From the NCBI GenBank assembly GCA_000004695.1, contig CM000153.2, positions 4,960,001-5,024,000 on the forward strand: a stretch of DNA of 64,000 nucleotides, read 5' to 3'. Numbering within the stretch: the first letter of the stretch is position 1; each line of letters starts with the position of its first letter. This document shows, one piece after another, positions 1 through 64,000 of the stretch. The position numbers were made by a program, and so were the translations under genes. The DNA comes from Dictyostelium discoideum. Taxonomy: Eukaryota. The notes under the pieces are model-generated. The model was not told where the DNA came from, searched no databases, and worked only from the letters and a program-made list of their open reading frames with translations.

Positions 1-351
1 ATAATGGGATTGTGTTGTTTTTGGATATTGAAAAAAAATAAAAATAAAAAATAAAAATAAATAAATAAAAAATTGAATCTCAATACAATGATCCAAATCA
101 CCAACTTTTTTTTATTTTTTATTTTTTTTTATTTTTTTTTTTTATTTTTTTAATTTTTTTTTTTTTTCACTCACACAATATTAATTATTTATAGATTTTT
201 CAATCTGTAGAATTTTACACTTACAACAATATAAAGATTTATCCCCAAATCCAAAAAAAAAAGCAATTAACTATTATTTGTTTTATTTTTTGAATATATA
301 ATTCTTTTTAACTTTTTTTTTTCTTCTTTATTTTTCTATTTTTAAAAAAGA

Positions 352-417
352 ATGGAAAATCAAAAAAAAAATAATTTTAATCAAATTGATTATTTTAGAT
401 GGGCCGACTATAGTAAA

Positions 418-493
<76 letters not shown>

Positions 494-1665
494 TAAATAA
501 TAATATTGATAATAATAATAGTTTTTATCGTTTCATTAGTCCTCCATTTAATAAAATTAATAATAATAATAATGCTAACAATTTCAATAATATAAATAAT
601 AATAATAATAATAATTTTAATAATTATCAACTAAATGATGGCAATAAGATTTCAATTAATAATATTTTAAATGATAATACAACCACTACCAATACATCAG
701 CAAATCAAAACTCTGCTAACACAAACAAAACATATAATTTCTCAAAAAATGAAAATGGAATTGTTTATGAAATTGATAATTTTATATTGGATTCCAATTT
801 AGTTCGTGAACAACCATTCAATAATTTTAATTACCTCAATATAATAAATAATATTCAAAATTTCCTTCAATTAATTTCAGGAAAGGTAGCTATTTAATTT
901 AATAATAGTTAATAATGATATTAAATAAATACTAATTAAATTATACAAAATAATAAGGTAAATTTATTGAATGTTATTTTGGGCATATTGGTTGATGATG
1001 TGAATAGATATTCAGTAAATCCGAATAGTATGTCAATTATTCCATCTGATAATTTTCCAACACCTCAGTTACCACTTGAAACTAATACTGATTTAAATAA
1101 CACTTCAGATTGCTCATCAACTACCTTTTCATCACCTCCATCTTCTGCATTTAATTCACCAAATCTCCAGAATGATTATACTCAACCTCAAAATCAAAAA
1201 TCACAATCCTCAACAATTGTTAAAAAAAATAGTAGTAAAAGCAAATCAAAAAACAATAAACAATCAAAAGATGATGGAGAAACCAATGATGGTGAATCAC
1301 CTGAAATTGAGGAAAAAAGAGTTATAAGATTAGATATGAATCTTAATCCAAATCCAACTATACCAAAAAGAGGTAGACCACTAAAAGTAAGACCATTTGA
1401 GTGCTCCATTTGTAAAATAAAATGTTCAATATATTGGAGAAGAATATTGATTAATGAAGTTCGTACCTCTGTATGTAATGCATGTGGTCTTAGAACAATG
1501 AAAAAAACTAAAAAGGAAAATATAGAAAAAAAAAAAAATAAAATCAGTAATATTTTAAATGACCATAATTCTGAAATAGATAACCAAATAATTATTTATC
1601 TTAATCAAAAAAAAACAACCACTACTACAACAACCACAACAACTTCAAGCACAAATAACCTAAAC

Positions 1666-1745
<80 letters not shown>

Positions 1746-1794
1746 TAACAATAATAATGATAACAATAATAATGATAACAATAATAATGATAAC

Positions 1795-1856
<62 letters not shown>

Positions 1857-1950
1857 TAATTATAATGATAGTATTTATTCAAGATTGTATAGTGATGATT
1901 ATGAAGATGAATATTATGAAGGTGAAGAATATGAAAATGAAGACGAGTAA
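352..1950 (+). CDS. GATA-type zinc-finger transcription factor, Asn/Thr-rich; proposed model join(352..885,958..1950)
   Basis: ATG at 352. Two same-frame ORFs (352..897 and 967..1950) are separated by a stop at 898. A 72-nt AT-rich interval 886..957 (GTAGCT...TAAG) removes the stop in phase 0. The C-terminal part has a GATA finger CSIC-x20-CNAC followed by a basic KKTKKE tail, and a long (AAT)n poly-Asn tract. The C-terminus is paralogous to the genes at 3061 and 8885 (RGRPxKxxPxxCxxC...YWR...CNxCGL...NILN). Confidence 0.55.
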
Positions 1951-2324
1951 CTATTTAATGGTGGTTCTTTAAAAATTTGGTTGTTTTTTTTTTTATTATT
2001 AATAAATTTGTAATTTTTAAAAAATATATTATAAATCGAATTTATTTTTCACTTTTTTATATTAATTAATCTGGATTTCTAATTAAATTTTTAATTCAAT
2101 ATAAAGTTTATTTTTTTTAATTTAAAAGTGAGAAAATAAAAAAATAAATAATATTAAGTTTATTAAAATACATAATATAAATCATTTTTTTTTTTTTATA
2201 TTTGAATTTGTGGTGTATATATCATTTATGAAAATAGAGAAAATTTAAAAAAAAAAAAAGAAGAAAAAATCAAAAATCAAAATTAAAATGGTTGGATAAG
2301 AAATATTTAAAACTGGTCTTAATG

Positions 2325-2377
<53 letters not shown>

Positions 2378-2582
2378 AAAACAAATTTAAATATTTGGAC
2401 CTATCTCTATTTGTTTTTTTTTTTTTTTAAATCTTTTAAAATTTTTTTTTTATTAAAATAAAATAAATGTTTTTTTTTTATTGACTCTATAAACAAAAAT
2501 ATTATTCAAAACAAAAAAAAAATAAAAAAATAAAAAAAAAAAAAATAAAAAAAATTGAAATTTTATTGATAACCACCCTTTT

Positions 2583-2613
<31 letters not shown>

Positions 2614-3001
2614 AAAAAAAATTTTGATCTTAAAAATAATAAAAAAATGGATTTTAAAAATATTAAAAAAATGATCCAAAAAAAAAAAAAAAATATTATT
2701 ACAACCCTTAAATAAAATTTGTAAAAGGTAAAAAAATTTTTTTCAAAAAAAAAAAAAAAAGTTAAATCTCTAATGAAAGTCCACCCAAAATTCTTTTAAA
2801 AAATTCAAAAAAAAATTTTAATCCTTAAAAATACCTATATTTATCCCAAACCCCCAAATTTAAATAAAATAAATTTAAAATAATTTAAAAAAAAAGGGGA
2901 AATTTTTTTTTGGTTTTTTTTTTTCAAAAATTTTTTTTTTTACCCCCAATTCATTAAATTTTTTTTCACAACCCCTTTCCAAACCCATTTTTTTTTTCCC
3001 C

Positions 3002-3044
<43 letters not shown>

Positions 3045-3060
3045 ATAATAATTTTTTAAA

Positions 3061-3221
3061 ATGGTTAAAAGAAATAATAATAATTCAATTAATTATGAAA
3101 TAAATAAAATAATTCCAGTACAAACAACCAAAGATATAAATTCCAAAAGAGAAAAAGAAATCCATGTGCAAATTAAAAAAATCAATTCTAATAGAACTTT
3201 TGTTTATGAAAATGTATTTAT

Positions 3222-3263
<42 letters not shown>

Positions 3264-3308
3264 CTTATTATAATTTAATTATTGATATTAATCTTTTTAT
3301 TTTTTAAA

Positions 3309-3343
<35 letters not shown>

Positions 3344-4091
3344 CTTTTTTTTTAAGATTCATAGACACATCTTATTGGTTTTAGAGAACTTTGGAAGTAC
3401 AAAGAATCTTTTTCTCGTCCTTTCAGACTGTCTTGCAACATTGAAAGGTTATGATTCTCAAGAGTACCAATTACAACTTGAGCTACAAACCATTTCTGAT
3501 TCAACTACAACTACTACAACAAACACTGTTTCCACTGTTGCCACTGCTTCCACTTCCAAAACTGCCACTTCCAAAAATGTCATTTCAAATATTGAAAACA
3601 ATACTAATAAGAGTCAACCATTGGAATCAAATGATTTAACTCCACCATCATCTAAATCATCTAATTCTTCCCCTTCAACATCTCCAAGCAAAAGAGTTTC
3701 CAAATCTAAAACAAGGGTAACAAAGAAACCAAACCAAGTTATTTCCACTAGTTCTTCTGGTGAAACTGAAAATCTTACTACAACCAGTACTGCTGATACC
3801 ACTGCTACCACTGATACTGCTGATACAACCGATGGCACAAATACAAGAACTAGCAATACATCCAGTGATGATACCACTACAGAATCAACCAAGAAAAGAG
3901 GTAGACCATCTAAAATTCAACCAGACAGTTGCTATGTTTGTAGAAGAACCTTTACTTCATATTGGAGAAAAGGTATCTTCAATGACCAAAATGAAGATCT
4001 TTGCAATCCTTGTGGTTTGAATTATTTGAAAAAAGGAAAAAAAGAACAAATTTCAAAAAATCAAAATAGTATCCACAATATTTTAAACTAA
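3061..4091 (+). CDS. GATA-type zinc-finger transcription factor (paralog of gene at 8885..10116); model join(3061..3213,3357..4091)
   Basis: Exon 1 runs from ATG 3061 to ...RTFVYEN, then GTATTT at 3214. The intron is 143 nt of poly-T ending TTTAAG at 3356. Exon 2 in phase 0 starts IHRHILLVLEN..., which parallels AHRHLKLALEN of the paralog. The C-terminus carries CYVC-x20-CNPC and GLNYLKKGKKEQ...HNILN. Confidence 0.7.
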
Positions 4092-4840
4092 CCTTTCTAA
4101 ATCCTTTTTGATAATTATCAAAAAACTATTTTTTAAAAATCAAAATAATGTAACATTTTTTAATCATTAATAATAATTTGTAAATAAATAAATAAATAAA
4201 GCATATAATCATTTATTTAATTTTTATTTTATTATTTTTATTATTTTTATTATTTTCAATATTAAAAACTCCACCACAGTTGGTTTTATTTTGAGGTGTT
4301 GATCAATCTATACCAATTCCAATTGATCATTGAAATCATTAATTATACCACAATAGTAAGCTGCCATCAATTCACCTAAACTACATTCTAATTCAATCGA
4401 ACCATAGATGCCACAATATAAAAAAAAAAAAATAAAAAAAAAAAAAAAAAAAAAAGGATGGCCAAATCAGAAAAAAAAAAATAAAAATAAAAAATAAAAT
4501 AAAAAAAAAATAAAAAAGAAAAATAAAAAATTTGATTATTCTAATAAAAAAAATTAAATTTTTAAAGATGTAATTGATAATGCCAAAAAAAAAAATACAT
4601 TTTAAAAGTGATAAACATAATAATAATTATTTTTTATTTTAAATAAAATACTATTTAATTTCATTACTTAAAAATTTTTATTTATTTTTAGATTATTTTT
4701 TACGAAAATATCTAAATTTTTTTTATGAAAATATCTGAATTTTTTTTATGAAAATATCTGAATTTTTTTTATTTTTTTTTTTTATTTTTTTATTAAAGTT
4801 TTATTTTCTCTGCAACTCTACTTTGGTTGTAAACATTATT

Positions 4841-4903
<63 letters not shown>

Positions 4904-4994
4904 GTTATAATAATAATATTCATTATGCTTTAAATAGTATTGATCTATTGTTAATAAATTAGTCCAATTTTGTAAATTTATAGAATCTATTATC

Positions 4995-5158
4995 GAAGTT
5001 TCTTAGTTGTCACCTTTCATGGATAGAATTTTTTTTTTTCAAAATAGAAATTGCCTCAAATGTATAATGAATTCGAAATAGAATTCGTTATACATTTGAA
5101 ACAACTTCTATTTTGAAAAAAAAAAATTCAATGTATGAAGGTGACAACTAAGAAAGTT
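4995..5158. repeat. Imperfect nested palindrome (~165 bp), centre near 5078 (cgaaatagaattcg)
   Basis: Outer arm 4995..5020 (gaagtttcttagttgtcacctttcat) is the reverse complement of 5134..5158. Inner arm 5034..5071 is the reverse complement of 5084..5122, with about 85-90% arm identity. Confidence 0.7.
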
Positions 5159-5685
5159 CATAATGAAATTCAAGATGCCAATTGGTCCAGTATCGTTCTA
5201 ATCTTTTTGATGATAAATATGGTCATAATTAGTATCTTATGGTATTATTTGAACACGATTGGGTGTATCAATTTTATTGGTGATCAAATTTATTTAACTG
5301 CTTGATCAATTTTAAAATAAAAATAAAAAAGTAAAAATAAAAAATTTTTCAAAGCAAGTATCGATAATGTGATCTATTTAATTTTTTTTTTTTTTTTTTT
5401 TCTTTCTCTTTTTTTTTTCTTTTTATTATTTTATTATTTTATTGTTTTATTGTTTTATTATTTTACATCATTATTTGCTTATTAGCCTTTAATTTTTCCT
5501 TTAATTTTGTTTTTTTTTTTATAAAATGGAATCAAATACATTAACAATTAAAATTATAATAATAAACAATAATGAAAACAATAATGATAATAAGAGAAGA
5601 TGAATAGTCAATGGAAAAATTCTATAATTTGTAATTCTTGCAGTTTAAAATGTATGGTACTAAGTTATAAAATAAATAAAATAAA

Positions 5686-5728
<43 letters not shown>

Positions 5729-6019
5729 GAAAACACAACTACCTTATAAAAATATTTTTGTTTATTATATTTTTTTACTTTCTTTCTCTTTCATATGAAT
5801 TATAGGGTTTTAACCATTATTTCGATTTGGTAAATTTTGGAACCAAATCATTTGTATCTAATGGTTGATTATCATTAATAGTATTATTTGCATTATAAAT
5901 ACTATTGATATTATTAATATTTTTTAAATTACTATTATACAATTGTACTTATTATTATAAATATGTTTAAAACAGTTTGAGTTATATTTAAAACTATTGG
6001 TATAATTATTTATAATAAA

Positions 6020-6089
6020 TTAATAGGTGGGAAAATCGAAATCAATAAATAAGTTTTGATCTATAATATTGTTTTCATCATCATTATCA

Positions 6090-6157
<68 letters not shown>

Positions 6158-7683
6158 TTTATAAATGTTTTGATTATTTTGATTTAAAATTAAAGAATCA
6201 ATATCATCATTAATTTTATTTTTATTATTTTCTTCTTTTCTCTCAATAAAATAACTTGTATCACAATCATTTTCAACAAATGGTTGAAAAACCAATACCT
6301 TTTGATCTTCATAAATTTTCCAATTAATTTCTGAAAAGAATGGATGACATTTAACTTCATCAACACCATTTGCACCTAATCTTACACTTGGATTTGGATC
6401 TAATAATTTTTCAATTAAATCAATTGCCACTGGGTATAGCTTTTTAGGAAAATAAAGTTTTTTTTTATGATTTGTAATTTTATTAAATATTATTCTTACA
6501 TTTTTTTCATCATTATCTGATTTTGGATTAATTGATTCATTTGGTTCATCTTCTTGAAATGGTGGATAACCAATTAAAAATTCATACAAAATGATTCCCA
6601 ATGACCACCAATCAATAGTTTTACCATATCCTTTACCCAAAATTACCTCTGGAGGAATATAATATGGAGTACCAAGAATCTTTTGATTTTCAGTAGTGTT
6701 ATTATTATTTGTGTTGTACAAAGTAAAAGAATTCTTTAAAATTTTAATATTACAACTTTCATCAACAAAATCAAATTTTGATAAACCAAAATCTGCTAAT
6801 TTAATATGACCATTTGAATCTATTAAGATATTATCTGGTTTTAAATCTCTATGAATTATACCATGGTTATGAAGATATTCTAAACATATTATTATTTGAG
6901 CAATAATATTCTTTGTTAAATCTTCAGGCATATTATTATTAAATGAACGTAATAATGATGCACAATCACCACCATTTAAAAATTCCATAACGAAAAAAAG
7001 TTTTTTATCAGTTTGAAATGAAGAAAATAATTCTACAATAAAATTACATTTATAATTTGACAAAATTGTTTTTTCAATATTAACTTGATCAACCATCATT
7101 TTTTTAATTGTATCACTTTTTTTTATTACTTTTATTGCTACTGTTTTTTTGGTTATTTTATTTTCTGCCAAATAAACCTTTCCAAATCCACCTTTTGAAA
7201 TCACTTTTAAAAAATTAAAATCATCTAATGGTGTAATTTTGGTTGAACATATTGAAATAATATCATGTGATAATGGTTTTACTTTTGGTTGAGATAAAAC
7301 TGGACTTTCAAATTTTGGTGATGATATTGAAAGGTCATTACTTTTTTTTATTTTATAATCTTGATAAAATTTATTTGAACAATTGGTATTAATGAATTGG
7401 TAATTTTCAATTTCACCATACTCTATAAACCTTTTTTTATTATTTATTTTTATATAAATAATTTTATATGTAACTACATTATCACTAAATAAATTTCAAT
7501 AATTAGTATTTTTTTTATTTTTTTTTTTTTATTTTTTTTTATTTTTTTAAATTAATAATGTAAAAAATAAAATAAAAAAATGAAATAAAATAAAAATTAA
7601 AACATACTCCAATTTTGAATAATAATCAGAAAAGTCATTTTTAAAATGTGGTAAATTTTTATTTATTATAAACATTTATATTT
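6020..7683 (-). CDS. AGC-family Ser/Thr protein kinase, MAST/Greatwall-like; model join(7683..7616,7430..6020)
   Basis: Kinase motifs are present: GGFGKVYLA (Gly loop), [29 protein letters not shown], a long insert before [28 protein letters not shown], and a C-terminal AGC tail with an FxxF-type hydrophobic motif. The minus-strand frame stays open upstream of the track start (…[23 protein letters not shown]) to a TGA near 7495 with no ATG. This implies a 5' exon. The proposed exon 1 runs from ATG 7683 to GA|GTATGT at 7615, and an intron of 185 nt ends ...AAAAAAAG at 7431, giving a phase-consistent join. Confidence 0.7.
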
Positions 7684-8760
7684 TATTATTGTATGATCAG
7701 ATTAGGATTTAGAAAATAATAATTATGATATAAATTTAATTATCCGGTCGATTTATTTTTATTTATTAAATTGTACCCTTTATCATACAACAAATATTAT
7801 TAAAAATTAAAAAAAATAATAATTTAAAAATTAAATAAAAATAATGCTTTTGTTTGTAAAATAGCAAAAAACCGTTTTGATGAATTCAATACCAATTTAA
7901 TCATTCCTGGAATAAAAAAAAAAAAAAAAAAAAAAAAATATTATTGTTTTTTTTTTATATATTTATTTTTATTTTTATTGAAATTTCAATGTATAGATAG
8001 TTACTACTACCACGCTAAAAAGAATCACAGATGTGTGTTCAAGTGGGGTTTGAAATAATTTTTTTTTTTTTATTTGAAAAAAATAAAATTTTAATACACA
8101 TAAACAAATAAAAAAAAAATAAAAAAAAATTCACTTATTTTCACACATTAAAAAACCACACTACATAAAAATAGGAAAAAGAAATATATTTAGTATTGTT
8201 ATTACATCTATGTTGGTTATAATTTACAAATTTATCCAAACGAATTTTTTTTTTTTTCGTTTAATTATACCATTATTGGTAATATTTATGGAAAAAAAAA
8301 CAAAATACAAAATGAAGTGTATGAAAATTTTATATTTAATTTTAATTTTAATTCTATTTTTAATTTTTATTTTATTATAATCTATATTTTTATTTTTTTT
8401 TGAAATCTAGTTTTGCAATATGTTTAAAAAAAAAAAAAAAATAAAAATAAAAATAAAAAAAACAAAAAAAAAAAAATGGTTAAAATCCTTTAATTATTAC
8501 AAGCATGATGTTATTTGAATGTGTTAATTTTTTTTATTCATGTAGTGTAATCGACATGCATTTCAAAATAAAATATATATTTTCTATTTTAAAATTGTTA
8601 TTTAAATATAGAATGATTGGATGTTTTTGGTTTTTTTAAAAAAAAAAAAAATTAATTTATATATTTATAAATGATTAATACATAAATAAATTTAAAAAGG
8701 TAGCTTTTTATTAAAATATTTTTTTTATTTAAAATTGTTTGGTAAAGATATAGATTAAAA

Positions 8761-8795
<35 letters not shown>

Positions 8796-8884
8796 AAATG
8801 TTACAATTATTGTTTAAAAAATTATTAAAAAATGAATTTGATTTAAAAAAATGTTGGAAAAGTAAAAAAAGATTTAGAAAGAGG

Positions 8885-9788
8885 TTAGTTCAAAACATTT
8901 TTGATACTATGTTTTTGTCTGGAAAGTCTCTCTTTCTTTTCTTTATTCATGTAGTATAGTCCACATTCATTGCATAGGTCAACTACAACACCATTATCTG
9001 TACCTCTTCTCCAATATGGAGTTTCGGTTACTTTACAGACATAGCAATTTTCTGGAAATATCCTTGGTGGTCTTTCTTTTACCTTGCTTTCTTCTGTGAT
9101 ATCATCAGTGGTTGTAGTAGTACCGATAATATTGGAGTCAGTAGTAGTAATGGGAGTGGTGGTGGTGGTAATGGCAGTGCTAACATTTCCTTTTGTCTTG
9201 GTTTTGGAAATTCCTTTTGTTTTTGATGATGGTGGTTTAGAATCATTTGAATCCAATGGTGGAGTATTATCGACATTGTCTTCATCACTATCATCTTTGT
9301 CTTGATCATCTTTTTGATCATCTTCTTCATCATCACTACTATTCATATCAATTGGTTTGGAACGTACACCACGTGTTTTTGGTTTTGAAACTAAGGCGGA
9401 ATTATTATTTTTGGTAAGTGAATTGGAAGTGGTGGTAGTAGTAGTGGTAGTGTTAGTGGGAGTTGAAGTAGAAGTGGAAGCAGTGGAAAGAGCAACACTG
9501 GTATTAACAGGGTTAACTGATAATGAGGCAATGGCTGTGGTAATGGCGTTTTCATTGATTGTGTTTTGACTGGTATTAACACTATTAACTGGTAAAAGTA
9601 ATTCTGATGTATCGCTAGAATATTGTAATTCCAAACACTCTAGCTCAGCATTCAAACTGGCTTCAAGAGCATCAAATTCTTTCAATGTTACATGGAAGTC
9701 TTTTAGGAGCATTGGTAAATTCAACGCAAGAGTAGCATTTTCCAAAGCCAATTTAAGATGTCTATGAGCCTATATTTTAAATTATTTA

Positions 9789-9857
<69 letters not shown>

Positions 9858-10116
9858 AAAATAATAAAAATAAATTAATAAAATAAAAATAAAAAAAATA
9901 ATTTATAAAAATAATAATAATAATAATTACATTTTTATAAATAAACATTCTTTCCGATTTAATTGTATAAATTAATTCATGGATATCTCTTTCTCTTTCG
10001 GATTTATAATTTTTAATTGGTTGTTGTAGTTGTTCTGGATTTCGTCTAAGTTTTTTTTCTAAATTTTTTCCAAAGGATTCAAGGTTAAATGATTGCATAG
10101 TTTTTCTTTTTCCCAT
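8885..10116 (-). CDS. GATA-type zinc-finger transcription factor (paralog of 3061..4091); model join(10116..9931,9769..8885)
   Basis: Exon 1 is MGKRKTMQSF...IKSERMFIYKN, then GTAATT at 9930. The intron is 161 nt, mostly poly-A/T, ending ATATAG at 9770. Exon 2 in phase 0 is AHRHLKLALENATL.... Exon 1 and the intron position are conserved with the gene at 3061. The C-terminus carries CYVC-x20-CNEC and GLYYMNKEKKERL...KNVLN. Confidence 0.7.
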
Positions 10117-10555
10117 TATAAAATTATAATGTGTGGATTCTATTTGGTGTTGGAGAAAAATAATTAGTGAAATAAAAAAAAAAAAAAAAAATTTATAAAA
10201 AAAAAAAATTTGAAATTATTTTAAGCTTTTTATATATTTTTTTTTTTTTTTTTTTTTTTTTTGTTCTTTTAAATGATTTCTTGGTAGGATATGGTATTTA
10301 TCCATTTTTGGAGTTTTAAATTAATGAAAAGAATAGTATTTGATTTAAAAAGAACCTTTTTACTATTTTTTGTTTTTGTCCTATTAAATTTAATGATATT
10401 TATCATTTTTTTTTGATTTTTTAGATTTTTTAGATTCATCTTTTTTTTATTTCTCAGATCATATTTTATTTTATTTTTATTTTTTATTTTTTATTTTTTT
10501 TTTCAATTTTCTTTTTTTTTTTTTTTTTCAAAAACCCAATTTTTTTTTTCCAAAC

Positions 10556-10596
<41 letters not shown>

Positions 10597-10998
10597 CTCA
10601 AATGGAAAAGCATCCTACAACACCAAATACAACAACAACCACATTAATGACAAAAACAATACACAATAACTACAACAATAATATTAACGACAACAACTAG
10701 TTTATGAAAGCAATAGGAGTTTTAGAAAGGTTGGCACAATGCTATCATTAGGGGTCATTTGTGGCGATAGTAGATTTCACAACAACCACTAATACTACAC
10801 AACCAAAAGAAAAACCACTTTGTGGAACAGATGAGATTATCAACTGATAACAATAACACAATACAAGCAGTTAAAAGCATCCATTTGGTTTATTTGAAGC
10901 AACATCAACCATTTTATCGAGCGTAATCAACATTAAACCAATTATTTCATCATTATCAGGTAGTCAAACTTCAACAATAAAATAAAAATAAAAATAAA

Positions 10999-11029
<31 letters not shown>

Positions 11030-11869
11030 TCCTCAATTCACTTTTAGAATAATCAATCTTCATATAATCATTATTAAAAGAACAAGAACCAGAACCAGAA
11101 CAACAACCATTTAAGAGTTCATAATTCGAATGGTCACCAAAATTAGCAAGAGAAGGATATCAATTCCTTCCATCAAAGAACTATCAAAGAAACCTGATAA
11201 AGAATTATCAACAATTCAAGGTTTGCAATTTTAAGAGATGGTTGTTGATTAGTATTCCAATTTATTTACCAGGTTAAACGAATTTAGTTTGATCAGATTA
11301 AATACCTGCTCAATAAATTTTTTAATTTCCTCACACTTCAAATAAAATATAAATAAATAAAAAATAATTATTATTATTATTATTATTATTATTAATTCTT
11401 TTTAACAATATGAAAAAATCATTGAATGTTTATTATTTTTATTTTTATTTTTTTGTGGTGATAATATATATAATATAATATGAACAACAAATGAAAATAA
11501 ATCAAACCCCACCAAACAAAACATCATATTACAATAGTTTTGGTGGGCAAATTTATTTTATTTTTTTAGGGTCGTTTTAAAAAAAAAAAAAATTATGTGT
11601 GGTTAGAAATTAAAAAAATTATTATTTATTTTTATTATTATTAACGAATTACAAAACTTTCAAGCTCACCCTGATTCTACACATTTGAATTTATAGATTT
11701 TTATAATTAATGATTTTTAATATTGGATTTTATTTTTATTTTAAATCTAATATTAGAAATCATTTTTAGGGTAATTTGATTGAAAATTCAGAAAAAACTA
11801 TTTTTTATTTTTTTTTAATTTTTTTTTTTTTTTTTTTAAAAAATAAATTTGGAACCACCAAAGTTTCTT

Positions 11870-11952
11870 TTTTTTTTTGATGTTCTTAGAAGATGACATA
11901 AGAAGATCAGCAATTTAATTATTACAATTAAAAAATTAGATAATAAAAATGA

Positions 11953-12004
<52 letters not shown>

Positions 12005-13040
12005 CAAAGATTGATTCTTATTTAAAGTTTTTTTTTTTTTTATTTTTAATCATTAAATAAAAAACATACAAATAAATAAATAAAAAAGTAAAAAAAAAAA
12101 AAAAAATTAAAATGAATTCAATTGAAAATAATAATAATAAAAATAATAATAAAAATAATAATAAGATTTGGTTAATCACAGGAACATCAAGTGGCATTGG
12201 TTTAGAATTAGTAAAGAAGTTGTTAACATATGGTTATAAAGTTTCAGCATTAACTCGTAGACCAGAAGAGATTGAAAAAGAGATTAAAGAAATTCAATTT
12301 GAAAAAGATAATTTATTAATTGTTAAAACTGATATTACAAATAATGAATCAGTAAAGAGTGCAGTAGAAGAGACTATTAAACAGTTTGGTAGAATTGATG
12401 TATTGGTGAATAATGCTGGTTATGGTTTGGTAGGTTCAATCGAAGAGTTATCAGATTCAGACGTTAGAAAGATATATGATGTAAATGTATTTGGTGTTTT
12501 AAATTTATTAAGAAATTCAACACCACATTTTAGAAAACAAAAATCAGGTTTAATAATTAACATATCCTCTCAAATGGGTTGGGATAATATGGAATATTAT
12601 TCAGCATATAGTTCAACTAAACATGCAGTTAATGCAATTACATTCTCTGCACAAAAAGAGTTAAAAGCATTTGGAGTGAATGTAATATTAGTTAGTCCAG
12701 GTGGATTTAGAACTGGTTTCGTTGCTGGTCAACAATCAAACTTTCAAGTACCTTCAAAATTTATTGATGAATATTCAACTCAATCATTCATTGAAATGTT
12801 TAATAAATATTCACCATATTCAAAAGGCGATCCTGAAAAAGCAGCTGAACTCTTAATTAAATTACCAACAATTGAAGAATTACCAAATAATTTATTCATT
12901 GGCTCTGATTCATTATCAGCTGCCAAACAACAATTACAATCACATTTATTAGAAGCTGAAAAATGGTCTGACCTTTCAATTTCAACTGATTACTAAAGAT
13001 ATTAAAAAAAATAAAATAAAATTAAATAAACCTTTTTTGT
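11870..13040 (+). repeat. Segmental duplication unit A (SDR gene plus ~240 bp 5' flank plus ~45 bp 3' flank)
   Basis: It is near-identical to 18346..19490 and inverted relative to 17100..18215. The coding sequence differs from copy C by about 2 nt. Confidence 0.8.
12112..12996 (+). CDS. Short-chain dehydrogenase/reductase (SDR), classical type, copy A
   Basis: The 294-aa ORF has the TGTSSGIGLE cofactor motif, NNAG, a catalytic YSSTKHAV (YxxxK) motif and an upstream Ser. It appears to be a single exon. Confidence 0.85.
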   Translation: MNSIENNNNKNNNKNNNKIWLITGTSSGIGLELVKKLLTYGYKVSALTRRPEEIEKEIKEIQFEKDNLLIVKTDITNNESVKSAVEETIKQFGRIDVLVNNAGYGLVGSIEELSDSDVRKIYDVNVFGVLNLLRNSTPHFRKQKSGLIINISSQMGWDNMEYYSAYSSTKHAVNAITFSAQKELKAFGVNVILVSPGGFRTGFVAGQQSNFQVPSKFIDEYSTQSFIEMFNKYSPYSKGDPEKAAELLIKLPTIEELPNNLFIGSDSLSAAKQQLQSHLLEAEKWSDLSISTDY

Positions 13041-13255
13041 AAATAATACGTTTGTGTAAATAATACTTTTGTGTATAATCTCTTGTGTGGTTTAATTATT
13101 GAAAAAAATATATATATACTAACAATAAAAATATACAAAAGATAAAACATCAAACAAATACTTATTTAAATAATAAAAAAGAATAGACAAAAATAAAATA
13201 AAATAAAAAAAAAATGAAAAGACAAAAATAAAAAAAAAGTCAAAACTCTTATATT

Positions 13256-13835
13256 TTAAATATTATTAAAAACTGAATTAACATCTATAAAAAAAATTGG
13301 AAAAATATAAACCATGTAATTATTTTCATTTTCAACAACATCATCACCATCATAATAAACCAAACTTGCAACCAATTCATCAATTTCATTTTGAATATTA
13401 GGATCTAAACAATCTTCATTTTCAATTACTTCAAAAATGAAATTGTTAATACTGAGGTTGTTTTTGAATGTGTCACAAGTTGAAAAGTTGCTAGAGTTAT
13501 TTGAAATTTCATTAATGGTATAATTAAAACTATCATTAACATCGGTTCCTTCTTCTCCACTTTTATCTTCTTTTATATTATTATTAATATTTTTATTATT
13601 AATATTATTATTATTGTTAATATCATTGTTGTTTTTGTTATTGTTATTGTTTGGTTTAGTTGGTGGTGCTATTTCATTATTACTATTATCTTGTTGAGTT
13701 TGATTTGTTTTATTTGAACTGTTACTATCATCACTATTACTATTATTATCATTATTTTTAGATGGTAAGTTTTCAGTTTTGATACCTCCATTTACTGTTT
13801 GTGATTCTAACTTATTATTATCATTATTTTTATTA

Positions 13836-13866
<31 letters not shown>

Positions 13867-13881
13867 AATTATTATTATTAA

Positions 13882-13924
<43 letters not shown>

Positions 13925-15793
13925 TTCATTATTATTATTTTGTTTGGAAATTTTATTAACACCACCTTCAATTAATAATTTATTTTTCTTCTCCATTTTC
14001 TTTTTATTTTTCATTTTTAATTTCATTTTATTTTCATTTTCAATTGTTTTTTGAAGGATTAATTGTTGATCTTGTTCTTTCAAAAATTGTTCTAATTTCT
14101 TTTTATCGTCATCCAATTTTGTAGTATTTAAGGGTTGAGATCTTTGTTTTATCTTTTGTAATTTCCTTTTTTGTTTTTCTTTTTCTTTTTCTAATTTTTC
14201 TTCTAATTCAAATTCTTTTAATAAATCATTTTGAGTTTGAATAAATTGATTATACATTTCTTGGCAAAAATCTCTTTCAATCACTTTTTTAGGATCATCT
14301 TTAAAATGTTCGGGTTTAAAAGTAATTTCAATATGATTTGGAATTGAAAAAACTTTTGGTAAAATTTTTAAAACAGGACCACCTGTAGATTTTAAAGAAC
14401 TTAGTTTTTGACTAAATAACCTTTGAATTTCTTCTGCTTTATTCATTTGTATTGGTGGAGAATATTTGGTTGGAAGATATTTTTTTTTTAGTTTTTCTTT
14501 ACTTAATTTACAAACATTTTTAAGGAATTTATTTACAAAGTAACAATTATCATTATTAAGAATTGGTAAATTGATAGATTCATTATCCAATGTTGAAATG
14601 ATTTCTTGTTTAGATGGAAGATAAAATTTGTTTGTGTTTGGTTCTCCAAATTGAAATATTTCTTTTGTTGATAATGATATATTACAATTATAATAATATT
14701 CTCTTAAAAATGAGCAAACGGATAAACCAATTTCATTACCATTTTTATCTCTTGAATTAAGTTTTTTAAATTTATCATATGATACATATTGTTTTTTCAA
14801 ACAAAGATTAAAAATTCTTTTTGAAAATTTAGTTAATCTACAGAATTTTGGAAGTAAGAAATCAATTTGAGGAATTTCTCCAGAACATGCAGAGATTTCT
14901 ATAATTGCATTTTCAAGATTCATTTCAAAATGGCTTGGTAACATTATATTAAGTAAATCTGATACATCCAAATTTACAATTGAATTCCATTTAAACTTTT
15001 CTAATTTCACTAAAGATTCTAAATCCAACATTAAAATTCTTAGAATCATTATCTTTTTACCAATATTTTTAATTTTATTTGAAATACCATCATTCCCAAC
15101 TTGAGATTTCAACCCAGTTGATACTTTAATATATTCACTAATAATTGAATTATAAATTCTCCATTGATCAATTATTTTGAATTTAAAATGAATGAAACCT
15201 TGAAAACGATCATGGGCTTCACGAATATCAATCATTGGTTTATTATTTGGGACATAATCAATATCGGTGACATCATAATATTGTTTAATTAATAATGCTG
15301 CCACTGTTAAAACATCACTTCTTTTAATTTTTGTAATTAAATAATTTGAAATCTTTGTTTTGAAAAAAGTACTTTTATTATAACCAAATTTTAACAGTAC
15401 TTTATAAAAATCTGGACCATTCTCTTCATAGTTGTCCCATCCACCAGCAAAAATTTGAACCATTAATTCCAATGCATTAATGTCATTCAATTTAATTGCT
15501 TCATCAATTAAATTGAAATTGAATAATAATTTTTTTTCATATAGTATTTCATAGAATTCTCTATCGTGACAATTTAAAAGTAATCTATTAATGTCTTTAA
15601 ATGATAAAACAAATTTACTACCTTGTTTCATTAACTCTTTTAATTTAGAAAATTCTTTTTTTTTTATTAAATCTTTCACTTTATTTGCAAGAGAAGTATC
15701 AATTGGAAAGTCATTTTTAAAAATTTGAAAAGTTTTTTTAGTTTTATTTGCATTATGTGGAGGTACAAAAATTAAAGATTTAAAAGATGACAT
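13256..15793 (-). CDS. Hypothetical 845-aa protein with a central Lys/Glu-rich coiled-coil-like segment and a C-terminal Asn-rich/acidic region
   Basis: This is a single long ORF from ATG 15793. The non-repetitive N-terminal 520 aa have coding-like composition. I recognise no domain. Confidence 0.6.
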
Positions 15794-16361
15794 CTTGAAT
15801 TAAAAAAAAAAAAAAAAAAAAAGATTAATAATTAAATTTTTTAAAAGTATAGTTTTTTTATTTTTAATTTTTTTTTATTTACAATTTTACCTTTTATAAT
15901 TATATTATTAGTTTTTTAATTTTTTAATTATTTTTTAATTTTTTATAATTATTTATTTGTTGAATGTATTTTTGTTAATAGATTTTTTAGTTTTTTTTTT
16001 ACTTTGAATAAATTAATATAAAAGTTAAGTATATAAATCAAAGTGATGTATTAAAAATTATAAATATAAATATAAATAATAATAATAATTAAAAAAAAAA
16101 AAAAATTACAATAAAAACAAAATTAGATGATTATAATTTTTTTTTTACCACTTTTCCCACACCAAGTTTTTTTTTTTTTTTTTTTTAATTCACACCCCAA
16201 CACAATTATGATTTCACCTAATAATTGTGTATGGTGATTATTTTTGTATTCAATTAAAAAAAAAAAGAAACTATTTTTGTAAAGTATATTTTTAGCATTT
16301 AAATTAGTTTGTATTTAATTTAAAAAAAAAACTATTATTAAAATTTTACCCCAGTTATATA

Positions 16362-16395
<34 letters not shown>

Positions 16396-17060
16396 ATCAT
16401 TAATCTTTTTTTTTTTAACTGATGATGTTAAAAAATTCAACCACTAAAATTTCCTTTAATTTTGTATATAAAAAATTCTCACAACCTATTGTATCAATAA
16501 TGTTTACCTCATTTTATATTTAAGAGAAACACTTAATTTGCATCTTAAAGGTTTCCACACAAAGTGTAAATTAATTTTTTATAAGTAGTTGAATAGTAAT
16601 AAAATGAAAAATTTAATCCCAATCATCATTATAAGTACCAATGCTATTTCATTTAAAAAAAAAAAAAATTCAAATTGAAAACAAAGTTAAAAATAAATAA
16701 TTACAAAAACAATGAATGACATTAAATTGTAAAAAAAAAATTAATTGACAATAAATATATTTCCAAACCCATTTTTTTAAATCTGGTTTGGAATCGTTTC
16801 AGATTGTGTGGGTGTGTGTATTTTAAATTTCAAAAAAAAAAAAAAAAAAAAAAAATTAAATAATTAAATTATTATTTTTATGTGACCCAAATGAAAATGA
16901 ATAGTATAAATAATCATTTTTTCTTTTTGAAAATAAACTAATAATAAAAATAATAAAAAAAGTAAAGATAAACATCTCTTAAAATAAAATTAATCTACAG
17001 AAGTCCGTTTTGGTTTTTCTGTTGAAATTGAAAGGTTTATTATTTACAAAAAGGTTTATT

Positions 17061-17099
<39 letters not shown>

Positions 17100-17117
<18 letters not shown>

Positions 17118-18120
17118 TTTTAATAATCAGTTGAAATTGAAAGGTCATACCATTTTTCAGCTTCTAATAAATGTGATTGTAATTGTTGTTTGGCAGCTGA
17201 TAATGAATCAGAGCCAATGAATAAATTATTTGGTAATTCTTCAATTGTTGGTAATTTAATTAAGAGTTCAGCTGCTTTTTCAGGATCGCCTTTTGAATAT
17301 GGTGAGTGTTTATTAAACATTTCAATGAATGATTGAGTTGAGTATTCATCAATTAACTTTGAAGGTACTTGAAAGTTTGATTGTTGACCAGCAACGAAAC
17401 CAGTTCTAAATCCACCTGGACTAACTAATATTACATTCACTCCAAATGCTTTTAACTCTTTTTGTGCAGAGAATGTAATTGCATTAACTGCATGTTTAGT
17501 TGAACTATATGCTGAATAATATTCCATATTATCCCAACCCATTTGAGAGGATATGTTAATTATTAAACCTGATTTTTGTTTTCTAAAATGTGGTGTTGAA
17601 TTTCTTAATAAATTTAAAACACCAAATACATTTACATCATATATCTTTCTAACGTCTGAATCTGATAACTCTTCGATTGAACCTACTAAACCATAACCAG
17701 CATTATTTACTAACACATCAATTCTACCAAATTGTTTAATAGTCTCTTCTACTGCACTCTTTACTGATTCATTATTTGTAATATCAGTTTTAACAATTAA
17801 TAAATTATCTTTTTCAAATTGAATTTCTTTAATCTCTTTTTCAATTTCTTCTGGTCTACGAGTTAATGCTGAAACTTTATAACCATATGTTAATAACTTC
17901 TTTACTAATTCTAAACCAATGCCACTTGATGTTCCTGTGATTAACCAAATCTTTTTATTATTATTATTATTATTTCCAATTAAATCCATTTTAATTTATT
18001 TATTTTAATTTACTTTTTTATTTAAAAATTGAATATTTTTTATTTATTTGTTTATTTAATGTTTTTTATTTTAATGATTAAAAAAAAAAAAAAAAACTTT
18101 TAAATAAGAAACAATATATG

Positions 18121-18163
<43 letters not shown>

Positions 18164-18215
18164 ATTTTTGTCATCTAATTTTTTAATTGTAACAATTAAA
18201 TTGTTGATCTTCTAA
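17100..18215 (-). repeat. Segmental duplication unit B (inverted copy)
   Basis: 18181..18214 (tgtaacaattaaattgttgatcttctaagaacat) is the reverse complement of the conserved upstream motif. It carries an internal deletion relative to copies A and C. Confidence 0.75.
17120..17989 (-). CDS. Short-chain dehydrogenase/reductase, copy B (inverted, diverged N-terminus)
   Basis: The 289-aa ORF is about 98% identical to copies A and C but starts MDLIGNNNNNNKK instead of MNSIENNNNKNNNKNNNK. It also has the substitutions F to L (KLIDEY) and Y to H (NKHSPY). Confidence 0.85.
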   Translation of the reverse strand: MDLIGNNNNNNKKIWLITGTSSGIGLELVKKLLTYGYKVSALTRRPEEIEKEIKEIQFEKDNLLIVKTDITNNESVKSAVEETIKQFGRIDVLVNNAGYGLVGSIEELSDSDVRKIYDVNVFGVLNLLRNSTPHFRKQKSGLIINISSQMGWDNMEYYSAYSSTKHAVNAITFSAQKELKAFGVNVILVSPGGFRTGFVAGQQSNFQVPSKLIDEYSTQSFIEMFNKHSPYSKGDPEKAAELLIKLPTIEELPNNLFIGSDSLSAAKQQLQSHLLEAEKWYDLSISTDY

Positions 18216-18432
18216 GAACATTAAAAAAAAAAAAAAATAACCGCAAATTTATTTTTAAAAAATAAAAAATATCTTCTAAAACATTTTTTTTTATTTTTTT
18301 TTAATATTCTAAGAAGGTGACACAAAAAGATCAACAATTTCTCATTTTTTTTTTGATGTTCTAAGAAGATGACACAAGAAGATCAACAATTTAATTATTA
18401 CAATTTAAAAATTAGATAAAAAAAATGATTTA

Positions 18433-18465
<33 letters not shown>

Positions 18466-18557
18466 GCAAAGATTGATTCCTATTTAAAAGTTTTTTTTTT
18501 ACTCATTAAATAAAAAACATACAAATAATAAATAAATAAATAAATAAATAAATTAAA
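17990..18557. promoter_or_regulatory. Bidirectional promoter region between head-to-head SDR copies B and C, with three copies of the TTCT(T)AGAAGATGACAyAAGAAGATCAaCAATTT motif
   Basis: Motif copies lie at 18181..18214 (reverse complement), 18306..18340 (partial) and 18358..18395. The same motif is at 11884..11925 upstream of copy A. Its core is an AAGAAGAT direct dyad. Confidence 0.35.
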
Positions 18558-19490
18558 ATGAATTCAATTGAAAATAATAATAATAAAAATAATAATAAAA
18601 ATAATAATAAGATTTGGTTAATCACAGGAACATCAAGTGGCATTGGTTTAGAATTAGTAAAGAAGTTGTTAACATATGGTTATAAAGTTTCAGCATTAAC
18701 TCGTAGACCAGAAGAGATTGAAAAAGAGATTAAAGAAATTCAATTTGAAAAAGATAATTTATTAATTGTTAAAACTGATATTACAAATAATGAATCAGTA
18801 AAGAGTGCAGTAGAAGAGACTATTAAACAATTTGGTAGAATTGATGTGTTGGTAAATAATGCTGGTTATGGTTTGGTAGGTTCAATCGAAGAGTTATCAG
18901 ATTCAGACGTTAGAAAGATATATGATGTAAATGTATTTGGTGTTTTAAATTTATTAAGAAATTCAACACCACATTTTAGAAAACAAAAATCAGGTTTAAT
19001 AATTAACATATCCTCTCAAATGGGTTGGGATAATATGGAATATTATTCAGCATATAGTTCAACTAAACATGCAGTTAATGCAATTACATTCTCTGCACAA
19101 AAAGAGTTAAAAGCATTTGGAGTGAATGTAATATTAGTTAGTCCAGGTGGATTTAGAACTGGTTTCGTTGCTGGTCAACAATCAAACTTTCAAGTACCTT
19201 CAAAATTTATTGATGAATATTCAACTCAATCATTCATTGAAATGTTTAATAAATATTCACCATATTCAAAAGGCGATCCTGAAAAAGCAGCTGAACTCTT
19301 AATTAAATTACCAACAATTGAAGAATTACCAAATAATTTATTCATTGGCTCTGATTCATTATCAGCTGCCAAACAACAATTACAATCACATTTATTAGAA
19401 GCTGAAAAATGGTATGACCTTTCAATTTCAACTGATTACTAAAGATATTAGAAAAATAAATAATAAAATTAAATAAACCTTTTTGTAAAT
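18346..19490 (+). repeat. Segmental duplication unit C
   Basis: It is a direct repeat of 11870..13040 and includes the upstream promoter-like motif. The flanks diverge at both ends. Confidence 0.8.
18558..19442 (+). CDS. Short-chain dehydrogenase/reductase, copy C
   Basis: The 294-aa ORF differs from copy A by one residue near the C-terminus (EKWYDLS versus EKWSDLS). Confidence 0.85.
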   Translation: MNSIENNNNKNNNKNNNKIWLITGTSSGIGLELVKKLLTYGYKVSALTRRPEEIEKEIKEIQFEKDNLLIVKTDITNNESVKSAVEETIKQFGRIDVLVNNAGYGLVGSIEELSDSDVRKIYDVNVFGVLNLLRNSTPHFRKQKSGLIINISSQMGWDNMEYYSAYSSTKHAVNAITFSAQKELKAFGVNVILVSPGGFRTGFVAGQQSNFQVPSKFIDEYSTQSFIEMFNKYSPYSKGDPEKAAELLIKLPTIEELPNNLFIGSDSLSAAKQQLQSHLLEAEKWYDLSISTDY

Positions 19491-20914
19491 AATAAAACCT
19501 TTTAATTTCATTAAAAAAAAAAAAAAAAACAATAATAAATAAAAAAAAAAGATAACATGTTTGGTATGTTCGGTGGATTTATGTCACCCCTTAAGAACCC
19601 CTTTGGCCACTTCATCTCAATGGATGGAAACTATAATCTTTTCCAATCAACCCTATAGCTTGTAGTCACACAAACAGACTGTCTTCAAATTCATCTAATG
19701 GATTTGATGATTGAATTGTCCAGTAAGGAATATAGAATATGGTCTTTTTTTTATTAAAAAAATGAAAATATTAAAATAAAATGATTTTATTAGAATTTTT
19801 TATTATTTTTATTTATTACTATTATTATTATTATTATTATCATTATTATTATTATTATTATTATTATAATTATTTTTATAAAATAAATATTAATTAAAAA
19901 AATTAGTTTCCCTTTTAAACAAAAATCGATCAAAACTTGATGTAGAATTTTAATTTTAGAATAATATAACCAAATCAAATATTTATTTAAATTTTATGAA
20001 ATTATAAATAAAAATGGTGAAATTGGATTTGATTTACATTTTTCTAAAATTAAAATCCAACGACAAGTTTTGATGAATTATAATGTATTTTAAAGAGAAG
20101 ATGGCTTTTTTCATTAATTATCTACGAAATAATTTTGTAATATCATTATTAACTTTTGATTTGAAGGTTATGGATTTATGTATATCAATAGTATCCCAAA
20201 ATAATTACATCAAATGGTGTCAGCAAAGCCATGGCATCTTTCTTTGATGGAGTTAACTTGAGTACTTTGGTTATAACCATCGTTAACTTTCAAACCATAA
20301 TAATTTTTAATTTTACCAAATCATATTTAATATTTGGTTTGAAAATTAACGATGGTTATAACCAAAGTATATATTTAACTTTCAAAAATGATGGATCCCT
20401 ATGTTTCAATTACATATAAACCAAAATCAACTAAATCAAATTTAAAACAATTAATTATTTTTATAAATAAAATTAATGAAAAAATAAAAATAAAATAAAA
20501 TAAAACTTACTTTGTAATTTGGATTTTCAATCAAAGAATTACTATTTATTAAATCTATTTATTATTATTTTTATTATTATTATTGTTTTAATTCTTGTAT
20601 AATAATTTTTTTTTTTTTTTTTTTTTTTTTCACCATTTTTTAATTATTTTTATTTAATAATATTAATGTGCTACAAGTAACATCCATAAAATAGCAAGTG
20701 GTGTGTTCAAAGGGTAGGAGATTGTGTTTTTTTTTTAGGGTGTGGGAAAATTTTTTGAAAAAAAAAAAATAAAAAAAAACTAAATCAAAATCAATATTTC
20801 ATATTAATTTGGTTTTACTATAAAAACACTCAAGCAAATTATAAAACAAAAAAATTTGATAATAATTGTTTCTGGTGTTGTTTTTTTTGAAACCTTGTTT
20901 TATTATTCGGTTTT

Positions 20915-20952
<38 letters not shown>

Positions 20953-21319
20953 TAAACAAATAAATGATGGATTTTCTTTATTTTTTTACCACAAAAATAA
21001 ATTATTTTAAAAAAGGTTGCTATATTGCAGCATTTTTTTTTTTTTTTTTTTTTTTTGTTTTTTTTGAAAACCAAATAATAAAAAAAAAAAAAAAAAAAGA
21101 TATAATTATTCTAATAATGATACTATTATTTAAAAAATAAAGAAAAATATTAAAAGAAAAAGTAGCCAACAATCTAAACAAAACATTGGATATAAAAATT
21201 CTTTAGATTAATTAAGTATTAGATAAATTTATTTGTAAACATTAATGATGATAGTAATAAATAAAAGCCAGTTATTATTTTGTAATTTCCCATATCTCAA
21301 AAACCCTTTTGTTGTGTTG

Positions 21320-21490
21320 TTTACCTCAATTTTTTTTTGTGTGGGTTGATTTCGGAAAAATTTGGGGGTTGCCATTCAATTTTTTTTTGTGGTAGTGTGG
21401 GTTAATTTCAAATAAATTTGGGGGTTGGCACCCAATCTCAATTTTTTTTATTTTTTTTGTGTGACAGTGTGTGGTTTAATTTCCAAAAAA
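21320..21490. repeat. About three tandem copies of a ~56-bp unit (caattttttttt gtg(g)tagtgtgggtt(a/g)atttc...aaatttgggggttg)
   Basis: Successive units start near 21324, 21371 and 21427. They are G-containing islands in otherwise poly-A/T DNA. Confidence 0.6.
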
Positions 21491-22215
21491 AACTATTTTG
21501 TAAACTGACTAGAAAAATAAAAATAGATTTATTGCAACATAATGAATCATGTGACGGTATATTTGGTAGTTGGATTTTTATTTTACAGATAAATAGTAAA
21601 CATACAATAAATATACATCACCAATTTTATTTTTTTAACCCAATAACCAAAATTGAATAAAAAAAAAATTAAAAAAATTAAAAAATAAATTGTTATAATA
21701 AATCTTTGAATGAGATAAAGGAAAATTAAAAAAAATAAAAATAAAAATAAAAATAAAAATAAAAATAAAAAAAAAAAAAAAAAAAATCTGGAACTTCAAA
21801 TAGTTTGTATTATGATTTAATTAAGTTATAGTTGTAATTATTTTTTATAAAGCATGAGCTTCATTGTATTATTAAGTTGAAGGTAAAAAAAAAAAAGATA
21901 TTTTATTTTTGTTAGAAAAAAAAAAAAACATTTTGTTTTTAAATTTGATTTGTTTTAATTTTTTTTTTTTTTTTTTTTGCATAAAATTTAAAAAATAATT
22001 GAGTAATTATTTGCTTTTTTTTTATTTATTTATTTATTTGTTTTAAATATATTAGAAGTAAAAGAAAAAAATTGTAGATAGATATTGAAGATGAGATGAT
22101 ACAAGAACAAAAACAATTACAAGATATAAATTGATTATTTGATTATAGATTGGTGAATTTGGTTTAGGTTTAATTTAGAATTGGATATTATTGGATTTGA
22201 ATTTGGAAATAGTAT

Positions 22216-22558
22216 TTAATCAGTATGTTCTTTGAAACAACATCTAATGAGTGGGAGTCTAGATAATTTCTTTCCTAAATCATAGAAATAACTTTTATTT
22301 GGTTTTGGAGCGCTTTCATAACCAAATGAATAATGTTTAGCGATTTCAGCAGCATGTTTCTCACGAAGTTTAAGACGTAGATTATCAACTGATCTAAATG
22401 CTTTTCTGGCTCTTCTCTCTTCAATATATTTTTCAACCTGTGTTTTAATAGCAAAGAAAATTAATGCTAAAAATATTATAATTGCAACAATACCGATATA
22501 CATTTCATTTGGAAATCCTGATGACTTATTTTCACTATAACTAATTGTTGATTCATCT

Positions 22559-22595
<37 letters not shown>

Positions 22596-25142
22596 TTAAT
22601 TTTCAAAAGTAATAAATAAATAATAGTAGATATAGAGAGAGAGAGATATCATAGGTATTTATAACTTACATTTAAATTGGAAAATTTGAGCAATAAAGTA
22701 TTGACCATCAACAGAGATACTGATATTGAATTTAGTATTGGAGTAGTTATATTTTAGCATTTCATCATAGTTGGTTACATTACAGGTTAAACTAGAATAA
22801 GTGTGAATGTTGATTTCAGGTTGTGTACATGGTTTACCATCGATTAGAATTTCAAGATTTGCATCACCAAATGATGTACCATATATAGTGATTAAAGCAG
22901 TTTGATCAATATCTGATGTATTTGTAATGGTTGGAGGAGCAAATGTATAGTTTGAATAACCAGTAATTGACGATTGGTAGACTTTTTCAGTGGCAGAATT
23001 TGAACTAGAGATTATTAATGGTTTAGAGCCAGATGTATAGTATGGTGAAAGCGATTTAAGATTTGGTAAAATTACACATTCAATGGTTGTTACATTGATT
23101 GAAGAGATATTACATGGTACTTTACCAATTGTAATGGTTGTAGTATCTTTGGTATAGTTAAAAAAGTAATGACCATTAATAGTAACCATTCCACCACCAC
23201 ATGGTACTGCAGGATTATTATTTTCAATAACAGGTTTCAAAGTGAATGGACCAGCCATATTACTAATTTGATCGCCAAGTTGGAATAGATAGCTTGCAGT
23301 GTTTTTATTTCCTGCTGGATATTGAAACGTAAGAAGATTATGACTACTTTCTACTACTGTACCATTTGCTCTACTGCCATCGAGATAAACAACAGTTATA
23401 ATTGAATTGCTAACGGATTCACCGAGATTATTGCCATTAATTTGAATAGTACCATCTTTTTCTTGATCACTTGATGCGAGGTATGGAGGATTGTAACTAA
23501 CGACGAACGAACCAACTGGTAAAAGATTATAGTAAACATTCATCGTGTGGCTTGAACCGAAACCAGATTTCAAAACACAGGTGAAGGATAAACCATCGCC
23601 ATCTTTCAATGGATCACAAATAGGACCGCCAGGCTCACTCTTAACTGTTAGTGGAACATCTCTACCATCAGAATCTACAGTTCTCATAAAGATACCACTG
23701 ATTATCAAATCACCACCAATTGTATTTGATTTGAAGCTTTGGCCAGCAGTAATGGTTGGAGTGATCTTGAAATTATATCTTGGAGATGTAAATGATTTAC
23801 TACCACCATCACCAACAATAAGATTCATAAAACCAGGTTGTGTATTATTTGGTAGGAATATGAAAATGGTATTATTACTTTCAATAAAAAATCCAGGTTC
23901 TTCTAAAGTTGGAGTAGGCTTTTTCAAAATATTAGTTTTAATATTCGCACCAGTAATTATTGTCATACTAATTACACCAGAGAAATATACACCAGATACA
24001 TTGAAAATCTGTGAAGTACCCCTTTGTGAAACACCTTGAATTAATGGAAGATCATATGATATTTTAATTGTATTTGTTGTGTATTTACCAATCTATATAA
24101 AAAACATCATTTTAAAAAAAGAATTAGTAATTTGATTGTTATGGTTTATATATTATGATTTACTTACAGTTACATTAAGAGGAACATCATAACCAGAACC
24201 ACCATATTCTGAACGACTTGGTATGGAACATATTACACTTTTTGAAGTACCAGCGAAACAACTAATAGGTTTACCACCAAAATGACCACTTATTGTAGTG
24301 CTTGGATTCACACTTAGATGGTCTCCTGTGAAAGTTAAATTACCACCATTATCATTAAGTACTCCTTCCATTACAGTGATTATTGGTAAAAATGTGTAAA
24401 GATAACTTTTATAAAATACATCACATATTGTTACATCAATGGTCCAGTTACCTTGATACTGTGATTCAGGTAATGAAAATACTATGGTGGAGTGAGTAGA
24501 ATCTAGGTTTCCAGTTGGGTTGAGGTTTTCAACGGGATCATTTGAATTAATTTTAATTTGGGTGTTGTAAAGGTTACTTCCTTGAATGGTAATATTTCCT
24601 TGGTCATCGATTGTTGGTTTATTTGGTATATCTCCAGTTTGATATGAAGCATTATAAATTACTCTTGAGCCTGAATTTATAATTAAATCTCCACAGCCTG
24701 GTTGTATTCTCATGGTGAACTGGTCTAAATTGATATTGTATGGTGTTACAATTTTGTTTGCTATATTCAAAGGTTTTATTCTACCATAAACACTTGTACA
24801 AGGATAGTTATATGTGAAATTAACGGATCCTCCTATTGTGGGGACAGATGGAAGGGATGGGATTTCTGGTAAAAAATAAATATCATAGGTATAATCACAA
24901 AGTCTATCCTTGTATGGAAAATTAACAACATCAAAATAAAACTTTCCATCAGTGTCCTTTTCCAGTGTTGCATCAGTTCTATTATTTGGATTTAAAAGAA
25001 TGGAAATAACTTGATCATCACATCGGATTTTGGTTATTTTTGTCTCCGGCCTTTCATTGTTTATTAGATAACAATCCGATTTAACAAATAAAAACCTATA
25101 AATAAAAATAAATAAAAAAATAGTTAAATGTTTTAATTTCAT
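22216..25142 (-). CDS. Tgr (tiger) family IPT/TIG-repeat type-I membrane glycoprotein with ~75-aa cytoplasmic tail (tgrB-like); model join(25142..24168,24092..22670,22556..22216), ~912 aa
   Basis: It starts with signal peptide MKLKHLTIFLFIFIYRFLFVKSDC. Introns run from GTAAGT at 24167 to ATAG at 24093 (75 nt) and from GTAAGT at 22669 to AAAG at 22557 (113 nt), both phase-consistent. IPT/TIG-like repeats such as ITIYGTSFGD...IDGKPC are present. The last exon encodes a TM helix IGIVAIIIFLALIFFAI followed by a tail rich in R/K/E. Confidence 0.75.
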
Positions 25143-25170
25143 TCTTTACTAATTACTAATTGCGGGTCAA

Positions 25171-25227
<57 letters not shown>

Positions 25228-25656
25228 AAAAAGAAAAAAAAAAAAAAGGTTGTGTGTTTTGTGTGTGAAAATAATAATTAAAAACAAATAATAAAAAAAT
25301 AAAAAAATATCTGTGTTAAATTATTGAAATACCCCATTCAAAAAAACAACAACACACACACTAACTGATTTTTAGGGTTGAACGTTTTATTTGTTTTTTT
25401 TTTTATTTTTATTTTTATTATAATATTTATTTGATATATTTCTATTTTTAATTCATTATTTTTATTTTTATTTTTATTTTCAATTTTTTTTTTTTTTCAA
25501 ATATTGGATATTTTTTATTTTTTATTATTATTATTATTTTTTTATTTTTATTTTATTTAATTGTTAATATATATTTTTTTAATTATTTATTTTCTTTATT
25601 TATTTATTTATTTTTTTATTTTTTTTTTTTTTTTATTTTTTTTTTGAACACATGAA
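25143..25656. promoter_or_regulatory. Shared intergenic promoter region of the divergent tgrB-like/tgrC-like pair (~0.5 kb)
   Basis: It lies between two start codons on opposite strands. It is AT-homopolymer rich and carries the C-rich island gttgtgtgttttgtgtgtg at 25250..25270 and acaacacacacactaac at 25350. Confidence 0.5.
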
Positions 25657-28428
25657 ATGATTCATAAAATGTATTTTTTTTTAATACTTTTATTTTCATT
25701 ATTTATTATAGTTTATTCGGCACCAAATCGTAAGTAAATTTAAATTTTTCCAAACATATTATCATTTTGCTTTTTGTTATTTCAAATTAATTAACATGTT
25801 AATTTTATATTAGGGGTAACCAGAAATGAAACTTCTATAGTATATACCTATTCCCTTGATAGTGATTATTATACTCGTTTTGTTATGTATCTAAATGCTA
25901 CTACCTTAAGAACTGATATAGCTCCAAATTATTTTGATTGCAGCCAAATTGTCAACTCAGAGAGATATTGTGTATTCCATTTTGCTGATTCATTTTCAAG
26001 ATTATGGGGAGCCGTTTACAGTAGAGTCTGTACAAGAACAGTATCTGACCCAACGGAGGATTGTCAAAGTACTTGGATCACTGATAATGCTTTTCCAGAA
26101 CCCCTCAATGTAAAATTTAGTGGATATCCAAGTACGTCTGGAGGTGATGTTGTTTTTACTGGCCTTTTTTTAAGATTGGCTGGAGGTCCTAATACTCTTG
26201 CAAATTCTTTTACTAACCCTTCAAAAACCTTTCTTATTAAAGTTCATGGTAATTTCTCTGATCCAAATTTTAATTGTAATAATTTCACTGCAACATTTCC
26301 ACCAAGTTCTGGGTATATCAAGGTATATTTTGATGACACTGGAAAGAGTTCTCTTCAATTACGATATGCTTCACCAACTGTATCAAGTTTTATTCTTGAT
26401 GAATCAAAAAAATTAGTAACAATAAATGGTGATAACTATTTCACAAAGAATTCCTTAGTTCAAGTTTTTTTTGATGGTATTATTCAAAACAATATTAATA
26501 TTACAGTGAATCATTCACAAATTCAAGTGAATAACTTTATTAGAGTTGATCCTGGTCCAATGTCTGTCAATATTACTATAAACGCTGTTTCAATTGATAA
26601 TAATTATACTTATTGTTTCCCAGCAGTGATATCATCAATCTCATCGGTTTCAAATCATTTAGGTGGTGTTGTAACTATTAAAGGTTCAAAGCTATCTTCA
26701 ACTTCAATTATTCCAACAATTAAAATTGGTGATAAACAATGTACATTTATTAAATCAACAACAACTGAATTAGAATGTCAATTAGAACCAAATGAAACTG
26801 GTGGTAAACATTTACCAGTTGATGTTAATTTCGGTGGTTGTAATTCAACAAGTTCTGGTAGTGATGCTGTAACCTTTACATATAGTATTCCAACGCTATC
26901 AAGTGGAACATTATCAAATGGTATAGTTACATTAATTGGTACAAATCTTGGTACAATTAATGATTCATTCATTCAATTAAACTCCAATGGAGCTATTGAC
27001 AATGTAAAGAATGATCAATTTAATATATCATCCGATGAAACTACTGCTACATTTAAATTACCACTATTAAAATGTAAATCATTTTATATTAATTTCACTC
27101 GTGTTGATATTTCAGCAAATAATAAACCTTCAATTTCAGCACCATTATTAATATATGTAATCAATAAACCTACAGTATCAAATGGATCAATAAATATTGA
27201 ATTATATTATATTGATTGTCCAATCAGTCCATCATCAACACCAAGTATTACTGTGGGTAATTCATCATCAGCTACTCAATGCTCAATACCATCATTAAAA
27301 AATTTATCAGAATACTATCAAACAACATGTTCAATACCATATGGTACTGGTACAAATAAACAATTCAAATTCAAATATAATTCAGAGGAAAGTAATAGTG
27401 AATTCTCATATGAACCACCAAAAGTTGAATCACGTTCATTCTCCAAAGGTCTATTTAATATTACAATTAATGGTAATAATTTTGGTAACTCAACATCATT
27501 GATTAAAGTTTATTTCAATGGTAGTGATATTTCATCAGAAATTCAATCATTAAATGATAATCAATTTACATTTAAAAGATTAAATTCATATGAAAATGGC
27601 CCAATTAATATTACTGTAGATGGCAATAGTAATATGGAGCCATCGTTTTATTTAACATTACCACCTGTTATTTATTCTATAATAAATAAAGAAAATAAAA
27701 CAATTGGTTGTGGTGGTCTAATCACAATTTCTGGTAAGAATTTATTAACAAGTGATGATAAATTCAAAGTTAGAGTATTAGCAAATAATGAAAATACTAC
27801 TGTAATAGTTCCCGATGAAAAAACATTAATTGTAAGAGCTAATAATAAAGATAGTCCACTCTTTGTTTCAACATTAATTGGAGATGATTTGGGTCCAAAT
27901 ACAACATTAACATATTTTGAACCAAGAATCACAGTTATTCCAACAGTTAAAAATAAAAAAGATGGTATTTCAATAAGAGTGGGTGGTGTTAGTTTATCAG
28001 GTATTATAAATGCAAGTTTAGGAATTTCATCAGAAAATGTTTCTCTTTCATGTGATTTACAATGTAGTTTATCTCCAAATGAAACATTTTATTTAAGTAA
28101 TCCAATACTAAGTTCAAATGAAAAAGATATAACAAATAGTACTGATTGTTTATCATGTCATTCAATGAATTCAATTGTTGTTGATGAAACATCAGGAGTA
28201 TTATATCTCCAATTAGGCCCAACATCATATCATTATGATGTTAAAATCGAAGAAATTCAATCATCATTAAATCCATCATCATCAAATGGTGGTGAAAGAA
28301 AATCATCAAAACTATCAGGTGGTGCAATTGCTGGTATTACAATTGGTTGTGTTGCTGGTGCTGGTGCTTTAGTTGGTTCTGTCTTTTATTTTAAATTAAT
28401 CACTCGTGTTAAAAAAGCATTCAATTAA
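25657..28428 (+). CDS. Tgr family IPT/TIG-repeat type-I membrane glycoprotein with very short (~11 aa) cytoplasmic tail (tgrC-like); model join(25657..25729,25814..28428), ~895 aa
   Basis: Exon 1 encodes signal peptide M(IHKM)[19 protein letters not shown], then GTAAGT at 25730. The intron is 84 nt and ends TATTAG at 25813, in phase 1 with exon 2. Several TIG domains are present ([31 protein letters not shown]). The C-terminal TM is [22 protein letters not shown], followed by [11 protein letters not shown]. Confidence 0.75.
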
Positions 28429-29051
28429 TATTTTAATAATAGTATTTGATGGTGTAAATTACAAATTGGGATCCAAATTACAGTAGATCATACACAAATT
28501 CAAGTGAATAACTTTAATTACACTGGAAAATATTAATTTAATGTATTATAAAAAATATTCATAACATTTATAACTGTATCTTATTAATTATTAATAATCA
28601 TTTTATGAAAAAAAAAAAAAAAAAAATAGTAATTTTAATATTAATTTAATAAACTATTTATTAAATACCAATAATAAAAATTATAAATTTGATTTTATTT
28701 TATTATAAATTTTATTTCACACAATTTAATAAATATTTATTACATTCATTTGAAAGTGTATTTAAAATTTTAAATTTAATGAACAATTTGCTTGATAATC
28801 TATTTCATTACTAGTTTATAAACTCGGTGAATCTGGTTCCAAACTATGACCTTTTCAACTTCTTTTTTAGTTTATGAACTACTATCAAGACCACTGCTTT
28901 GACTATCGATATCAAAGATTTCATTATCCTATATATATGATTGGAGCTTTTTTGGTCGAACCAAAAATAAAGAAGATGTTGTAGTTGATGTACTTATTGA
29001 TGATTGTTGTTCATTATTAATATTTATAGTATTAGTTGATGATAATACAAA

Positions 29052-29157
<106 letters not shown>

Positions 29158-29749
29158 CTATTTAATATACTGCAATGGTATATTAAATTATTGAGTTGAT
29201 TATTATTATTATTATTATTATTTTCTATTTGATGTTGTTTTAGATTTTAAATAATTTCATTTTTATCGGTTAATTATAATTTCAATTCCACTCCTAAGTA
29301 ACTCTTTTCTTATGTCTCAGTGTGCATTGGTCAATAGCATTCAAATTATACCTAAAAAAAAAAAAAAAATTTAATTTTTTTTTTCATTTTATTTTTCATT
29401 TTTTTTTTTTTTTTCATTTTTTTTTTTCAAAAAATAATTTAAATTAAGTATAGATAAATAGAGCACTCAAATACACAAAATGATATAAAAATCAAAAAAA
29501 ATAAATGTAATCATTCTGTTTTTTGAATTTTTTTTTATTTTTTAAATCAAAAATTTTATTTTTAGAATTTAATTATTTATATAAAAAAATAATGCTTTTA
29601 TTGATGATAACATTCAAATTAGACACAAAAAAAAAAAAAAAAAAAAAAAAAATTTCCCCAATTTAAATTTAATAAAAATAAGAAAAAAAAAAAAAAATTT
29701 TTTGCAACTTACACAAAATCATAGTTCACATCAAAGAGTGTTTGAAAAA

Positions 29750-30009
29750 AAAAATTTTTAAAATTTTAATTTTTAAAATTTTAATTTTTAAAATTTTAAT
29801 TTCTTTTAAAAAAGAATACTTTTGAACAGACATTACATTCCATTTGGGTTTCAAATTTATAAAAAAAAAAAAAAAATAAAAAAATAATAATCAAAATTGA
29901 AAACAAAAAAAAAATATCTTTTGATATTTTTTTTTTTTTTTTTATAAATTTTGAAACCGAAATGGAATGAAATGTCTTTTAAAAAAGAATACTTTTGAAC
30001 AGACATTCA
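29750..30009. repeat. Composite repeat: 13-bp tandem (ttttaaaattttaattt x4) followed by a ~200-bp palindromic unit
   Basis: The A block (aaaaaagaatacttttgaacagacatt) occurs directly at 29806..29832 and 29981..30007. The B block 29833..29856 (acattccatttgggtttcaaattt) is the reverse complement of 29948..29977. Confidence 0.7.
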
Positions 30010-30018
30010 GAACTTTTT

Positions 30019-30074
<56 letters not shown>

Positions 30075-30192
30075 CGATATAAAATAAAATAAAATAAAAT
30101 AAAAAAAAATAAAATAAAATAAAATAACACAACCAAATAAATAAAAAAAGAAAAAAAAAAAAAATACAACTTAAATAGATACTAATAAAAAA

Positions 30193-30906
30193 ATGAAATT
30201 ATTATTTATTTTATTAATTTTAACAATAACTATTAAAAATTGTTTATCAATTAATATAAACGATAATAATAATCAAATTATAAATTTAAAAATAAACGAT
30301 ACATCCTATTCAATGGTACCATATCAAGATGAAGCATGTGCTAATTTGGAAGAAAGTATTGGTTTTACATTCCCAAGTTCACCATCAAAAGTAAAAGAGG
30401 TAATGACAGTTTTTGGTCAATTTAATAATAATTTCTGTGTAGTGATTTCAAATGATGGTTCAGGTACATTTGAGATTGAATGGTATATCGATCAAGATTG
30501 TTCAAACATCGCACCAAAATCAAAACCATATTCAACTGAACAATATCAAATTGGGAAATGTTTATACTCAAGTACAATGGGTTCATACTATACTCTAACT
30601 GAGACCGATCAAGTCCAATTCGATGAAAACACATTAATCATTCAAGATACCATCAAACAAGATAATAGTAAATGTAATTCAGTTAGAGAGGGTTATTATA
30701 GTTTTGTTAAAAACTCTACTCAATTCCAAGAAATGAGAGGCTGGGTGACCTTTACTGATACTTATTATTGTACTGACAATTTACAACCATTTTGTTATTC
30801 TTGTTCCGATGAGGGTTGTAATCAACTTTATTTAGAACAAACTTGTGTTCAACAAGATAACTTTAATATTAAATGTTTTGGTTCATCATCATCTTCTTCT
30901 TTCTAA
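30193..30906 (+). CDS. Secreted Cys-rich protein (237 aa), uncharacterised
   Basis: It has a signal peptide MKLLFILLILTITIKNCLS, 18 Cys and a Ser tail. It is a single exon. Confidence 0.6.
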   Translation: MKLLFILLILTITIKNCLSININDNNNQIINLKINDTSYSMVPYQDEACANLEESIGFTFPSSPSKVKEVMTVFGQFNNNFCVVISNDGSGTFEIEWYIDQDCSNIAPKSKPYSTEQYQIGKCLYSSTMGSYYTLTETDQVQFDENTLIIQDTIKQDNSKCNSVREGYYSFVKNSTQFQEMRGWVTFTDTYYCTDNLQPFCYSCSDEGCNQLYLEQTCVQQDNFNIKCFGSSSSSSF

Positions 30907-31078
30907 ATTTTAATAAAATTATTAAAAAATAAAAAAAAATAAATAAACAATAATTAAAAAATTTATATATATTCATAAATTTTATCTTATGACTCTAAAT
31001 GAAAAAAAAAAAAAAAAAAAAAAAAATATTAAAAAAAAAAAAAAATAAACTATAATACTTTTAAAACAAATTTAATTT

Positions 31079-31122
<44 letters not shown>

Positions 31123-32544
31123 GTTTATTAAAGGTGAAGTAATTGTTGGAGTTGAGGTTTGAGAATTTATATTTTGTTGTGAGATTTGATTTTGTGAATT
31201 TGTTGAATTAAAGGAGGTTGATGGTAGAATTGTTGGGCTGACCTCATAAGAGGTGGTAGCATTGGTGGCGGTATTTGATGATTTGGAACATTTACGGTTC
31301 TTAATTCATTGCAAAACATTTGAATATCTTTCTCTAGTACAGATTGGATTCAGTGAATCCAAATAAAATAATTCCAATACACAATCATTTATAAAACAAG
31401 TTAATAGTTTCATTTTAGACAACACATTGGTTTGAATTTAATGAACTATATAGAAATCTTATTTTGTATATTACAACCAACAATAATCTTTATTTTTTTA
31501 CTTTTTATTTTTTATTTTTTTATTTATTTATTTTTATTTTTATTTTTATTTTTATTTTTAATTTTAATTATAATTTACATAATAAATCTCTTTTTATCTT
31601 GTCAAATGCTAATGTTGATTGTAGTGAAGTGGAATGACACTATTATTAACACAACCTCTATTATTATGAATATTACTACTACTACTACTACTACTCCTAC
31701 TACTACTACTAATATCCTGATGTTATTGAGGTAATTTTAGATATTTATTGAAATATTTTGATTGTTGATAATTCTTTTTCATGTTTCCTTGGTAGTTCTT
31801 TGATTTATGGGTCAAAGGAACTGATATCATTCTCTTGTTAATTTGGTTTTTATAAATTCTCTTTAATTGGTATTGGTGGTTGTCTGGTGTTATTTTTGTT
31901 GTTGTAGTGTTTTTTTGGTGAAGAGGAAGGTGTAGAAGATTTATCATTATTAGGATTTGGTTATCAATCTTAAGGTTGATTATTTTTTAAATTAGAGTAA
32001 TTTGTTGTTATTGTTATTGTATTACTTTATTGATTAATATTATAAAGTGAAGTGGTAATCCGTAATTATATATTAGTAATAGTTTTGTAATAAGTCATGG
32101 TGTGATGATAGGGATCTTTGGGTGTGTGAGGTGGTGGTGAAATCCTTTGTTAATGGTACTGGTGATGAAATTGGGTGAAAAAAGATCAATTGGATGGTTG
32201 ATTATTGAATTGATTTAGAGTTGGTTGATGATTTGGTTGGGTTTGACATAGTAAACTATATATTGGTTTGATATTGGTTGGATTCAAATTGTTTAAAAAA
32301 AAAAAAAAAAAAATAATAAAAATAAAAAAAAAGTTTTGTTGGCCTAAAGTTGGAGATTTAAAAATGAAAAGAAAAATTTTATTATCATATGATAATGAAT
32401 TAATTATTTTATAATAATTTTGTGTAACTATTTGGTAAAAAATGTTTATTTATTTATTTTTTTATTTTTTTATTATTTTTTTTTTTCCTTCTTATTTATT
32501 TATTTTATTTTTTTTTTTTTATAAAAAAAAAGATTATTTAACTT

Positions 32545-34267
<1,723 letters not shown>

Positions 34268-34530
34268 TTTTACTTTTGTGTAAAAAAAATTTTATTTAAA
34301 AAAAAATAAATAAAATAAAAAAAATAAAAAGGTAAATAATAATAATTTTATGATTAGTGTAAAATTAAAAAATGGTATATTTAGATTTAAATTAATTTTA
34401 AATAAATACCAAAAAAAAAATTAAATTTACTAATGTATAAATATATAATATGATTTGTTTTAGATGTACAAATTTATGAATAAAAAAAAAAATAAAAAAA
34501 TAAATCATTGTACAGTGTAACACATAAAAA

Positions 34531-34563
<33 letters not shown>

Positions 34564-35252
34564 CTATTTCCTAACACCTAATACACCCATTTTTACAAAT
34601 TAACACAAAAAAAATGTATATAATATATTTATATATTCATATTTAAAAAAATTGCTTCCAATAAAAAATTACCAAACCAATAAAAGCTCATTCTCTAAAA
34701 AAACACCACCAGATTTCAAAAAAAAAAAAAAAAAAAAAAAAAAAAACAAAACAGTTTGGAATTATTTGAGGGTTAATTATTTTTATTATAGTTGTTCATT
34801 GTTTTATTTTCATTTATGTCTAGATTTTCAATATTATTATTTTTATTATTAAAAAAAAAAAATAAAAAAAAATAAAAAAAATGAGTTATAACTTGGTTTT
34901 TTTTTTTTTCAAAATACAAAAATCAATCATCATAACAATTATGGGGTTAGATTAAAAAAAATTATTTAATGTGGGTGTGAATTTTTATAATAATATAACA
35001 AACCTACACAAAAACTTGGTGGTGAAAGTGGTAAAAATAAAATAATCATAATTGTGTTTTTATATTCTTTTGATTTAATTTATTTTTATTTTTTTTTATT
35101 TTTTTTTTTAATGTTGAGTAGGTTACATCACTTTTTCAAACATCATTCACACCCAAATATATATATATATATATATAGTATAAAGGAAACAAATTAATTC
35201 AGAATGCCACAAAAAAAAAAAAATAAAAAAAAAAAAAAATAAAAAAAAAAAA

Positions 35253-35283
<31 letters not shown>

Positions 35284-35289
35284 AGGTAA

Positions 35290-35590
35290 TTAGAAAAGAA
35301 TTGTCCAATGTTAATTCTCTGTTATCCCAATCACCGACAATTTCGAACATGATTTCTATGTTGTACATTTATTAGATCAACAACAACAACAACAACTACT
35401 ACACAACTGAATTAGAATGTCAATTAGATCCAAATTAATGTGTTTGTAATTTAATTACAACCAGTAAACAGGTTCTGGTTTAATATTCCCGAATAATATT
35501 CTAACATTATCAAGTCAATCATATTCAAATAGTACCGTTGCATTAATTTAAAACCAATGGTTACTGTTATTCTCCAACCATTAAAAACAA
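35290..35590 (+). pseudogene. Degenerate fragment of a tgrC-like IPT-domain coding sequence (homologous to ~26690..26960)
   Basis: 35397..35434 matches 26754..26791 at 30/31 nt (acaactgaattagaatgtcaattaga(a/t)ccaaat). Flanking similarity is gapped and decayed. It has no ORF and stops in all frames. Confidence 0.65.
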
Positions 35591-36052
35591 TTAATAAAAG
35601 AAAAAAAATTAAATAAATAAAACAAAATGAATAAAAAATTTAAATTATAATTAATTTATGAATAAATTTATTTAAAGAGTTTTGATTGTGATATTGGATA
35701 TTGTAGTGGGTATTACTGTTTAAAAATTTTAAAAAAAAAAAAAAATAAAAATAATTACTTAAAATATCAATTTACTATATCACTAAAAAATTAATAGTAA
35801 TTTTATTTTATTAATTACCTTTTTAATTTTTATTTTATTTTTAAAATAAATATATACACATATGTATTTTATTTTATTATAGGTAATTATTATAGGTAAT
35901 TATTATTATTATAATTTTGTTTTTTTATTTTTATTTATTTATTTATTTATTTATTTGTATAAAATTTTTATAAAATATAAATTTTCTTTTTTTTTTTATT
36001 ATTTATTACTTATTATTATTTATTATTTATTATTTCTTTATTTTTTTTTTTA

Positions 36053-36460
<408 letters not shown>

Positions 36461-36819
36461 TTACTATTTTTATTACTATTATTACTATTATAATTATAAA
36501 TAAATATCAATATTATAGTATTTATGAATATTGAATTATTCAAATAATTTGTATTATTTGCAAAGGTGATGTTTTGAAACAGAAAAAAAAAAAAAAAAAT
36601 TAAAAACAAAAATAAAAATAAAAAAAAAAATAAAATAATTTTTTTATTTTTTTTTTTTTATTTTTTTTTTCGACTTAGGAGCTATTCTGTCGTGGTTTTA
36701 AAAAAAACCCTATTTCATTAACTGACAAAACGGTTTTTTATTTGAAATCACTGATTGATATGAGTAACAAAATATCAGAAAAAAAAAAAATCGTCGTTTG
36801 ACACAATTTTTCAAAAATA

Positions 36820-36856
<37 letters not shown>

Positions 36857-36971
36857 TTTAATCAAAACCCGAAATTTATTTTGGTTTTTTTTTTTTTTTT
36901 TTTTTTTTTTTATTAATTTATTATTGTGTGCGTTTTAAAATAAGACAACCAAAAACCAAAAAAGAAAAAAG

Positions 36972-37762
36972 ATGGCAACAAACAAATTTGTATTTTTATT
37001 TTTATTTTTTATAATTGTTATTGTTACTGTGACAAGTTCAAATAATATAATAAAAGTTATTGATAGCAGTGATAGTAATAGTGATAGTGATAGCGATAGT
37101 AATAGTGGTAGTAGTAATAGTAAATATAATTTTATATCATCTACAATTACAAGTTTAGAATTATCAAAAGTTTGTCCAAATGAAGATTCAATAGATTATT
37201 ATCGTATTGGTGAATGCATTGATGGATATATGTACAATTGTGACATTGAAAACCAAAATGTATTGGTCAGTAGTTTTGGCGATTTCGAATGTTCAATTCT
37301 AAATACAACTACCACTTTTCCAATTGGTTGTTCATCAAATTCAAATTTAACCTCCTATTATAATTGTGTTGAAGAGATAACTCCAACACCATTATCTTAT
37401 ATTATCACTACTTTTGGTGCTCGTCAATGTGATAAAACTCAAATAATTCACCAAAGATTTGTAAAATTAGGTAAATTTTAAAAATTAAATATAGATTTTC
37501 AAAAAAAAAAAAAAAAAGAAAAAAAAAAAAAAAAAGTGTGTATCTAACTTTTTATTATTATTTTTGTTTTATTATTACTATAGATAATTGTGGATCATCT
37601 ATGTATCCAATAATATATGGATCATGTAATTCAACTTATTATTCTTACACCTATTATAATACAACAACTTGTGAAACACCTATTTATGAAATGGCAGATG
37701 TTTTAAATGTTTGTGTAGAATCTGACATATTCAATCAATCATATTTATCTCAATGTATATAA
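36972..37762 (+). CDS. Secreted Ser/Asp-rich, Cys-rich protein; model join(36972..37470,37584..37762)
   Basis: It has a signal/anchor MATNKFVFLFLFFIIVIVTVTSS and an (SDSN)n tract. Exon 1 ends TTAG|GTAAAT at 37471. The intron ends CTATAG at 37583 in phase 1. Exon 2 is DNCGSSMYPIIYGSCNST...SQCI. Confidence 0.6.
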
Positions 37763-38810
37763 TAATTTTAAATTTAAATAAAGAATCTAATAGGTTTTTT
37801 TTTTTAAAGAGATAATTCATGGGTTTTAGTATTAGTTTTTTATTTTTTAAAAATTTAATTTTTTTTTTTTGAAAATTAAATTTAATAAAAATAAAAATAA
37901 AAATTAAAAAAAAAAAAAATTAATCCATTTTAATCAATTTTTTTTTTGGGAAAAAAAAAAAGAAAAAAAAAAAAAAATAAAATAATTAGGACTGATTTGA
38001 ATTAAAAAAAGTAAAAAGTATAATTTTTTTTTTTTTTGGAAATCAAGATCAAAAAATGTTACTTTTTTTGGGTTTACCAAATTTGGTTGATCTTTTATTA
38101 AAAAAAAAAAAAAAAAAAATTTCAATTGGAATTTTTTAGTATAAAAAGACAAAAAATTATTCATTATTTTTAAAAAACAAATATAATTTCAAAAATAAAA
38201 AAAATTAAAATAGAAATTTTACATTTTAGGAAAAAAGAAAATGTAAAAAAAAAAAAAAAATTATAATTCTGAATAGACAATATTAAAAGGTAATTTTAAT
38301 TTTAATTTTCTTATTTTCAAATATTTTATACAAATAAATAACTTACCATTCTCTTTCCAATTATTAGGCAGAATGTAAAATTTCTTTTTGTCCTTAAACT
38401 GTCCCAAAAGGTGTAATTAAATGTCAATACTATAGTTTTTATTTTTTAGAAAAAAAAGATAGTCTTATTAAGTGGTAGTTTATTTAGTATTGGTCGGTAC
38501 TAATTCAATGTCTGAGAATCAAAGGATTTTATTTTTTTTATAAAATAAATCTTTCAATTCTCAGGCTTTGCTAATTGGTAGATTGGTATTAAACAGCTTT
38601 CACTTAATGATAATATTTTTAAATTAAAAATAAACTATTTGATTGTCGACAATAAACTATAATTTAACATGGTAGTTTGGACTTAATGCAAAGGTAAACT
38701 ATAACAATACTTTAATTCCAATACTATTTAATAAATATTGCAATTTTCTAATTATATATTATTTTATAAATTTTTAGGTTGATCCAAGAATTCAATACCT
38801 GTCAACAATA

Positions 38811-38945
38811 CTATTAAATAAAATAAATTAAAATAAATTAAAATAAAATAAATTAAAATAAATTAAAACAACAAACGAAACAAAACGAAACAAAACGAAA
38901 CGAAACAAAACAAAACAAAACAAAATAAAATAAAATAAAATAAAA
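38811..38945. repeat. Minisatellite of AAATAAATTAAAAT and (AAACG/AAAAC)n units
   Basis: Direct reading. The caaaacgaaa unit is repeated about 8 times. Confidence 0.8.
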
Positions 38946-39192
38946 CAATCATTTTAATATTTTAAATTAATTTATTTAAATTCTTAAAAGTTCATTTTTT
39001 AATTCAATCCATTTCCATTATAATTTTAAAAAGTTCTTCATATTAAAGAGATTAATAAGATGAAGAGATTAATCTTTAATAAAAGGAAGAGATTAATCTT
39101 CTCTTAAAATGATGTTGGTTTATAAAATAGAAAAAGTAAGGTTTTTATTGAATGGGGACGATTTTTTCTTATAAAAAATTGAATTTCATCAA

Positions 39193-39266
39193 GCCTTAGT
39201 AGCTCAGTTGGTACGAGCGTGAGACTGAAGATCTTAAGGTCGCTGGTTCGATCCCGGCCTGAGGCA
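39193..39266 (+). tRNA. tRNA-Phe (anticodon GAA)
   Basis: The cloverleaf folds cleanly. The acceptor GCCTTAG pairs with CTGAGGC (one G-U pair), the D arm is GCTC/GAGC, and the anticodon stem TGAGA/TCTTA carries loop CTGAAGA. The T arm GCTGG-TTCGATC-CCGGC holds the B box GGTTCGATCC. The discriminator is A, and the A box is TAGCTCAGTTGG. Confidence 0.9.
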
Positions 39267-39299
39267 ATTTTTTTTAATAAAAAACCAATTGAGATCATA

Positions 39300-39310
39300 G
39301 GTTCGATTCT
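39300..39310 (+). promoter_or_regulatory. External B box (ex-B, GGTTCGATTCT) ~35 bp downstream of tRNA-Phe
   Basis: It is a second copy of the pol III B-box consensus outside the tRNA. This is typical of Dictyostelium tRNA genes and of TRE3 landing sites. Confidence 0.55.
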
Positions 39311-39331
39311 AGTTTAATAAATCCAAAAATT

Positions 39332-39347
39332 GAAAAAGGTTCTTTTA
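39332..39347 (+). repeat. Target-site duplication, left copy (GAAAAAGGTTCTTTTA)
   Basis: It is an identical 16-mer to 40788..40803 and directly abuts the 5'-truncated end of the element. Confidence 0.75.
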
Positions 39348-40625
39348 AAGTGACCAAAGCAATCAAAACTTCAAGTATCCACAAATCTCCAGGTTTAGAC
39401 GGTATCAATGCACTATTCTACAAGTACCACATCAACTCAATAGCAAGAATATTGACTATAGCTTTCAACGACCTCCTCACAAATAAGAAAGAAATCCCCA
39501 CAAAATTCAAAGAAGGAGTAATAACAACAATATTCAAAAAAGGAGATGAACTAAACATTTCAAATAGAAGACCAATCACCCTTCTCAATACAGATTACAA
39601 AATTTTAAGCAAAATTCTCAACAGTAGATTATTAGATATCACCAGTAAAATTATCAACAAATTTCAAAACGGCTTTGTTCCAAACAGGTTCATCCAAGAC
39701 AATATTCAGATCATGAAGGAAGTAATAGAAATAAGTAACAAAAGAAAGAACAATACACTCATTACCTTTTACGATTTTAACAAAGCATTCGATTCAATCA
39801 GCCACAAGAGTATCACAAGAACATTAGAGCATATTGGTATCCCCCCAAAATTCACAGCGATCCTACTAAACCTACTCAAAGATACTAAAAACAAAATAAA
39901 GATCAACGACTTTTTAGTCAATGGAATAACAATCAGAAGAGGAACAAAACAAGGAGACCCAATATCACCAACAATCTTAGCTCTAGTTTTAGAACCACTT
40001 CTAATAGATATCATCAATGATAATCAATCAAGAGANNNNNNNNNNNNNNNNNNNNNNNNNNNNNNNNNNNNNNNNNNNNNNNNNNNNNNNNNNNNNNNNN
40101 NNNNNNNNNNNNNNNNNNNNNNNNNNNNNNNNNNNTAAAAAATTTAATACAATTGAATAATAAAAATATAACCGTTTAACAAACACCGCCGAAAAGACAC
40201 AAGGACATTCATTCCTTGAAGGTCTGATCACAGGTAAAAAAAAAAAAAAAAATAATCATAATATATCTAAAATTTAAAAAAAAAAAAAAATCCACAGATG
40301 GTCAATGGATACCTTAGACATATCAAAATACAACAGAACTGAGAGAATCTTCCCCAATCTCATAGGAATAATAGCACACCAATTATGGAAGATAATCTGT
40401 CACAAATTGTTCAACACTGATGAAAGCAAACCAGAGCCAAAATTCGAACAAAAGGTCATAGAAACAGAATTACTAAATCTCATCGAAACTGAAAAATTCA
40501 TCACACTAAAGAAAATCAAACACGACGAAGCAATACTAAAACACCAATCAAGATCTTCACAAATACAAATTCAACAAAGCCTGGCAAACCCCAGCAGCTC
40601 CGAACCCTCTTCCAATTTAAGTAGT

Positions 40626-40671
<46 letters not shown>

Positions 40672-40787
40672 GTTTAAAAAATTTAATACAATTGAATAAT
40701 AAAAATAAAATCGTTTAACAAACACCGCCGAAAAGACACAAGGACATTCCTTGAAGGTCTGATCACAGGTAAAAAAAAAAAAAAAAA
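39348..40787 (+). mobile_element. 5'-truncated tRNA-gene-targeted non-LTR retrotransposon (TRE3-like), possibly two tandem or nested 3' fragments; contains a 100-N assembly gap (40036..40135)
   Basis: 39350..40035 encodes an RT domain (FYDFNKAFDSISH, TKQGDPISPTIL, PGLDGI, RPITLLNTDYK). After the gap comes a C-module plus A16 at 40136..40246. Then 40290..40660 encodes an ORF2 C-terminal end, with poly-A at 40627..40660, a second C-module at 40672..40770 (about 90% identical to the first) and A17. The whole element sits 81 bp downstream of the tRNA in the same orientation. Confidence 0.75.
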
Positions 40788-40803
40788 GAAAAAGGTTCTT
40801 TTA
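40788..40803 (+). repeat. Target-site duplication, right copy (GAAAAAGGTTCTTTTA)
   Basis: It follows the terminal poly-A of the element. The flanking sequences of the two copies are unrelated. Confidence 0.75.
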
Positions 40804-41936
40804 TTAATGGCTATAAACACAGAATTGGAGATGACTAGCCTCAAAATAACACCACAAACCTATATATATAGGTTAGAATTTCTAACCAGTCAATATCAAA
40901 AAAAGAAATAATTTTTAACCACTTTTTGTGCAAAAAAAAAAATAAAAAATAAAAAATAAAAAATACAGTCTGTGGTGTTTATTTTTGTAACCAAAGCTTA
41001 AAAATTATGGTGTTTTAAAAAAAAAAAAAGAAAAAGAATGTTCTATTTTTTAATATTTGTCAAGGGTTCTCAGCTTAGTGGTTTAATTTAAATAGTCTTT
41101 AGTGTTCTTTATTTTACAATTAAGATTTAAGGAGGAATTATTAATTTACAATATTTTTCTTTTTAAAAATTTTAAATCTTATGGGTTTCTTAGTGAATTA
41201 TCAGATTGGAAAAATTTTGTTATTACTTGATAGCCTGAAATATTAATAGCACCATAATTTGTAAGACCACTTGAAATTGGTTTACCAATTGTAGCATTAT
41301 AGCTTTTTTTATTTAGAGTTAAATTTGAAACTATATCTTTAATTATAATAATAATTAGTAAAAGAGTAAAAATTAATTTTAAAAACCATATAAACTTACT
41401 TAAAATTGTCATTTTTCTTCTTTGGAAACAAATAATAAAAATAATAAAATAAAAAAAATAAAAAATATTTATATCCCTTTAATAAATTTTTATTTTTTTT
41501 AATTATATCTTTTAATATTTATTTTTTTGATAATTTTTTTTTTTAAAAAATTATCTTTTTTTTTGTTACAGTTAATTAGTTAAATAAAATTTTCAATGAT
41601 AAAAAAGGTTTAAAAACATAGATGATCCAATTATGGAAGGAGTCAAAAAAAAAAAAATAATAACATTAATGAAAAACGGTTTAAAAAAAGATTATATCTA
41701 TTAAAAATAACAGTTAACTCTATCATTTATTAGAATGGGTAGCAACATATATTTCATCAGAATAATTTTAAAATTTTTAAATCGAGATTGTGTGTTTTTA
41801 TATTTTTTTTTTTAATATATTTTTTTTTTTTTAATTATTTAAATAAATATTTTTTTATTTGTTTGGGGGTTATATTATTATTTTTTTTATTTTTTTTATT
41901 TATTAATTTAATTATTATTTATTAATTTAAAACTTT

Positions 41937-44900
41937 TAATTTATTTTTTATATTATTTAAAAGTTTTTTATTATTATTCTTTTTAACAAAATGGTAGGCC
42001 AAAGATATTGAAATCACAGCTACAAATGCTACAGAACCAATAATGATACCAGCTAACTGGCCAGAAGAAAGACCAGATTTTGAATAAGTACAAATATTAT
42101 TTGAATTTGAGTTTTTACTATGATCAATAAGTAGAGAAAAATCTTTTTTTTTTTTTTTTTTTTAAAAATATATAAATAAAAAATAAATTAGTTATTATTT
42201 AGAATAATTAAAAATAATTTTAAAATTTTTAATTATTATTTACCCGGATCAATAATAACATATTCTTTATATTGAGGTATTGAAATTGCTATAAATAATT
42301 GATCTGAATGTGGTGTTGTGTCTATTGTTTTTAATGAATTAAATTCTGATTTTTCTAATATTGTATTTGAAATTGATTTTGGTAAACCATCAATTAATGC
42401 TCTTTTTATGAATCTACCATATAATGAATGATCACCTACTTTAATTTTTAAGTAATTTGAATTATCAATAGAATTTGTTTCACCAAATTCATTTCCAGAA
42501 CAAATATCATTAGTTTTTGAAGATAAAAGAGATGCTGACATAATTAATTCAAGTTGATTTAATTGATTTTTAAAATTATAATTTGAAAATGAAATTGTAT
42601 ATTTTATAGTTGATGGATTCATAATGAGTGATTGATTTGCAAATGAAATATTTGTTTCTTTTGTAAACCATTGTAAAGTTGTATTTATATAGGTTGTTGT
42701 TGTTGAAATTCCATCAATAGTAGTTGGTGGAACAATGATTGATGTTTGGTATAGGTTAGTTTCATTATTAATTTTTGTAAGGTTCCACTTTTCAAAATAA
42801 TATTCATTTACAACCTTTGAATTAAAATCAATTTCTCTAATTCCAATCAATGAAACAATTGATTTAAATGAATAATCTTGAATATTTGATGTTGATGTTG
42901 AATTTGGTGTTATTATAATTTCAGTGGTTGGGTCATTTGGATTTGGTTTTGGTTGTGGAATTATGATTACTTGTGAACTACAATCATTACCAATCCAAGG
43001 TGAATAGCAAACACATCCAACATTTGTTAAACAATAACCTTGATTTTTACCACCACAAATTGGTTCACCAAAACATAATTGTGGTGGATTTGTTGGTAAT
43101 GGAGTTGTTGGTGTGGGTGTTGGAGGTAAATCATATGATATATTGAAAATTTTTGGTACAACTGTAAATTTGTTTGAAATGGAAATTAGATTTCCACTCA
43201 TATCAAATTCCATAATATAAATTATAAATGGTTTTGTAGTTGCATTTACCATTACCGAAAAAGCACTAGAGTATACAGTAATTGGGGGTTGTTCATATTT
43301 ATTTAATGTTTCAGTGTAATTGATATAAACAACAAATGAAGAATACATATTTCCATTAGGATCAATAAAATCTTTATAAAAATTACTACCCAATACCCAT
43401 AATAAACCACCTTTTTCATTAATTGTACTTGTATCTGTAATAGTCATAGTATCAGGCATAAAATCAATAATTAAACCATTATATCTATTTGTCCAACCAT
43501 TTGATCCCAGTGTGTGAGAAGAGTAACCACTATAGTATCCTAAATTATTTATAAATCCATAAACACTAAAAATAAATTCACTTCTAAAACCAAAACCATA
43601 TGGTACATTAATACTACATGTATATCTACAAGTATTTATAGAAGATTGAGAAAATAATTTTGAATAACATTTAATAGAATCAAAAAATAATGTAGATATG
43701 TAAATAATTGGAGTTTGATCAATTCTAATACCAGAATCCAAATCTGTTACAGTGAAATTAAAATTGAAAACACCATTTGGAAATTCATACATTTGGAAAT
43801 CTGTTAAAAATGGAACTGTATTACCACCGGTATTTGAACAAAAGTTTGGGACAATTCTATTATTGAAATCCATAAAATTAATGAACGGATTTTGAATTGG
43901 TTCTACAACATTACCATTTTCTGAAAATATAGCTCTATTCATTTGAGTATCATATAATTCAACATATGTGATTGAATAATTTTGTGGAACACATGATAAA
44001 GGGATTGGTATCCATAATTGATAAAAACCAGATTTATCATCACCACTTGATAATTTAACATTAATTTCATTTCGAAGTAACTGTCTCTTATAATTTTGTC
44101 CTGTTGGTTCTAAATAGAAAATATAAGTTGAACTATCTAATTCACCTGAAATTTTAATAGTACCATTTTTAAAACCATTGATTGGATCATAAATATTAAT
44201 TTTCAAACCAACTTCAAGACTAGTTGAAATTACACTTAAATTATTTATTACAGGACCATATCCATCATAATTTTTACTAATACAAGTTAATTGAACTGAT
44301 TTTGATAGGTATGAACTAAAAAGTGTTGCTAAATTTCCATCAACGATATCTTTTATATATGACCATCCACCAAATACTAATTTCCAAGGAATAACTCCAC
44401 TTTGAGTATTTGATGGTATTTCAAATTCAACTTGAAATAATTTAATTGTTGAATTCCATTTTGAATAATAAACTTTACCAATACCATCATTCTCTATTTG
44501 ATTTAATGAAACCCTATCTAATAATTGAAAACCAATAACTCTTTCCTTTTCAATTGGTTTTGTAAAATTAAAATAAATTATATTTGAAACTGTTTTATTA
44601 GTAATATCAACAACTTGATGTAAATAACTTAAATCACTTATTGAAAATATATCAACATCTAAAATTAATAAATAATAATTATAATTTGTTAATATAAATT
44701 TAAAATAAAATGTAAAAAATTCTTTTTTTTTTTTTTTTTTTTTTTTTTTCAAAAAAATTTACCTTGTAATTTTGGTGGGTATGGTATTCTTTTTAGTGAT
44801 TTTGGACTTGTAATTTCACCAATTTTAAAATCTTGAGTATATCCATAAATATCTTCATATGTTATTATCTCTGGATAATGTAAAAATGTATCAATTACTA

Positions 44901-45571
44901 TTTCATAGGTATAATAATCTGTTGAAATAAAGGTATCCATTGAAGTTGATTGTGCAACCAATCTTTCATGACCATATTCTTTATTATTAATAATAAAACA
45001 TTTTAGCATTAAAGTTTTGTCTATTTGGATTTGAAATAAATATTTAAATTCAAATAAATGAATAACATCTACTGAATATAATGTTGGTTGTTTTATAACA
45101 GCTATTGTTATGAAAATATAAAAATAATATTAATATTAATATTTTTCATTTAAATTTTAAAATAAGAATATAAAAATTAATAAATAACCTTACAAATTGG
45201 AGATGGAATGTTAAAAAAATAATTAAATGGTTGAATTGAAAAACGACGAGTCTTTGAAGTTTCATTTGGTAAAAGGAATGATATTGAAAGTGAAAATCCT
45301 TTTAAATTTGAACCATCTTCAAAACCAAATGGAAAAGTTTCTTTTAATAACCCCTTGTCATATATTTCATATGTATACACTGAAAGATCATACTTTGAAA
45401 CATTGATAAATTGTGTTAGAATTAAATTTCCTTTCGGAGTCAACAAAATATGAGACTCAACGAAAATATAGTTAAAAACCAAAAATTTTTCTTTTTTTTT
45501 TTTTTTAAAAAAAAATAATATGTTTGTTAAAAAAATAAATAAATAAATAAATAAATTAATAAATAAATTAA

Positions 45572-45614
<43 letters not shown>

Positions 45615-45948
45615 AATTAATAATACCAATTATATATATATCGTTTGAACCAATAGAACTCCTCAAAGTTTCATTATAATAAACATAAACATTAGCATTC
45701 GAATTTTTTACAAATAAATATCCAACTGGATTTATATACGTTGTTGTACCATTAATTGAAAAGATTGGTTTTGGTTCATTAATTGAAAAATCATTGTTTA
45801 CAAAAATAATAATTGGATCAATATCTGTAGTTTGAGTTGAAACTGTTTGCAATGGTCCAAACCCATTACCCATTACTTGATATGAAGTAGTTCCAGGTGG
45901 ATATGTTTCTAATTGATATGAAAATTCGTCACTATTTCCTCTTGCTAT

Positions 45949-45994
<46 letters not shown>

Positions 45995-46356
45995 AATTAA
46001 TTAATATTGGAAAATTAAATTAGATATTTAAAAAAAAAAAAAAAAAAAAAAAATAAGAAATACATTACATTCATAAAGATATGGAATTATAATATTATAC
46101 CAAGATTCACCACCATCTGACACATTAAAAAAATTAAATTCCATATTACCACCAGTATAAAATGGTTCAATAATAATTTTAAATGAATTATATGAAATTG
46201 GGGAAAATGCCCTCTCTGCATGTGGGTCTTGTAATCCATTTAATGGTCCATTTAATCCATCAATTATTAATATTGCACAACCATCATCTGTAAATCTATT
46301 TGATCTTAAATTTGGATATACCCTAAATTTCATATTATTAAAATCAATAGCTACAT

Positions 46357-46404
<48 letters not shown>

Positions 46405-46849
46405 AATTAATATTTATTATTTTAAATAAAAAAAAAAAAAAGTATTAAAAAAAATAAAATAAAATAAAATAAAATAAAATAAAATAAAATAATTTACCTA
46501 AACAATTAAAATTAATAGTTAAAATGTCCTCACCATTATCGACCTCACCAGTGAAATTTCCAATTGGAAAATTCCAAAGTTTAACAGTGAAAATAATAAA
46601 AGAATCATTTCTAATATTTGGTTCTCCTGTGGTATTATAAAAACTTGTAAATTTTAAACCACTTGCAATTGGTGATAAAAATTCAAACTTAAAATCACAA
46701 ACGGGGTCATTAGATCCTAATTGATATTTATTATAAGTTGAAAACTTTTGATCAGATACATCTATTATTTTTGTTTTAACTGAAATTAAATTGTTTAAAA
46801 AAAAAAATAATAATAACAGTGTTTGAATGATTTTTATTTTGCGATCCAT
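41937..46849 (-). CDS. Large multi-exon type-I membrane glycoprotein with EGF-like module and C-terminal TM (at least 8 exons; exon borders approximate)
   Basis: The signal-peptide exon starts at 46849 (MDRKIKIIQTLLLLFFFLNN). Exon pieces lie at about 46333..46040, 45873..45640, 45480..45200, 45120..44760 (ending CAAG|GTAAAT), and the main exon about 44650..42244 (ending CCGG|GTAAAT at 42243). A 101-nt intron leads to the last exon 42142..41937, which encodes TM LAGIIIGSVAFVAVISISLAY plus a K/N tail. The EGF-like module is CFGEPICGGKNQGYCLTNVGCVCYSPWIGNDCSS. Confidence 0.5.
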
Positions 46850-47467
46850 TTAGAAAAATAATGAGAAATGACCATTTAAAAAAAAAAAAAAAAACAATTG
46901 CTTTGAGGGAAAAAAAAAAAAAAGAAAAAAAAAATCAAAAAAAAAAGTCAAAAAAAAAAAATCTAAAAAATAATTTAATGAAGATATTTTCCTGATAAAA
47001 AAAAAAAAAAAATTCGAAGAACAAATAAAAACCATATCTAAAAAAATATTTTTTTTTTTTTTTTTTTTTTCTCTTTAATGATAATTCTTATTTTAATTTT
47101 TATTTTTTTTTATTAACCATCATTCTTTTTCAATTTTTTTTGACCAGATATTAAAAAAAAAAATTGGAAAAAATATTTATCTTTTTTTTTTTATTTTAAA
47201 AGGTATGGTGAAAACTCTTTTTTAATCTTTTTTTAATAAAAAAAAAAAAAAAACTTAAATTTACATTATTTGCAAATCAAAAAAAAAATTAAAATAGAAA
47301 TTAATTTTTTCTTTTTTATTTTCATTTTATTTAATAACCAATTCTTTGAATAATTTTTTTATTTTTTTTTTTTTTTTTATTTTCCACTTTTTTTTTTTTT
47401 TTTTTTTTTTTTTTGATTTTTATTTTTTTTAAAAAAAAATAATTATATAAAAATTTCCATAGAAATT

Positions 47468-48733
47468 ATGCAAGATAATAGTGATAAATTATTCTTTAAA
47501 GTATGGAAAAATATAGTAATTAGGAATGAAATAATTAGAAATATTAGATTATTTAAAGAACATAGTGGCTCAAAAGAATTTTATAGATTAGTTAATTATA
47601 AAGCATATAAAAATAAAGATTATATAACTAATATGACCATTGGTATTAAAGAACCTATTACAGTGAATTTACTACCACCTTATTTAGACAAGTTAATTTT
47701 CTATGCACAAAATGGTCAAATAAAAGCAAATTCAATACCAAACTCAGTTAAAGAATTAATATTTAGTGGTAGTTTTAATCAAGTTATTGCATCAACAACC
47801 ATACCCAAAAATGTAGAAACCATTCAATTTGGGAATTACTTCAACCAACCACTTCCAATTGGGTCGCTTCCTCAATCTATTAAACGTTTAGAATTTGGTA
47901 ATGATTTCAATCAAGAGATTCAATTAGATAGCTTACCAAAATCAAGATTGGAGTATTTAAAACTAGGTGTTTCATTCAACAAATTATTAAAACCAAATTA
48001 CTTACCAAAATCATTAACACATTTAATATTATCAAATGACTATGACCACCATATTGATATTAAAGATGTACTGCCAGATAGTGGGAATTTGTTAATACTG
48101 AATTTAGGTGAAAATTTCAATAAACCTTTGAGGAATCATCCACTACCCTATTCAATCACTCATTTAGTATTATCATCATCATTCGATCAGCATTTATCGG
48201 CTGGTATATTACCACAATCTTTAAAGAGATTAGAGTTTGGTAAAGATTTCAATAAACCTATCAATGTTGGTGTTTTACCTGACAAACAATTGGAATCGAT
48301 TATATTTGGTTACTCATTCAATCAACAGATTAAAACTCAAATTTTACCAAACACTTTAAAAGAAATAAAATTTGGATTTAGTTTTAATCAAATTATTATA
48401 GAGAATTCATTTCCTCAACAACTACTTTCATTGGAATTTGGTGGTTCATTCTCAAAACCAATTAATAATTTATTACCAACTTCACTTGAATCTTTAAAAC
48501 TTGGTTATAATTGGGATTTTTCAATTTCAAATCAAACATTTTCATATTTATCATCATTACATTCTTTAGAATTTGGTTATAGATTTCAAAGAGAATTTCC
48601 TCCTTCATCTTTACCAGATTCTTTAACTTTTTTAAAATTTGCTTGTTCAAATAATAAACTTCAACAATCATCAATACCTAAAACTGTAAAAATTTTAAAA
48701 ATTGGTACAATAGAATATAAAATGCATCAATAA
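47468..48733 (+). CDS. FNIP-repeat-containing protein (421 aa)
   Basis: It has about 12 tandem ~22-aa repeats with the FN(Q/K)x(I/L)...LPxSLxxLxFGxxFNQ signature of the Dictyostelium FNIP repeat family. Confidence 0.8.
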   Translation: MQDNSDKLFFKVWKNIVIRNEIIRNIRLFKEHSGSKEFYRLVNYKAYKNKDYITNMTIGIKEPITVNLLPPYLDKLIFYAQNGQIKANSIPNSVKELIFSGSFNQVIASTTIPKNVETIQFGNYFNQPLPIGSLPQSIKRLEFGNDFNQEIQLDSLPKSRLEYLKLGVSFNKLLKPNYLPKSLTHLILSNDYDHHIDIKDVLPDSGNLLILNLGENFNKPLRNHPLPYSITHLVLSSSFDQHLSAGILPQSLKRLEFGKDFNKPINVGVLPDKQLESIIFGYSFNQQIKTQILPNTLKEIKFGFSFNQIIIENSFPQQLLSLEFGGSFSKPINNLLPTSLESLKLGYNWDFSISNQTFSYLSSLHSLEFGYRFQREFPPSSLPDSLTFLKFACSNNKLQQSSIPKTVKILKIGTIEYKMHQ

Positions 48734-48975
48734 TTAAAATTTAAAATTGTATTATTAAAAAAAAAAAACCATCTTTTTTAAAAAAATAAAAAAAAAAAAA
48801 ACAAAAAAAAAAAAAATAAAAAAATAAAAAAAAAATAAAAACTAATTCTGGTTTTAACCGAAAATCTAAAAAAAAAAGATATTTTGTTTTCAGAATTTTT
48901 TTTTTTTTTTTTTTTTTTTTCTATTCATTAATACAAATATTGTAAAATAAAATATAAAAAAATAATAATAAAATA

Positions 48976-49655
48976 ATGGAATTTAATTTTAATTCAAATT
49001 ATCCAGTTTTAGAAAGTGAAAGATTAATTTTAAAAAGAATTACAAAAGAACATGTTGATTCAATTTTTTTAATGCGTTCTGATAAAGAGAGTATGAAATT
49101 TGTACCAAGAGTATTAGCAAAATCAAAAGATGATATTATAGAATGGATTGAACAAAGTGATAAATTAACTGAATCAAATGATTTAGTAAATTTTGGTATA
49201 TTTTTAAAAGAGAATCCAAATGTAGCAATAGGTATAATTGGTTTCGTTAGAATGAATAAATCAAATCATCGTGGTGAAATTGGTTACCTTACACATTCTA
49301 TTCATCATAGAAAAGGTTACACTTTTGAGGCTTTAAAATTACTTGTTGATTTTGGTTTTAATATTATGAATTTTCATACAATTGGTAAATTTATTTATTT
49401 ATTTATTATTTGTTATTATTTTATTATTTATTATTTATTATTTTATATATTAACACATATTTAATTTTTAAAAAATTTAAAATAAAAATAGAGGCTTGTA
49501 TTGACCCATTAAATGAACCATCAATTAATTTAATAAAAAAGATAGGATTTAATTTGGAAGCTCAATTTAAAGAAAATTTTTATCATCCAATTTTAAAAGA
49601 ATTTAGAGACACAAATGTATACTGTAAAATTAATCCAAATCATATAAAAAATTAA
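48976..49655 (+). CDS. GNAT-family N-acetyltransferase (RimJ/RimL-like); model join(48976..49384,49492..49655)
   Basis: Motif A is HRGEIGYLTHSIHHRKGYTFEALKLLVDFGF. Exon 1 ends ATTG|GTAAAT at 49385. The 107-nt AT intron ends AAATAG at 49491 in phase 1. Exon 2 is (E)ACIDPLNEPSINLIKKIGFNLE. Confidence 0.75.
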
Positions 49656-49905
49656 AATTAAAAAATTAAAAAATTAAAGATTAATTAAAATTATATTATA
49701 TTTGTAGATAATTAATTAATTAATATCTTTTAAACCTTAAAGAAAAATCCTAAAAATTAAATTCTGAATAAGAACCACAAAAAAAAAATAAAAAAAAAAA
49801 ATAAAAAAAATATTTATTTATAAATAAATTTTATTATTTGTTTTTTTTATTTTTATATTTTTTTTTTTCTTTCTTTACAAAATAAATAATAATTTTAATA
49901 AAACT

Positions 49906-50609
49906 ATGAAATTAACTTTATTAATTTCAATTTTAATTATAGAATTAATAGACTTTACTTTTGGTATAAATGAAAACAAGTGTTTCAAGTTTGGTCATGC
50001 TTGTAAAGATAAAGTAAAGTTTGATGTTACTTGTGGTGAAAATTTTGCTTGTTTACCATCCCATGAGAATAGTCAAGATTTCATTTGTAAACCAAGATTA
50101 AAACTTGGAGAAACTTGTTTTAATGAATTAAGTAATGTATGTGAAAGAGGATTACAATGCCTTCCATCAAAAACATTCAATTATGGTGTTGATGAATATG
50201 GTGATTTTGATATAGATTCTCCCAATAACTTAACTTGTGTTGATGCTGGATATGCAGGAGAGGGTGAATTTTGTCAATCAGATTATAATTGTATTGGAAC
50301 TGGTTTTTATAATTTAAAATGTATAGATTCTAAATGTCAATTATATGGTATTGAACGTAGTGAATATATTACTTGTATCGATTATTATAATTGTCCAGGT
50401 CCAAATACATGTGCTTCATTAGGTTTTGATAATGGAAATTACATTTCAAAATGTGTGCCTTTAAAACCATTAAAAAGTGATTGTAAAACTCAATCAGAAT
50501 GTTTCATTGGTGGTATATGTTCAAGTGAAAATAAATGTATTTCAAGATATTCAAAGAAACTAAATGAAAATTGTTTATATAATAGTGAATGTGATTTTGG
50601 ATTAAAAGT

Positions 50610-50689
<80 letters not shown>

Positions 50690-51103
50690 TTAACAAATAA
50701 TAACTCCTATTTTTACCAATACAATAAGTGTGAAACTACAATTTATCATTATTTTCCAAATGGTACATTTAAAAATTTTGAAGAAATTAATAAATGTGTA
50801 CCATTGATCTATTCAAAAACAACAAATTGTTTAGATGAAGGTTGTCAAGAATATGAATTTTGTAATGGTGCAACAAATAAATGTTATCCTAAAAAGAAAT
50901 ACACAAATGATTGTAAAAAAGCAGAAAAAGAAAGAGATTCATGCTACATTTCAAATAACTGCTTCTTTTCAAATGAACAATATGATTTACTATCTTCTGA
51001 TTCTCCATTTTCAAATGAAAATTCTTGTCAAATGAAACATTGTAAATGTCAAACAATCAATTATTTTAACCAATGTCAAAATACATATACATTTTGTCAA
51101 TAA
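49906..51103 (+). CDS. Secreted Cys-rich repeat protein; model join(49906..50607,50729..51103)
   Basis: It has a signal peptide MKLTLLISILIIELIDFTFG and about 40 Cys in repeated CxxxxC...C modules. Exon 1 ends AAA|GTAAGT at 50608. The intron is 121 nt with a poly-A core and ends AATAAG at 50728 in phase 0. Confidence 0.65.
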
Positions 51104-51190
51104 AACCTTTGATAATAAATATATATTAAAATTTCATTTTTACCTTATTATAATTTTTTTTTTTTTTTTCAATTCTCCCTTAATATCACT

Positions 51191-51224
<34 letters not shown>

Positions 51225-51318
51225 CAAAAAACTCGTTTAAACGACTTTTTTTTAATTTTTATTTTTTTTATTTTTATTTTTTATTTTTAATTAAAAAAAT
51301 CATTGATGATTAAAAACG

Positions 51319-52971
51319 ATGAATAGATTAACAAATATATCAAAAATTAGAAAATCATTAATAGATGGAAAATTAAAAGTGAATGATTTAGTTTTAAATA
51401 AAATCAAAGAGATTAATAAAGTTTCACCAAATCATTTAAATACATTTATTTCACTTCAAGATGAGAAATCATTAGGGAAACAAATTAAAGAGAGTCAAGA
51501 GAGATATGATAATGGTACAAATAAAAGATTAGATGGTATACCAATTGGTGTAAAAGATAATTTCTCAAGTAAAAATTTTAAAACAACTTGTGGTTCAAAG
51601 ATTTTAGAGAATTATATACCAAGTTTTGATTCAACTGTTGTTAAATTATTAAAAGAGGAAGGTGCAATAATTATTGGTAAAACTAATATGGATGAATTTT
51701 CAATGGGTTCATCTTCAACTTCTGGTCATTTTGGTAAAGTAATTAATCCATGGAGTAAACCAAATAATAATAATAACAATGATAATGATAATAATAATAA
51801 TGGAGAGGTTTTATATGTTGCAGGTGGTTCATCAGGTGGTTCGGCAGCAGCAGTTGCTTCAAATTATTGTGTTGCATCAATTGGATCAGATACAGGTGGT
51901 TCAATTAGACAACCATCATCATATTGTGGTGTTGTTGGTTTTAAACCATCCTATGGTTTAATATCACGTTTTGGTTTAGTTGCATATGCTTCATCATTAG
52001 ATACACCTGGTGTTTTAACTAATAATGTTGAAGATGCTGCTGAATTATTAGATATTTTAATTAAAAAAGATCAAGAAAATGATTCAACTTCAATTGAATT
52101 TATAAATAATAATCAAAATCAAAATCAAAATAATGGTGAAAAAAGGAATATTTTAGATGAATTTAATGAAAAATTAAAAAATAAAAATATAAAAGATTTA
52201 GTATTTGGTATACCAAAAGATTATTTAGTTAAAGAATTAGATACAGATATACTTAACCTTTGGAAAGAAGTTGTTGAAGAAATTGAAAAAAGAGGTGGTA
52301 AAGTTGTATCAGTTAGTTTACCACATACTCGTTATGCATTACCAGCTTATTATTTATTAGCAACATCTGAAGCAAGTTCAAACCTTTCAAGATTTGATGG
52401 TGTTAGATATGGTTATAGATTTGAAGAAGAAAAAGATGAAAATAAAGTAGATAATGATAATGATGATGATGATGATGTTGATGAAAATAAAATTGGTATG
52501 GGATTAAAAGATATGTATACAAAAACTAGAACAAATGGTTTTGGCGAAGAAGTTAAAAAAAGAATTATACTTGGTACAATGGCATTATCAAGATCATCAT
52601 ATGATAATTTCTATACAAAAGCTCAAAAGATTAGAAGATTAGTATCAGATGATTTTAAAAATGTTTTCCAAGGTGAAAATAAAGTAGATATTTTAATAAC
52701 ACCAACTGCACCATCTCCAGCATTTAAACAAAATGAAAAAATGGATCCAATCGAAGTTTATGTAAATGATATTATGACAATACCTTCAAATTTAGCAGGT
52801 TTACCAGCATGTTCAATTCCTTTAAAACTTTCAAATTCAAATTTACCAATTTCAGTTCAACTAATTTCAAATCGTTTAACTGATGATAATTTATTATTTG
52901 CAGCTCATACAATTATGAATTTTGATTGTTACAAAGATTTTACATCACTTACACCAAATTATTTAAAATAA
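51319..52971 (+). CDS. gatA: Glutamyl-tRNA(Gln) amidotransferase subunit A (amidase-signature enzyme, organellar GatA)
   Basis: It carries the amidase signature GGSSGGSAAAVAS plus the catalytic Ser-cisSer-Lys context (KDNF...TTCGSK). The N-terminal half is collinear with GatA, with an acidic/Asn insert at about residue 370. Confidence 0.85.
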   Translation: MNRLTNISKIRKSLIDGKLKVNDLVLNKIKEINKVSPNHLNTFISLQDEKSLGKQIKESQERYDNGTNKRLDGIPIGVKDNFSSKNFKTTCGSKILENYIPSFDSTVVKLLKEEGAIIIGKTNMDEFSMGSSSTSGHFGKVINPWSKPNNNNNNDNDNNNNGEVLYVAGGSSGGSAAAVASNYCVASIGSDTGGSIRQPSSYCGVVGFKPSYGLISRFGLVAYASSLDTPGVLTNNVEDAAELLDILIKKDQENDSTSIEFINNNQNQNQNNGEKRNILDEFNEKLKNKNIKDLVFGIPKDYLVKELDTDILNLWKEVVEEIEKRGGKVVSVSLPHTRYALPAYYLLATSEASSNLSRFDGVRYGYRFEEEKDENKVDNDNDDDDDVDENKIGMGLKDMYTKTRTNGFGEEVKKRIILGTMALSRSSYDNFYTKAQKIRRLVSDDFKNVFQGENKVDILITPTAPSPAFKQNEKMDPIEVYVNDIMTIPSNLAGLPACSIPLKLSNSNLPISVQLISNRLTDDNLLFAAHTIMNFDCYKDFTSLTPNYLK

Positions 52972-53004
52972 TAAAATAAAAATTATAAACACTATAGTGT
53001 TTGT

Positions 53005-57830
<4,826 letters not shown>

Positions 57831-58336
57831 TTTTTTATATCTTGTTACCCTTTTAAAAGAAAATAAAAATGTTTAGGTTTTATTTCTTTTTTTTTTTTTT
57901 TTTTTTTTTTTTGTATGTGATGATATCATTGTTTAAATTGTTATTAAAATAAAAATTAAAAAATAAATAAAAAAAATAAAACAATAAAAAAATAAAAAAA
58001 TTGTATCAAATTAAAGATATATATATATCACCCGCAAATAATAACATGATCCATATCATTGTAAAATAACCTTTCTGTGTGTTTGGGGGTGTTAATATAG
58101 TGTGTATTTTAAATTTGGGGGTAAAAAAAAAAAAAAATTGCTGGTAACCTTTAAAACTAATAAACAACCCCTAAATAATAATAATTTTATAATAAATCCC
58201 TAAAAAAAAAAAATAAAAAAAAAAAGGTAGATAATGTAAATTGACATAATAAGTTTGTAAATGTGTAAATATTTATTTATTTATTTATTTATTTATTTTT
58301 TATTAATTTTTTTTATATTTTTTTTTATTTATTTAA

Positions 58337-58897
58337 TTAGTTTTTATAATAATTTAATAATTCAATGTAAGGATTACCAGTTATATTTAATAATTTTGCA
58401 AAAGCAGGTTCAGTTTTTAAACCAAACTTTTTTAAATTTATAATATCATTTTTAAATGATTCACCTTTTTCAAAAAGGATTTGATATTCAATTATCATAT
58501 GTCTATAAGCATTTTGTTGTTTTGTTGGTATATTTTGACAAAATATTTCAAATTGGAAACCATCGATTTCAAATTCAGAGAAAATAGTTTCAACACCATT
58601 TACAATATGATTTTTTTTTATTTTAAAATCTTTATAACTTGAAAAGTTTTTCTCTATTGTTGAAATTAATTTCTCTTTATTATTATCATCATCATGATCT
58701 TTCCAACAACAACAAATGTCTAAATCTGAACCTATTATATCAATTTCAATTGGTATTGTACCTGCTAAAATTGGTTCAAACTCTTTTAAAATTTCTATAA
58801 TTTTATTTTCTTTTAATATTTTATATGCATTCTTTTGAACTTGATTCGAACTTTCCTCATTTAAATATTCGATATTATTGAATTTATAAATATCCAT
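58337..58897 (-). CDS. Small nucleotidyltransferase-fold protein (DUF4269-like), 186 aa, intronless
   Basis: It has the minimal NTase signature hG[ST]x(9-12)[DE]hDh as AGTIPIEIDIIGSDLDI. It has no low-complexity tracts or introns. The ORF is clean from ATG 58897. Confidence 0.65.
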   Translation of the reverse strand: MDIYKFNNIEYLNEESSNQVQKNAYKILKENKIIEILKEFEPILAGTIPIEIDIIGSDLDICCCWKDHDDDNNKEKLISTIEKNFSSYKDFKIKKNHIVNGVETIFSEFEIDGFQFEIFCQNIPTKQQNAYRHMIIEYQILFEKGESFKNDIINLKKFGLKTEPAFAKLLNITGNPYIELLNYYKN

Positions 58898-59239
58898 GAT
58901 TGGCTTTTTTTTTTTTTTTTTTTTTTATTTTAAAAGAATTAAACGGCCAATACGGCTTTTTTTTTTCAATTTTTTCAATTTTTTTCTTGAAAATTCTTTA
59001 TTTTATTTATTTTTTATTTATTTTTTTTTAATTTTTTTTAAAATTAAAAATCTTAGTCACTTACCTTTTGAAAAAAAAGAAAAAATCTGTGGTAGAGTAC
59101 CCTAATTTATTGGGAATCAAAAAAAAAAAAAAATTAAAAAAAATTAAACAAAAAGGACCTTTTTAAAAAAAAAAAAAAAAGTATAAATTTAAAACCATAA
59201 TGGTTTTATAAAAAATAAACCGACCAAGTAACCATAGAA

Positions 59240-59724
59240 ATGAAAATATTAGTACTCTTATTATTTTTTTCTATATGTATTGTAAGCTATTCAGTCCAAA
59301 TAGAACAAAATGATTGTATGTTTAATAATTTTTTAATTTTATTTTTGTTTTTCTATTTTTATTTTTCTATTTTTATTTTTTTTATTTTCATTTTTTTATT
59401 TTTATTTTTTTTATTTTTTTTATTTTTCTATTTTTATTTTTATTTTGCTGACCTTCAGAAAAAAAAAAAAAAAAAAAAGATAAATGTCTTGATAATTTAT
59501 TTACTAAAATAGGGAATTTACCTTTATATACTCTTAATACAACGACTCAACAAAGAAATTACTGTGGAACAAACGGTTTAAATATTATCACTTGTTTCAA
59601 TGATACCGTCCAAAGAATTACAATTAGACATGTACCAGCGAAAAAAAATAAATTACTTTCAACTATTGATCTTATTTGTTTTAATTCTTTGATATCGATG
59701 TAATTATTATTTTAATTCTATTTT

Positions 59725-59759
<35 letters not shown>

Positions 59760-59796
59760 TTTTAATTTTTTTTTTCCCAAATATCTAATTTTAATC

Positions 59797-59828
<32 letters not shown>

Positions 59829-60885
59829 TAAATAATAAATAAAAAGAGCTGTTATTGATGCCAATACCGAAAACAATTTCCTTTATGGTGAATTTCCATT
59901 AAAACTCGAAAGTCTTCGTTTGGATAATGGTAATCTAACTTCATTATTTAATTATGTTGATCTTTCATTAGGTTTTAATAATACAATAGTCAGGAATCAA
60001 ATTAAAAAACTTATTTTATATGGTGGAGTTTCAAAATCTGAAAATGTAAATATATATTTTTCAACACTTTCACATTTTTCCAACCTATATTTCTATATCG
60101 AAGATGGTGCCACAATAACAAACCAAACAAATTTCAATTTTATAAATGATTTAAATGAAACAAAGAAATCATCATTCCAATCAATTACAACCTATTGTTC
60201 AAATGTACCATCATTAGACTATAATAATGTTATTTTAAACTATGTGTAAGTTTTTATTTTCTTTTATTTTAAATAAAAATAATAGATAAATAAAATACTA
60301 ATATTAATATGTTTAAAAAACAAAAAAAAAAAAAAGTGAATTTACATATTTACCAAGTTTTGATTATGAATCAGTTTCAAATTATTCAACATATTCAAAT
60401 GTTGTTTCTCTTGAACTTAATTCCAATAAAAATGATCAAGTTTACCCATTCCCATTAGGCCTTTCTAAAATTCCGCCTGGTAATCAGTTAACTTCTTTGT
60501 ATGTTTTAAAGTAATATTATTATTTATTACCCATAAATTAACTTTTTTTTTAATTTTTTTAATTTTTTTAATTTTTTATTAAACATAGATCTATTAATCA
60601 TTTAATAGAAAAGCCTCCTTACTTTATAGATTTATCAAATTTAGATTCAAACATTAGTAGAGGAATATATACTAGTAATCAAATGTTTGTATTAAAAAAT
60701 AAAAAAAAATAAAAAAAATAAAAAAAATAAAAAATAAACTAACTATAATATTATTTTTTTTTTTTTTTTTTTCTAAATAAATAAAAAAAAGAGAAATTTT
60801 AAATGCTGGCAATTCTTTCAATATAGATGGAGTATTTCCCTTCACTTCTTTCCCCAAATATTTAGATTCTTTGTAATTATTAAAT

Positions 60886-60929
<44 letters not shown>

Positions 60930-62826
60930 AATATTATTAATTGATAACTAATATTTCCTTATTTCTTTATTTAGTACCTTTGAATATGGAAATTTAAGCA
61001 GATTACCAGATTTTGAAAATATTTTTAATGAAAATATTGAGTATATAGATATAAGTAATAATATAATTACTGAGAATATAACTAGAACATTAGAATGGCC
61101 AGGAAGAACTATTACACTTTACCTAAGAAACAATCATTTGAAAGGATCAATCGATGAAAGTTGGTGCAAATTTAATCTTGAGATTTATGGAAACTCTCTA
61201 AGTGGTGAAGCTCCATCATGTTTTGTTTGCCACATTAATAGTAATTCCTTTGCTATAACTGGTAACGCATTCTCAAATATGGAACTAAAACCACCATGTA
61301 CCTCTGTGATTTTAAATTTATGGTATGATAATTCGACAAAACTATTGTTTTTGTATGGTCAAGATATTGGATTTGCAAGATCAGATTTTAAATTATCACC
61401 ATCTTCATTCAACCCTTATTGTGGCCTTTTGGATGAAAAGGTTTATGAGAATGTTAGAAATGGTTTGTTTTGTTTAAATTATAGTCTACCTGGTCCAGTT
61501 CCCTTACATATAAATATTACCTACCCAAAAATGCCCTCAAATTCTCCAGTTAAAACATTTGAAATCTCAGCTTACAATATGTATTTACCATTAATTAATA
61601 GTGTTTCAAAAGATTCAAAAACCAATCTATATACTATCGATGGTCAATACTTTGCATACAATAGTACTGTTATTACCGTTTTAGTTGATTCTCAAATTTG
61701 TATTGTAGTATCTTGTAATTTTAGAGAAATCAAATGTTTACTATCGAAAAACAACAACAATAATAAAAACAACATGATTAATACCAATTATTTACTATCC
61801 GTTCAAATTATGAATGTTTCATCAAATTTCAATTTAACTAAATGTCCAAATGATTGTAGTGGCGCTGGTATTTGTGATTTAAATTTAGGTATATGTTCAT
61901 GTAATTCAAATAGAATATTTGATGATTGTAGTGGTTTCAAATGTATTGGAGATTGTACTAGTTTAACAAATTCTGAATGTAACTTTACAATTGGTAAATG
62001 TGAATGTATATCAGGATGGGAAGGTGATGATTGTAAAACTCAATTATTTTGTCCAAATGATTGTAGTGGTAGTGATGCAGGTAATTGTGATTATATAACC
62101 AAAACATGTAATTGTAAACAAGGTAGAACATTTGCATGCAATACTGATTGTTTAAACGATTCAAAATGTAATTTTACAATTGGCAAATGTGAATGTATAC
62201 CAGGGTGGGAAGGTGATGGTTGCAGTATTCGACCAAAATGTCAAAATGATTGTAGTGGTGGTGATGCAGGTAATTGTAATTATATAACTAAAACATGTAT
62301 TTGTAAACAAGGTAGAGCATTAGATGATTGTAGTGGATTTGCATGCAATATTGATTGTTTAAACGATTCAAAATGTAATTTTACTATTGGCAAATGTGAA
62401 TGTAAAGATGGATGGGAAGGTGATAATTGTAACACTAAGCAACCAAATTGTCCAAACAATTGTAGCGAATCAGGTATTTGTGACCGTTCAACTTTGAAAT
62501 GTTTATGTGACTCTGATAGATTATTTGAAGACTGTAGTGGATTGAAATGTATTATAAATTGTAATAACAATTCAATATGCAATAATAAAATTGGTAAATG
62601 CGAATGTCTATCAGGTTGGTTTGGTGATAGTTGTGAAAATTCAGAAAAATCTTCATCTGAATCCTCTGAATCTTCTGAATCTTTATCAAAATCAAACAAA
62701 ACCAAAGTTATATTACTATGCACTATATTGCCATCTATTGCATTGATAGGTATAATTTTGGTGGTCATTTCATTAAAAAAAAGAAAAAATGAAGATCAAT
62801 ATAAGTACCACATTAAATTAAAATAA
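59240..62826 (+). CDS. Receptor-like type-I membrane protein: signal peptide, LRR-like N-terminal region, at least 6 tandem tenascin-type EGF-like repeats, TM, short basic tail; ~7 exons (approx. join 59240..59315,59480..59699,59847..60245,60337..60510,60589..60684,60792..60872,60975..62826)
   Basis: Exon 1 is MKILVLLLFFSICIVSYSVQIEQND, then T|GTATGT. The 5' sites at exons 3 and 4 are canonical (GTAAGT/GTAATA) and phases are consistent. The weakest junction is exon 5/6. EGF repeats have the form CPNDCSG.G.C......C.C......DDCSG. The TM is ILLCTILPSIALIGIILVVISL and the tail KKRKNEDQYKYHIKLK. Confidence 0.5.
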
Positions 62827-62921
62827 ACGTTACCTATGTACTAATATACTAGTTCATCAAGTGAATTAATAAATAAAATTTTTAAATCTATTAAACTAGT
62901 TTTATTACAATTTATTTTTTT

Positions 62922-63576
62922 TTATTTTTGTTGTTGTTGTATTTGTTGTAAATATTGTTCAATTATTGGATTTGATAAAGTTAAAAGTTGTTTATACATT
63001 TCTTTTTTAAATGGTACAGGTAAAGTTTGATCATTATTGTTTGGTTGTTCTTCTTGATTTAAAAAATCATCAAAATTGAACCATTTACATTCGTCAAATT
63101 CTGGTTTTTCTTCAAATCCTAAATCAATCAATGATATTAAATCTTTTGGTAAAAAGAATAAATGCCAATGAATCATTTGGCCATTATGATTAAAAACTTT
63201 ACCAATTGCTTTTGTAATTGAATTTTTATATTCATAGAGATAAGATAATGGTTCCTCTATTTTTGATACAAATCTCAATTTATCATCTGTTACTTCTAAG
63301 CCAACCTCTTCTTTTATTTCTCTTAAAACTGCAACATAATAATCCTCATCCCTCCCTGCTTCCACACCACCTTGTGGAAATTGCCACTATTATTATTATT
63401 ATTAATTAAGAATTTACTTTAATAAAATGAAAGAAATAAAAATAAAAATAAAATAAAAAGAAAACTACCTTTCCAACTGCAGTTTTCTTTTTTGATGCTC
63501 TTTTACACACCAAAACTTGTCCCTGATCATTAAAAATTAATGCACCAACACAACTTCTATATTTAATATTACTCAT
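62922..63576 (-). CDS. Nudix hydrolase (Ap4A-hydrolase-like); model join(63576..63469,63386..62922)
   Basis: Exon 1 is MSNIKYRSCVGALIFNDQGQVLVCKRASKKKTAVGK, then GTAGTT at 63468. The 82-nt intron ends AATAATAG at 63387 in phase 0. Exon 2 is WQFPQGGVEAGRDEDYYVAVLREIKEEVGLEV, which is the Nudix box GX5EX7REUXEEXGU. Confidence 0.75.
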
Positions 63577-64000
63577 TTTATTTAATTTATATAATTTTAT
63601 AATTTCTTGTATCTCTTTTTTTTTTTTTAATTTTTAATTTTTTTTTTTTTTTTTTTTTGAAATTAAATACTGAAAATAAATTAAAAAGATTTTTTCTAAA
63701 AAATTTCTGATTTTTTAAACAGTGTTGGTGGAGATATATTTTATATTATTTTATTTTTTTTAAAAAAAAATTCAAATAAAAAAAATTAAAATAGACATAG
63801 TGTTTGATTAATTTTAAGATCAAAAAATAAATAAAATAAATAAAAGTTTAGAATTAAATATTAGCATTAATAAAAAGAAATAAAAAAATAAAAAAATAAA
63901 AAAAAATAAAAAAATAAAAAAAAATAAAAAAATAAAAAAAAATAAAAAAATAAAAAAAATAAAAAAAAAGCACGAAAATGTTGGCTGTAATGGTACTTTT

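Follow-up and report, generated by a model that had tools for sequence, protein, structure and literature searches.

Where segmental duplications are inverted, non-allelic homologous recombination between them gives rise to inversions. Long inverted repeats formed by pairs of homologous genes have been described in Caenorhabditis, where the structure is more conserved than the sequence (Zhao et al. 2007, PLoS One 2:e262, PMC1803023). In the human Y chromosome, arm-to-arm gene conversion has been described in the palindromes (e.g. PMC8600007). In this study, we describe three copies (A, B, and C) of an SDR gene in a 64-kb stretch of Dictyostelium discoideum DNA (the window), two of them inverted around a gene termed X. 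In our reading, to which we assign a probability of roughly 80%, this A-X-B-C locus is an old A/B duplication whose copies have been kept alike by gene conversion and purifying selection, and which is structurally unstable.

As in Caenorhabditis (PMC1803023), the locus contains divergent or convergent pairs of paralogs that include intergenic or promoter sequence, and the inverted-repeat structure is kept between species while the arms are more alike within a genome, a combination that points to active homogenization. Unlike the Caenorhabditis pairs, the window has three copies, with one pair placed around a unique 4-kb gene-bearing segment and another one head to head, and strains of Dictyostelium directly show the structure inverted or partly deleted. 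The resemblance to the Y palindromes lies in inverted repeats that are near-identical through intrachromosomal conversion and in arm recombination that inverts the spacer. The differences concern the length of the arms (1.1 kb, compared with 9 kb to 1.45 Mb), the lower arm identity outside the CDS in the window (93-95%), and the setting, an autosomal-type haploid amoeba genome.

The three SDR units and their surroundings

Exactly three SDR copies were found by self-BLAST in the window, all with E-values of 0, at a locus that the dictyBase gene numbering places on D. discoideum chromosome 4. Together with the ORF list, this bears out the triplication, the orientations (A+, B-, C+), the head-to-head arrangement of B and C, and the unique 845-aa gene between A and B, which had been proposed in an earlier note on this DNA. 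The features are the following.

11864-13048, + strand: SDR unit A, with promoter, intronless CDS, and short 3' flank (self-BLAST, ORF list, three-way alignment)
11883-11909, + strand: upstream promoter element of A (TTCTTAGAAGATGACATAAGAAGATCA), two direct AGAAGATnA half-repeats
12002-12026, + strand: conserved core-promoter block of A (ATGCAAAGATTGATTCTTATTTAAA), TATA-like box inside, then a T-run
12112-12996, + strand: SDR A CDS, 294 aa (ORF list)
13049-17084, no strand: segment M, unique, with the inverted units A and B on either side
13256-15793, - strand: gene X, 845 aa, Asn-rich (ORF list)
17085-18213, - strand: SDR unit B (self-BLAST, alignment)
17120-17989, - strand: SDR B CDS, 289 aa, exact DDB_G0286849 / EAL64022.1 of strain AX4
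18123-18099, - strand: core-promoter block of B (alignment)
18199-18213, - strand: truncated upstream element of B, 13-nt half-repeat deleted, AGAAGATCAACAATT kept
18214-18337, no strand: B/C spacer between the head-to-head units
18338-19494, + strand (feature listed to 19520): SDR unit C (self-BLAST, alignment)
18359-18385, + strand: upstream element of C (pattern search)
18464-18488, + strand: core-promoter block of C (alignment)
18558-19442, + strand: SDR C CDS, 294 aa (ORF list)

Each unit spans about 1.15 kb, as described before, and holds an intact classical SDR gene of 289-294 aa with its own promoter of about 220-250 bp; the 5' flanks within the units, for which some 240 bp had been given, measure 248 nt in A, 224 nt in B, and 220 nt in C. 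At the 3' end of unit C, the likeness to A stops at 19494 and that to B near 19520. Self-BLAST gives an identity of 95.5% for A and C over 1188 columns (20 mismatches, 10 gap openings), 93.6-93.8% for A and B, and 93.4-93.6% for B and C, and among the three CDSs identity reaches 98.3-99.5%. In the CDS, 4 nt and one amino acid (S288Y) separate A from C, and the flanks add about 19 further substitutions and indels in A/T runs, so that the difference of about 2 nt once claimed for this pair is too low. Over the 834-nt core, B stands 10 nt (2 aa) apart from C and 14 nt (3 aa) apart from A, and its N-terminus, earlier described as remodeled, diverges as well (MDLIGNNNNNNKK vs MNSIENNNNKNNNKNNNK). 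Sites diagnostic of A lie at 12384, 12402, 12408, and 12968 of the window, and those diagnostic of B at 17894, 17846, 17357, 17354, 17308, and 17306.

The B/C inverted repeat extends from 17085 to 19477 (2.39 kb), with its center near 18.28-18.30 kb and a spacer of 124-163 bp. The earlier note had described a near-perfect 2.4-kb repeat around 18.25 kb; the arms are near-perfect in the CDS only (98.8% identity; 93-95% over whole arms). At 93.4-95% overall, and even at 98.8% in the CDS, the pair falls below the arm identity of at least 99.9% that characterizes a perfect palindrome of the Y-chromosome type. The sole other self-match in the 64 kb, at 61961-62465, is unrelated to the SDR units.

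Near-identical 1.1-kb repeats are hard for short-read or Sanger assembly, and over-assembly might have turned a single SDR gene into three, or the units might have been joined in the wrong orientation. The exact proteins of A and C are missing from the protein collection searched, as is that of X, although the collection has AX4 entries for B, DDB_G0286853, and gatA of the window. For A and C, the absence would fit such an artefact, and it could also stem from gene models that differ or from another assembly. However, the copies are told apart by 14 CDS sites, by their N-terminal codons, by the 13-nt deletion in a promoter, and by numerous indels in the flanks, every copy has unique junctions, and independent assemblies of other strains, with Mb-scale contigs, carry two to three copies at the same positions. 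The collapsed or over-assembled repeat suspected earlier is therefore most improbable.

The pattern of the upstream element has three matches in the window against none expected, every one of them 5' of an SDR copy, and the element is also conserved in the SDR copies of D. cf. discoideum and D. citrinum. Alignment confirms the deletion that had been noticed in the promoter motif of B and sets it at 13 nt: where A reads TTCTTAGAAGATGACATAAGAAGATCA, B reads TTCTT-------------AGAAGATCA. An additional, degenerate copy of the element, facing C, lies in the B/C spacer (18307-18333). A TATA box followed by oligo-dT is the layout of core promoters in Dictyostelium. Each unit is a self-contained cassette of about 1.15 kb, made of upstream element, TATA-like box with T-run, intronless CDS, and short 3' end, and all three SDR genes are probably expressed.

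All three copies match Pfam PF00106 (adh_short), scoring 182 bits where the curated cut-off is 26.6 and covering positions 1-189 of the 195 of the profile; for A, the E-value is 1e-53. TGTSSGIG, NNAG, DVNV, ISSQ, and YSSTK, to which the family's catalytic and cofactor roles are assigned, occur in A, B, and C, and the three ORFs are intact, including TGxxxGIG, NNAG, the Ser-Tyr-Lys center, and the Arg-Arg pair after strand 2. The copies share with the classical SDR family the full-length adh_short match, the TGxxxGIG, NNAG, and YxxxK motifs, and a length of about 280 aa, and in our reading are functional paralogs of one classical, probably NADP(H)-dependent SDR. They differ from described classical SDRs in being without a characterized ortholog and in an N-terminal tract that is rich in Asn, as is typical of Dictyostelium. 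They score below the subfamily cut-off of the PRK06180-like oxidoreductases of NCBIfam (234 vs 298 bits), and the closest solved structure is 3m1a, a putative dehydrogenase. Our literature search on DDB_G0286849 and the neighboring gene IDs found no paper. As for gene X, it matched no Pfam family, and its homologs were found in Dictyostelium only; those of D. citrinum, D. dimigraforme, and D. firmibasis (L007-L009) lie without SDR neighbors, and these loci are therefore uninformative on the repeats.

Orthologous loci and likeness within genomes

Gene maps of the orthologous loci were obtained by tblastn. The locus is flanked as in the window, with the GATA gene on one side and TIG/Tgr-like genes on the other, in two D. 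discoideum assemblies (L002, GCA_054859355.1; L010, GCA_054859385.1) and two of D. cf. discoideum (L004, GCA_054859205.1; L006, GCA_054859235.1); a search for a paper on the new Dictyostelium assemblies returned nothing relevant. All four share the A(+)-X(-)-B(-) arrangement and the conserved A|M and B|M junctions. Copy C was found in D. discoideum proper only; its absence from L004 and L006 could mean that it was lost or that it was never acquired. In strain ACTFIR no intact SDR copy is present at this locus, compared with three in the AX4-like window.

Copies from one genome resemble each other more closely than they resemble their positional counterparts elsewhere. Core-CDS distances amount to 0.5-1.7% within the window and 1.0% within L006, and to 4.4-4.7% between positional orthologs; dS is 0.066 for A-B, 0.017 for A-C, 0.047 for B-C, and 0.029 for the L006 pair, against 0.165 for the window-L006 positional orthologs. 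In neighbor-joining trees, groups by genome were recovered in 293, 300, and 298 of 300 bootstrap replicates, and groups by position in none of the 300. The D. citrinum triplets, at another locus, show the same pattern in distances, dS, and bootstrap. Moreover, polarization of the sites with 12 outgroup copies shows derived bases common to C and A at unit positions 331, 379, 538, and 871, and common to C and B at positions 493, 511, 517, and 1077; these two splits are mutually incompatible, which indicates that the copies are mosaics. Finally, the A-C flanks differ at 19 of 269 aligned bases, about four times the divergence at synonymous sites (3 of 182; Fisher p=0.008), and the contrast with the whole CDS (4 of 885) is sharper (p=2e-9). 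The three tests of concerted evolution, namely a duplication that predates the split, likeness within genomes, and mosaic sites, all gave a positive result.

The earlier note had explained the similarity by recent segmental duplication. In that explanation A, B, and C would be very recent, lineage-specific duplications, with independent copies in other genomes and no conversion, as the CDS identities, the confinement of copy C to D. discoideum proper, and A-C flanks that are just ~6-7% different might suggest. An independent origin is, however, implausible for identical A-X-B positions and junctions in four assemblies, and young copies do not account for derived states that are shared by A and C at some sites and by B and C at others, nor for flanks more diverged than synonymous sites. 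We consider this explanation unlikely and, for A/B, already largely refuted, while C itself may be comparatively young. Purifying selection together with the conserved promoter elements could explain part of the low divergence, but the low dS and the mosaic sites go beyond what they can explain. Since the A/B layout is common to D. cf. discoideum, the copies are alike within genomes, and their sites are mosaic, the similarity is better attributed to conversion than to youth.

Concerning function, 11 of the 14 variable CDS sites are synonymous and dN/dS is ~0.07-0.09; with only 1-3 amino-acid differences and all catalytic motifs intact, these values lend no support to the neofunctionalization that had been envisaged. 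An effect of the three copies on SDR dosage is possible.

Inversion and deletion at the locus, and SDR units elsewhere

BLAST of segment M and its flanks shows that M is reversed in L002 and L010, with both outer flanks collinear, and collinear with the window in L004 and L006, which suggests that the window orientation is ancestral; the strain phylogeny behind this polarity consists of identities in the same region (93% for L002, 92% for L010, 88-89% for L004 and L006) rather than genome-wide data. The breakpoints are bracketed to 11702-13051 and 17046-18343 of the window, intervals that contain A and B, and homogenization of the repeats bars finer mapping. An extra segment of ~190 bp is present at the left junction of the inversion in both L002 and L010. 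The head-to-head center of B/C is missing from L004 and L010, with different breakpoints: L010 keeps B up to the equivalent of window position 17590, which is then joined to ~21177, and in L004 B reaches to 17652, after which the sequence resumes at the equivalent of 19597. The suggestion that the repeats serve as a substrate for inversion and deletion is thereby supported. An invertible expression switch was also considered and rejected: each gene, including X, retains its own promoter either way round, so that the flip alters no promoter-gene linkage.

SDR units also occur elsewhere. In D. citrinum (L001 and L005) they adjoin 2OG-Fe(II) oxygenase and Nup84 genes and have no flanking sequence in common with the window; these units thus represent a different locus and cannot polarize the events in the window. 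In one D. discoideum strain (L003) an SDR copy lies within an Arf/TIG region. That units of the same promoter-to-3' extent are found at these loci, and that a DDE_Tnp_4 gene is present at the orthologous locus in L004, could be taken to mean that the 1.15-kb unit is a mobile cassette, carried by or acting as a transposable element. Nevertheless, the unit ends match promoter and 3'-end conservation, as for an ordinary gene, in alignments and Pfam searches the window units showed neither terminal inverted repeats nor target-site duplications nor a transposase, and the only Pfam domains within them are those of the SDR. We have rejected the transposon reading on these grounds and hold it to be very unlikely. 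Retroposition of the units was ruled out separately, because the promoter was copied along.

All together, these comparisons lead us back to an old duplication with copies kept alike by conversion, for which we infer, from sequence comparison, gene conversion and non-allelic homologous recombination as the mechanism, as well as the age and polarity of the events. The inverted pair A/B around X would have arisen before the split of D. discoideum and D. cf. discoideum. Repeated non-allelic gene conversion would homogenize the copies, leading to the high CDS identity observed, and purifying selection would clear amino-acid changes from the three of them. Since A and B are inverted, recombination of one with the other would flip the 4-kb segment that carries X, and the junction at which B and C meet head to head would be prone to deletion. 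A more far-reaching proposal is that the locus is a recurrent structural hot-spot of the D. discoideum complex beside the polymorphic TIG/Tgr-like cluster, its cassette being copied to new sites (at least three chromosomal contexts) and its copies homogenized, inverted, deleted, or pseudogenized strain by strain, with SDR copy number as a selected, ecologically relevant dosage polymorphism instead of neutral churn; we regard this as rather doubtful.

Meaning for Dictyostelium

From a practical point of view, SDR knock-outs in AX4-type strains face three near-identical genes, and constructs designed for homologous recombination could strike any SDR copy or trigger rearrangements. Short-read mapping, SNP calling, and expression estimates will be ambiguous over 11.8-19.5 kb. 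Paralog similarity is no clock here, and an age of duplication calculated from CDS identity would be wrong several-fold. As an illustration of genome dynamics that are already known, the locus is clear yet ordinary, and it does not represent a new kind of system; it provides an example from a social amoeba in which conversion, inversion bounded by inverted repeats, and head-to-head deletions are seen from a handful of assemblies.

The three SDR units

In the window, which has 21% G+C, Asn-rich ORFs and long A/T runs and which, from dictyBase gene numbering, we take to lie on chromosome 4, self-BLAST finds exactly three copies (A, B and C) of a unit of about 1.15 kb, each containing an intact, intronless ORF (294, 289 and 294 aa, respectively). 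The units share 220–250 nt on the 5′ side of the ORF and about 50–80 nt on the 3′ side. No Pfam family was found for gene X, which lies between A and B.

SDR units (self-BLAST), and their coding sequences and gene X (ORF list)
11864–13048, +, unit A
12112–12996, +, coding sequence of A
13256–15793, −, gene X, 845-aa ORF
17085–18213, −, unit B
17120–17989, −, coding sequence of B
18338–19494, +, unit C
18558–19442, +, coding sequence of C

Unit identity is 95.5% for A–C and 93.4–93.8% for A–B and B–C. In the 834-nt core of the coding sequence, A and C differ at 4 sites, B and C at 10 and A and B at 14. Every base of C there is shared with A or B; of the 14 variable sites, 11 are synonymous. After small numerical corrections from self-BLAST, ORFs and alignment, the three-unit anatomy described in the earlier note is real. 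In B, the N-terminal codons read MDLIG versus MNSIE and there are fewer residues in the Asn tract; since tract length varies among all copies of all strains compared, the tract difference resembles AAT-repeat slippage more than a functional remodelling. Pure A or T runs of 27–54 nt (11960–12001, 17059–17112, 18126–18160, 18437–18463) lie within the units or at their edges, with lengths unequal between copies, and are the source of most gaps in the unit alignment. The possibility that the three copies are an artefact of assembly is made unlikely, at the level of assembled sequence, by the many differences specific to single copies, by junctions unique to each unit and by the recurrence of the same layout in independent Mb-scale assemblies of other strains.

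The B protein exactly matches EAL64022.1/XP_637526.1, i.e., DDB_G0286849 of Dictyostelium discoideum AX4. DDB_G0286853 (30193–30906) and gatA (51319–52971) are also exact AX4 proteins among the window ORFs and, like B, have KAM99418xx entries. These matches identify the window as AX4-type D. discoideum. The exact A, C and X proteins have no entry in a collection of 15 billion proteins; for A and C, this may reflect other gene models, missing annotation in those entries, or a window derived from another assembly. The sole tRNA gene found in the window is tRNA-Phe (GAA) at 39193–39266, and the only internal repeat besides the SDR units is a direct repeat of about 300 nt (61961–62465, 80% identity) inside the ORF span 61138–62826.

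Predicted promoter and protein

The 5′ flank is conserved across copies, strains and species, and we interpret it as a compact promoter with the following elements.

Predicted promoter of each unit, in order towards the ATG
1, upstream element GATGTTCTTAGAAGATnACATAAGAAGATCAAC
2, second block AATTAGATAATAAAAATGATTTG
3, A-run
4, block ATGCAAAGATTGATTCYTATTTAAA with a TATA-like box (A 12002–12026, C 18464–18488, B 18123–18099)
5, T-run, then ATG

A pattern search of the 64-kb window gave 3 matches to the upstream element versus 0 expected, all in front of SDR copies; the element is doubled in tandem before C (18307–18333 and 18359–18385) and in B is without one 13-nt half-repeat. As each unit combines the conserved promoter with an intact ORF, it would be a self-contained gene cassette. 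Such a cassette might be read as transposon-like and mobile, but no terminal repeats, target-site duplications or transposase were found at the window units.

A, B and C each encode a full-length classical SDR (Pfam adh_short, 182 bits), with the TGTSSGIG, NNAG and YSSTK motifs and also the Ser and Asn positions, to which, as to Arg-Arg, roles are generally assigned in this family. An Arg-Arg pair follows strand 2, which suggests NADP(H) as cofactor. The closest NCBIfam model is PRK06180, ‘oxidoreductase’, with a score under its cut-off, and among solved structures 3m1a, a ‘putative dehydrogenase’, is the closest. Among the best 120 matches, those outside Dictyostelia are nearly all Bacteroidota (such as Chitinophaga, Mucilaginibacter and Flavobacterium) or metagenomic proteins, at 40–47% identity, and none is from another eukaryote. 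An ancient bacterial source of the gene is possible, best matches being weak evidence in so ubiquitous a family.

Age and homogenisation of the copies

Protein searches and look-ups led to four orthologous loci, defined by common outer flanks, with genes for a kinase and a GATA factor to one side and TIG/Tgr-like genes to the other.

Orthologous loci, with approximate identity of the middle segment between A and B (13049–17084, carrying X) to the window
L002, D. discoideum, GCA_054859355.1, about 93%
L010, D. discoideum, GCA_054859385.1, 92%
L004, D. cf. discoideum, GCA_054859205.1, 88%
L006, D. cf. discoideum, GCA_054859235.1, 89%

L002 and L010 are 96–97% identical to each other, and L004 and L006, because of their lower identity to the window, were treated as putative outgroups, judging from this region only. 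The IPT/TIG-domain (Tgr-like, Ig_TgrO1) genes adjoin the SDR cluster at 22659–28428, a region with about 91% nucleotide identity to L002. D. citrinum has three same-strand copies of the cassette at a different locus, near 2OG-Fe(II) oxygenase and Nup84 genes (L001 2218–10867; L005 6958–14471, with one copy truncated), and one D. discoideum strain has a lone copy within an Arf/TIG region (L003). No SDR genes neighbour the X homologues of D. citrinum, D. dimigraforme and D. firmibasis.

Within the same flanks as the window, L006 has the layout A(+)-X(−)-B(−), as does L004 with a truncated B, and the junctions between units and unique segment are conserved in both. This common layout argues that the A/B inverted pair is older than the split from these lineages; for at least this pair, the ‘recent’ duplication of the earlier note does not hold, as copies that share an old layout cluster by genome and would have been homogenised since. 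Core coding sequences differ by 0.5–1.7% among window copies and 1.0% in the L006 pair, versus 4.4–4.7% between positional orthologues (dS 0.017–0.066, 0.029 and 0.165, respectively). Neighbor-joining bootstraps group copies by genome (window trio 293/300, L006 pair 300/300, L002 trio 298/300, D. citrinum sets 298–300/300) and never by position (0/300). The D. citrinum triplets are likewise homogenised per strain (dS 0.023 within versus 0.10 between strains).

When sites were polarised with 12 outgroup copies, C was found to share derived bases with A at unit positions 331, 379, 538 and 871, and with B at 493, 511, 517 and 1077; no exchange-free tree fits this split. Independent recent duplications in each genome are contradicted both by this mosaic and by the junctions common to genomes. 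Between A and C, 19 of 269 aligned non-coding flank bases differ, versus 3 of 182 synonymous sites (p=0.008) and 4 of 885 coding bases (p=2e-9), which points to more recent homogenisation of the coding sequence than of the flanks. With dN/dS at ~0.07–0.09, the parsimonious account is recurrent interlocus gene conversion, which would repeatedly even out the copies, with purifying selection acting alongside it.

Inversion, loss and known parallels

The instability predicted in the earlier note, namely inversion and deletion, is seen by comparison. In L002 and L010 both outer flanks match the window in order and orientation and the entire middle segment, from the A 3′ flank through X to the B 3′ flank, is reversed, whereas in L004 and L006 this segment is collinear, as would be expected if it had flipped once, between the inverted copies A and B, on the branch to L002 and L010. 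The breakpoints are bracketed to 11702–13051 and 17046–18343, repeat homogenisation blocking finer placement. An invertible expression switch is excluded, as inversion leaves every promoter–gene linkage unchanged. Directly upstream of the position-1 SDR copy, a segment of about 190 bp (L002 3480–3680, L010 9648–9842) stands in place of the usual upstream promoter element, in opposite orientations in these two wild D. discoideum assemblies; found in neither the window, L004 nor L006, it would be a micro-inversion, or else a small insertion, at the left edge of the inverted haplotype.

The B/C head-to-head junction is absent from L010 and L004, with different breakpoints. In L010, the B-position copy is reduced to its 3′ ~560 nt, ending at window-equivalent 17590 and joined to about 21177; judged against its sister L002, it has clearly lost the B 5′ half, the spacer and the whole of C. 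In L004, B is retained to 17652 and is followed, 311 nt later, by the equivalent of 19597–20057, which in the window lies just downstream of C; a loss of C is likely, not proven. Intact copies number 3/3 in the window and 2/2 in L006. In the other loci decayed copies are common: a frameshift interrupts the middle copy of L002, the two copies of L010 are both defective, and an in-frame stop falls in the first copy of L004. Between truncated B and the TIG gene, L004 has a gene for a DDE_Tnp_4 transposase of PIF/Harbinger type (16588–17350). Just past unit C, 19555–20057 is conserved in L004 (81%) and absent from L002, L006 and L010; a short ORF seen by eye near 19555, starting ATGTTTGGTATGTTCGGTGG, could be a small gene or exon.

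Inverted duplications are known to mediate inversions through non-allelic homologous recombination, in the same way as proposed for this locus but on a larger scale. The same holds for arm-to-arm conversion in Y-chromosome palindromes (PMC8600007). The nearest described analogue is the long inverted gene-pair repeats of Caenorhabditis, in which structure is conserved more than sequence (PMC1803023). The locus is a new, clear example of already known genome dynamics.

Follow-up and report, generated by a model that had tools for sequence, protein, structure and literature searches.

The closest known counterpart of the locus analysed here is the tgrB1-tgrC1 allorecognition (greenbeard) pair of Dictyostelium discoideum, a B-type gene whose product has a long tail and a C-type gene whose product has a short one, divergently transcribed about 0.5 kb apart. 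Each product combines a signal peptide, IPT/TIG-Ig repeats and one transmembrane (TM) helix. This pair sits in the tgrBC cluster together with neighbouring duplicates. The tgr family as a whole shows birth-and-death dynamics, and the tgrBEJ/tgrCDK clades (tgrB2, tgrC2-C5 and tgrJ/tgrK) comprise other recent duplicates of one ancestral pair that are restricted to the discoideum clade and often lie head to head (Holland et al. 2025, PMC12745789). The tgrE1/tgrD1 pair resembles tgrB1-tgrC1 in layout and in the build of its products, and is likewise a recent duplicate arranged head to head. It differs in standing alone outside the tgrBC cluster, as a single-copy pair that is intact in 5/5 isolates, whereas the cluster contains many fragments and pseudogenes. 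It is termed an 'isolated pair without nearby duplicates' in the literature, and a tblastn search of the window (the whole 64-kb stretch of DNA that was analysed) returned no tgr homologue beyond tgrE1 and tgrD1.

The sequence-only reading of this DNA had proposed two head-to-head genes of about 900 aa with start codons about 515 bp apart, and the spliced models confirm it. The minus-strand gene runs in three exons from 25142 to 22216 and encodes 912 aa, the plus-strand gene runs in two exons from 25657 to 28428 and encodes 895 aa, and 514 nt separate the ATGs at 25142 (-) and 25657 (+). The features of the two genes are as follows.

24168..25142, minus strand: tgrE1 exon 1 (codons 1-325, splice model), signal peptide and fastest-evolving N-terminal ectodomain
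24093..24167, minus strand: tgrE1 intron 1, 75 nt, GTAAGT...TATAG
22670..24092, minus strand: tgrE1 exon 2, IPT/TIG repeats (splice model and Pfam)
22557..22669, minus strand: tgrE1 intron 2, 113 nt, GTAAGT...AG
22216..22556, minus strand: tgrE1 exon 3, juxtamembrane stretch, TM helix (aa 818-836), 76-aa cytoplasmic tail and stop codon
25657..25729, plus strand: tgrD1 exon 1, signal peptide, with the annotated ATG at 25657 and a conserved in-frame ATG at 25669
25730..25813, plus strand: tgrD1 intron, 84 nt
25814..28428, plus strand: tgrD1 exon 2, tandem Ig-like/IPT ectodomain, TM helix (aa 860-884), 11-aa tail and stop codon

Comparison with the known Tgr proteins, which had been suggested as a check, gave an exact match of the minus-strand translation to TgrE1 of D. 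discoideum AX4 (Q54L75, TGRE1_DICDI, XP_637528.1, DDB_G0286851) and of the plus-strand translation to TgrD1 of the same strain (Q9U8Q1, TGRD1_DICDI, DDB_G0286825), with TgrB1 and TgrC1 as the nearest paralogues. These letter-for-letter matches validate both gene models, and the gene identifiers and CDS lengths (2739 nt for tgrE1 and 2688 nt for tgrD1) are those listed by Polo et al. 2025 (Table S3). The locus is therefore the annotated, already known tgrE1 (minus) / tgrD1 (plus) pair. Of the two options left by the earlier suggestion of a 'tgrB1/tgrC1 locus or paralogous pair', the paralogous pair holds and the tgrB1/tgrC1 locus itself (DDB_G0280689/DDB_G0280531) is excluded. One detail of the annotation may need adjusting: the first ATG of tgrD1 is GTG in two isolates and the in-frame ATG at 25669 is kept in 5/5, so that the conserved start is probably M5 of the annotated protein.

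Both products show the signal peptide, repeats and single TM helix of the Tgr (Tiger) family as well as identity with named members, which bears out the domain structure read from the sequence. Pfam assigns five TIG stretches to the tgrE1 product (E=1.6e-23) and three TIG stretches plus Ig_TgrO1 to that of tgrD1 (E=1.7e-20 and 2.1e-16), both N-termini are hydrophobic, and each protein has one C-terminal TM helix. The predicted asymmetry of the cytoplasmic tails, about 75 aa on the minus strand and about 11 aa on the plus strand, was recovered as 76 aa in TgrE1 and 11 aa in TgrD1. The presence of 21 N-x-S/T sequons in TgrE1 and 27 in TgrD1 is consistent with glycoproteins. The AlphaFold model of TgrD1 (model pLDDT 71) is all-beta with pLDDT mostly 70-90 over residues 20-725. 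That of TgrE1 shows an all-beta ectodomain with a helical TM segment and tail, and was left out of the fold comparison because its mean pLDDT of 52.9 is too poor. Foldseek returned only generic multi-Ig matches for TgrD1 (plexin, contactin and MET ectodomains), and a sequence search of the PDB gave no match to any chain for either protein. Like the metazoan multi-Ig/IPT receptors (plexin, MET, contactin and gp130), TgrD1 has an ectodomain built as a string of Ig-like beta-sandwich domains, but this likeness is one of fold only (8-16% identity, with TM-scores around 0.1 as the chains are flexible), and TgrE1 and TgrD1 have neither a sema nor a kinase domain.

The tgrE1/tgrD1 pair is the closest paralogous pair of tgrB1/tgrC1. 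TgrE1 is 66-68% identical to TgrB1 alleles and TgrD1 57-60% identical to TgrC1/LagC alleles; TgrE1 and TgrD1 share a local similarity of 24-30%, comparable to that between B1 and C1. The TgrE1 tail aligns with that of TgrB1 over its whole length at about 80% identity, including the common segments AFRS.DNLRLKLR and, at the C-terminus, KKLSRLPLIR.CFKEHTD, and the TgrD1 tail is similar to that of TgrC1. The motif around the activating L846F site of TgrB1, for which allele numbering differs, is conserved in TgrE1. Identity to TgrB1/TgrC1 in the membrane-distal 250-300 residues of TgrE1 and TgrD1 is 30-55%. In a neighbour-joining tree, the B sequences, E1 and a chromosome 2 paralogue formed a clade with 97.5% bootstrap, in agreement with Holland et al. 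2025 (PMC12745789), with E1 as its own clade (100%) and D. citrinum outside. The tgrB1/tgrC1-type architecture that the sequence-only reading had recognised is matched in its divergent layout, its long and short tails and its intergenic length (514 bp, against 485 bp in one tgrB/tgrC pair of identical layout and 600 bp in another). The closest D. citrinum pair is also head to head, with about 360 bp between the genes. Next after it comes a GATA-factor gene similar to the one at 8885-9751 of the window. The D. citrinum pair is thus a candidate positional orthologue, but GATA genes form a family, the flank on the D1 side is unmatched and the tree places D. citrinum outside B+E.

Conservation was followed in AX4 and four further discoideum-clade isolates, a set of diverged tropical isolates and cryptic species rather than a population sample. 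The pair and its head-to-head orientation are retained in 4/4 of the further isolates with ORFs intact under the AX4 exon structure, and no frame or splice site is broken in any of the five lineages, which are dS 0.05-0.30 apart. Both genes are under purifying selection, with dN/dS of 0.11-0.28 in tgrE1 and 0.18-0.36 in tgrD1. The elevated dN/dS across isolates that had been expected from a tgrB1/tgrC1-like pair was not borne out: among 60-codon windows of either gene in the five isolates none exceeded 1, the top window averaged over all isolate pairs reaching 0.67 in E1 and 0.54 in D1 and the top single-pair value 0.90. In contrast, the tgrB/tgrC positive control from two of the same isolates gave values of 0.5-0.75 (0.75 for tgrB exon 1, with windows up to 1.69, and 0.69 for tgrC, with a window up to 2.33). 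Constraint is unevenly distributed along the proteins. In both TgrE1 and TgrD1, evolution is 3-10 times faster in the N-terminal third than towards the C-terminus, and the dN of tgrE1 is at its maximum at codons 91-180. Within this region, codons 121-180 are homologous to a hypervariable TgrB window and show a dN/dS of 0.9 in one isolate pair (ACTFIW vs ACTFIZ). Lineage-specific diversification of the N-terminal region may therefore occur to some extent. At the other end of the protein, exon 3 of tgrE1, encoding the juxtamembrane stretch, TM helix and tail, has a dN/dS of 0.02-0.11, and the cytoplasmic tail is very strongly constrained.

Unlike the hypervariable tgrB1/tgrC1, tgrE1 and tgrD1 contain no hypervariable segments, contrary to what had been anticipated for this locus. 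Two other ordinary D. discoideum sequences are near-identical to AX4: a wild-isolate TgrD1 (ACN54216) differs at 4/895 residues and a further E1 exon-1 allele at 2/325. TgrD1 sequences, including those of two tropical isolates, all fall into one 90% cluster, compared with at least six clusters for TgrC1 alleles. Under the name lagD1, tgrD1 is said to have been called a 'nearly invariant homolog' by Benabentos and colleagues in 2009, and its deletion reportedly does not lead to segregation. These patterns bear on the idea of a second, cryptic recognition locus, in which the N-terminal regions of D1 and E1 would co-diversify and the pair would act as a weaker tgrB1/tgrC1 in self/non-self or cryptic-species discrimination. 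Such a role would fit the architecture shared with the allorecognition pair and the near paralogy to it, the concentration of change in the N-terminal ~300 aa of both partners with the E1 peak at the TgrB window where dN/dS exceeds 1, and the divergence of the cryptic-species proteins from those of AX4 (6-8% in E1 and 11-16% in D1). It is nevertheless unlikely, given the low gene-wide dN/dS, the near-invariance of alleles among ordinary strains, the reported outcome of the lagD1 deletion, and an E1/D1 divergence about equal to that of the flanking coding DNA when all of the latter is tiled. An apparent excess of E1/D1 divergence over a glyoxalase gene vanished with this tiling. Diversity outliers, moreover, are dominated by genes of the tgrBC cluster (Polo et al. 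2025).

The genes share the intergenic region listed below, in which conserved sequence other than plain AT is found in the ~250 bp adjoining tgrE1, the tgrD1-side half being AT-rich and of low complexity. Intergenic divergence from AX4 is 3.7-12.5% and lower than that of introns.

25143..25656, no strand: shared intergenic region, 514 bp, 11.7% G+C
25174..25247, no strand: poly(A) tract of ~74 nt with two G interruptions, directly upstream of the tgrE1 leader, of varying length among isolates
25248..25267, plus strand: GT-rich, G-box-like element GGTTGTGTGTTTTGTGTGTG, conserved in 5/5 isolates
25347..25361, plus strand: CA-rich element CAACAACACACACAC, inverted partner of the GT-rich element, its 5' 12 nt identical in 5/5 isolates

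GT-rich elements are associated with GBF in the post-aggregative promoters of Dictyostelium, and the GT-rich and CA-rich elements, whose two KGKGKGKG matches are offset by 93 nt, are candidate GBF sites. Local alignment of the E1-D1 and tgrB-tgrC intergenic regions gave high scores that stem from AT-rich low complexity, and no homology could be demonstrated apart from this. An alignment of the non-AT core was equalled by 4-5 of 500 shuffles and once more fell on an A-rich stretch, and a visual resemblance (CCCC..TTCAAA..ACAC..ATTTTTAG) is without statistical support. A scan for sigma-70 promoters and terminators, inapplicable to a eukaryote, gave no excess.

Published data place the expression of this pair much below that of tgrB1/tgrC1. 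At 9 h, tgrD1 was recorded at 126.8 and tgrE1 at 19.0 CPM, corresponding to 20 and 3 reads, and apart from B1, C1 and M1 most tgr genes show low or undetectable expression in AX4 (Polo et al. 2025, Fig. S2 legend for the latter). In a 21-strain transcriptome study, tgrE1 is an 'up' milestone gene of the tight-aggregate-to-tip transition, later than the induction of tgrB1/tgrC1, whereas tgrD1 is no milestone gene. Regulon 6 contains both tgrB1 and tgrC1, while tgrE1 and tgrD1 belong to no regulon. The TgrD1 protein has been detected late and in low amounts, and in a life-cycle proteome it appeared in 2/10 samples with about one tenth of the intensity of TgrB1, with TgrE1 undetected. On these very small counts, expression of the pair is low and does not look tightly co-regulated. 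One might conclude that tgrE1 and tgrD1 are a largely redundant duplicate heading for loss, weakly transcribed and contributing little, as many tgr paralogues and pseudogenes appear to be in a family with birth-and-death dynamics. This is distinctly improbable, however, as frames and splice sites have stayed intact in five lineages with dN/dS well below 1, the E1 tail and the promoter blocks are conserved, tgrE1 is induced at a specific stage, and mutations in tgrD1 and tgrE1 are reported to cause mound-stage arrest (Sucgang 2011, PMC3188802), loose-aggregate or mound arrest having been reported for mutants of tgrB1 and tgrC1 as well.

The same data raise the question of whether the two genes are neighbours rather than partners, having kept an ancestral orientation while being regulated separately and engaging other Tgr proteins (D1 with TgrB1, or E1 with a C/D/K-type protein). 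The unequal read counts and protein detection, the different classification of the two genes in the 21-strain study and the position of all conserved promoter elements in the part of the intergenic region next to tgrE1 would agree with this. Yet pairing and orientation are kept in every isolate and in all B/C-type pairs examined, and the two partners are similarly diverged from B1/C1 in their N-terminal regions, as expected under co-adaptation; with expression evidence that consists of very small counts, separate partners seem very improbable.

The reading preferred here is that tgrE1/tgrD1 is likely a monomorphic cell-contact pair of post-aggregative development, with D1 as ligand and E1 as receptor. 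A whole tgrB-type/tgrC-type gene pair was duplicated within the discoideum clade, the copy now lying alone, away from the tgrBC cluster. By homology with TgrC1, the short-tailed TgrD1 would most likely serve as the ligand on one cell and, by homology with TgrB1, TgrE1 as the receptor on the adjoining cell. Binding of D1 to E1 would then be followed by signalling through the E1 tail, which so closely resembles that of TgrB1. The two proteins probably recognise each other and do not cross-react with TgrB1/TgrC1, because the membrane-distal regions have diverged so far from those of the paralogues. Because purifying selection acts on tgrE1 and tgrD1 alike and the two are near-invariant among ordinary D. 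discoideum strains, their role would be that of a monomorphic contact and signalling module rather than a kin-discrimination barcode.

Perhaps, in a more speculative version that must be considered rather unlikely, tgrE1/tgrD1 is a 'public' greenbeard module, a receptor and ligand that are monomorphic within the species, feed into the TgrB1 pathway via the conserved tail and carry distal domains that differ from one cryptic species to another. In that role the pair would provide a compatibility check at the level of species or lineage, or a later developmental checkpoint at tip formation; if true, either would run parallel to the strain-level check of tgrB1/tgrC1. The locus has already been annotated and discussed in several papers, and the present result is mainly a correct re-identification, which shows that Tgr-type loci can be recognised from raw sequence. 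Its modest value is that tgrE1/tgrD1 can serve as a natural control for tgrB1/tgrC1: the architecture is shared and the receptor tails are nearly identical, but selection on tgrE1/tgrD1 is purifying and not diversifying. Such a control would help to separate the parts of TgrB1 and TgrC1 that confer specificity from those that signal, and to ask why hypervariability arose in one duplicate and not in the other.

The divergent gene pair is the already known tgrE1/tgrD1 pair of D. discoideum. Gene models, built by listing ORFs and examining splice signals in a window whose G+C content (about 20%) is as expected for Dictyostelium, are as follows:

25142-24168, 24092-22670 and 22556-22216, minus strand: tgrE1 exons (introns of 75 and 113 nt; 912 aa)
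25657-25729 and 25814-28428, plus strand: tgrD1 exons (intron of 84 nt; 895 aa)

The spliced minus-strand product matches the AX4 Tiger protein E1 (Q54L75, XP_637528.1) letter for letter, as does the plus-strand product Tiger protein D1 (Q9U8Q1, XP_637529.1; formerly lagC2/lagD1), and the CDS lengths listed for DDB_G0286851 (2739 nt) and DDB_G0286825 (2688 nt) by Polo et al. 2025 agree with the tgrE1 and tgrD1 models respectively. The locus is therefore not tgrB1/tgrC1 itself (DDB_G0280689, DDB_G0280531), so that of the two options left by the sequence-only reading, that locus or a paralogous pair, the latter holds. The start codons are separated by 514 nt. TgrE1 contains five IPT/TIG stretches by Pfam and TgrD1 three plus a TgrO1-type Ig domain, and both begin with a hydrophobic segment and have one TM helix towards the C-terminus, followed by cytoplasmic tails of 76 aa (TgrE1) and 11 aa (TgrD1). 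The earlier description of two head-to-head genes of about 900 aa with signal peptide, IPT/TIG domains, one TM helix and a long and a short tail is therefore confirmed in every element.

TgrE1 shares 66-68% identity with TgrB1 alleles and TgrD1 57-60% with TgrC1/LagC alleles. TgrE1 and TgrD1 have 24-30% similarity to each other in local stretches only, much like TgrB1 and TgrC1. The N-terminal 250-300 residues of both proteins are only 30-55% identical to their TgrB1 and TgrC1 counterparts, whereas the remainder of TgrE1 is 67-89% identical to TgrB1. The TgrE1 tail can be aligned with that of TgrB1 residue for residue, with the common ending KKLSRLPLIR.CFKEHTD, and the short TgrD1 tail is like those of C-type proteins. 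A neighbour-joining tree unites TgrB of the discoideum clade with TgrE1 and a paralogue on chromosome 2 (97.5% bootstrap), leaving proteins of D. citrinum, D. dimigraforme and D. firmibasis outside. The tree is in line with Holland et al. 2025 (PMC12745789), where tgrE/J adjoin tgrB, tgrD/K adjoin tgrC and one-to-one orthologues are confined to the discoideum clade. No further tgr homologue was found within the 64-kb window, and Polo et al. 2025 use tgrD1/tgrE1 to illustrate isolated pairs. The pair is thus a relocated, conserved duplicate of the tgrB/tgrC module. Its neighbours in the window are the following:

967-1950 (plus), 3282-4091 (plus) and 8885-9751 (minus): three GATA-type C-terminal zinc-finger genes within 9 kb
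12058-13030, 17086-18058 and 18513-19477: three copies of an adh_short (short-chain dehydrogenase) gene, about 970 nt each and 94-99% identical
30193-30906, plus strand: CfaA/B/C-family (counting-factor-associated) secreted protein, 237 aa (PF11912, E=2.6e-30)
36053-36442, minus strand: glyoxalase/VOC gene, 129 aa
39193-39266, plus strand: tRNA-Phe (GAA) gene, with a conserved syntenic counterpart in D. citrinum and D. dimigraforme

The window is colinear with D. citrinum and D. dimigraforme from about 52.9 kb downwards as far as the glyoxalase gene, where synteny breaks off abruptly. The 10 kb beyond this gene in either species (L007 and L008, the syntenic regions, from about position 10390 on) contain no tgr gene and nothing that matches the remainder of the window, so that the tgrD1/tgrE1 block and all sequence left of it, at least 36 kb, lack a counterpart there. 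The closest D. citrinum pair (L009) is also head to head, and a GATA-factor gene (L009 15823-17258) resembling window 8885-9751 lies 2.9 kb downstream of its tgrB/E-like member; a similar GATA neighbour is insufficient to call this pair the positional orthologue. The GATA gene at 8885-9751 was called by Pfam, the other two by the finger motif in translation and tblastx matches to it. The adh_short copies, two direct and one inverted, flank an 845-aa ORF (13256-15793, minus) without Pfam match, and their number and order vary among isolates. The CfaA/B/C-family gene, 1.8 kb downstream of tgrD1, shows 7-11% nucleotide divergence between AX4 and other isolates and is hardly alignable in ACTFIZ. 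The best non-dictyostelid relatives of the glyoxalase/VOC protein are Acinetobacter VOC proteins (72-74% identity over the full length; D. purpureum orthologue 73%), and the dictyostelid gene looks to be of bacterial origin.

Orthologous loci from four long-read assemblies were compared with AX4: ACTFIW and ACTFIR, labelled D. discoideum and probably corresponding to tropical isolates OT3A and CR116C, and ACTFIY and ACTFIZ, cryptic-species isolates labelled D. cf. discoideum. The divergent arrangement is kept in all four, and AX4 exon boundaries yield intact frames throughout (TgrE1 908-913 aa, TgrD1 895-898 aa). The deposited models of tgrE1 in ACTFIR (985 aa; L003 10001-13553) and tgrD1 in ACTFIZ (1021 aa; L002 5136-9493), each with a long unrelated C-terminal extension, are therefore probably mis-spliced predictions, as AX4 splice sites give 912 and 896 aa. 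In ACTFIY, a DDE_Tnp_4 transposase gene (L004 14016-14778) lies about 1.1 kb downstream of tgrE1, and TgrE1 is four residues shorter at its end (908 aa). The annotated tgrD1 ATG (25657) is GTG in two isolates (L001, L003) and the in-frame ATG at 25669 is kept in all five including AX4; the true N-terminus is probably MYFFLILL... An out-of-frame mini-ORF, ATGAAATGA, lies just upstream of the tgrD1 start, at 25652.

Hypervariable segments and elevated dN/dS, as anticipated from the sequence alone, were not borne out. Among ordinary strains, the single distinct wild-isolate TgrD1 departs from AX4 in 4 of 895 residues and a further TgrE1 exon-1 variant in 2 of 325, unlike TgrC1, whose alleles split into six or more distinct clusters at 90% identity. 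LagD1 is reportedly a nearly invariant homologue whose deletion caused no segregation. Nei-Gojobori dN/dS over all ten isolate pairs was 0.11-0.28 for tgrE1 and 0.18-0.36 for tgrD1, and the highest pair-averaged 60-codon windows reached 0.67 (TgrE1 codons 121-180) and 0.54 (TgrD1 codons 151-210); the TM helix and tail region of TgrE1 (0.02-0.11) is among the most constrained parts. As a positive control, the same script was applied to a tgrB/tgrC pair present in two of these isolates (L005, L006), for which orthology cannot be taken for granted within the tgrBC cluster. It gave 0.75 for tgrB exon 1 (windows of 1.2-1.7 at codons 61-180) and 0.69 for tgrC (windows up to 2.33) at dS similar to that of tgrE1/tgrD1, versus 0.24 and 0.30 for tgrE1 and tgrD1 in the same isolate pair. 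The top window there (0.90, TgrE1 codons 121-180) is homologous to the TgrB hypervariable stretch. Tiling of 28 kb around the locus showed flanking coding DNA to be as diverged as the pair (for the two tropical isolates, flanks about 94-97% and tgrE1/tgrD1 91-98% identical), and thus no locus-specific excess of divergence. The pair may have an allorecognition role at the cryptic-species level, but allorecognition fails both tests run, polymorphism and dN/dS.

The 514-bp intergenic region has 11.7% G+C, and apart from purely AT stretches its conserved sequence is confined to the roughly 250 bp next to the tgrE1 ATG, where a conserved leader is followed by a poly(A) tract (about 74 nt), a GT-rich element and a CA-rich element:

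25248-25267: GT-rich element, kept in 5/5 isolates
25347-25361: CA-rich element, inverted counterpart of the GT-rich element, kept in 5/5 isolates

The two are spaced by 93 nt (offset between two octamer matches). In post-aggregative Dictyostelium promoters, GBF binds G-box/CA-rich elements, which these resemble, making them candidate GBF sites. KGKGKGKG octamers occur 18 times in the window (4.4 expected from shuffles), clustered at about ten sites (e.g. 16156-16198, 16805-16818, 32119-32128, 34970-34979, 43110-43119); these sites could be G-box-type elements in the promoters of neighbouring genes. The tgrB-tgrC intergenic regions are organised likewise, their complex elements lying towards tgrB and their AT-rich sequence towards tgrC; no sequence homology to the tgrE1-tgrD1 region could be demonstrated.

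On this anatomy, co-regulation from the shared promoter is plausible. Direct RNA sequencing of strain QS33 at 9 h gave 475 CPM for tgrC1, 349 for tgrB1, 127 for tgrD1 (20 reads) and 19 for tgrE1 (3 reads), and AX4 RNA-seq of most tgr genes except tgrB1, tgrC1 and tgrM1 was low or undetectable (Polo et al. 2025, supplement). In a 21-strain transcriptome study, regulon 6 holds tgrB1, tgrC1 and rapgapB, and both tgrE1 and tgrD1 lie outside all regulons; the 'up' milestone genes for the transition from tight aggregate to tip include tgrE1, and the sole mention of tgrD1 is in a reference list labelled 'cAMP'. The life-cycle proteome has TgrD1 in 2 of 10 samples at about one tenth of TgrB1 intensity (fruiting-body cluster); TgrE1 was not detected.

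Neither protein has a sequence match among solved structures. The TgrD1 model (pLDDT 71) shows beta-sandwich domains in series and is best matched by plexin, contactin, titin, gp130 and MET ectodomains; that of TgrE1 was too uncertain for use. Mutations in tgrB1, tgrC1, tgrD1 and tgrE1 all lead to mound-stage arrest (Sucgang et al. 2011, PMC3188802). The best-supported reading is a monomorphic contact-signalling pair, in which TgrD1 would be the ligand and TgrE1 the receptor, acting after aggregation. Signalling would then use the TgrB1-like tail of TgrE1, and the pair's own binding specificity would reside in the diverged N-terminal domains.

Follow-up and report, generated by a model that had tools for sequence, protein, structure and literature searches.

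The tgrD1/tgrE1 locus

The sequence analysed here (the window) is a stretch of 64,000 nucleotides of the Dictyostelium discoideum genome, with a G+C content of 21%. It contains two divergently oriented genes of the tgr (Tiger) family:

25657..28428, plus strand: intact tgrD1, with exon 1 from 25657 to about 25731, a short intron, and exon 2 extending to the stop codon at 28428
22659..25142, minus strand: divergent TIG-domain partner gene of the tgrE1 type, in two ORFs split by an intron, with a Pfam TIG domain in both

The plus-strand ORF at 25885-28428 harbors Pfam TIG and Ig_TgrO1 domains; over 847 aa, its product shows 100% identity to the nr entry "tgrD1 [Dictyostelium discoideum]" (P0001, 895 aa). 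The earlier note on this DNA had described the gene as "tgrC-like", which is appropriate at the level of the tgrC/D/K clade, to which tgrD1 belongs (PMC12745789); the gene itself is tgrD1. The partner is called as a single gene of 908-913 aa at the orthologous position in two other genomes (L001 and L002, see below), and the literature, in which tgrD1 and tgrE1 form an isolated pair in head-to-head arrangement "without nearby duplicates" (bioRxiv 10.1101/2025.10.22.684067), indicates that it is tgrE1. The tgrD1 segment at 26600-27000 is strongly polymorphic, with 91-94% nucleotide identity among D. discoideum strains, about as far apart as the cryptic species. The window allele of tgrD1 lacks 9 nt (three codons, "NSS") found in every other allele and paralog.

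Upstream of the tgrE1/tgrD1 pair, the window carries a Pkinase gene (6020-7204, minus strand) and a GATA zinc-finger gene (8885-9751, minus strand). The same gene types also flank tgrB/C-type pairs in three other sampled segments (L006, L007 and L008), which hints that the tgrE1/tgrD1 locus descends from a tgrBC-like unit.

A tgr-derived fragment downstream of tgrD1

Between the start of a minus-strand gene (32545-34267; called as 489 aa in L001 and referred to here as the 489-aa gene) and the stop codon of a glyoxalase/VOC gene, likewise on the minus strand (36053-36442), we identified a relic of a tgr gene at 35286-35585 on the plus strand, colinear in gapped alignments with 26671-26985 of the intact tgrD1. 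It is located 6.9 kb downstream of tgrD1 and in the same orientation, on the upstream side of the 489-aa gene, about 1 kb from its start. The features of the relic are as follows:

35286..35585, plus strand: the full relic, a tgrC/D/K-type pseudogene fragment delimited by gapped alignments, its left edge meeting a poly(A) tract
35362..35548, plus strand: the statistically robust homologous core (nhmmer family DNA profile, E = 4.1e-21, profile positions 928-1125; colinear tblastn matches in two frames)
35403..35435, plus strand: the near-identical core, which encodes an 11-residue family motif (26 nt exact; 32/33 to the window tgrD1)
35378..35407, plus strand: a (CAA)n/(ACT)n microsatellite (TRF, period 3, 10.3 copies; alignments)
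35211..35278, plus strand: a poly(A) tract of 68 nt, the left border of the relic (TRF)

Towards its ends, the relic is alignable at only ~60-70%, over about 75 nt at the left end and about 35 nt at the right. The whole corresponds to residues ~263-367 of the tgrD1 ORF, i.e., some 105 codons of one exon, and spans the last two-thirds of the TIG domain (Pfam, residues 248-333) together with the first third of the Ig_TgrO1 domain that follows (336-404). The view that this DNA is a fragment of the IPT/TIG part of a tgrC-type gene, lying about 7 kb from an intact family member, is thus borne out, and its TIG/IPT and Ig_TgrO1 homology places the relic in the tgrC/D/K clade as a pseudogene fragment. 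Searches of the 64-kb window with a full-length nhmmer profile and with tblastn, using 59 family proteins, gave no other pieces of tgr genes beyond 35286-35585.

The coding capacity of the relic has been lost. Compared to the gene, the microsatellite represents a net frame-shifting insertion of 20 nt, grown from poly-Thr codons; a premature TAA (35436-35438, read from the sequence) directly follows the near-identical core on its 3' side; and deletions of approximately 22, 9 and 14 nt are evident. The longest ORFs that overlap the relic region measure 24-30 aa, and none exceeds 30 aa. The description of its flanks as gapped, decayed (~70% identity outside the core) and devoid of an ORF therefore holds.

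Several other assignments were considered and rejected. A functional tgr gene is incompatible with about 105 codons, a 20-nt insertion, a TAA, deletions and a longest ORF of 30 aa. A head-to-head partner of the tgrB/E/J type was not found beside the relic: its neighbours are the 489-aa gene, which has no Pfam match, and the glyoxalase/VOC gene, and TIG homology in the window outside tgrD1 is confined to 22659-25142. A processed (retrotransposed) pseudogene was dismissed, as the poly(A) tract lies at the 5' side of this plus-strand fragment and the 3' flank is ordinary A-rich intergenic DNA. No direct repeats indicative of a target-site duplication were noted at the relic; the intron criterion is inapplicable to a fragment contained within one exon.

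Reality of the similarity

In a genome of 21% G+C, and in a region that holds poly(A), (TA)n and (CAA)n tracts, a similarity might arise by chance or from low complexity, and BLAST E-values are optimistic at such a base composition. Indeed, one BLAST match of the region (35525-35652 versus 10214-10343, minus strand, E = 1e-7) is truly A-rich low-complexity sequence and was dismissed. The match to tgrD1 behaves differently. With DUST on, blastn of 35200-35700 against the window retains three colinear HSPs to tgrD1 (E = 5e-11, 4e-6 and 4e-6), such that masking, which the earlier note had named as the way to refute it, does not abolish it:

HSP 1: 35362-35387 versus 26740-26765, 25/26 identical (blastn, DUST on)
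HSP 2: 35403-35449 versus 26761-26807, 87% identical (blastn, DUST on)
HSP 3: 35493-35548 versus 26882-26937, 77% identical (blastn, DUST on)

The gapped local score is 96.5, compared to 54.8 +/- 5.5 (maximum 78) in 300 dinucleotide shuffles, a z of about 7.6. When 372 real 320-nt windows were scored against the gene, the one with the relic ranked first (88; mean 47.3, sd 7.7, next best 68.5). A family DNA profile was built from 11 tgrC/D/K-type genes (nhmmer), and 35362-35548 is its only strong match in the window outside the tgr genes; this composition-corrected search still returns E = 4e-21. At the protein level, more than 50 Tgr proteins match colinearly by tblastn in two different frames, at 35403-35435 and 35459-35548. 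The similarity is real and reflects homology; the controls refute an artefact of base composition, a reading that retains practically no probability.

The longest exact match is 26 nt (35403-35428 = 26761-26786) and extends to 32/33 over 35403-35435. The near-identity previously given for the core (30/31) is essentially right. The 38-mer to which it had been assigned in the gene (26754..26791) is only 31/38 identical when aligned without gaps, because the 20-nt (CAA)n/(ACT)n insertion sits just to the left of the core.

Orthologous loci in other genomes

The orthologous locus was taken from five other assemblies by way of the neighbouring genes, and the relic is present at the orthologous site in four of them:

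L003 (GCA_054883475.1): relic practically identical to that of the window (99.5%)
L004 and L005 (two other D. discoideum isolates): relic at the same site, ~90% identical, with a 67-bp deletion
L001 ("D. cf. discoideum"): relic with the same borders, ~81% identical
L002 (second "cf. discoideum"): tgrD1/E1, a 475-aa gene and the glyoxalase gene present, relic block absent

The segments of the window that are missing elsewhere are:

35414..35480, plus strand: 67-bp segment deleted in the L004 and L005 relics (multiple alignment, abutting BLAST HSPs; boundaries ambiguous by 2 nt)
35168..35843, no strand assigned: block that holds the relic and is without counterpart in L002, where ~56 bp are found (blastn of window 28400-37600, alignment stops at 35167 and resumes at 35844)

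The decay of the relic is lineage-specific. The deletion in L004 and L005 takes out most of the near-identical core. The L001 relic keeps about 25 nt that are gone from the window relic, and its microsatellite has expanded by some 48 further nt at the same site; the ~70 nt of (ACT)n/(CAA)n at L001 19460-19520 represent growth of a triplet repeat from former poly-Thr codons in non-coding DNA. An insertion of ~82 bp at window 35665-35745 ("...TTTAAAGAGTTTTGATTGTGATATTGGATATTGTAGTGGGTATTACTG...") occurs only in the window and L003 and is absent from L004, L005 and L001.

Since the relic occupies the same site with the same borders in L001, it is older than the split of D. discoideum from this cryptic sister species. 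Distances at two adjacent coding segments are 2.8% between the window and L001, 4.2% between the window and L002 and 6.4% between the window and D. citrinum. L002 is accordingly the more distant lineage (4.2% versus 2.8%), and its lack of the relic fits equally well an insertion after the L002 lineage had split off or a deletion in L002; the informative sites are too few for parsimony to separate the two (2, 1 and 0). At the equivalent junction, L002, which is without the relic, also carries a poly(A) run.

D. citrinum (L010) and D. dimigraforme (L011) share the gene order of the window on the right side of the glyoxalase gene, with ComC-like genes among others, and this synteny breaks off exactly at the glyoxalase stop codon. 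None of tgrD/E, the CfaA-like gene, the 489-aa gene or the relic is present beside the glyoxalase gene in these two species, whose state is therefore compatible both with an older origin of the relic and with a younger one. At about position 10390 of L010/L011 (window ~36050), an unrelated gene of 549-590 aa and an epimerase gene replace the tgrE1-tgrD1-CfaA-like-489aa block.

Relationship to tgrD1 and other paralogs

The parentage of the relic was assessed by comparing its four copies with 14 gene segments of 345-351 nt each, composed of five tgrD1 alleles and nine other paralog segments (L006-L009). Every copy of the relic is 62-70% identical (raw) to each of the 14 sampled segments. As an unbiased proxy for the ancestral relic, we used the columns in which the discoideum and L001 relics agree; these are 71-73% identical to the tgrD1 alleles, 71-74.5% to the four-gene cluster of L009, and 68-71% to the tgrC-like genes. 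The gene segments are 82-88% identical among themselves, and the relic is farther from every paralog. Among the sampled segments, no column is fully diagnostic for tgrD1. In neighbor-joining trees, the relics are monophyletic and branch deeply on a long branch, as sister to the L009 cluster in 154/300 bootstrap replicates (51%) and to tgrD1 in 73/300 (24%). Two local states of the relic ("TGTACATTT" and "TGTCAATTAGA") are tgrD1-like.

The derivation of the fragment from the neighbouring gene is therefore not supported: all 14 sampled segments lie at nearly the same distance from the relic, and the bootstrap values are 51% for the other cluster and 24% for tgrD1. For the same near-equal distance, past duplication activity at this very locus, which the fragment had been taken to document, is unproven. 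Moreover, the relic retains 9 nt (AATTCNTCN) that the window's own tgrD1 allele lacks, and a recent origin from that allele is thereby excluded with certainty. A back-of-envelope estimate on poorly alignable DNA suggests that the relic is some three times as old as the discoideum/L001 split, an age close to that of the C/D/K radiation.

Further partial or disrupted copies of tgrC/D/K type occur at L007 703-1047 and at L008 492-632 and 18815-18937 (strain GCA_054859385.1); one of them is interrupted by an in-frame stop, while two consist of short pieces from the same TIG-domain region.

Sequence constraint, decay and possible functions

We compared the relic with its intergenic flanks in three genomes; percent identities between the window and L004, L005 and L001, respectively, are:

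Relic: 90.0, 90.8 and 80.7
Left-flank intergenic DNA: 94.3, 96.1 and 91.0
Right-flank intergenic DNA: 93.5, 95.6 and 80.3

The relic is thus without constraint, evolving as fast as the flanking intergenic DNA or faster. The deletions that different lineages have undergone independently, and the disappearance of the core from two strains, also speak for a lack of constraint. Long blocks of perfect conservation occur at window 34268-35150, in the non-coding DNA upstream of the 489-aa gene; this region is 94-96% identical among strains and 91% identical to L001, is better conserved than the relic, and is probably promoter or regulatory sequence.

The near-identical core calls for a separate account. 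It matches the tgrD1 alleles of L001, L002, L004 and L005 at 33/33 positions and the paralog L009_14596 at 32/33, and its sole mismatch to the window tgrD1 (GAA versus GAT) is a derived change in the window tgrD1 allele. The core is still near-identical because the motif is conserved in the family at the nucleotide level and the relic of the AX4 lineage happens to be unhit there. Divergence is nonetheless uneven along the relic: judged by eye, identity to the inferred ancestral gene sequence exceeds 90% in three blocks (~140 nt) and is ~50-70% elsewhere, and an unbroken run of 33 nt would be rare under a uniform divergence of 28%. Some old patchy event may lie behind this unevenness, whether a short tract converted in the relic or templated repair that was patchy when the relic arose, and to that extent it counts against the explanation favored below.

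Two ways in which the relic could still serve the genome were weighed against these data. It might have been exapted, either as a regulatory element of the 489-aa gene, the relic lying ~1 kb upstream of its start, or as an antisense or small RNA directed against the TTELECQL-coding stretch of tgr mRNAs, given the perfect match of 26-33 nt to the tgrD1 mRNA. An element of either kind is very hard to reconcile with a sequence that is less conserved than the adjacent non-coding DNA, that has lost its core in two strains and is missing as a whole block in L002, and that gives neither a structural nor an Rfam signal: the one Rfam match to the relic (E = 0.14) is far under the gathering score, and there is no excess of RNA folding on either strand (z = -0.15 and -0.70). 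We consider this reading highly improbable.

The other possibility, put forward in the earlier note, is that such relics act as silent donor cassettes: ectopic gene conversion would copy short tracts from them into tgrD1 or further genes of the tgrC/D/K clade and so add to allelic diversity. The idea is not absurd in the tgr family. A "fragment reservoir" model has been proposed for tgrB/C, in which partial tgrB/C fragments near the tgrBC locus may recombine into the expressed genes (PMC12745789), and signatures of interlocus conversion among tgrB paralogs have been reported (PMC12745789; bioRxiv 10.1101/2025.10.22.684067). At the present locus, the perfectly matching patch of 26-33 nt in the AX4 lineage, the polymorphism of the tgrD1 alleles in the homologous segment, and a single site at which the L001 relic and the window tgrD1 allele both read "AAACATTT" and the other alleles "AAAAATTT" would be in keeping with it. 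The comparison of relic and tgrD1 across four genomes (six genome pairs), however, gave 0 concerted sites and 2 that run in the opposite direction, and the only mismatch within the core arose because the gene departed from the state seen in the relic. The core is deleted in two of the three sampled D. discoideum lineages (L004 and L005), the block is absent from L002, the longest exact match is 26 nt, and the relic is a single fragment rather than part of an array. Outside the core, identity is only ~70% with many indels, far under what homologous recombination normally tolerates. The relic therefore lacks the traits of a donor cassette and is a poor candidate for one; its role in conversion is unsupported and, in our estimation, highly improbable.

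Origin of the fragment

Taken together with the data on decay and constraint, the relic is very probably an ancient pseudogene fragment of ~300 bp from the tgrC/D/K clade, non-functional and drifting neutrally. As reconstructed from sequence comparison, either part of a single exon or an entire gene copy that deletions eroded afterwards would have come to lie between the glyoxalase/VOC and 489-aa genes, earlier than the divergence of D. discoideum from one of its cryptic sister species. Slippage of triplet repeats then expanded the poly-Thr codons and broke the frame, point changes produced stops, and several deletions arose independently in different lineages. We infer this mode of origin, and likewise that the age of the relic is comparable to that of the C/D/K radiation. 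Pseudogenes and partial fragments of tgr genes have been reported to be abundant in these genomes (PMC12745789; bioRxiv 10.1101/2025.10.22.684067).

A more specific scenario concerns only the origin of the fragment; it is compatible with a neutrally decaying pseudogene fragment and leaves the functional verdict unchanged. The relic could mark the edge of a segmental duplication or translocation by which the tgrE1-tgrD1 locus came into being in the discoideum clade; it would then be the stub of a second tgrC-type gene brought along from a tgrBC-like array, and not a local duplicate of tgrD1 made later. Synteny with L010 and L011 ends at the glyoxalase gene, right beside the relic, and the tgrD/E block is absent there; tgrD/E orthologs are restricted to the discoideum clade (PNAS paper). 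The relic is no closer to tgrD1 than to the other paralogs, the Pkinase and GATA genes of the window resemble the flanks of the tgrB/C-type pairs in L006-L008, and such arrays often hold another tgrC-type gene a few kb farther downstream (L008, L009). Against this, the relic is an internal piece of 300 bp with no other gene remnants at its sides, and it is absent from L002, even though tgrD1/E1 is present there. Alternatively, the fragment may postdate the formation of the locus, either as an inserted short piece of a tgrC/D/K gene or as a full copy that decayed where it stood. We thus regard the founding-segment scenario as tentative, with the balance against it. That the relic is a true breakpoint fossil, i.e., all that remains of a second tgrC-type gene carried in with the segment founding the tgrE1-tgrD1 locus, is a speculative and rather improbable proposition. 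If it were correct, the relic would date and orient the founding rearrangement, and the "isolated" tgrD1/E1 pair would have been born from a tgrBC-like array together with spare fragments, the proposed raw material for allele diversification.

Comparison with known pseudogenes and donor cassettes

The closest counterparts of the relic, as a neutrally decaying pseudogene fragment, are the known tgr pseudogenes and partial tgrB/tgrC fragments (26 pseudogenes in AX4), which belong to the same family and clade and share the same birth-and-death dynamics. Like the relic, they are non-coding partial copies with stops and indels, in a state that varies among strains. In contrast to the fragments of the tgrBC locus, the relic has no paired partner of the tgrB/E/J type, and it adjoins tgrD1/tgrE1, the pair described as isolated and without nearby duplicates (bioRxiv 10.1101/2025.10.22.684067). 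It is also much smaller (~300 bp, one-ninth of the gene) and more decayed than the truncated tgr genes reported previously (PMC12745789; bioRxiv 10.1101/2025.10.22.684067).

The chicken pseudo-V genes, Neisseria pilS and the trypanosome VSG pseudogenes resemble the relic in that each is an unexpressed partial copy of a polymorphic surface-protein gene near the expressed copy. Unlike these silent donor cassettes, the relic is a single copy, ~70% identical with frequent indels outside the patch of 26-33 nt; no transferred tract was detected for it, and it is dispensable in other strains. With non-processed pseudogene fragments in general, it shares the character of a genomic copy of part of an exon that decays neutrally in the orientation of the nearby family member. 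No flanking duplicated non-coding sequence was identified at the relic, which may thus have arisen through insertion by templated repair instead of duplication.

The relic adds a small and probably unannotated fragment to a family already known for its abundant pseudogenes and partial copies, and by itself it carries little weight. It slightly qualifies the statement that tgrD1/tgrE1 lack nearby duplicates, and it gives no support to the idea that such fragments fuel tgr polymorphism. It also provides a clean example of neutral decay in the intergenic DNA of Dictyostelium (~10% divergence between strains, ~19% to the cryptic species) and could serve as a local neutral yardstick for selection on the neighbouring polymorphic tgrD1 alleles.

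Additional features of the window

The large exon of the 489-aa gene (32545-33714, minus strand) has no Pfam match and gives weak tblastn matches to some Tgr proteins (~20% identity over 350 aa, E ~3e-6). This similarity is probably compositional (Ser/Thr/Asn-rich) and not a sign of homology. A run of 100 N at 40036-40135 is an assembly gap.

The glyoxalase/VOC protein (36053-36442, minus strand) consists of 129 aa. Its Dictyostelium orthologs are 88-96% identical, followed by VOC proteins of Acinetobacter and other bacteria at 70-74%; the gene is also found in D. purpureum. Judging from these matches, it looks like an old transfer of a bacterial gene into the dictyostelids. Three near-identical ORFs of the adh_short (short-chain dehydrogenase) family occur at 12112-12996 (plus strand), 17120-17989 (minus strand) and 18558-19442 (plus strand), one of them inverted, and on the basis of their near-identity they appear to be the product of a recent local duplication.

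Follow-up and report, generated by a model that had tools for sequence, protein, structure and literature searches.

In Dictyostelium discoideum, TRE3 retrotransposons integrate 40-150 bp downstream from tRNA genes, sharing the orientation of the tRNA gene, and make use of an external B box (ex-B) (PMC5911963). In published descriptions the distance of TRE3s downstream of a tRNA gene is always about 100 bp, and the presence of multiple TRE insertions at a single tRNA gene is common (PMC5006619). The downstream side of tRNA genes is likewise the integration site of Skipper-2, a chromovirus of dictyostelids (PMC5006619). Among the TRE5 elements, target-site deletions and irregular junctions are frequent in 5'-truncated TRE5-A integrations (PMC3159450). 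The published count for D. discoideum is three TRE5 and four TRE3 elements.

In LINE-1 3' transduction, L1 chimeric retrocopies and R2 end-to-end template jumping, there is read-through beyond the 3' end of the element, or a jump of the reverse transcriptase (RT) onto a second polyadenylated RNA. No description of 3' transduction or template switching in TRE3 was found in the searchable literature. The locus considered here lies in a 64-kb window, a term that we use for the whole stretch of DNA analysed, and it carries an insert downstream of a tRNA-Phe gene whose two parts, E1 and E2, share one target-site duplication (TSD).

The tRNA-Phe gene and its target site

ARAGORN and Rfam identify a single tRNA gene in the window, tRNA-Phe(GAA) (Table 1), and this gene is identical in a gapless D. 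discoideum assembly (L002) and in two divergent D. discoideum assemblies (L003 and L004). The B-box pattern GGTTCGANYC is matched twice in the 64 kb, internally at 39245 and externally at 39300, against 0.06 matches expected from shuffled sequence. The external box lies 33 nt past the end of tRNA-Phe and 22 nt ahead of the TSD, and it is kept as GGTTCGAATC at the element-free alleles of L003 and L004. From the end of the tRNA gene to the first base of the element (39348) the distance is exactly 81 nt, and in L002 it is 81 bp as well. In these respects the coordinates of a preliminary description of this DNA, which had placed an element 81 bp downstream of a tRNA-Phe with an ex-B, were all reproduced.

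The two copies of GAAAAAGGTTCTTTTA enclose a non-LTR element that ends in poly(A) and has the orientation of the tRNA gene, its RT frame reading on the plus strand like tRNA-Phe itself. The 16-bp repeat is perfect and occurs as an exact copy only at these two positions of the window, the other three matches being distant and carrying two mismatches each. With two exact copies in the window, the 16-mer is thus not the common satellite that the preliminary description had named as evidence that would count against its reading. At the end of E1, the stretch AGGTCTGATCACAGG was considered as a B-box-like lure and rejected, as its resemblance to the ex-B region comes mostly from the TSD and it is no B box.

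The gapless assembly carries the same composite of E1 and E2, with flanks that are 99.5-99.9% identical to the window, and the flanking glyoxalase protein is identical to the AX4 protein. The preliminary description had also proposed a comparison with an empty site, and two insert-free alleles are indeed available: the tRNA gene and ex-B are shared by L003 and L004, which have no element there, though with an indel of about 85 bp across the target and flanks diverged by 8-15%. Because of this divergence and of the indel, the pre-integration sequence can be recovered only in part. Neither an allele with only one of the two copies nor a clean empty site was present among L002, L003 and L004.

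Table 1. Features of the tRNA-Phe locus, in coordinates of the 64-kb window, and same-family copies at other tRNA genes
Feature	Position	Strand	Evidence or remark
tRNA-Phe(GAA) gene, pol III target	39193-39266	+	ARAGORN; Rfam RF00005 tRNA, 62.5 bits
Internal B box of tRNA-Phe, GGTTCGATCC	39245-39254	+	B-box pattern search
External B box (ex-B), GGTTCGATTC	39300-39309	+	GGTTCGANYC pattern search
TSD, left copy, 16 bp, GAAAAAGGTTCTTTTA	39332-39347	+	exact match
E1 5' part, 5'-truncated TRE3-type copy	39348-40035	+	RVT_1 E = 1e-25; tblastn; L002 comparison
100-N assembly gap	40036-40135	.	1,512 bp in gapless assembly L002
E1 3' UTR and A17 tail	40136-40235 and 40236-40252	+	93-94% identity to L001 and E2 3' UTRs
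Spacer, 23 nt, TAATCATAATATATCTAAAATTT	40253-40275	+	unique, non-element
A15 run, E2 5' junction	40276-40290	+	junction alignment
E2, second 5'-truncated copy, ~0.5 kb	40291-40787	+	alignments to L001 and L013 consensus
TSD, right copy, 16 bp, GAAAAAGGTTCTTTTA	40788-40803	+	exact match
Copy in L001	66 bp downstream of tRNA-Gln	tRNA orientation	TSD 14 bp
Copy in L006	60 bp downstream of tRNA-Asp	tRNA orientation	TSD 13 bp
Copy in L010	143 bp downstream of tRNA-Arg	tRNA orientation	TSD 13 bp
Copy in L012	~77 bp downstream of tRNA-Arg	tRNA orientation	

Family of the element

The insert is a D. discoideum non-LTR retrotransposon of the TRE3 type, L1-like and with an APE-RT-zinc-knuckle ORF2. The TRE3-like identity put forward in the preliminary description is supported by position and orientation, by four further tRNA-downstream copies, by the architecture of ORF2 and by its exclusion from the TRE5-like clade. 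In particular, P0126, a protein of 1,147 aa that matches the ORF2 at 99%, contains the domains PF03372 (Exo_endo_phos) and PF00078 (RVT_1) together with a zinc knuckle of the form CX2C...HX4C (motif CKICGHLFRDPYSHLFTLC). In L013, a contig with the full-length ORF2, the stop of ORF1 overlaps the start of ORF2 (TAATG) and ORF2 is in the -1 frame; ORF1 is visible there only as its last 32 codons, and the contig ends 6 nt past the ORF2 stop, so that it has no 3' flank. The first best protein match, at 97%, comes from D. citrinum; an origin of the window in that species was rejected in view of the near-identical L002 flanks and the glyoxalase shared with AX4, and the family is common to D. discoideum and D. 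citrinum.

As references, the ORF2 tree used unnamed D. discoideum ORF2s, each assigned to a type from its own place in the genome. The ORF2 of the element falls outside the TRE5-like (upstream-type) clade, which has a bootstrap of 100%, and joins the other downstream-type clade with a bootstrap of only 44%, the references being typed by position and not by name. Its identity is 35.1% with the downstream type (P0135) and 33.5% with the upstream type. The preliminary description had considered a greater similarity to TRE5 as an argument against its reading: the tree places the ORF2 outside TRE5, while the raw identities, 35% vs 33.5%, are nearly equal. With 35% identity to P0135 and a weak junction, the lineage of the element is a deep one. 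AX4 DDB_G0269266 belongs to the same ORF2 lineage, with 62% identity. P0135, which represents an abundant downstream-type lineage, is probably TRE3-A. Seven ORF2 lineages were seen in D. discoideum, three TRE5-like and four others; since these match the published three TRE5 and four TRE3 elements, the element is probably TRE3-C or TRE3-D.

With TRE5-A/B/C (DRE) the element shares the host, a related L1-like ORF2 and the dependence on tRNA genes, whereas the TRE5-type copies at hand (P0142 in L008 and L009) lie 49 bp upstream of tRNA genes and in the opposite orientation. The resemblance to Skipper-2 is limited to the downstream side of tRNA genes, as Skipper-2 has LTRs and an integrase, whereas the element in the window has no LTR and ends in a poly(A) tail behind an APE-RT ORF2. 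With TRE3-A to -D, by contrast, it has in common the host, the L1-like ORF2 architecture in the -1 frame, the A-tail, frequent 5' truncation, TSDs of 13-16 bp and an insertion site 60-143 bp downstream of a tRNA gene, with the orientation of that gene and just past ex-B, with no difference in behaviour.

This range is drawn from the copies of the family at other tRNA genes (Table 1). All five tRNA-adjacent copies have tRNA orientation, at distances of 60-143 bp and with readable TSDs of 13-16 bp. In the window and in L001 an ex-B precedes the TSD by 8-22 nt, and in L010 by a longer distance; the element would presumably make functional use of it, as an alternative reference point. None of the loci examined showed a copy of the family on the upstream side of a tRNA gene. 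Two short fragments, one each in L005 and L007, lie 300-550 bp from a tRNA gene in opposite orientation and look like rearranged remnants. More than one TRE insertion at a single tRNA gene is seen in L006, L008, L009 and L012, including head-to-tail arrays with short unique spacers (in L008 41 nt + A12; L006 also has a spacer). In L006 and L008, where the double insertions are readable, the tRNA-proximal copy is the younger one and has its own TSD. The features of the tRNA-Phe locus match the published behaviour of TRE3 (PMC5911963), in agreement with the preliminary description, which had called it textbook pol III-directed integration.

Structure of the insert

In the window the insert is interrupted by a 100-N assembly gap, the closure of which had already been proposed. 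The gapless assembly fills it with 1,512 bp, and the insert is therefore a pair of tandem 5'-truncated copies, arranged head to tail, split by A17, a spacer and A15, and enclosed in one TSD. E1 starts at ORF2 codon 430, within the RT domain; the RT frame is open from 39350 to 40035, up to the gap, and tblastn aligns this part to residues 430-655 of P0126 at 99%. By comparison with L002, the last ~15 nt ahead of the gap (40017-40035) are a low-quality contig end. Hidden by the gap are the remaining ORF2 of E1, from which 13 bp are deleted, its stop codon, an internal A-run and the beginning of the 3' UTR. The 3' UTR of E1 has private variants (TATAACC and a CATT duplication), and from codon 430 to the A17 tail E1 amounts to about 2.3 kb.

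The order at the junction is E1 UTR-A17-TAATCATAATATATCTAAAATTT-A15-TCCACAGATGG, and the final four A's of A15 could be part of the element's own CAAAATCCACAG. When up to 3 errors are allowed, neither the window nor loci L001-L009 contain a second match to the spacer TAATCATAATATATCTAAAATTT. Its interpretation as a degenerate 3' UTR start was rejected: the local score of 13 is attained in 64 of 500 shuffles, which score 11.2 ± 1.2. E2 begins with the last ~110 codons of ORF2 (40291-40620, native stop at 40618-40620), followed by GTAGTAGT, an internal A34 (40629-40662), the 3' UTR (40663-40770) and an A17 tail (40771-40787). It is 97% identical to L001 and differs from the L013 consensus by one mismatch and a 2-nt deletion; because this deletion shifts the frame, the 'SSSKKKK' end of the ORF at 40305-40667 is an artefact.

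Alignment of the 3' untranslated ends (40136-40235 with 40675-40770) gives 94% identity, with 2 substitutions and a 4-nt CATT indel in 100 columns. Over their shared length E1 and E2 differ by 4 substitutions, two of them synonymous in ORF2, and 2 indels, one of which is the CATT duplication. With a divergence of 0.3-0.5% from the L013 consensus, both copies are young. Judged by sequence, E1 and E2 represent different lineages or source copies.

The preliminary description had reported an odd 3' structure, with two 3' C-modules about 90% identical, each with its own poly-A, and an ORF2 C-terminus sandwiched between them. The oddity is real, and so are the duplicated 3' ends, the A17 on each of them and the 5' truncation, which leaves E1 from ORF2 codon 430 and E2 with its last ~110 codons. 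The identity is 94%, however, and the term does not apply: the C-module is a feature, and a term, of TRE5-A that is absent from the window element, which has plain 3' UTRs. Likewise, an ORF2 C-terminus is present between the 3' ends, but it is the start of the shorter copy E2 and seemed sandwiched only because the gap hides the rest of E1. Upon closure of the gap, a plain pair of tandem truncated copies remains.

Origin of the double insert

Because a single TSD bounds E1 and E2, we favour their joint entry in one integration event, by a read-through transcript or by template switching, with a probability of roughly 0.55. The two parts are co-linear in orientation, and the composite as a whole stands at the canonical distance from the tRNA gene. 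As judged from the published behaviour of the family, pol III factors bound to the B boxes, ex-B included, would guide the endonuclease to a target some 80 bp past the tRNA gene. The bottom strand would be nicked at the left edge of GAAAAAGGTTCTTTTA, target-primed reverse transcription of the element RNA would start at its poly(A) end, and a top-strand cut 16 bp further on would produce the 16-bp duplication.

Our preference within this reading, a tentative one, is for the read-through transcript of a tandem source array. At the source locus, behind another tRNA gene, an active E1-type element would lie directly upstream of an older E2-type remnant; the transcript would pass the encoded A-tail of E1 and a short genomic spacer and would stop at the 3' end of the remnant, which corresponds to 3' transduction. 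The 23-nt spacer is best fitted by such read-through, an option absent from the preliminary description. A unique non-element spacer is the look that would be expected of a source-locus flank, and the arrays with spacers in L006 and L008 have just the arrangement that read-through would require of its source. A search for the source locus through called proteins with the frameshifted tail of E2 returned only the L002 copy of the same locus. The other version, in which the RT would have left E2 RNA for the poly(A) end of another RNA, is less favoured and rather unlikely. With L1 and R2 chimeras the insert shares its bipartite and co-linear structure, the internal A-run and one TSD at one target; it differs in that the second piece is a remnant of the same family.

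The preliminary description had offered successive or nested insertions and template jumping as origins; both keep a place among the candidates. Two successive insertions are the main rival to joint entry, although a somewhat doubtful one: E1 would have come first, and E2 later, in the same orientation, into the terminal A-run of E1, with its TSD hidden among the A's, so that the older 16-bp TSD would go on enclosing the pair. Multiple TREs per tRNA gene are common (L006, L008, L009 and L012; PMC5006619). E1 and E2 derive from different source copies, and E2 lies between two A-runs, A15 and A17. Such runs are favourable targets of L1-type endonucleases, as known for L1 and Alu, and the bottom-strand nick implied at the boundary of spacer and A-run, TTTT/AAAT, resembles L1-type nick sites. 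A separate insertion of E2 would, however, have taken place about 2.4 kb from the tRNA gene, beyond the 40-150-bp range of TRE3 (PMC5911963, PMC5006619), with no B-box-like motif at a fitting distance, the only match, GTTCAANNC, lying about 400 bp upstream of the tail. Moreover, a usual TSD of 13-16 bp set against A15 and A17 would leave E2 with a tail of its own of about 4 A's or fewer, the 23-nt spacer within the tail of E1 would need a separate explanation, and in L006 and L008 it is the tRNA-proximal copy that is younger and that carries a TSD of its own. A model of repeated nicks at one site, with three copies of GAAAAAGGTTCTTTTA, was rejected because no GAAAAAGGTTCTTTTA is present between E1 and E2.

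If instead E2 came first, with 36 extra 5' nt, and E1 was later inserted exactly between the left TSD and these nucleotides with a 0-2-bp (TA) duplication, both insertions would have occurred at the canonical tRNA distance; GAAAAAGGTTCTTTTA does end in TA and the spacer begins with TA, and irregular junctions are known for 5'-truncated TRE5-A (PMC3159450). We regard this order as very improbable, as E1 would have to hit the exact boundary of the older TSD, a 0-2-bp TSD would be needed against the 13-16 bp of four insertions of the family, and the 5' filler of E2 would be unusually long. Slightly less credible still is a single insertion in which replication slippage or unequal exchange afterwards made a tandem duplicate of the last ~0.5 kb at the 3' end, or an assembly artefact at the gap. 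The two 3' regions are 98-99% alike and the 100-N gap of the window lies in mid-repeat, but L002 has the same composite without a gap, and the TSD is found on both contigs, so that both flank one site. Slippage would also make the tail abut on TCCACAG, whereas a unique 23-nt spacer lies between the A-runs; and 4 substitutions and 2 indels set the copies apart despite identical flanks between assemblies and a perfect TSD, two of the differences being synonymous, as expected of distinct active lineages.

Implications

A TRE3 insertion downstream of a tRNA gene is of an already known kind and ordinary for the family; the two copies within one TSD are a minor curiosity, and the locus raises no new question about targeting itself. 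Since the tRNA gene, ex-B, the 16-bp TSD, a gap-closed structure and insert-free alleles are all at hand, it is a clean and polymorphic example of pol III-directed integration and a useful case for teaching and annotation.

If E1 and E2 entered in one event, which we consider somewhat probable, the locus would be the first documented TRE3 case of 3' transduction or of RT template switching between element RNAs. In the case of 3' transduction, a read-through transcript would mobilise a dead neighbouring remnant by using the 3' UTR and poly(A) site of that remnant. One event would also mean that tandem TRE arrays behind tRNA genes can be copied as units and that TRE3 transcripts or the RT can carry a second 3' end, like LINE-1, which would bear on the growth of TRE clusters.

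Anatomy of the insertion

The window is Dictyostelium-like in base composition (G+C 21%) and holds a single tRNA gene, a tRNA-Phe(GAA) on which ARAGORN and Rfam agree. The motif GGTTCGANYC occurs twice in the 64 kb against a shuffled expectation of 0.06, once as the internal B box of this gene and once as an external B box behind it. The 16-mer GAAAAAGGTTCTTTTA has two exact copies, and all other near-matches in the window carry 2 mismatches and are distant. The insert bracketed by these copies runs in the orientation of the tRNA gene, and its first base, 39348, lies exactly 81 nt from the tRNA end. The preliminary description of a tRNA-Phe and its external B box as the landing site of an element 81 bp downstream, bounded by a perfect 16-bp target-site duplication (TSD), was thus borne out. 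At 38806-38950, ~250-390 bp upstream of the tRNA gene, the DNA consists of AT-rich mini- and microsatellites, in which (AAATAAAATAAATTAAAAT)n precedes (AAACG/AAACA)n.

Features of the tRNA-Phe locus (window coordinates) and of related copies in D. citrinum
Feature	Position	Strand	Remarks
tRNA-Phe(GAA)	39193-39266	+
Internal B box of tRNA-Phe	39245	+	GGTTCGANYC match
External B box GGTTCGATTC	39300-39309	+	second GGTTCGANYC match
TSD, left copy	39332-39347
E1, open RT reading frame	39350-40035	+	Pfam RVT_1, E = 1e-25
Assembly gap	40036-40135		100 N
E1 3' UTR	after gap	+	100 nt, then A17
Unique AT-rich spacer	between E1 A17 and E2	+	23 nt, then A15
E2	after A15	+	last ~110 ORF2 codons, internal A34 run, second 3' UTR, A17
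TSD, right copy	40788-40803
Copy L001	66 bp behind tRNA-Gln		past GGTTCGAATCC ex-B box; TSD 14 bp
Copy L006	60 bp behind tRNA-Asp		TSD 13 bp
Copy L010	143 bp behind tRNA-Arg		TSD 13 bp
Copy L012	about 77 bp behind tRNA-Arg

Closure of the assembly gap

A glyoxalase ORF of 129 aa (36053-36442, 2.8 kb upstream) encodes a protein identical to D. discoideum AX4 EAL64026.1, and the identical protein is present in three new assemblies. The locus is without a gap in assembly GCA_054883475.1 (CM142510.1), named D. discoideum, which differs from the window by 0 substitutions over 4.9 kb of right flank and E2 and by 12 over 4.0 kb of left flank, with homopolymer lengths differing in both flanks. In this assembly, 1,512 bp take the place of window positions 40032-40135: the rest of ORF2 with its stop codon, then GTAGTAGT, an internal A-run and the first part of the 3' UTR. 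Two tandem 5'-truncated copies therefore make up the insert, E1 (~2.3 kb, beginning at ORF2 codon 430) and E2 (~0.5 kb). The gap closure that had been proposed thus retained the composite and changed its reading: two 3' UTRs, each with A17, are present as described, but at 94% rather than about 90% identity, and the ORF2 C-terminus seen as 'sandwiched' between them is simply E2, a second copy.

Of the left-flank substitutions, 11 cluster in 94 bp of AT-rich intergenic DNA (37850-37943), with essentially none in the ~9 kb around. A small inversion or a gene conversion tract could account for the cluster, as could a local problem in sequencing. Within E1, the two assemblies show an A/T difference at 39979 and conflict over the last ~15-20 bases before the gap (40017-40035; ...GATAATCAATCAAGAGA in the window, ...GATAATACAATCAAAGGCTTC in the gapless assembly). 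These bases look like a low-quality contig end, so that the apparent ORF end 'NDNQSR' is spurious.

Polymorphism and age

The comparison with an empty site could be made in part, in two other assemblies named D. discoideum (L003, L004), which encode the identical glyoxalase, have flanks 85-92% identical to the window and carry the tRNA-Phe and external B box as in the window, with no element. Their target region differs by an ~85-bp indel, which leaves no more than AAAAAGG of the 16-mer to be recognised. Divergence from the D. discoideum ORF2 contig L013 is 0.47% for E1 and 0.3% for E2, and these low values, together with the perfect TSD, point to a recent insertion.

The ~85 bp missing from both element-free alleles lie directly 3' of the right TSD copy (40804-40890) and include a near-perfect palindrome, GGTTAGAA-T-TTCTAACC, at 40871-40887; they may reflect an indel or be another element's footprint. 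Over 36000-46500, identity to these alleles is 80-93% in intergenic DNA and neighbouring genes, and Tgr-like Ig/TIG-domain genes lie farther along their loci. It seems that polymorphism is unusually high here, or that the isolates are cryptic species.

Family assignment

The consensus of three copies (E1, L001, L006) forms a single uninterrupted ORF2 frame, 99% identical to P0126, a 1,147-aa protein with Exo_endo_phos, RVT_1 and a C-terminal CX2C...HX4C knuckle; in the contig encoding it, ORF2 opens in the -1 frame with an ATG that overlaps the stop codon of ORF1. The orientation of the tRNA is shared by all four D. citrinum copies. RT-region fragments of the family in L005 (5263-5631, 97% at the protein level) and L007 (4937-5358, 80%) lie 300-550 bp from tRNA genes, are oppositely oriented and lack a 3' end; they do not fit a simple downstream, same-orientation rule and may be rearranged remnants. 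At the L010 locus, ~570 bp upstream of the tRNA-Arg(TCT) that bears the downstream TRE3-type fragment, a 1,120-aa LTR-retrotransposon pol ORF (protease, RT, RNase H, integrase; 167-3529, minus strand) may belong to a DGLT-A-like or Skipper-like element targeting this gene.

[quoted passage not shown] Reference ORF2s, all unnamed D. discoideum proteins, were typed by their own genomic position relative to tRNA genes. P0142, preceded by a 451-aa ORF1, lies head-to-head upstream of a tRNA-Ala in L009 (1190-7435), and a truncated copy in L008, oppositely oriented, begins 49 bp ahead of tRNA-Thr, which is TRE5 behaviour. P0135 behaves as a TRE3: in tRNA orientation, a truncated copy lies 126 bp behind the same tRNA-Ala, and in L005 it is found 85 bp behind a tRNA-Phe. 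A neighbour-joining tree (893 trimmed columns, 100 bootstraps) resolved three clades, each with 100% bootstrap: the E1/E2 lineage, which takes in AX4 DDB_G0269266 (62% identity); P0135/P0138/P0153; and a TRE5-like clade (P0142, P0139/P0160, P0157). The first two were joined at 44%, and ORF2 of the E1/E2 family is 35.1% identical to P0135 and 33.5% to P0142. As to closer similarity to TRE5, which would have contradicted the preliminary description, identity to the two types is nearly equal, but ORF2 falls outside the TRE5-like clade, and the element is clearly not a TRE5. Its status as a TRE3 is based mainly on behaviour and architecture. Since the tally of three TRE5-like and four other D. discoideum ORF2 lineages equals the published three TRE5 and four TRE3, we infer TRE3-C or TRE3-D.

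Two copies within one duplication

A single TSD surrounds E1 and E2, with no copy between them, where the E1 UTR is followed by A17, the unique 23 nt and A15. The 23-mer has no second occurrence in the window or in L001-L009, and its similarity to the element is not significant. The last 0.5 kb of E1 differs from E2 by 4 substitutions (2 synonymous) and 2 indels: E1 carries CATT in duplicate, and E2 has a 2-nt deletion that shifts its reading frame. Each copy therefore goes back to a different source copy. In readable cases of two independent insertions at one tRNA, the proximal copy has its own TSD, and between its tail and the older distal copy there is a short unique spacer. L006 (5380-7640) clearly shows successive insertions, the newer copy being tRNA-proximal: this copy of 1.8 kb is young and has its own TSD (TAAAAAATAATGA), and beyond a ~45-nt spacer lies an older 3' fragment of the family, 73% identical, which ends in an A-tail of its own. 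In L008 (1-7300), two P0135-type (probably TRE3-A) elements stand head-to-tail, with a spacer of 41 nt plus A12 and a distal TSD of (A)TAATGCAT.

On grounds of parsimony, delivery of both copies in one event, by read-through or template switching, has a probability of roughly 0.55. Read-through is put forward tentatively: at a source array of the L006/L008 type (proximal element, spacer, distal remnant), transcription would run on past the A-tail encoded by the proximal element, cross the spacer and stop at the distal remnant's 3' end, and retrotransposition of this RNA would yield exactly the observed structure by one canonical integration, the 23-nt spacer being explained as source-locus flank. 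A protein-level search found no source locus for E1-spacer-E2. Template switching, in which the RT jumps from E2 RNA onto another RNA at its poly(A) end, would likewise leave one TSD at a canonical site and agrees with 4 nt of A-microhomology at the E2 end, but it is doubtful and requires an extra assumption for the 23-mer.

Insertion of E2 into the terminal A-run of E1, its own TSD hidden among the A's, is somewhat unlikely: it would place E2 2.4 kb from the tRNA, beyond the reported TRE3 window, the A counts would leave it a tail of at most 4 A's with a 13-16-bp TSD, and the 23-mer must belong to E1's tail. Later arrival of E1 exactly at the junction of TSD and E2 is very improbable, since its TSD would measure 0-2 bp and the coincidence would have to be precise. 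No more credible is tandem duplication after insertion, which the spacer and the difference pattern contradict, or an artefact, which the identical composite in the gapless assembly excludes; other explanations share the little that is left. By analogy with published family behaviour, recruitment would involve TFIIIC/TFIIIB on the B boxes, and target-primed reverse transcription and the order of the two nicks would follow the same pattern.

Both the TRE families of D. discoideum and the way they target tRNA genes that have external B boxes are known from earlier work, and the E1/E2 insert is an ordinary TRE3-type insertion in this species. Only its bipartite structure inside one TSD is mildly unusual, and this has well-known parallels in LINE-1 biology.

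Follow-up and report, generated by a model that had tools for sequence, protein, structure and literature searches.

A short gene on the reverse strand of a 64,000-nucleotide stretch of Dictyostelium discoideum DNA (contig CM000153.2; the whole stretch is referred to here as the window) raises two related questions: whether a bacterial gene has become a working part of the genome of this amoeba and, if so, what its product might do. A reading made from the sequence alone had proposed that the gene encodes a small protein with a nucleotidyltransferase fold and that it was acquired by horizontal transfer. That reading proved essentially right, and each prediction it had set out as a check was borne out. 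The explanation we consider probable, taken as a whole, is that it is a functional nuclear gene for a Pol-beta-type enzyme of the DUF4269 family, acquired in one transfer from Bacteroidota, with a small molecule weakly favoured as the acceptor of the reaction.

An intact, intronless gene for a DUF4269 protein

The reading frame runs unbroken for 186 codons from ATG to TAA, and its product is identical in sequence to DDB_G0286879 of D. discoideum AX4 (XP_637502.1, UniProt Q54L61), which UniProt names 'DUF4269 domain-containing protein'. Because the frame is unbroken and the protein aligns end to end with bacterial proteins of 170-180 aa, the gene is without an intron, as the sequence-only reading had it. 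That reading also held that the protein is free of Asn/Gln tracts. This is correct as far as long tracts are concerned, none being present in the protein, but a short host-type insertion, HDDDNN, was overlooked. The gene lies between two host genes, one divergent from it and the other encoding a large Asn-rich protein (Table 1). A tRNA scan, Rfam and a search for the DUSE motif around DDB_G0286879 gave no match.

The sole Pfam match of Q54L61 is PF14091 (DUF4269), with an E-value of 1.5e-57. With 194.6 bits the match exceeds the gathering threshold of 28.9, and positions 1-151 of the 151 in the profile are aligned to residues 26-183; with such a score and the whole profile spanned, the match is not due to chance, and the assignment to the small DUF4269-type proteins made from the sequence alone is confirmed. 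Proteins consisting of a single DUF4269 domain are compact, at ~175-186 aa. No NCBIfam model matches the protein, and a PDB sequence search, using either the single protein or a profile, returned no match even at E ≤ 10.

Table 1. Features of DDB_G0286879 and its immediate neighbours (positions in the window)
Feature	Position	Strand	Remarks
DDB_G0286879 CDS, intronless, 186 aa + TAA stop	58337..58897	-	DUF4269 protein, predicted nucleotidyltransferase fold; Pfam match, identical to XP_637502.1 / Q54L61
N-terminal helical segment, residues 3-36	58790..58891	-	helices 3-7, 10-13, 19-30 and 33-36 (AlphaFold2); family-conserved Q21
Nucleotidyltransferase alpha/beta core (predicted), residues 43-121	58535..58771	-	strands 43-45, 59-64, 89-99, 102-111 and 114-121; helix 73-85
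C-terminal four-helix lobe, residues 129-181	58355..58513	-	helices 129-144, 146-157, 162-169 and 176-181 (AlphaFold2)
G46-T47, canonical hG[GS] phosphate-binding motif	58757..58762	-	at least 90% in 150 representatives; invariant in smaller alignment
S57-D58-L59-D60, first two predicted metal-binding carboxylates	58718..58729	-	codons TCA GAT TTA GAC
E117, third catalytic carboxylate (predicted)	58547..58549	-	codon GAA; strand 114-121 (FEIF) in model
HDDDNN low-complexity loop insertion, residues 68-73	58679..58696	-	Dictyostelium-specific; length polymorphic between D. discoideum strains
ComC-like gene, EGF_TEN domains, at least one intron	59240..62826	+	divergent host neighbour; context only, outside the transferred unit
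Large Asn-rich DUF7034/DUF7743 protein	53005..57726	-	host neighbour; AT-rich, typical of Dictyostelium

Predicted fold and catalytic signature

An AlphaFold2 model built from a 34-sequence alignment (pLDDT 94.9, pTM 0.89) places an alpha/beta core between an N-terminal helical segment and a C-terminal lobe of four helices, the latter in agreement with the helical C-terminus anticipated from the sequence. Two fold searches with this model, one of them using Foldseek, both pointed to the nucleotidyltransferase fold that had been suggested, and the model could be superposed on solved nucleotidyltransferases. The top structural matches were TUT7, TUT4, TUT1, Cid1, GLD-2 and PAP, with DncV, CdnE and OAS next in order. 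These matches cover both lobes (139-152 of the 186 residues) at 8-17% identity and a TM of ~0.5, which shows a common superfamily fold only. A viral structure library yielded generic nucleotidyltransferase folds only, with identities of at most 20%, and weak Pfam matches to NTP_transf_2, MTPAP-like_central and Polbeta were found on the core region in a set of 150 diverse family representatives.

Nucleotidyltransferases of the Pol-beta type carry the signature hG[GS]x9-13Dh[DE]h, followed, on a strand further along the chain, by a third carboxylate. In the amoeba protein this signature reads G46-T47-x10-S57-D58-x-D60 (D58-L-D60-I) plus E117, and is complete. Conservation was assessed in 150 diverse DUF4269 representatives of 50%-identity clusters and in a smaller alignment; each of G46, T47, S57, D58, D60 and E117 reaches at least 90% in the former, and G46, T47 and E117 are invariant in the latter. 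The sequence-only reading had quoted the peptide AGTIPIEIDIIGSDLDI, which corresponds to residues 45-61, as containing a GS-x-DLDI signature. The peptide is present and the signature it holds is complete, but the 'GS' was misplaced: it was taken to be G56-S57, whereas the true G[ST] is G46-T47. G56 is in fact variable, with Ser in D. purpureum and E, N, P, S or D in bacteria.

A second set of family-conserved residues, Q128, H133, E137, K156, K161, T162 and E163, lies in the C-terminal lobe and includes the KTEPAF motif. From this conservation and the model, the lobe presumably provides the site for the base or triphosphate of the NTP and for the acceptor. By sequence and modelling, then, the DDB_G0286879 protein, with its single domain and two lobes, belongs both to DUF4269 and to the Pol-beta nucleotidyltransferase superfamily, and is predicted to be an enzyme.

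Relation to characterised nucleotidyltransferases and possible acceptors

The literature search found no experimental study of any DUF4269 member, the family's one mention there being an RNA-seq table entry for a Synechocystis gene, and the protein was compared with nucleotidyltransferases of known type. With Cid1, TUT4/7, GLD-2 and Tailor it has the catalytic carboxylate triad and the G[ST] motif in common. Unlike the Cid1/TUT/GLD-2 module, in which a nucleotidyltransferase domain and a PAP-associated domain together occupy ~300-350 aa, it is about half that size at 186 aa, is alike only at the low identity given above, reaches target-normalised TM-scores of 0.15-0.39, and has no PAP-associated domain or RNA-binding element. 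GrpB (UPF0157; PDB 2nrk), another small protein with the nucleotidyltransferase fold, is 10% identical, and the absence of a Pfam GrpB match likewise marks it as a separate family. Neither the amoeba protein nor two bacterial members gave a PADLOC match, and no effector-like family was seen among 75 upstream and 70 downstream genes in Bacteroidota, so that the features of a CD-NTase/CBASS system were not found; HEPN, the partner in MNT-HEPN pairs, was absent from the most frequent neighbour families of the same genes. The aminoglycoside and lincosamide nucleotidyltransferases (ANT, Lnu) resemble the protein in the succession of an N-terminal core and a C-terminal helical lobe, but no Pfam or NCBIfam model for them matches it. 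The protein is thus outside the TUTase/PAP, CD-NTase, MNT-HEPN, GrpB and ANT families, and a functional analogy to the aminoglycoside/lincosamide enzymes is possible.

Genomic context in bacteria was examined by clustering 80 loci and by a Pfam census of the upstream and downstream genes counted above. The neighbourhoods are lineage-specific: a PMT_2 glycosyltransferase gene lies upstream in Flavobacterium and ileS-dksA-lspA upstream in Pedobacter, and DUF1456, methyltransferase and Ppx-GppA-like genes are neighbours in other Bacteroidota. No functional partner gene emerged from the Bacteroidota neighbourhoods, and the contexts in Bacillus, Rhizobium and Azospirillum likewise gave no lead; with only lineage-specific neighbours, no inference based on operons is possible. 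More was learned from longer DUF4269 members, mostly metagenomic gene calls, in which the domain is fused to YecM (VOC-fold; six cases), GNAT (five), HAD (two) and, in one case each, HIT, APH, DinB_2, LMW phosphatase, 5-FTHF cyclo-ligase, nucleoside deoxyribosyltransferase and NUDIX. The partners are enzymes acting in the metabolism of small molecules or nucleotides, with no RNA-binding module among them, and the GNAT and APH fusions recall bifunctional antibiotic-modifying enzymes.

In the mechanism that we propose, D58, D60 and E117 would hold two Mg2+ ions, and G46-T47, S57 and the C-terminal-lobe lysines K156 and K161 would position the triphosphate of the NTP. The acceptor would sit between the two lobes, and one of its hydroxyls would then receive the NMP. 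The recurrent fusion partners and the lack of an RNA-binding module weakly favour a small molecule as this acceptor, the candidates being xenobiotics, compounds resembling antibiotics and metabolites related to nucleotides. Provided that the protein is an active nucleotidyltransferase, we put small-molecule nucleotidylation at slightly under an even chance, and RNA tailing or the synthesis of a nucleotide signal as distinctly less probable.

The alternative that survives best leaves the gene and its origin as they are and assigns the enzyme a nucleic-acid or nucleotide acceptor, making it either a mini terminal (ribo)nucleotidyltransferase acting on the 3' ends of RNA or tRNA, or a synthase of second messengers or oligonucleotides of the cGAS/DncV/OAS type. 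The order of the structural matches, with TUTases and PAP at the top, DncV, CdnE and OAS behind them and both lobes aligned, is consistent with this reading, as are the weak sequence matches to an MTPAP-like palm domain and the nucleotide-centred partners among the fusions (HIT, NUDIX, nucleoside deoxyribosyltransferase and HAD). For a role in signalling there is, moreover, the precedent of dgcA, a bacterial diguanylate cyclase gene co-opted by Dictyostelium (PMC4931340). However, the catalytic module of a TUTase or CD-NTase is twice as large as this protein, Pfam detects no PAP_assoc or RNA-binding domain in it, the structural likeness is that of the superfamily fold alone, and a CBASS-like role finds neither a PADLOC match nor an effector-type neighbour. 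We therefore regard a nucleic-acid or nucleotide acceptor as doubtful. A more elaborate form of this idea, which we judge improbable, is that DUF4269 is a hitherto unrecognised, minimal two-lobed nucleotidyltransferase of the TUTase/cGAS type that either tags RNA or produces a signal from nucleotides, and that group-4 Dictyostelium captured it from Bacteroidota prey for signalling or for the handling of bacteria, in the manner of DgcA. A small-molecule acceptor accordingly stays the weakly favoured one.

The gene is under purifying selection

Whatever the acceptor, the gene bears the marks of functional constraint. Between D. discoideum strains, 7-8 synonymous differences stand against 2-3 non-synonymous ones, and the silent changes fall in the codons of G46, S57 and P124, among others. 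The coding sequence is ~98.4% identical between strains, compared to ~91.5% for the surrounding 6.5 kb. In the comparison with D. purpureum, dN/dS (NG86) is 0.17, with dS saturated. The results indicate that DDB_G0286879 is under purifying selection.

It is possible to imagine instead a relic, in decay or no longer catalytic, that does nothing for the amoeba, and a search of the literature under any identifier of DDB_G0286879 indeed found no mention of the gene. We consider such a relic very unlikely, given the synonymous excess, the low dN/dS and the conservation of the coding sequence relative to its surroundings, as well as the fact that all family-invariant residues are kept and that four genomes, which have diverged for up to ~400 Myr, the estimated age of the D. 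discoideum/D. purpureum split (PMC3188802), all carry an intact ORF. A functional gene accounts for these observations.

The closest relatives are found in Bacteroidota

The origin of the gene was addressed by a similarity search against 5.8 billion proteins, from which the best 120 matches were examined. Proteins from two further D. discoideum strains (98%) came first, followed by that of D. purpureum (60%); among the remainder of the best 120, every named match was from Bacteroidota, including Pedobacter, Flavobacterium, Mucilaginibacter, Dyadobacter, Siphonobacter and Zobellia, at identities of 47-57%. Similarly, the best 80 loci from 185,579 GTDB species genomes were all from Bacteroidota and spread over five classes. 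The sequence-only reading had anticipated Bacteroidetes as the top matches, and had named broadly eukaryotic homologues as the outcome that would speak against transfer; no such homologues appeared, the eukaryotes being D. discoideum strains and D. purpureum only. A profile made from the Dictyostelium sequences alone, searched against a database that includes EukProt, found no further eukaryote and scored D. purpureum at 336 bits, compared to at most 223 bits for bacteria. The family as a whole comprises 931 clusters at 50% identity (E ≤ 1e-3), with more distant members in Bacillota (45%) and Alphaproteobacteria (~30%), and also in Cyanobacteria. The closest relatives outside the dictyostelids are thus prokaryotic, as expected of a transfer from bacteria to Dictyostelium.

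Phylogenetic analysis pointed in the same direction. The trees were built by neighbour joining (NJ) only, from ~175 columns and with Alphaproteobacteria as the root; the labelled set comprised 45 sequences. The D. discoideum and D. purpureum proteins were monophyletic in 92-98% of NJ bootstraps, and this single clade was placed inside the diversity of Bacteroidota, such that none of 500 NJ bootstraps recovered Bacteroidota without Dictyostelium as a monophyletic group. Consistent with this nesting, the mean distance between D. discoideum and Bacteroidota (0.80) equals that within Bacteroidota (0.78). With the 45 labelled sequences, a purely Flavobacteriia sister to the Dictyostelium pair was recovered in 367 of 500 replicates (73%); with denser sampling, the sister was mostly unlabelled metagenomic sequence. 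Judged from these trees, the commonest sister is Flavobacteriia-like, and the donor is best placed at the level of the phylum, Bacteroidota.

These results also bear on whether the gene might be an ancient eukaryotic one, inherited vertically and lost nearly everywhere, or might have moved from Dictyostelium to bacteria. The eukaryote searches covered protein databases only, and copies in unannotated dictyostelid or other amoebozoan genomes would leave some room for such a history. Against it stand the 931 clusters distributed over Bacteroidota, Bacillota, Alphaproteobacteria and Cyanobacteria versus two eukaryotic species, the position of the Dictyostelium clade within Bacteroidota in all 500 NJ bootstraps, and the failure of the Dictyostelium-specific profile to find any other eukaryotic sequence, EukProt included. 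We regard either version as extremely unlikely. It is almost certain that DDB_G0286879 came from bacteria of the Bacteroidota, and the proposal of a bacterial origin is upheld on both counts, closest relatives and phylogeny. The most economical history would be a single horizontal transfer from a Bacteroidota bacterium into the Dictyostelium lineage before D. discoideum and D. purpureum split. As neither phage genomes (tblastn) nor IMG/VR viral contigs contain a relative of DDB_G0286879, a viral vector is not indicated. DUF4269 was likewise missing from phage records and was found in 12 of 72,556 plasmid records, all of them large replicons.

A further bacterial gene in social amoebae

A set of bacterial-origin genes of Dictyostelium was reportedly published by Eichinger et al. 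in 2005, in a list later updated by Sucgang et al. in 2011. By the same criteria DDB_G0286879 resembles the members of the published set: its Pfam domain is otherwise essentially bacterial, it is nested in a bacterial clade, and it has an orthologue in D. purpureum. Unlike them, neither it nor DUF4269 appears in Table 2 of Sucgang et al. 2011, which has 16 candidates, and Gloeckner et al. 2016 do not count the gene among their four developmental LGT genes. As a gene of bacterial origin, DDB_G0286879 is a sound and unsurprising case of a known phenomenon that is not in the published candidate lists compared. It alters no concept, horizontal transfer into Dictyostelium being established and the DUF4269 label in UniProt pre-existing. 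Few bacterial genes are listed as fixed in social amoebae, themselves predators of bacteria, and this one is a clean and well-supported addition; its donor phylum is common in soil. Its practical value lies in the fact that a widespread bacterial family with no characterised member in the literature has a copy in a genetically tractable eukaryote, where knockout and biochemistry could show what DUF4269 does.

An old resident of the host genome

Compared with its bacterial counterparts from Flavobacterium, Pedobacter and Dyadobacter, the amoeba protein shows homology over its full length, a similar length, a single domain and the same invariant residues (G46, T47, S57, D58, D60, E117, Q128, H133, E137, K156, T162 and E163). 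The gene differs from theirs in its AT-rich host codons, its insertions and its eukaryotic context. Its GC content is 0.21 and its GC3 0.107, compared to a GC3 of 0.125 for the long ORFs of the window and 0.24-0.37 for the bacterial homologues, and its RSCU correlates with that of host ORFs at r = 0.96 and with that of bacterial genes at 0.62. The codon-usage comparison suggested by the sequence-only reading therefore shows a gene equal to its neighbours, which implies that the transfer is old and the sequence ameliorated, and that it is neither recent nor contamination. The gene occupies the same locus, with the same neighbours, in three D. discoideum assemblies (AX4 and two other strains). 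Host-like composition, host flanks and presence in a related species all identify DDB_G0286879 as integrated into the host genome. Following its transfer, the gene would have been fully recoded to the base composition of the host and would have gained the Asp/Asn loop insertion, under purifying selection throughout.

Bacterial contamination or an assembly artefact, as the purely bacterial nearest relatives outside Dictyostelium and the missing intron might suggest, is refuted by the composition and codon usage, by the AT-rich host sequence around the gene and the intron-containing host genes on either side, by the recurrence of the locus in independent assemblies and of the gene in D. purpureum, by a host-type, strain-polymorphic insertion, and by a divergence that leaves no more than 57% identity to any bacterial protein found, so that its probability is practically nil.

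The D. purpureum orthologue is likewise intronless, and a divergent ComC-like gene lies upstream of it, whose best match in the window is likewise the upstream neighbour of DDB_G0286879. Synteny between the two species is only suggestive, since the agreement is one-sided, the ComC-like family has several copies and two additional genes lie between.

Small insertions absent in bacteria are common to the amoeba proteins, one being of two residues near position 14. The other, the HDDDNN block, forms a surface loop that is modelled with lower confidence (pLDDT 84); it is missing from all bacterial homologues and is shorter in D. purpureum. Between D. discoideum strains, the number of Asp/His codons in this run differs by 1-2, which is typical of the behaviour of triplet repeats in Dictyostelium.

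Strain variation and genomic setting

Comparison of three D. discoideum assemblies (the window, L085 and L086) revealed length variation within the coding sequence of DDB_G0286879, in a run of His and Asp codons in the loop that follows strand 2. This run reads HDDDNN, DDDNN or DDNN, and is a triplet-repeat polymorphism within a gene of bacterial origin. The coding sequence as a whole is ~98.4% identical across these assemblies, and the surrounding 6.5 kb (window 55337..61897) is ~91.5% identical to L085 and L086. The low identity of this region indicates either that the strains are quite divergent or that its AT-rich intergenic DNA is fast-evolving.

DDB_G0286879 is located inside a cluster of paralogous surface-protein genes (ComC-like, EGF_TEN, DUF7034 and DUF7743). 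Previous work described gain and loss among secreted and cell-surface protein families, and the genes listed there as restricted to dictyostelids of group 4 include comC itself (Gloeckner et al. 2016).

Features discussed in the text (window coordinates except for the Bacillus locus)
Feature	Location	Strand	Remark
Surface-protein cluster, further location	about 42242..43042		
Surface-protein cluster gene	53005..57726	-	
His/Asp codon run	58679..58699	-	Compared with L085, L086
Surface-protein cluster gene	59240..62826	+	
NUDIX hydrolase-domain ORF, 147 aa	62922..63365	-	Pfam E 2.6e-09
L082, Bacillus sp. N5-665 'plasmid p1'	NZ_CP093325.1		PLSDB record

Bacterial DUF4269 proteins

The Bacillus locus L082 carries an unannotated DUF4269 gene whose product is 45% identical to the amoeba protein. 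In the neighbour-joining trees this sequence failed to separate from those of Bacteroidota, hinting at a further inter-phylum transfer. Given its length of 5.5 Mb and just 25 annotated features, the 'plasmid' record that holds it looks like a chromosome.

Several longer family representatives are fusion proteins (P0175, P0177, P0182, P0191, P0283, P0285, P0298, P0300, P0318, P0324 and others), and among these, fusions of DUF4269 to GNAT and to YecM, with the domains in either order, were recurrent. YecM is a VOC-fold protein without known function, and its repeated association with DUF4269 may connect two families of unknown function. HIT, APH, DinB_2, NUDIX, nucleoside deoxyribosyltransferase, 5-FTHF cyclo-ligase and LMW phosphatase were each found fused to DUF4269 in a single case. 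The NUDIX fusion occurs in the bacterial representative P0313, and the presence of a NUDIX ORF in the window, probably a single exon of a host gene, is probably coincidental.
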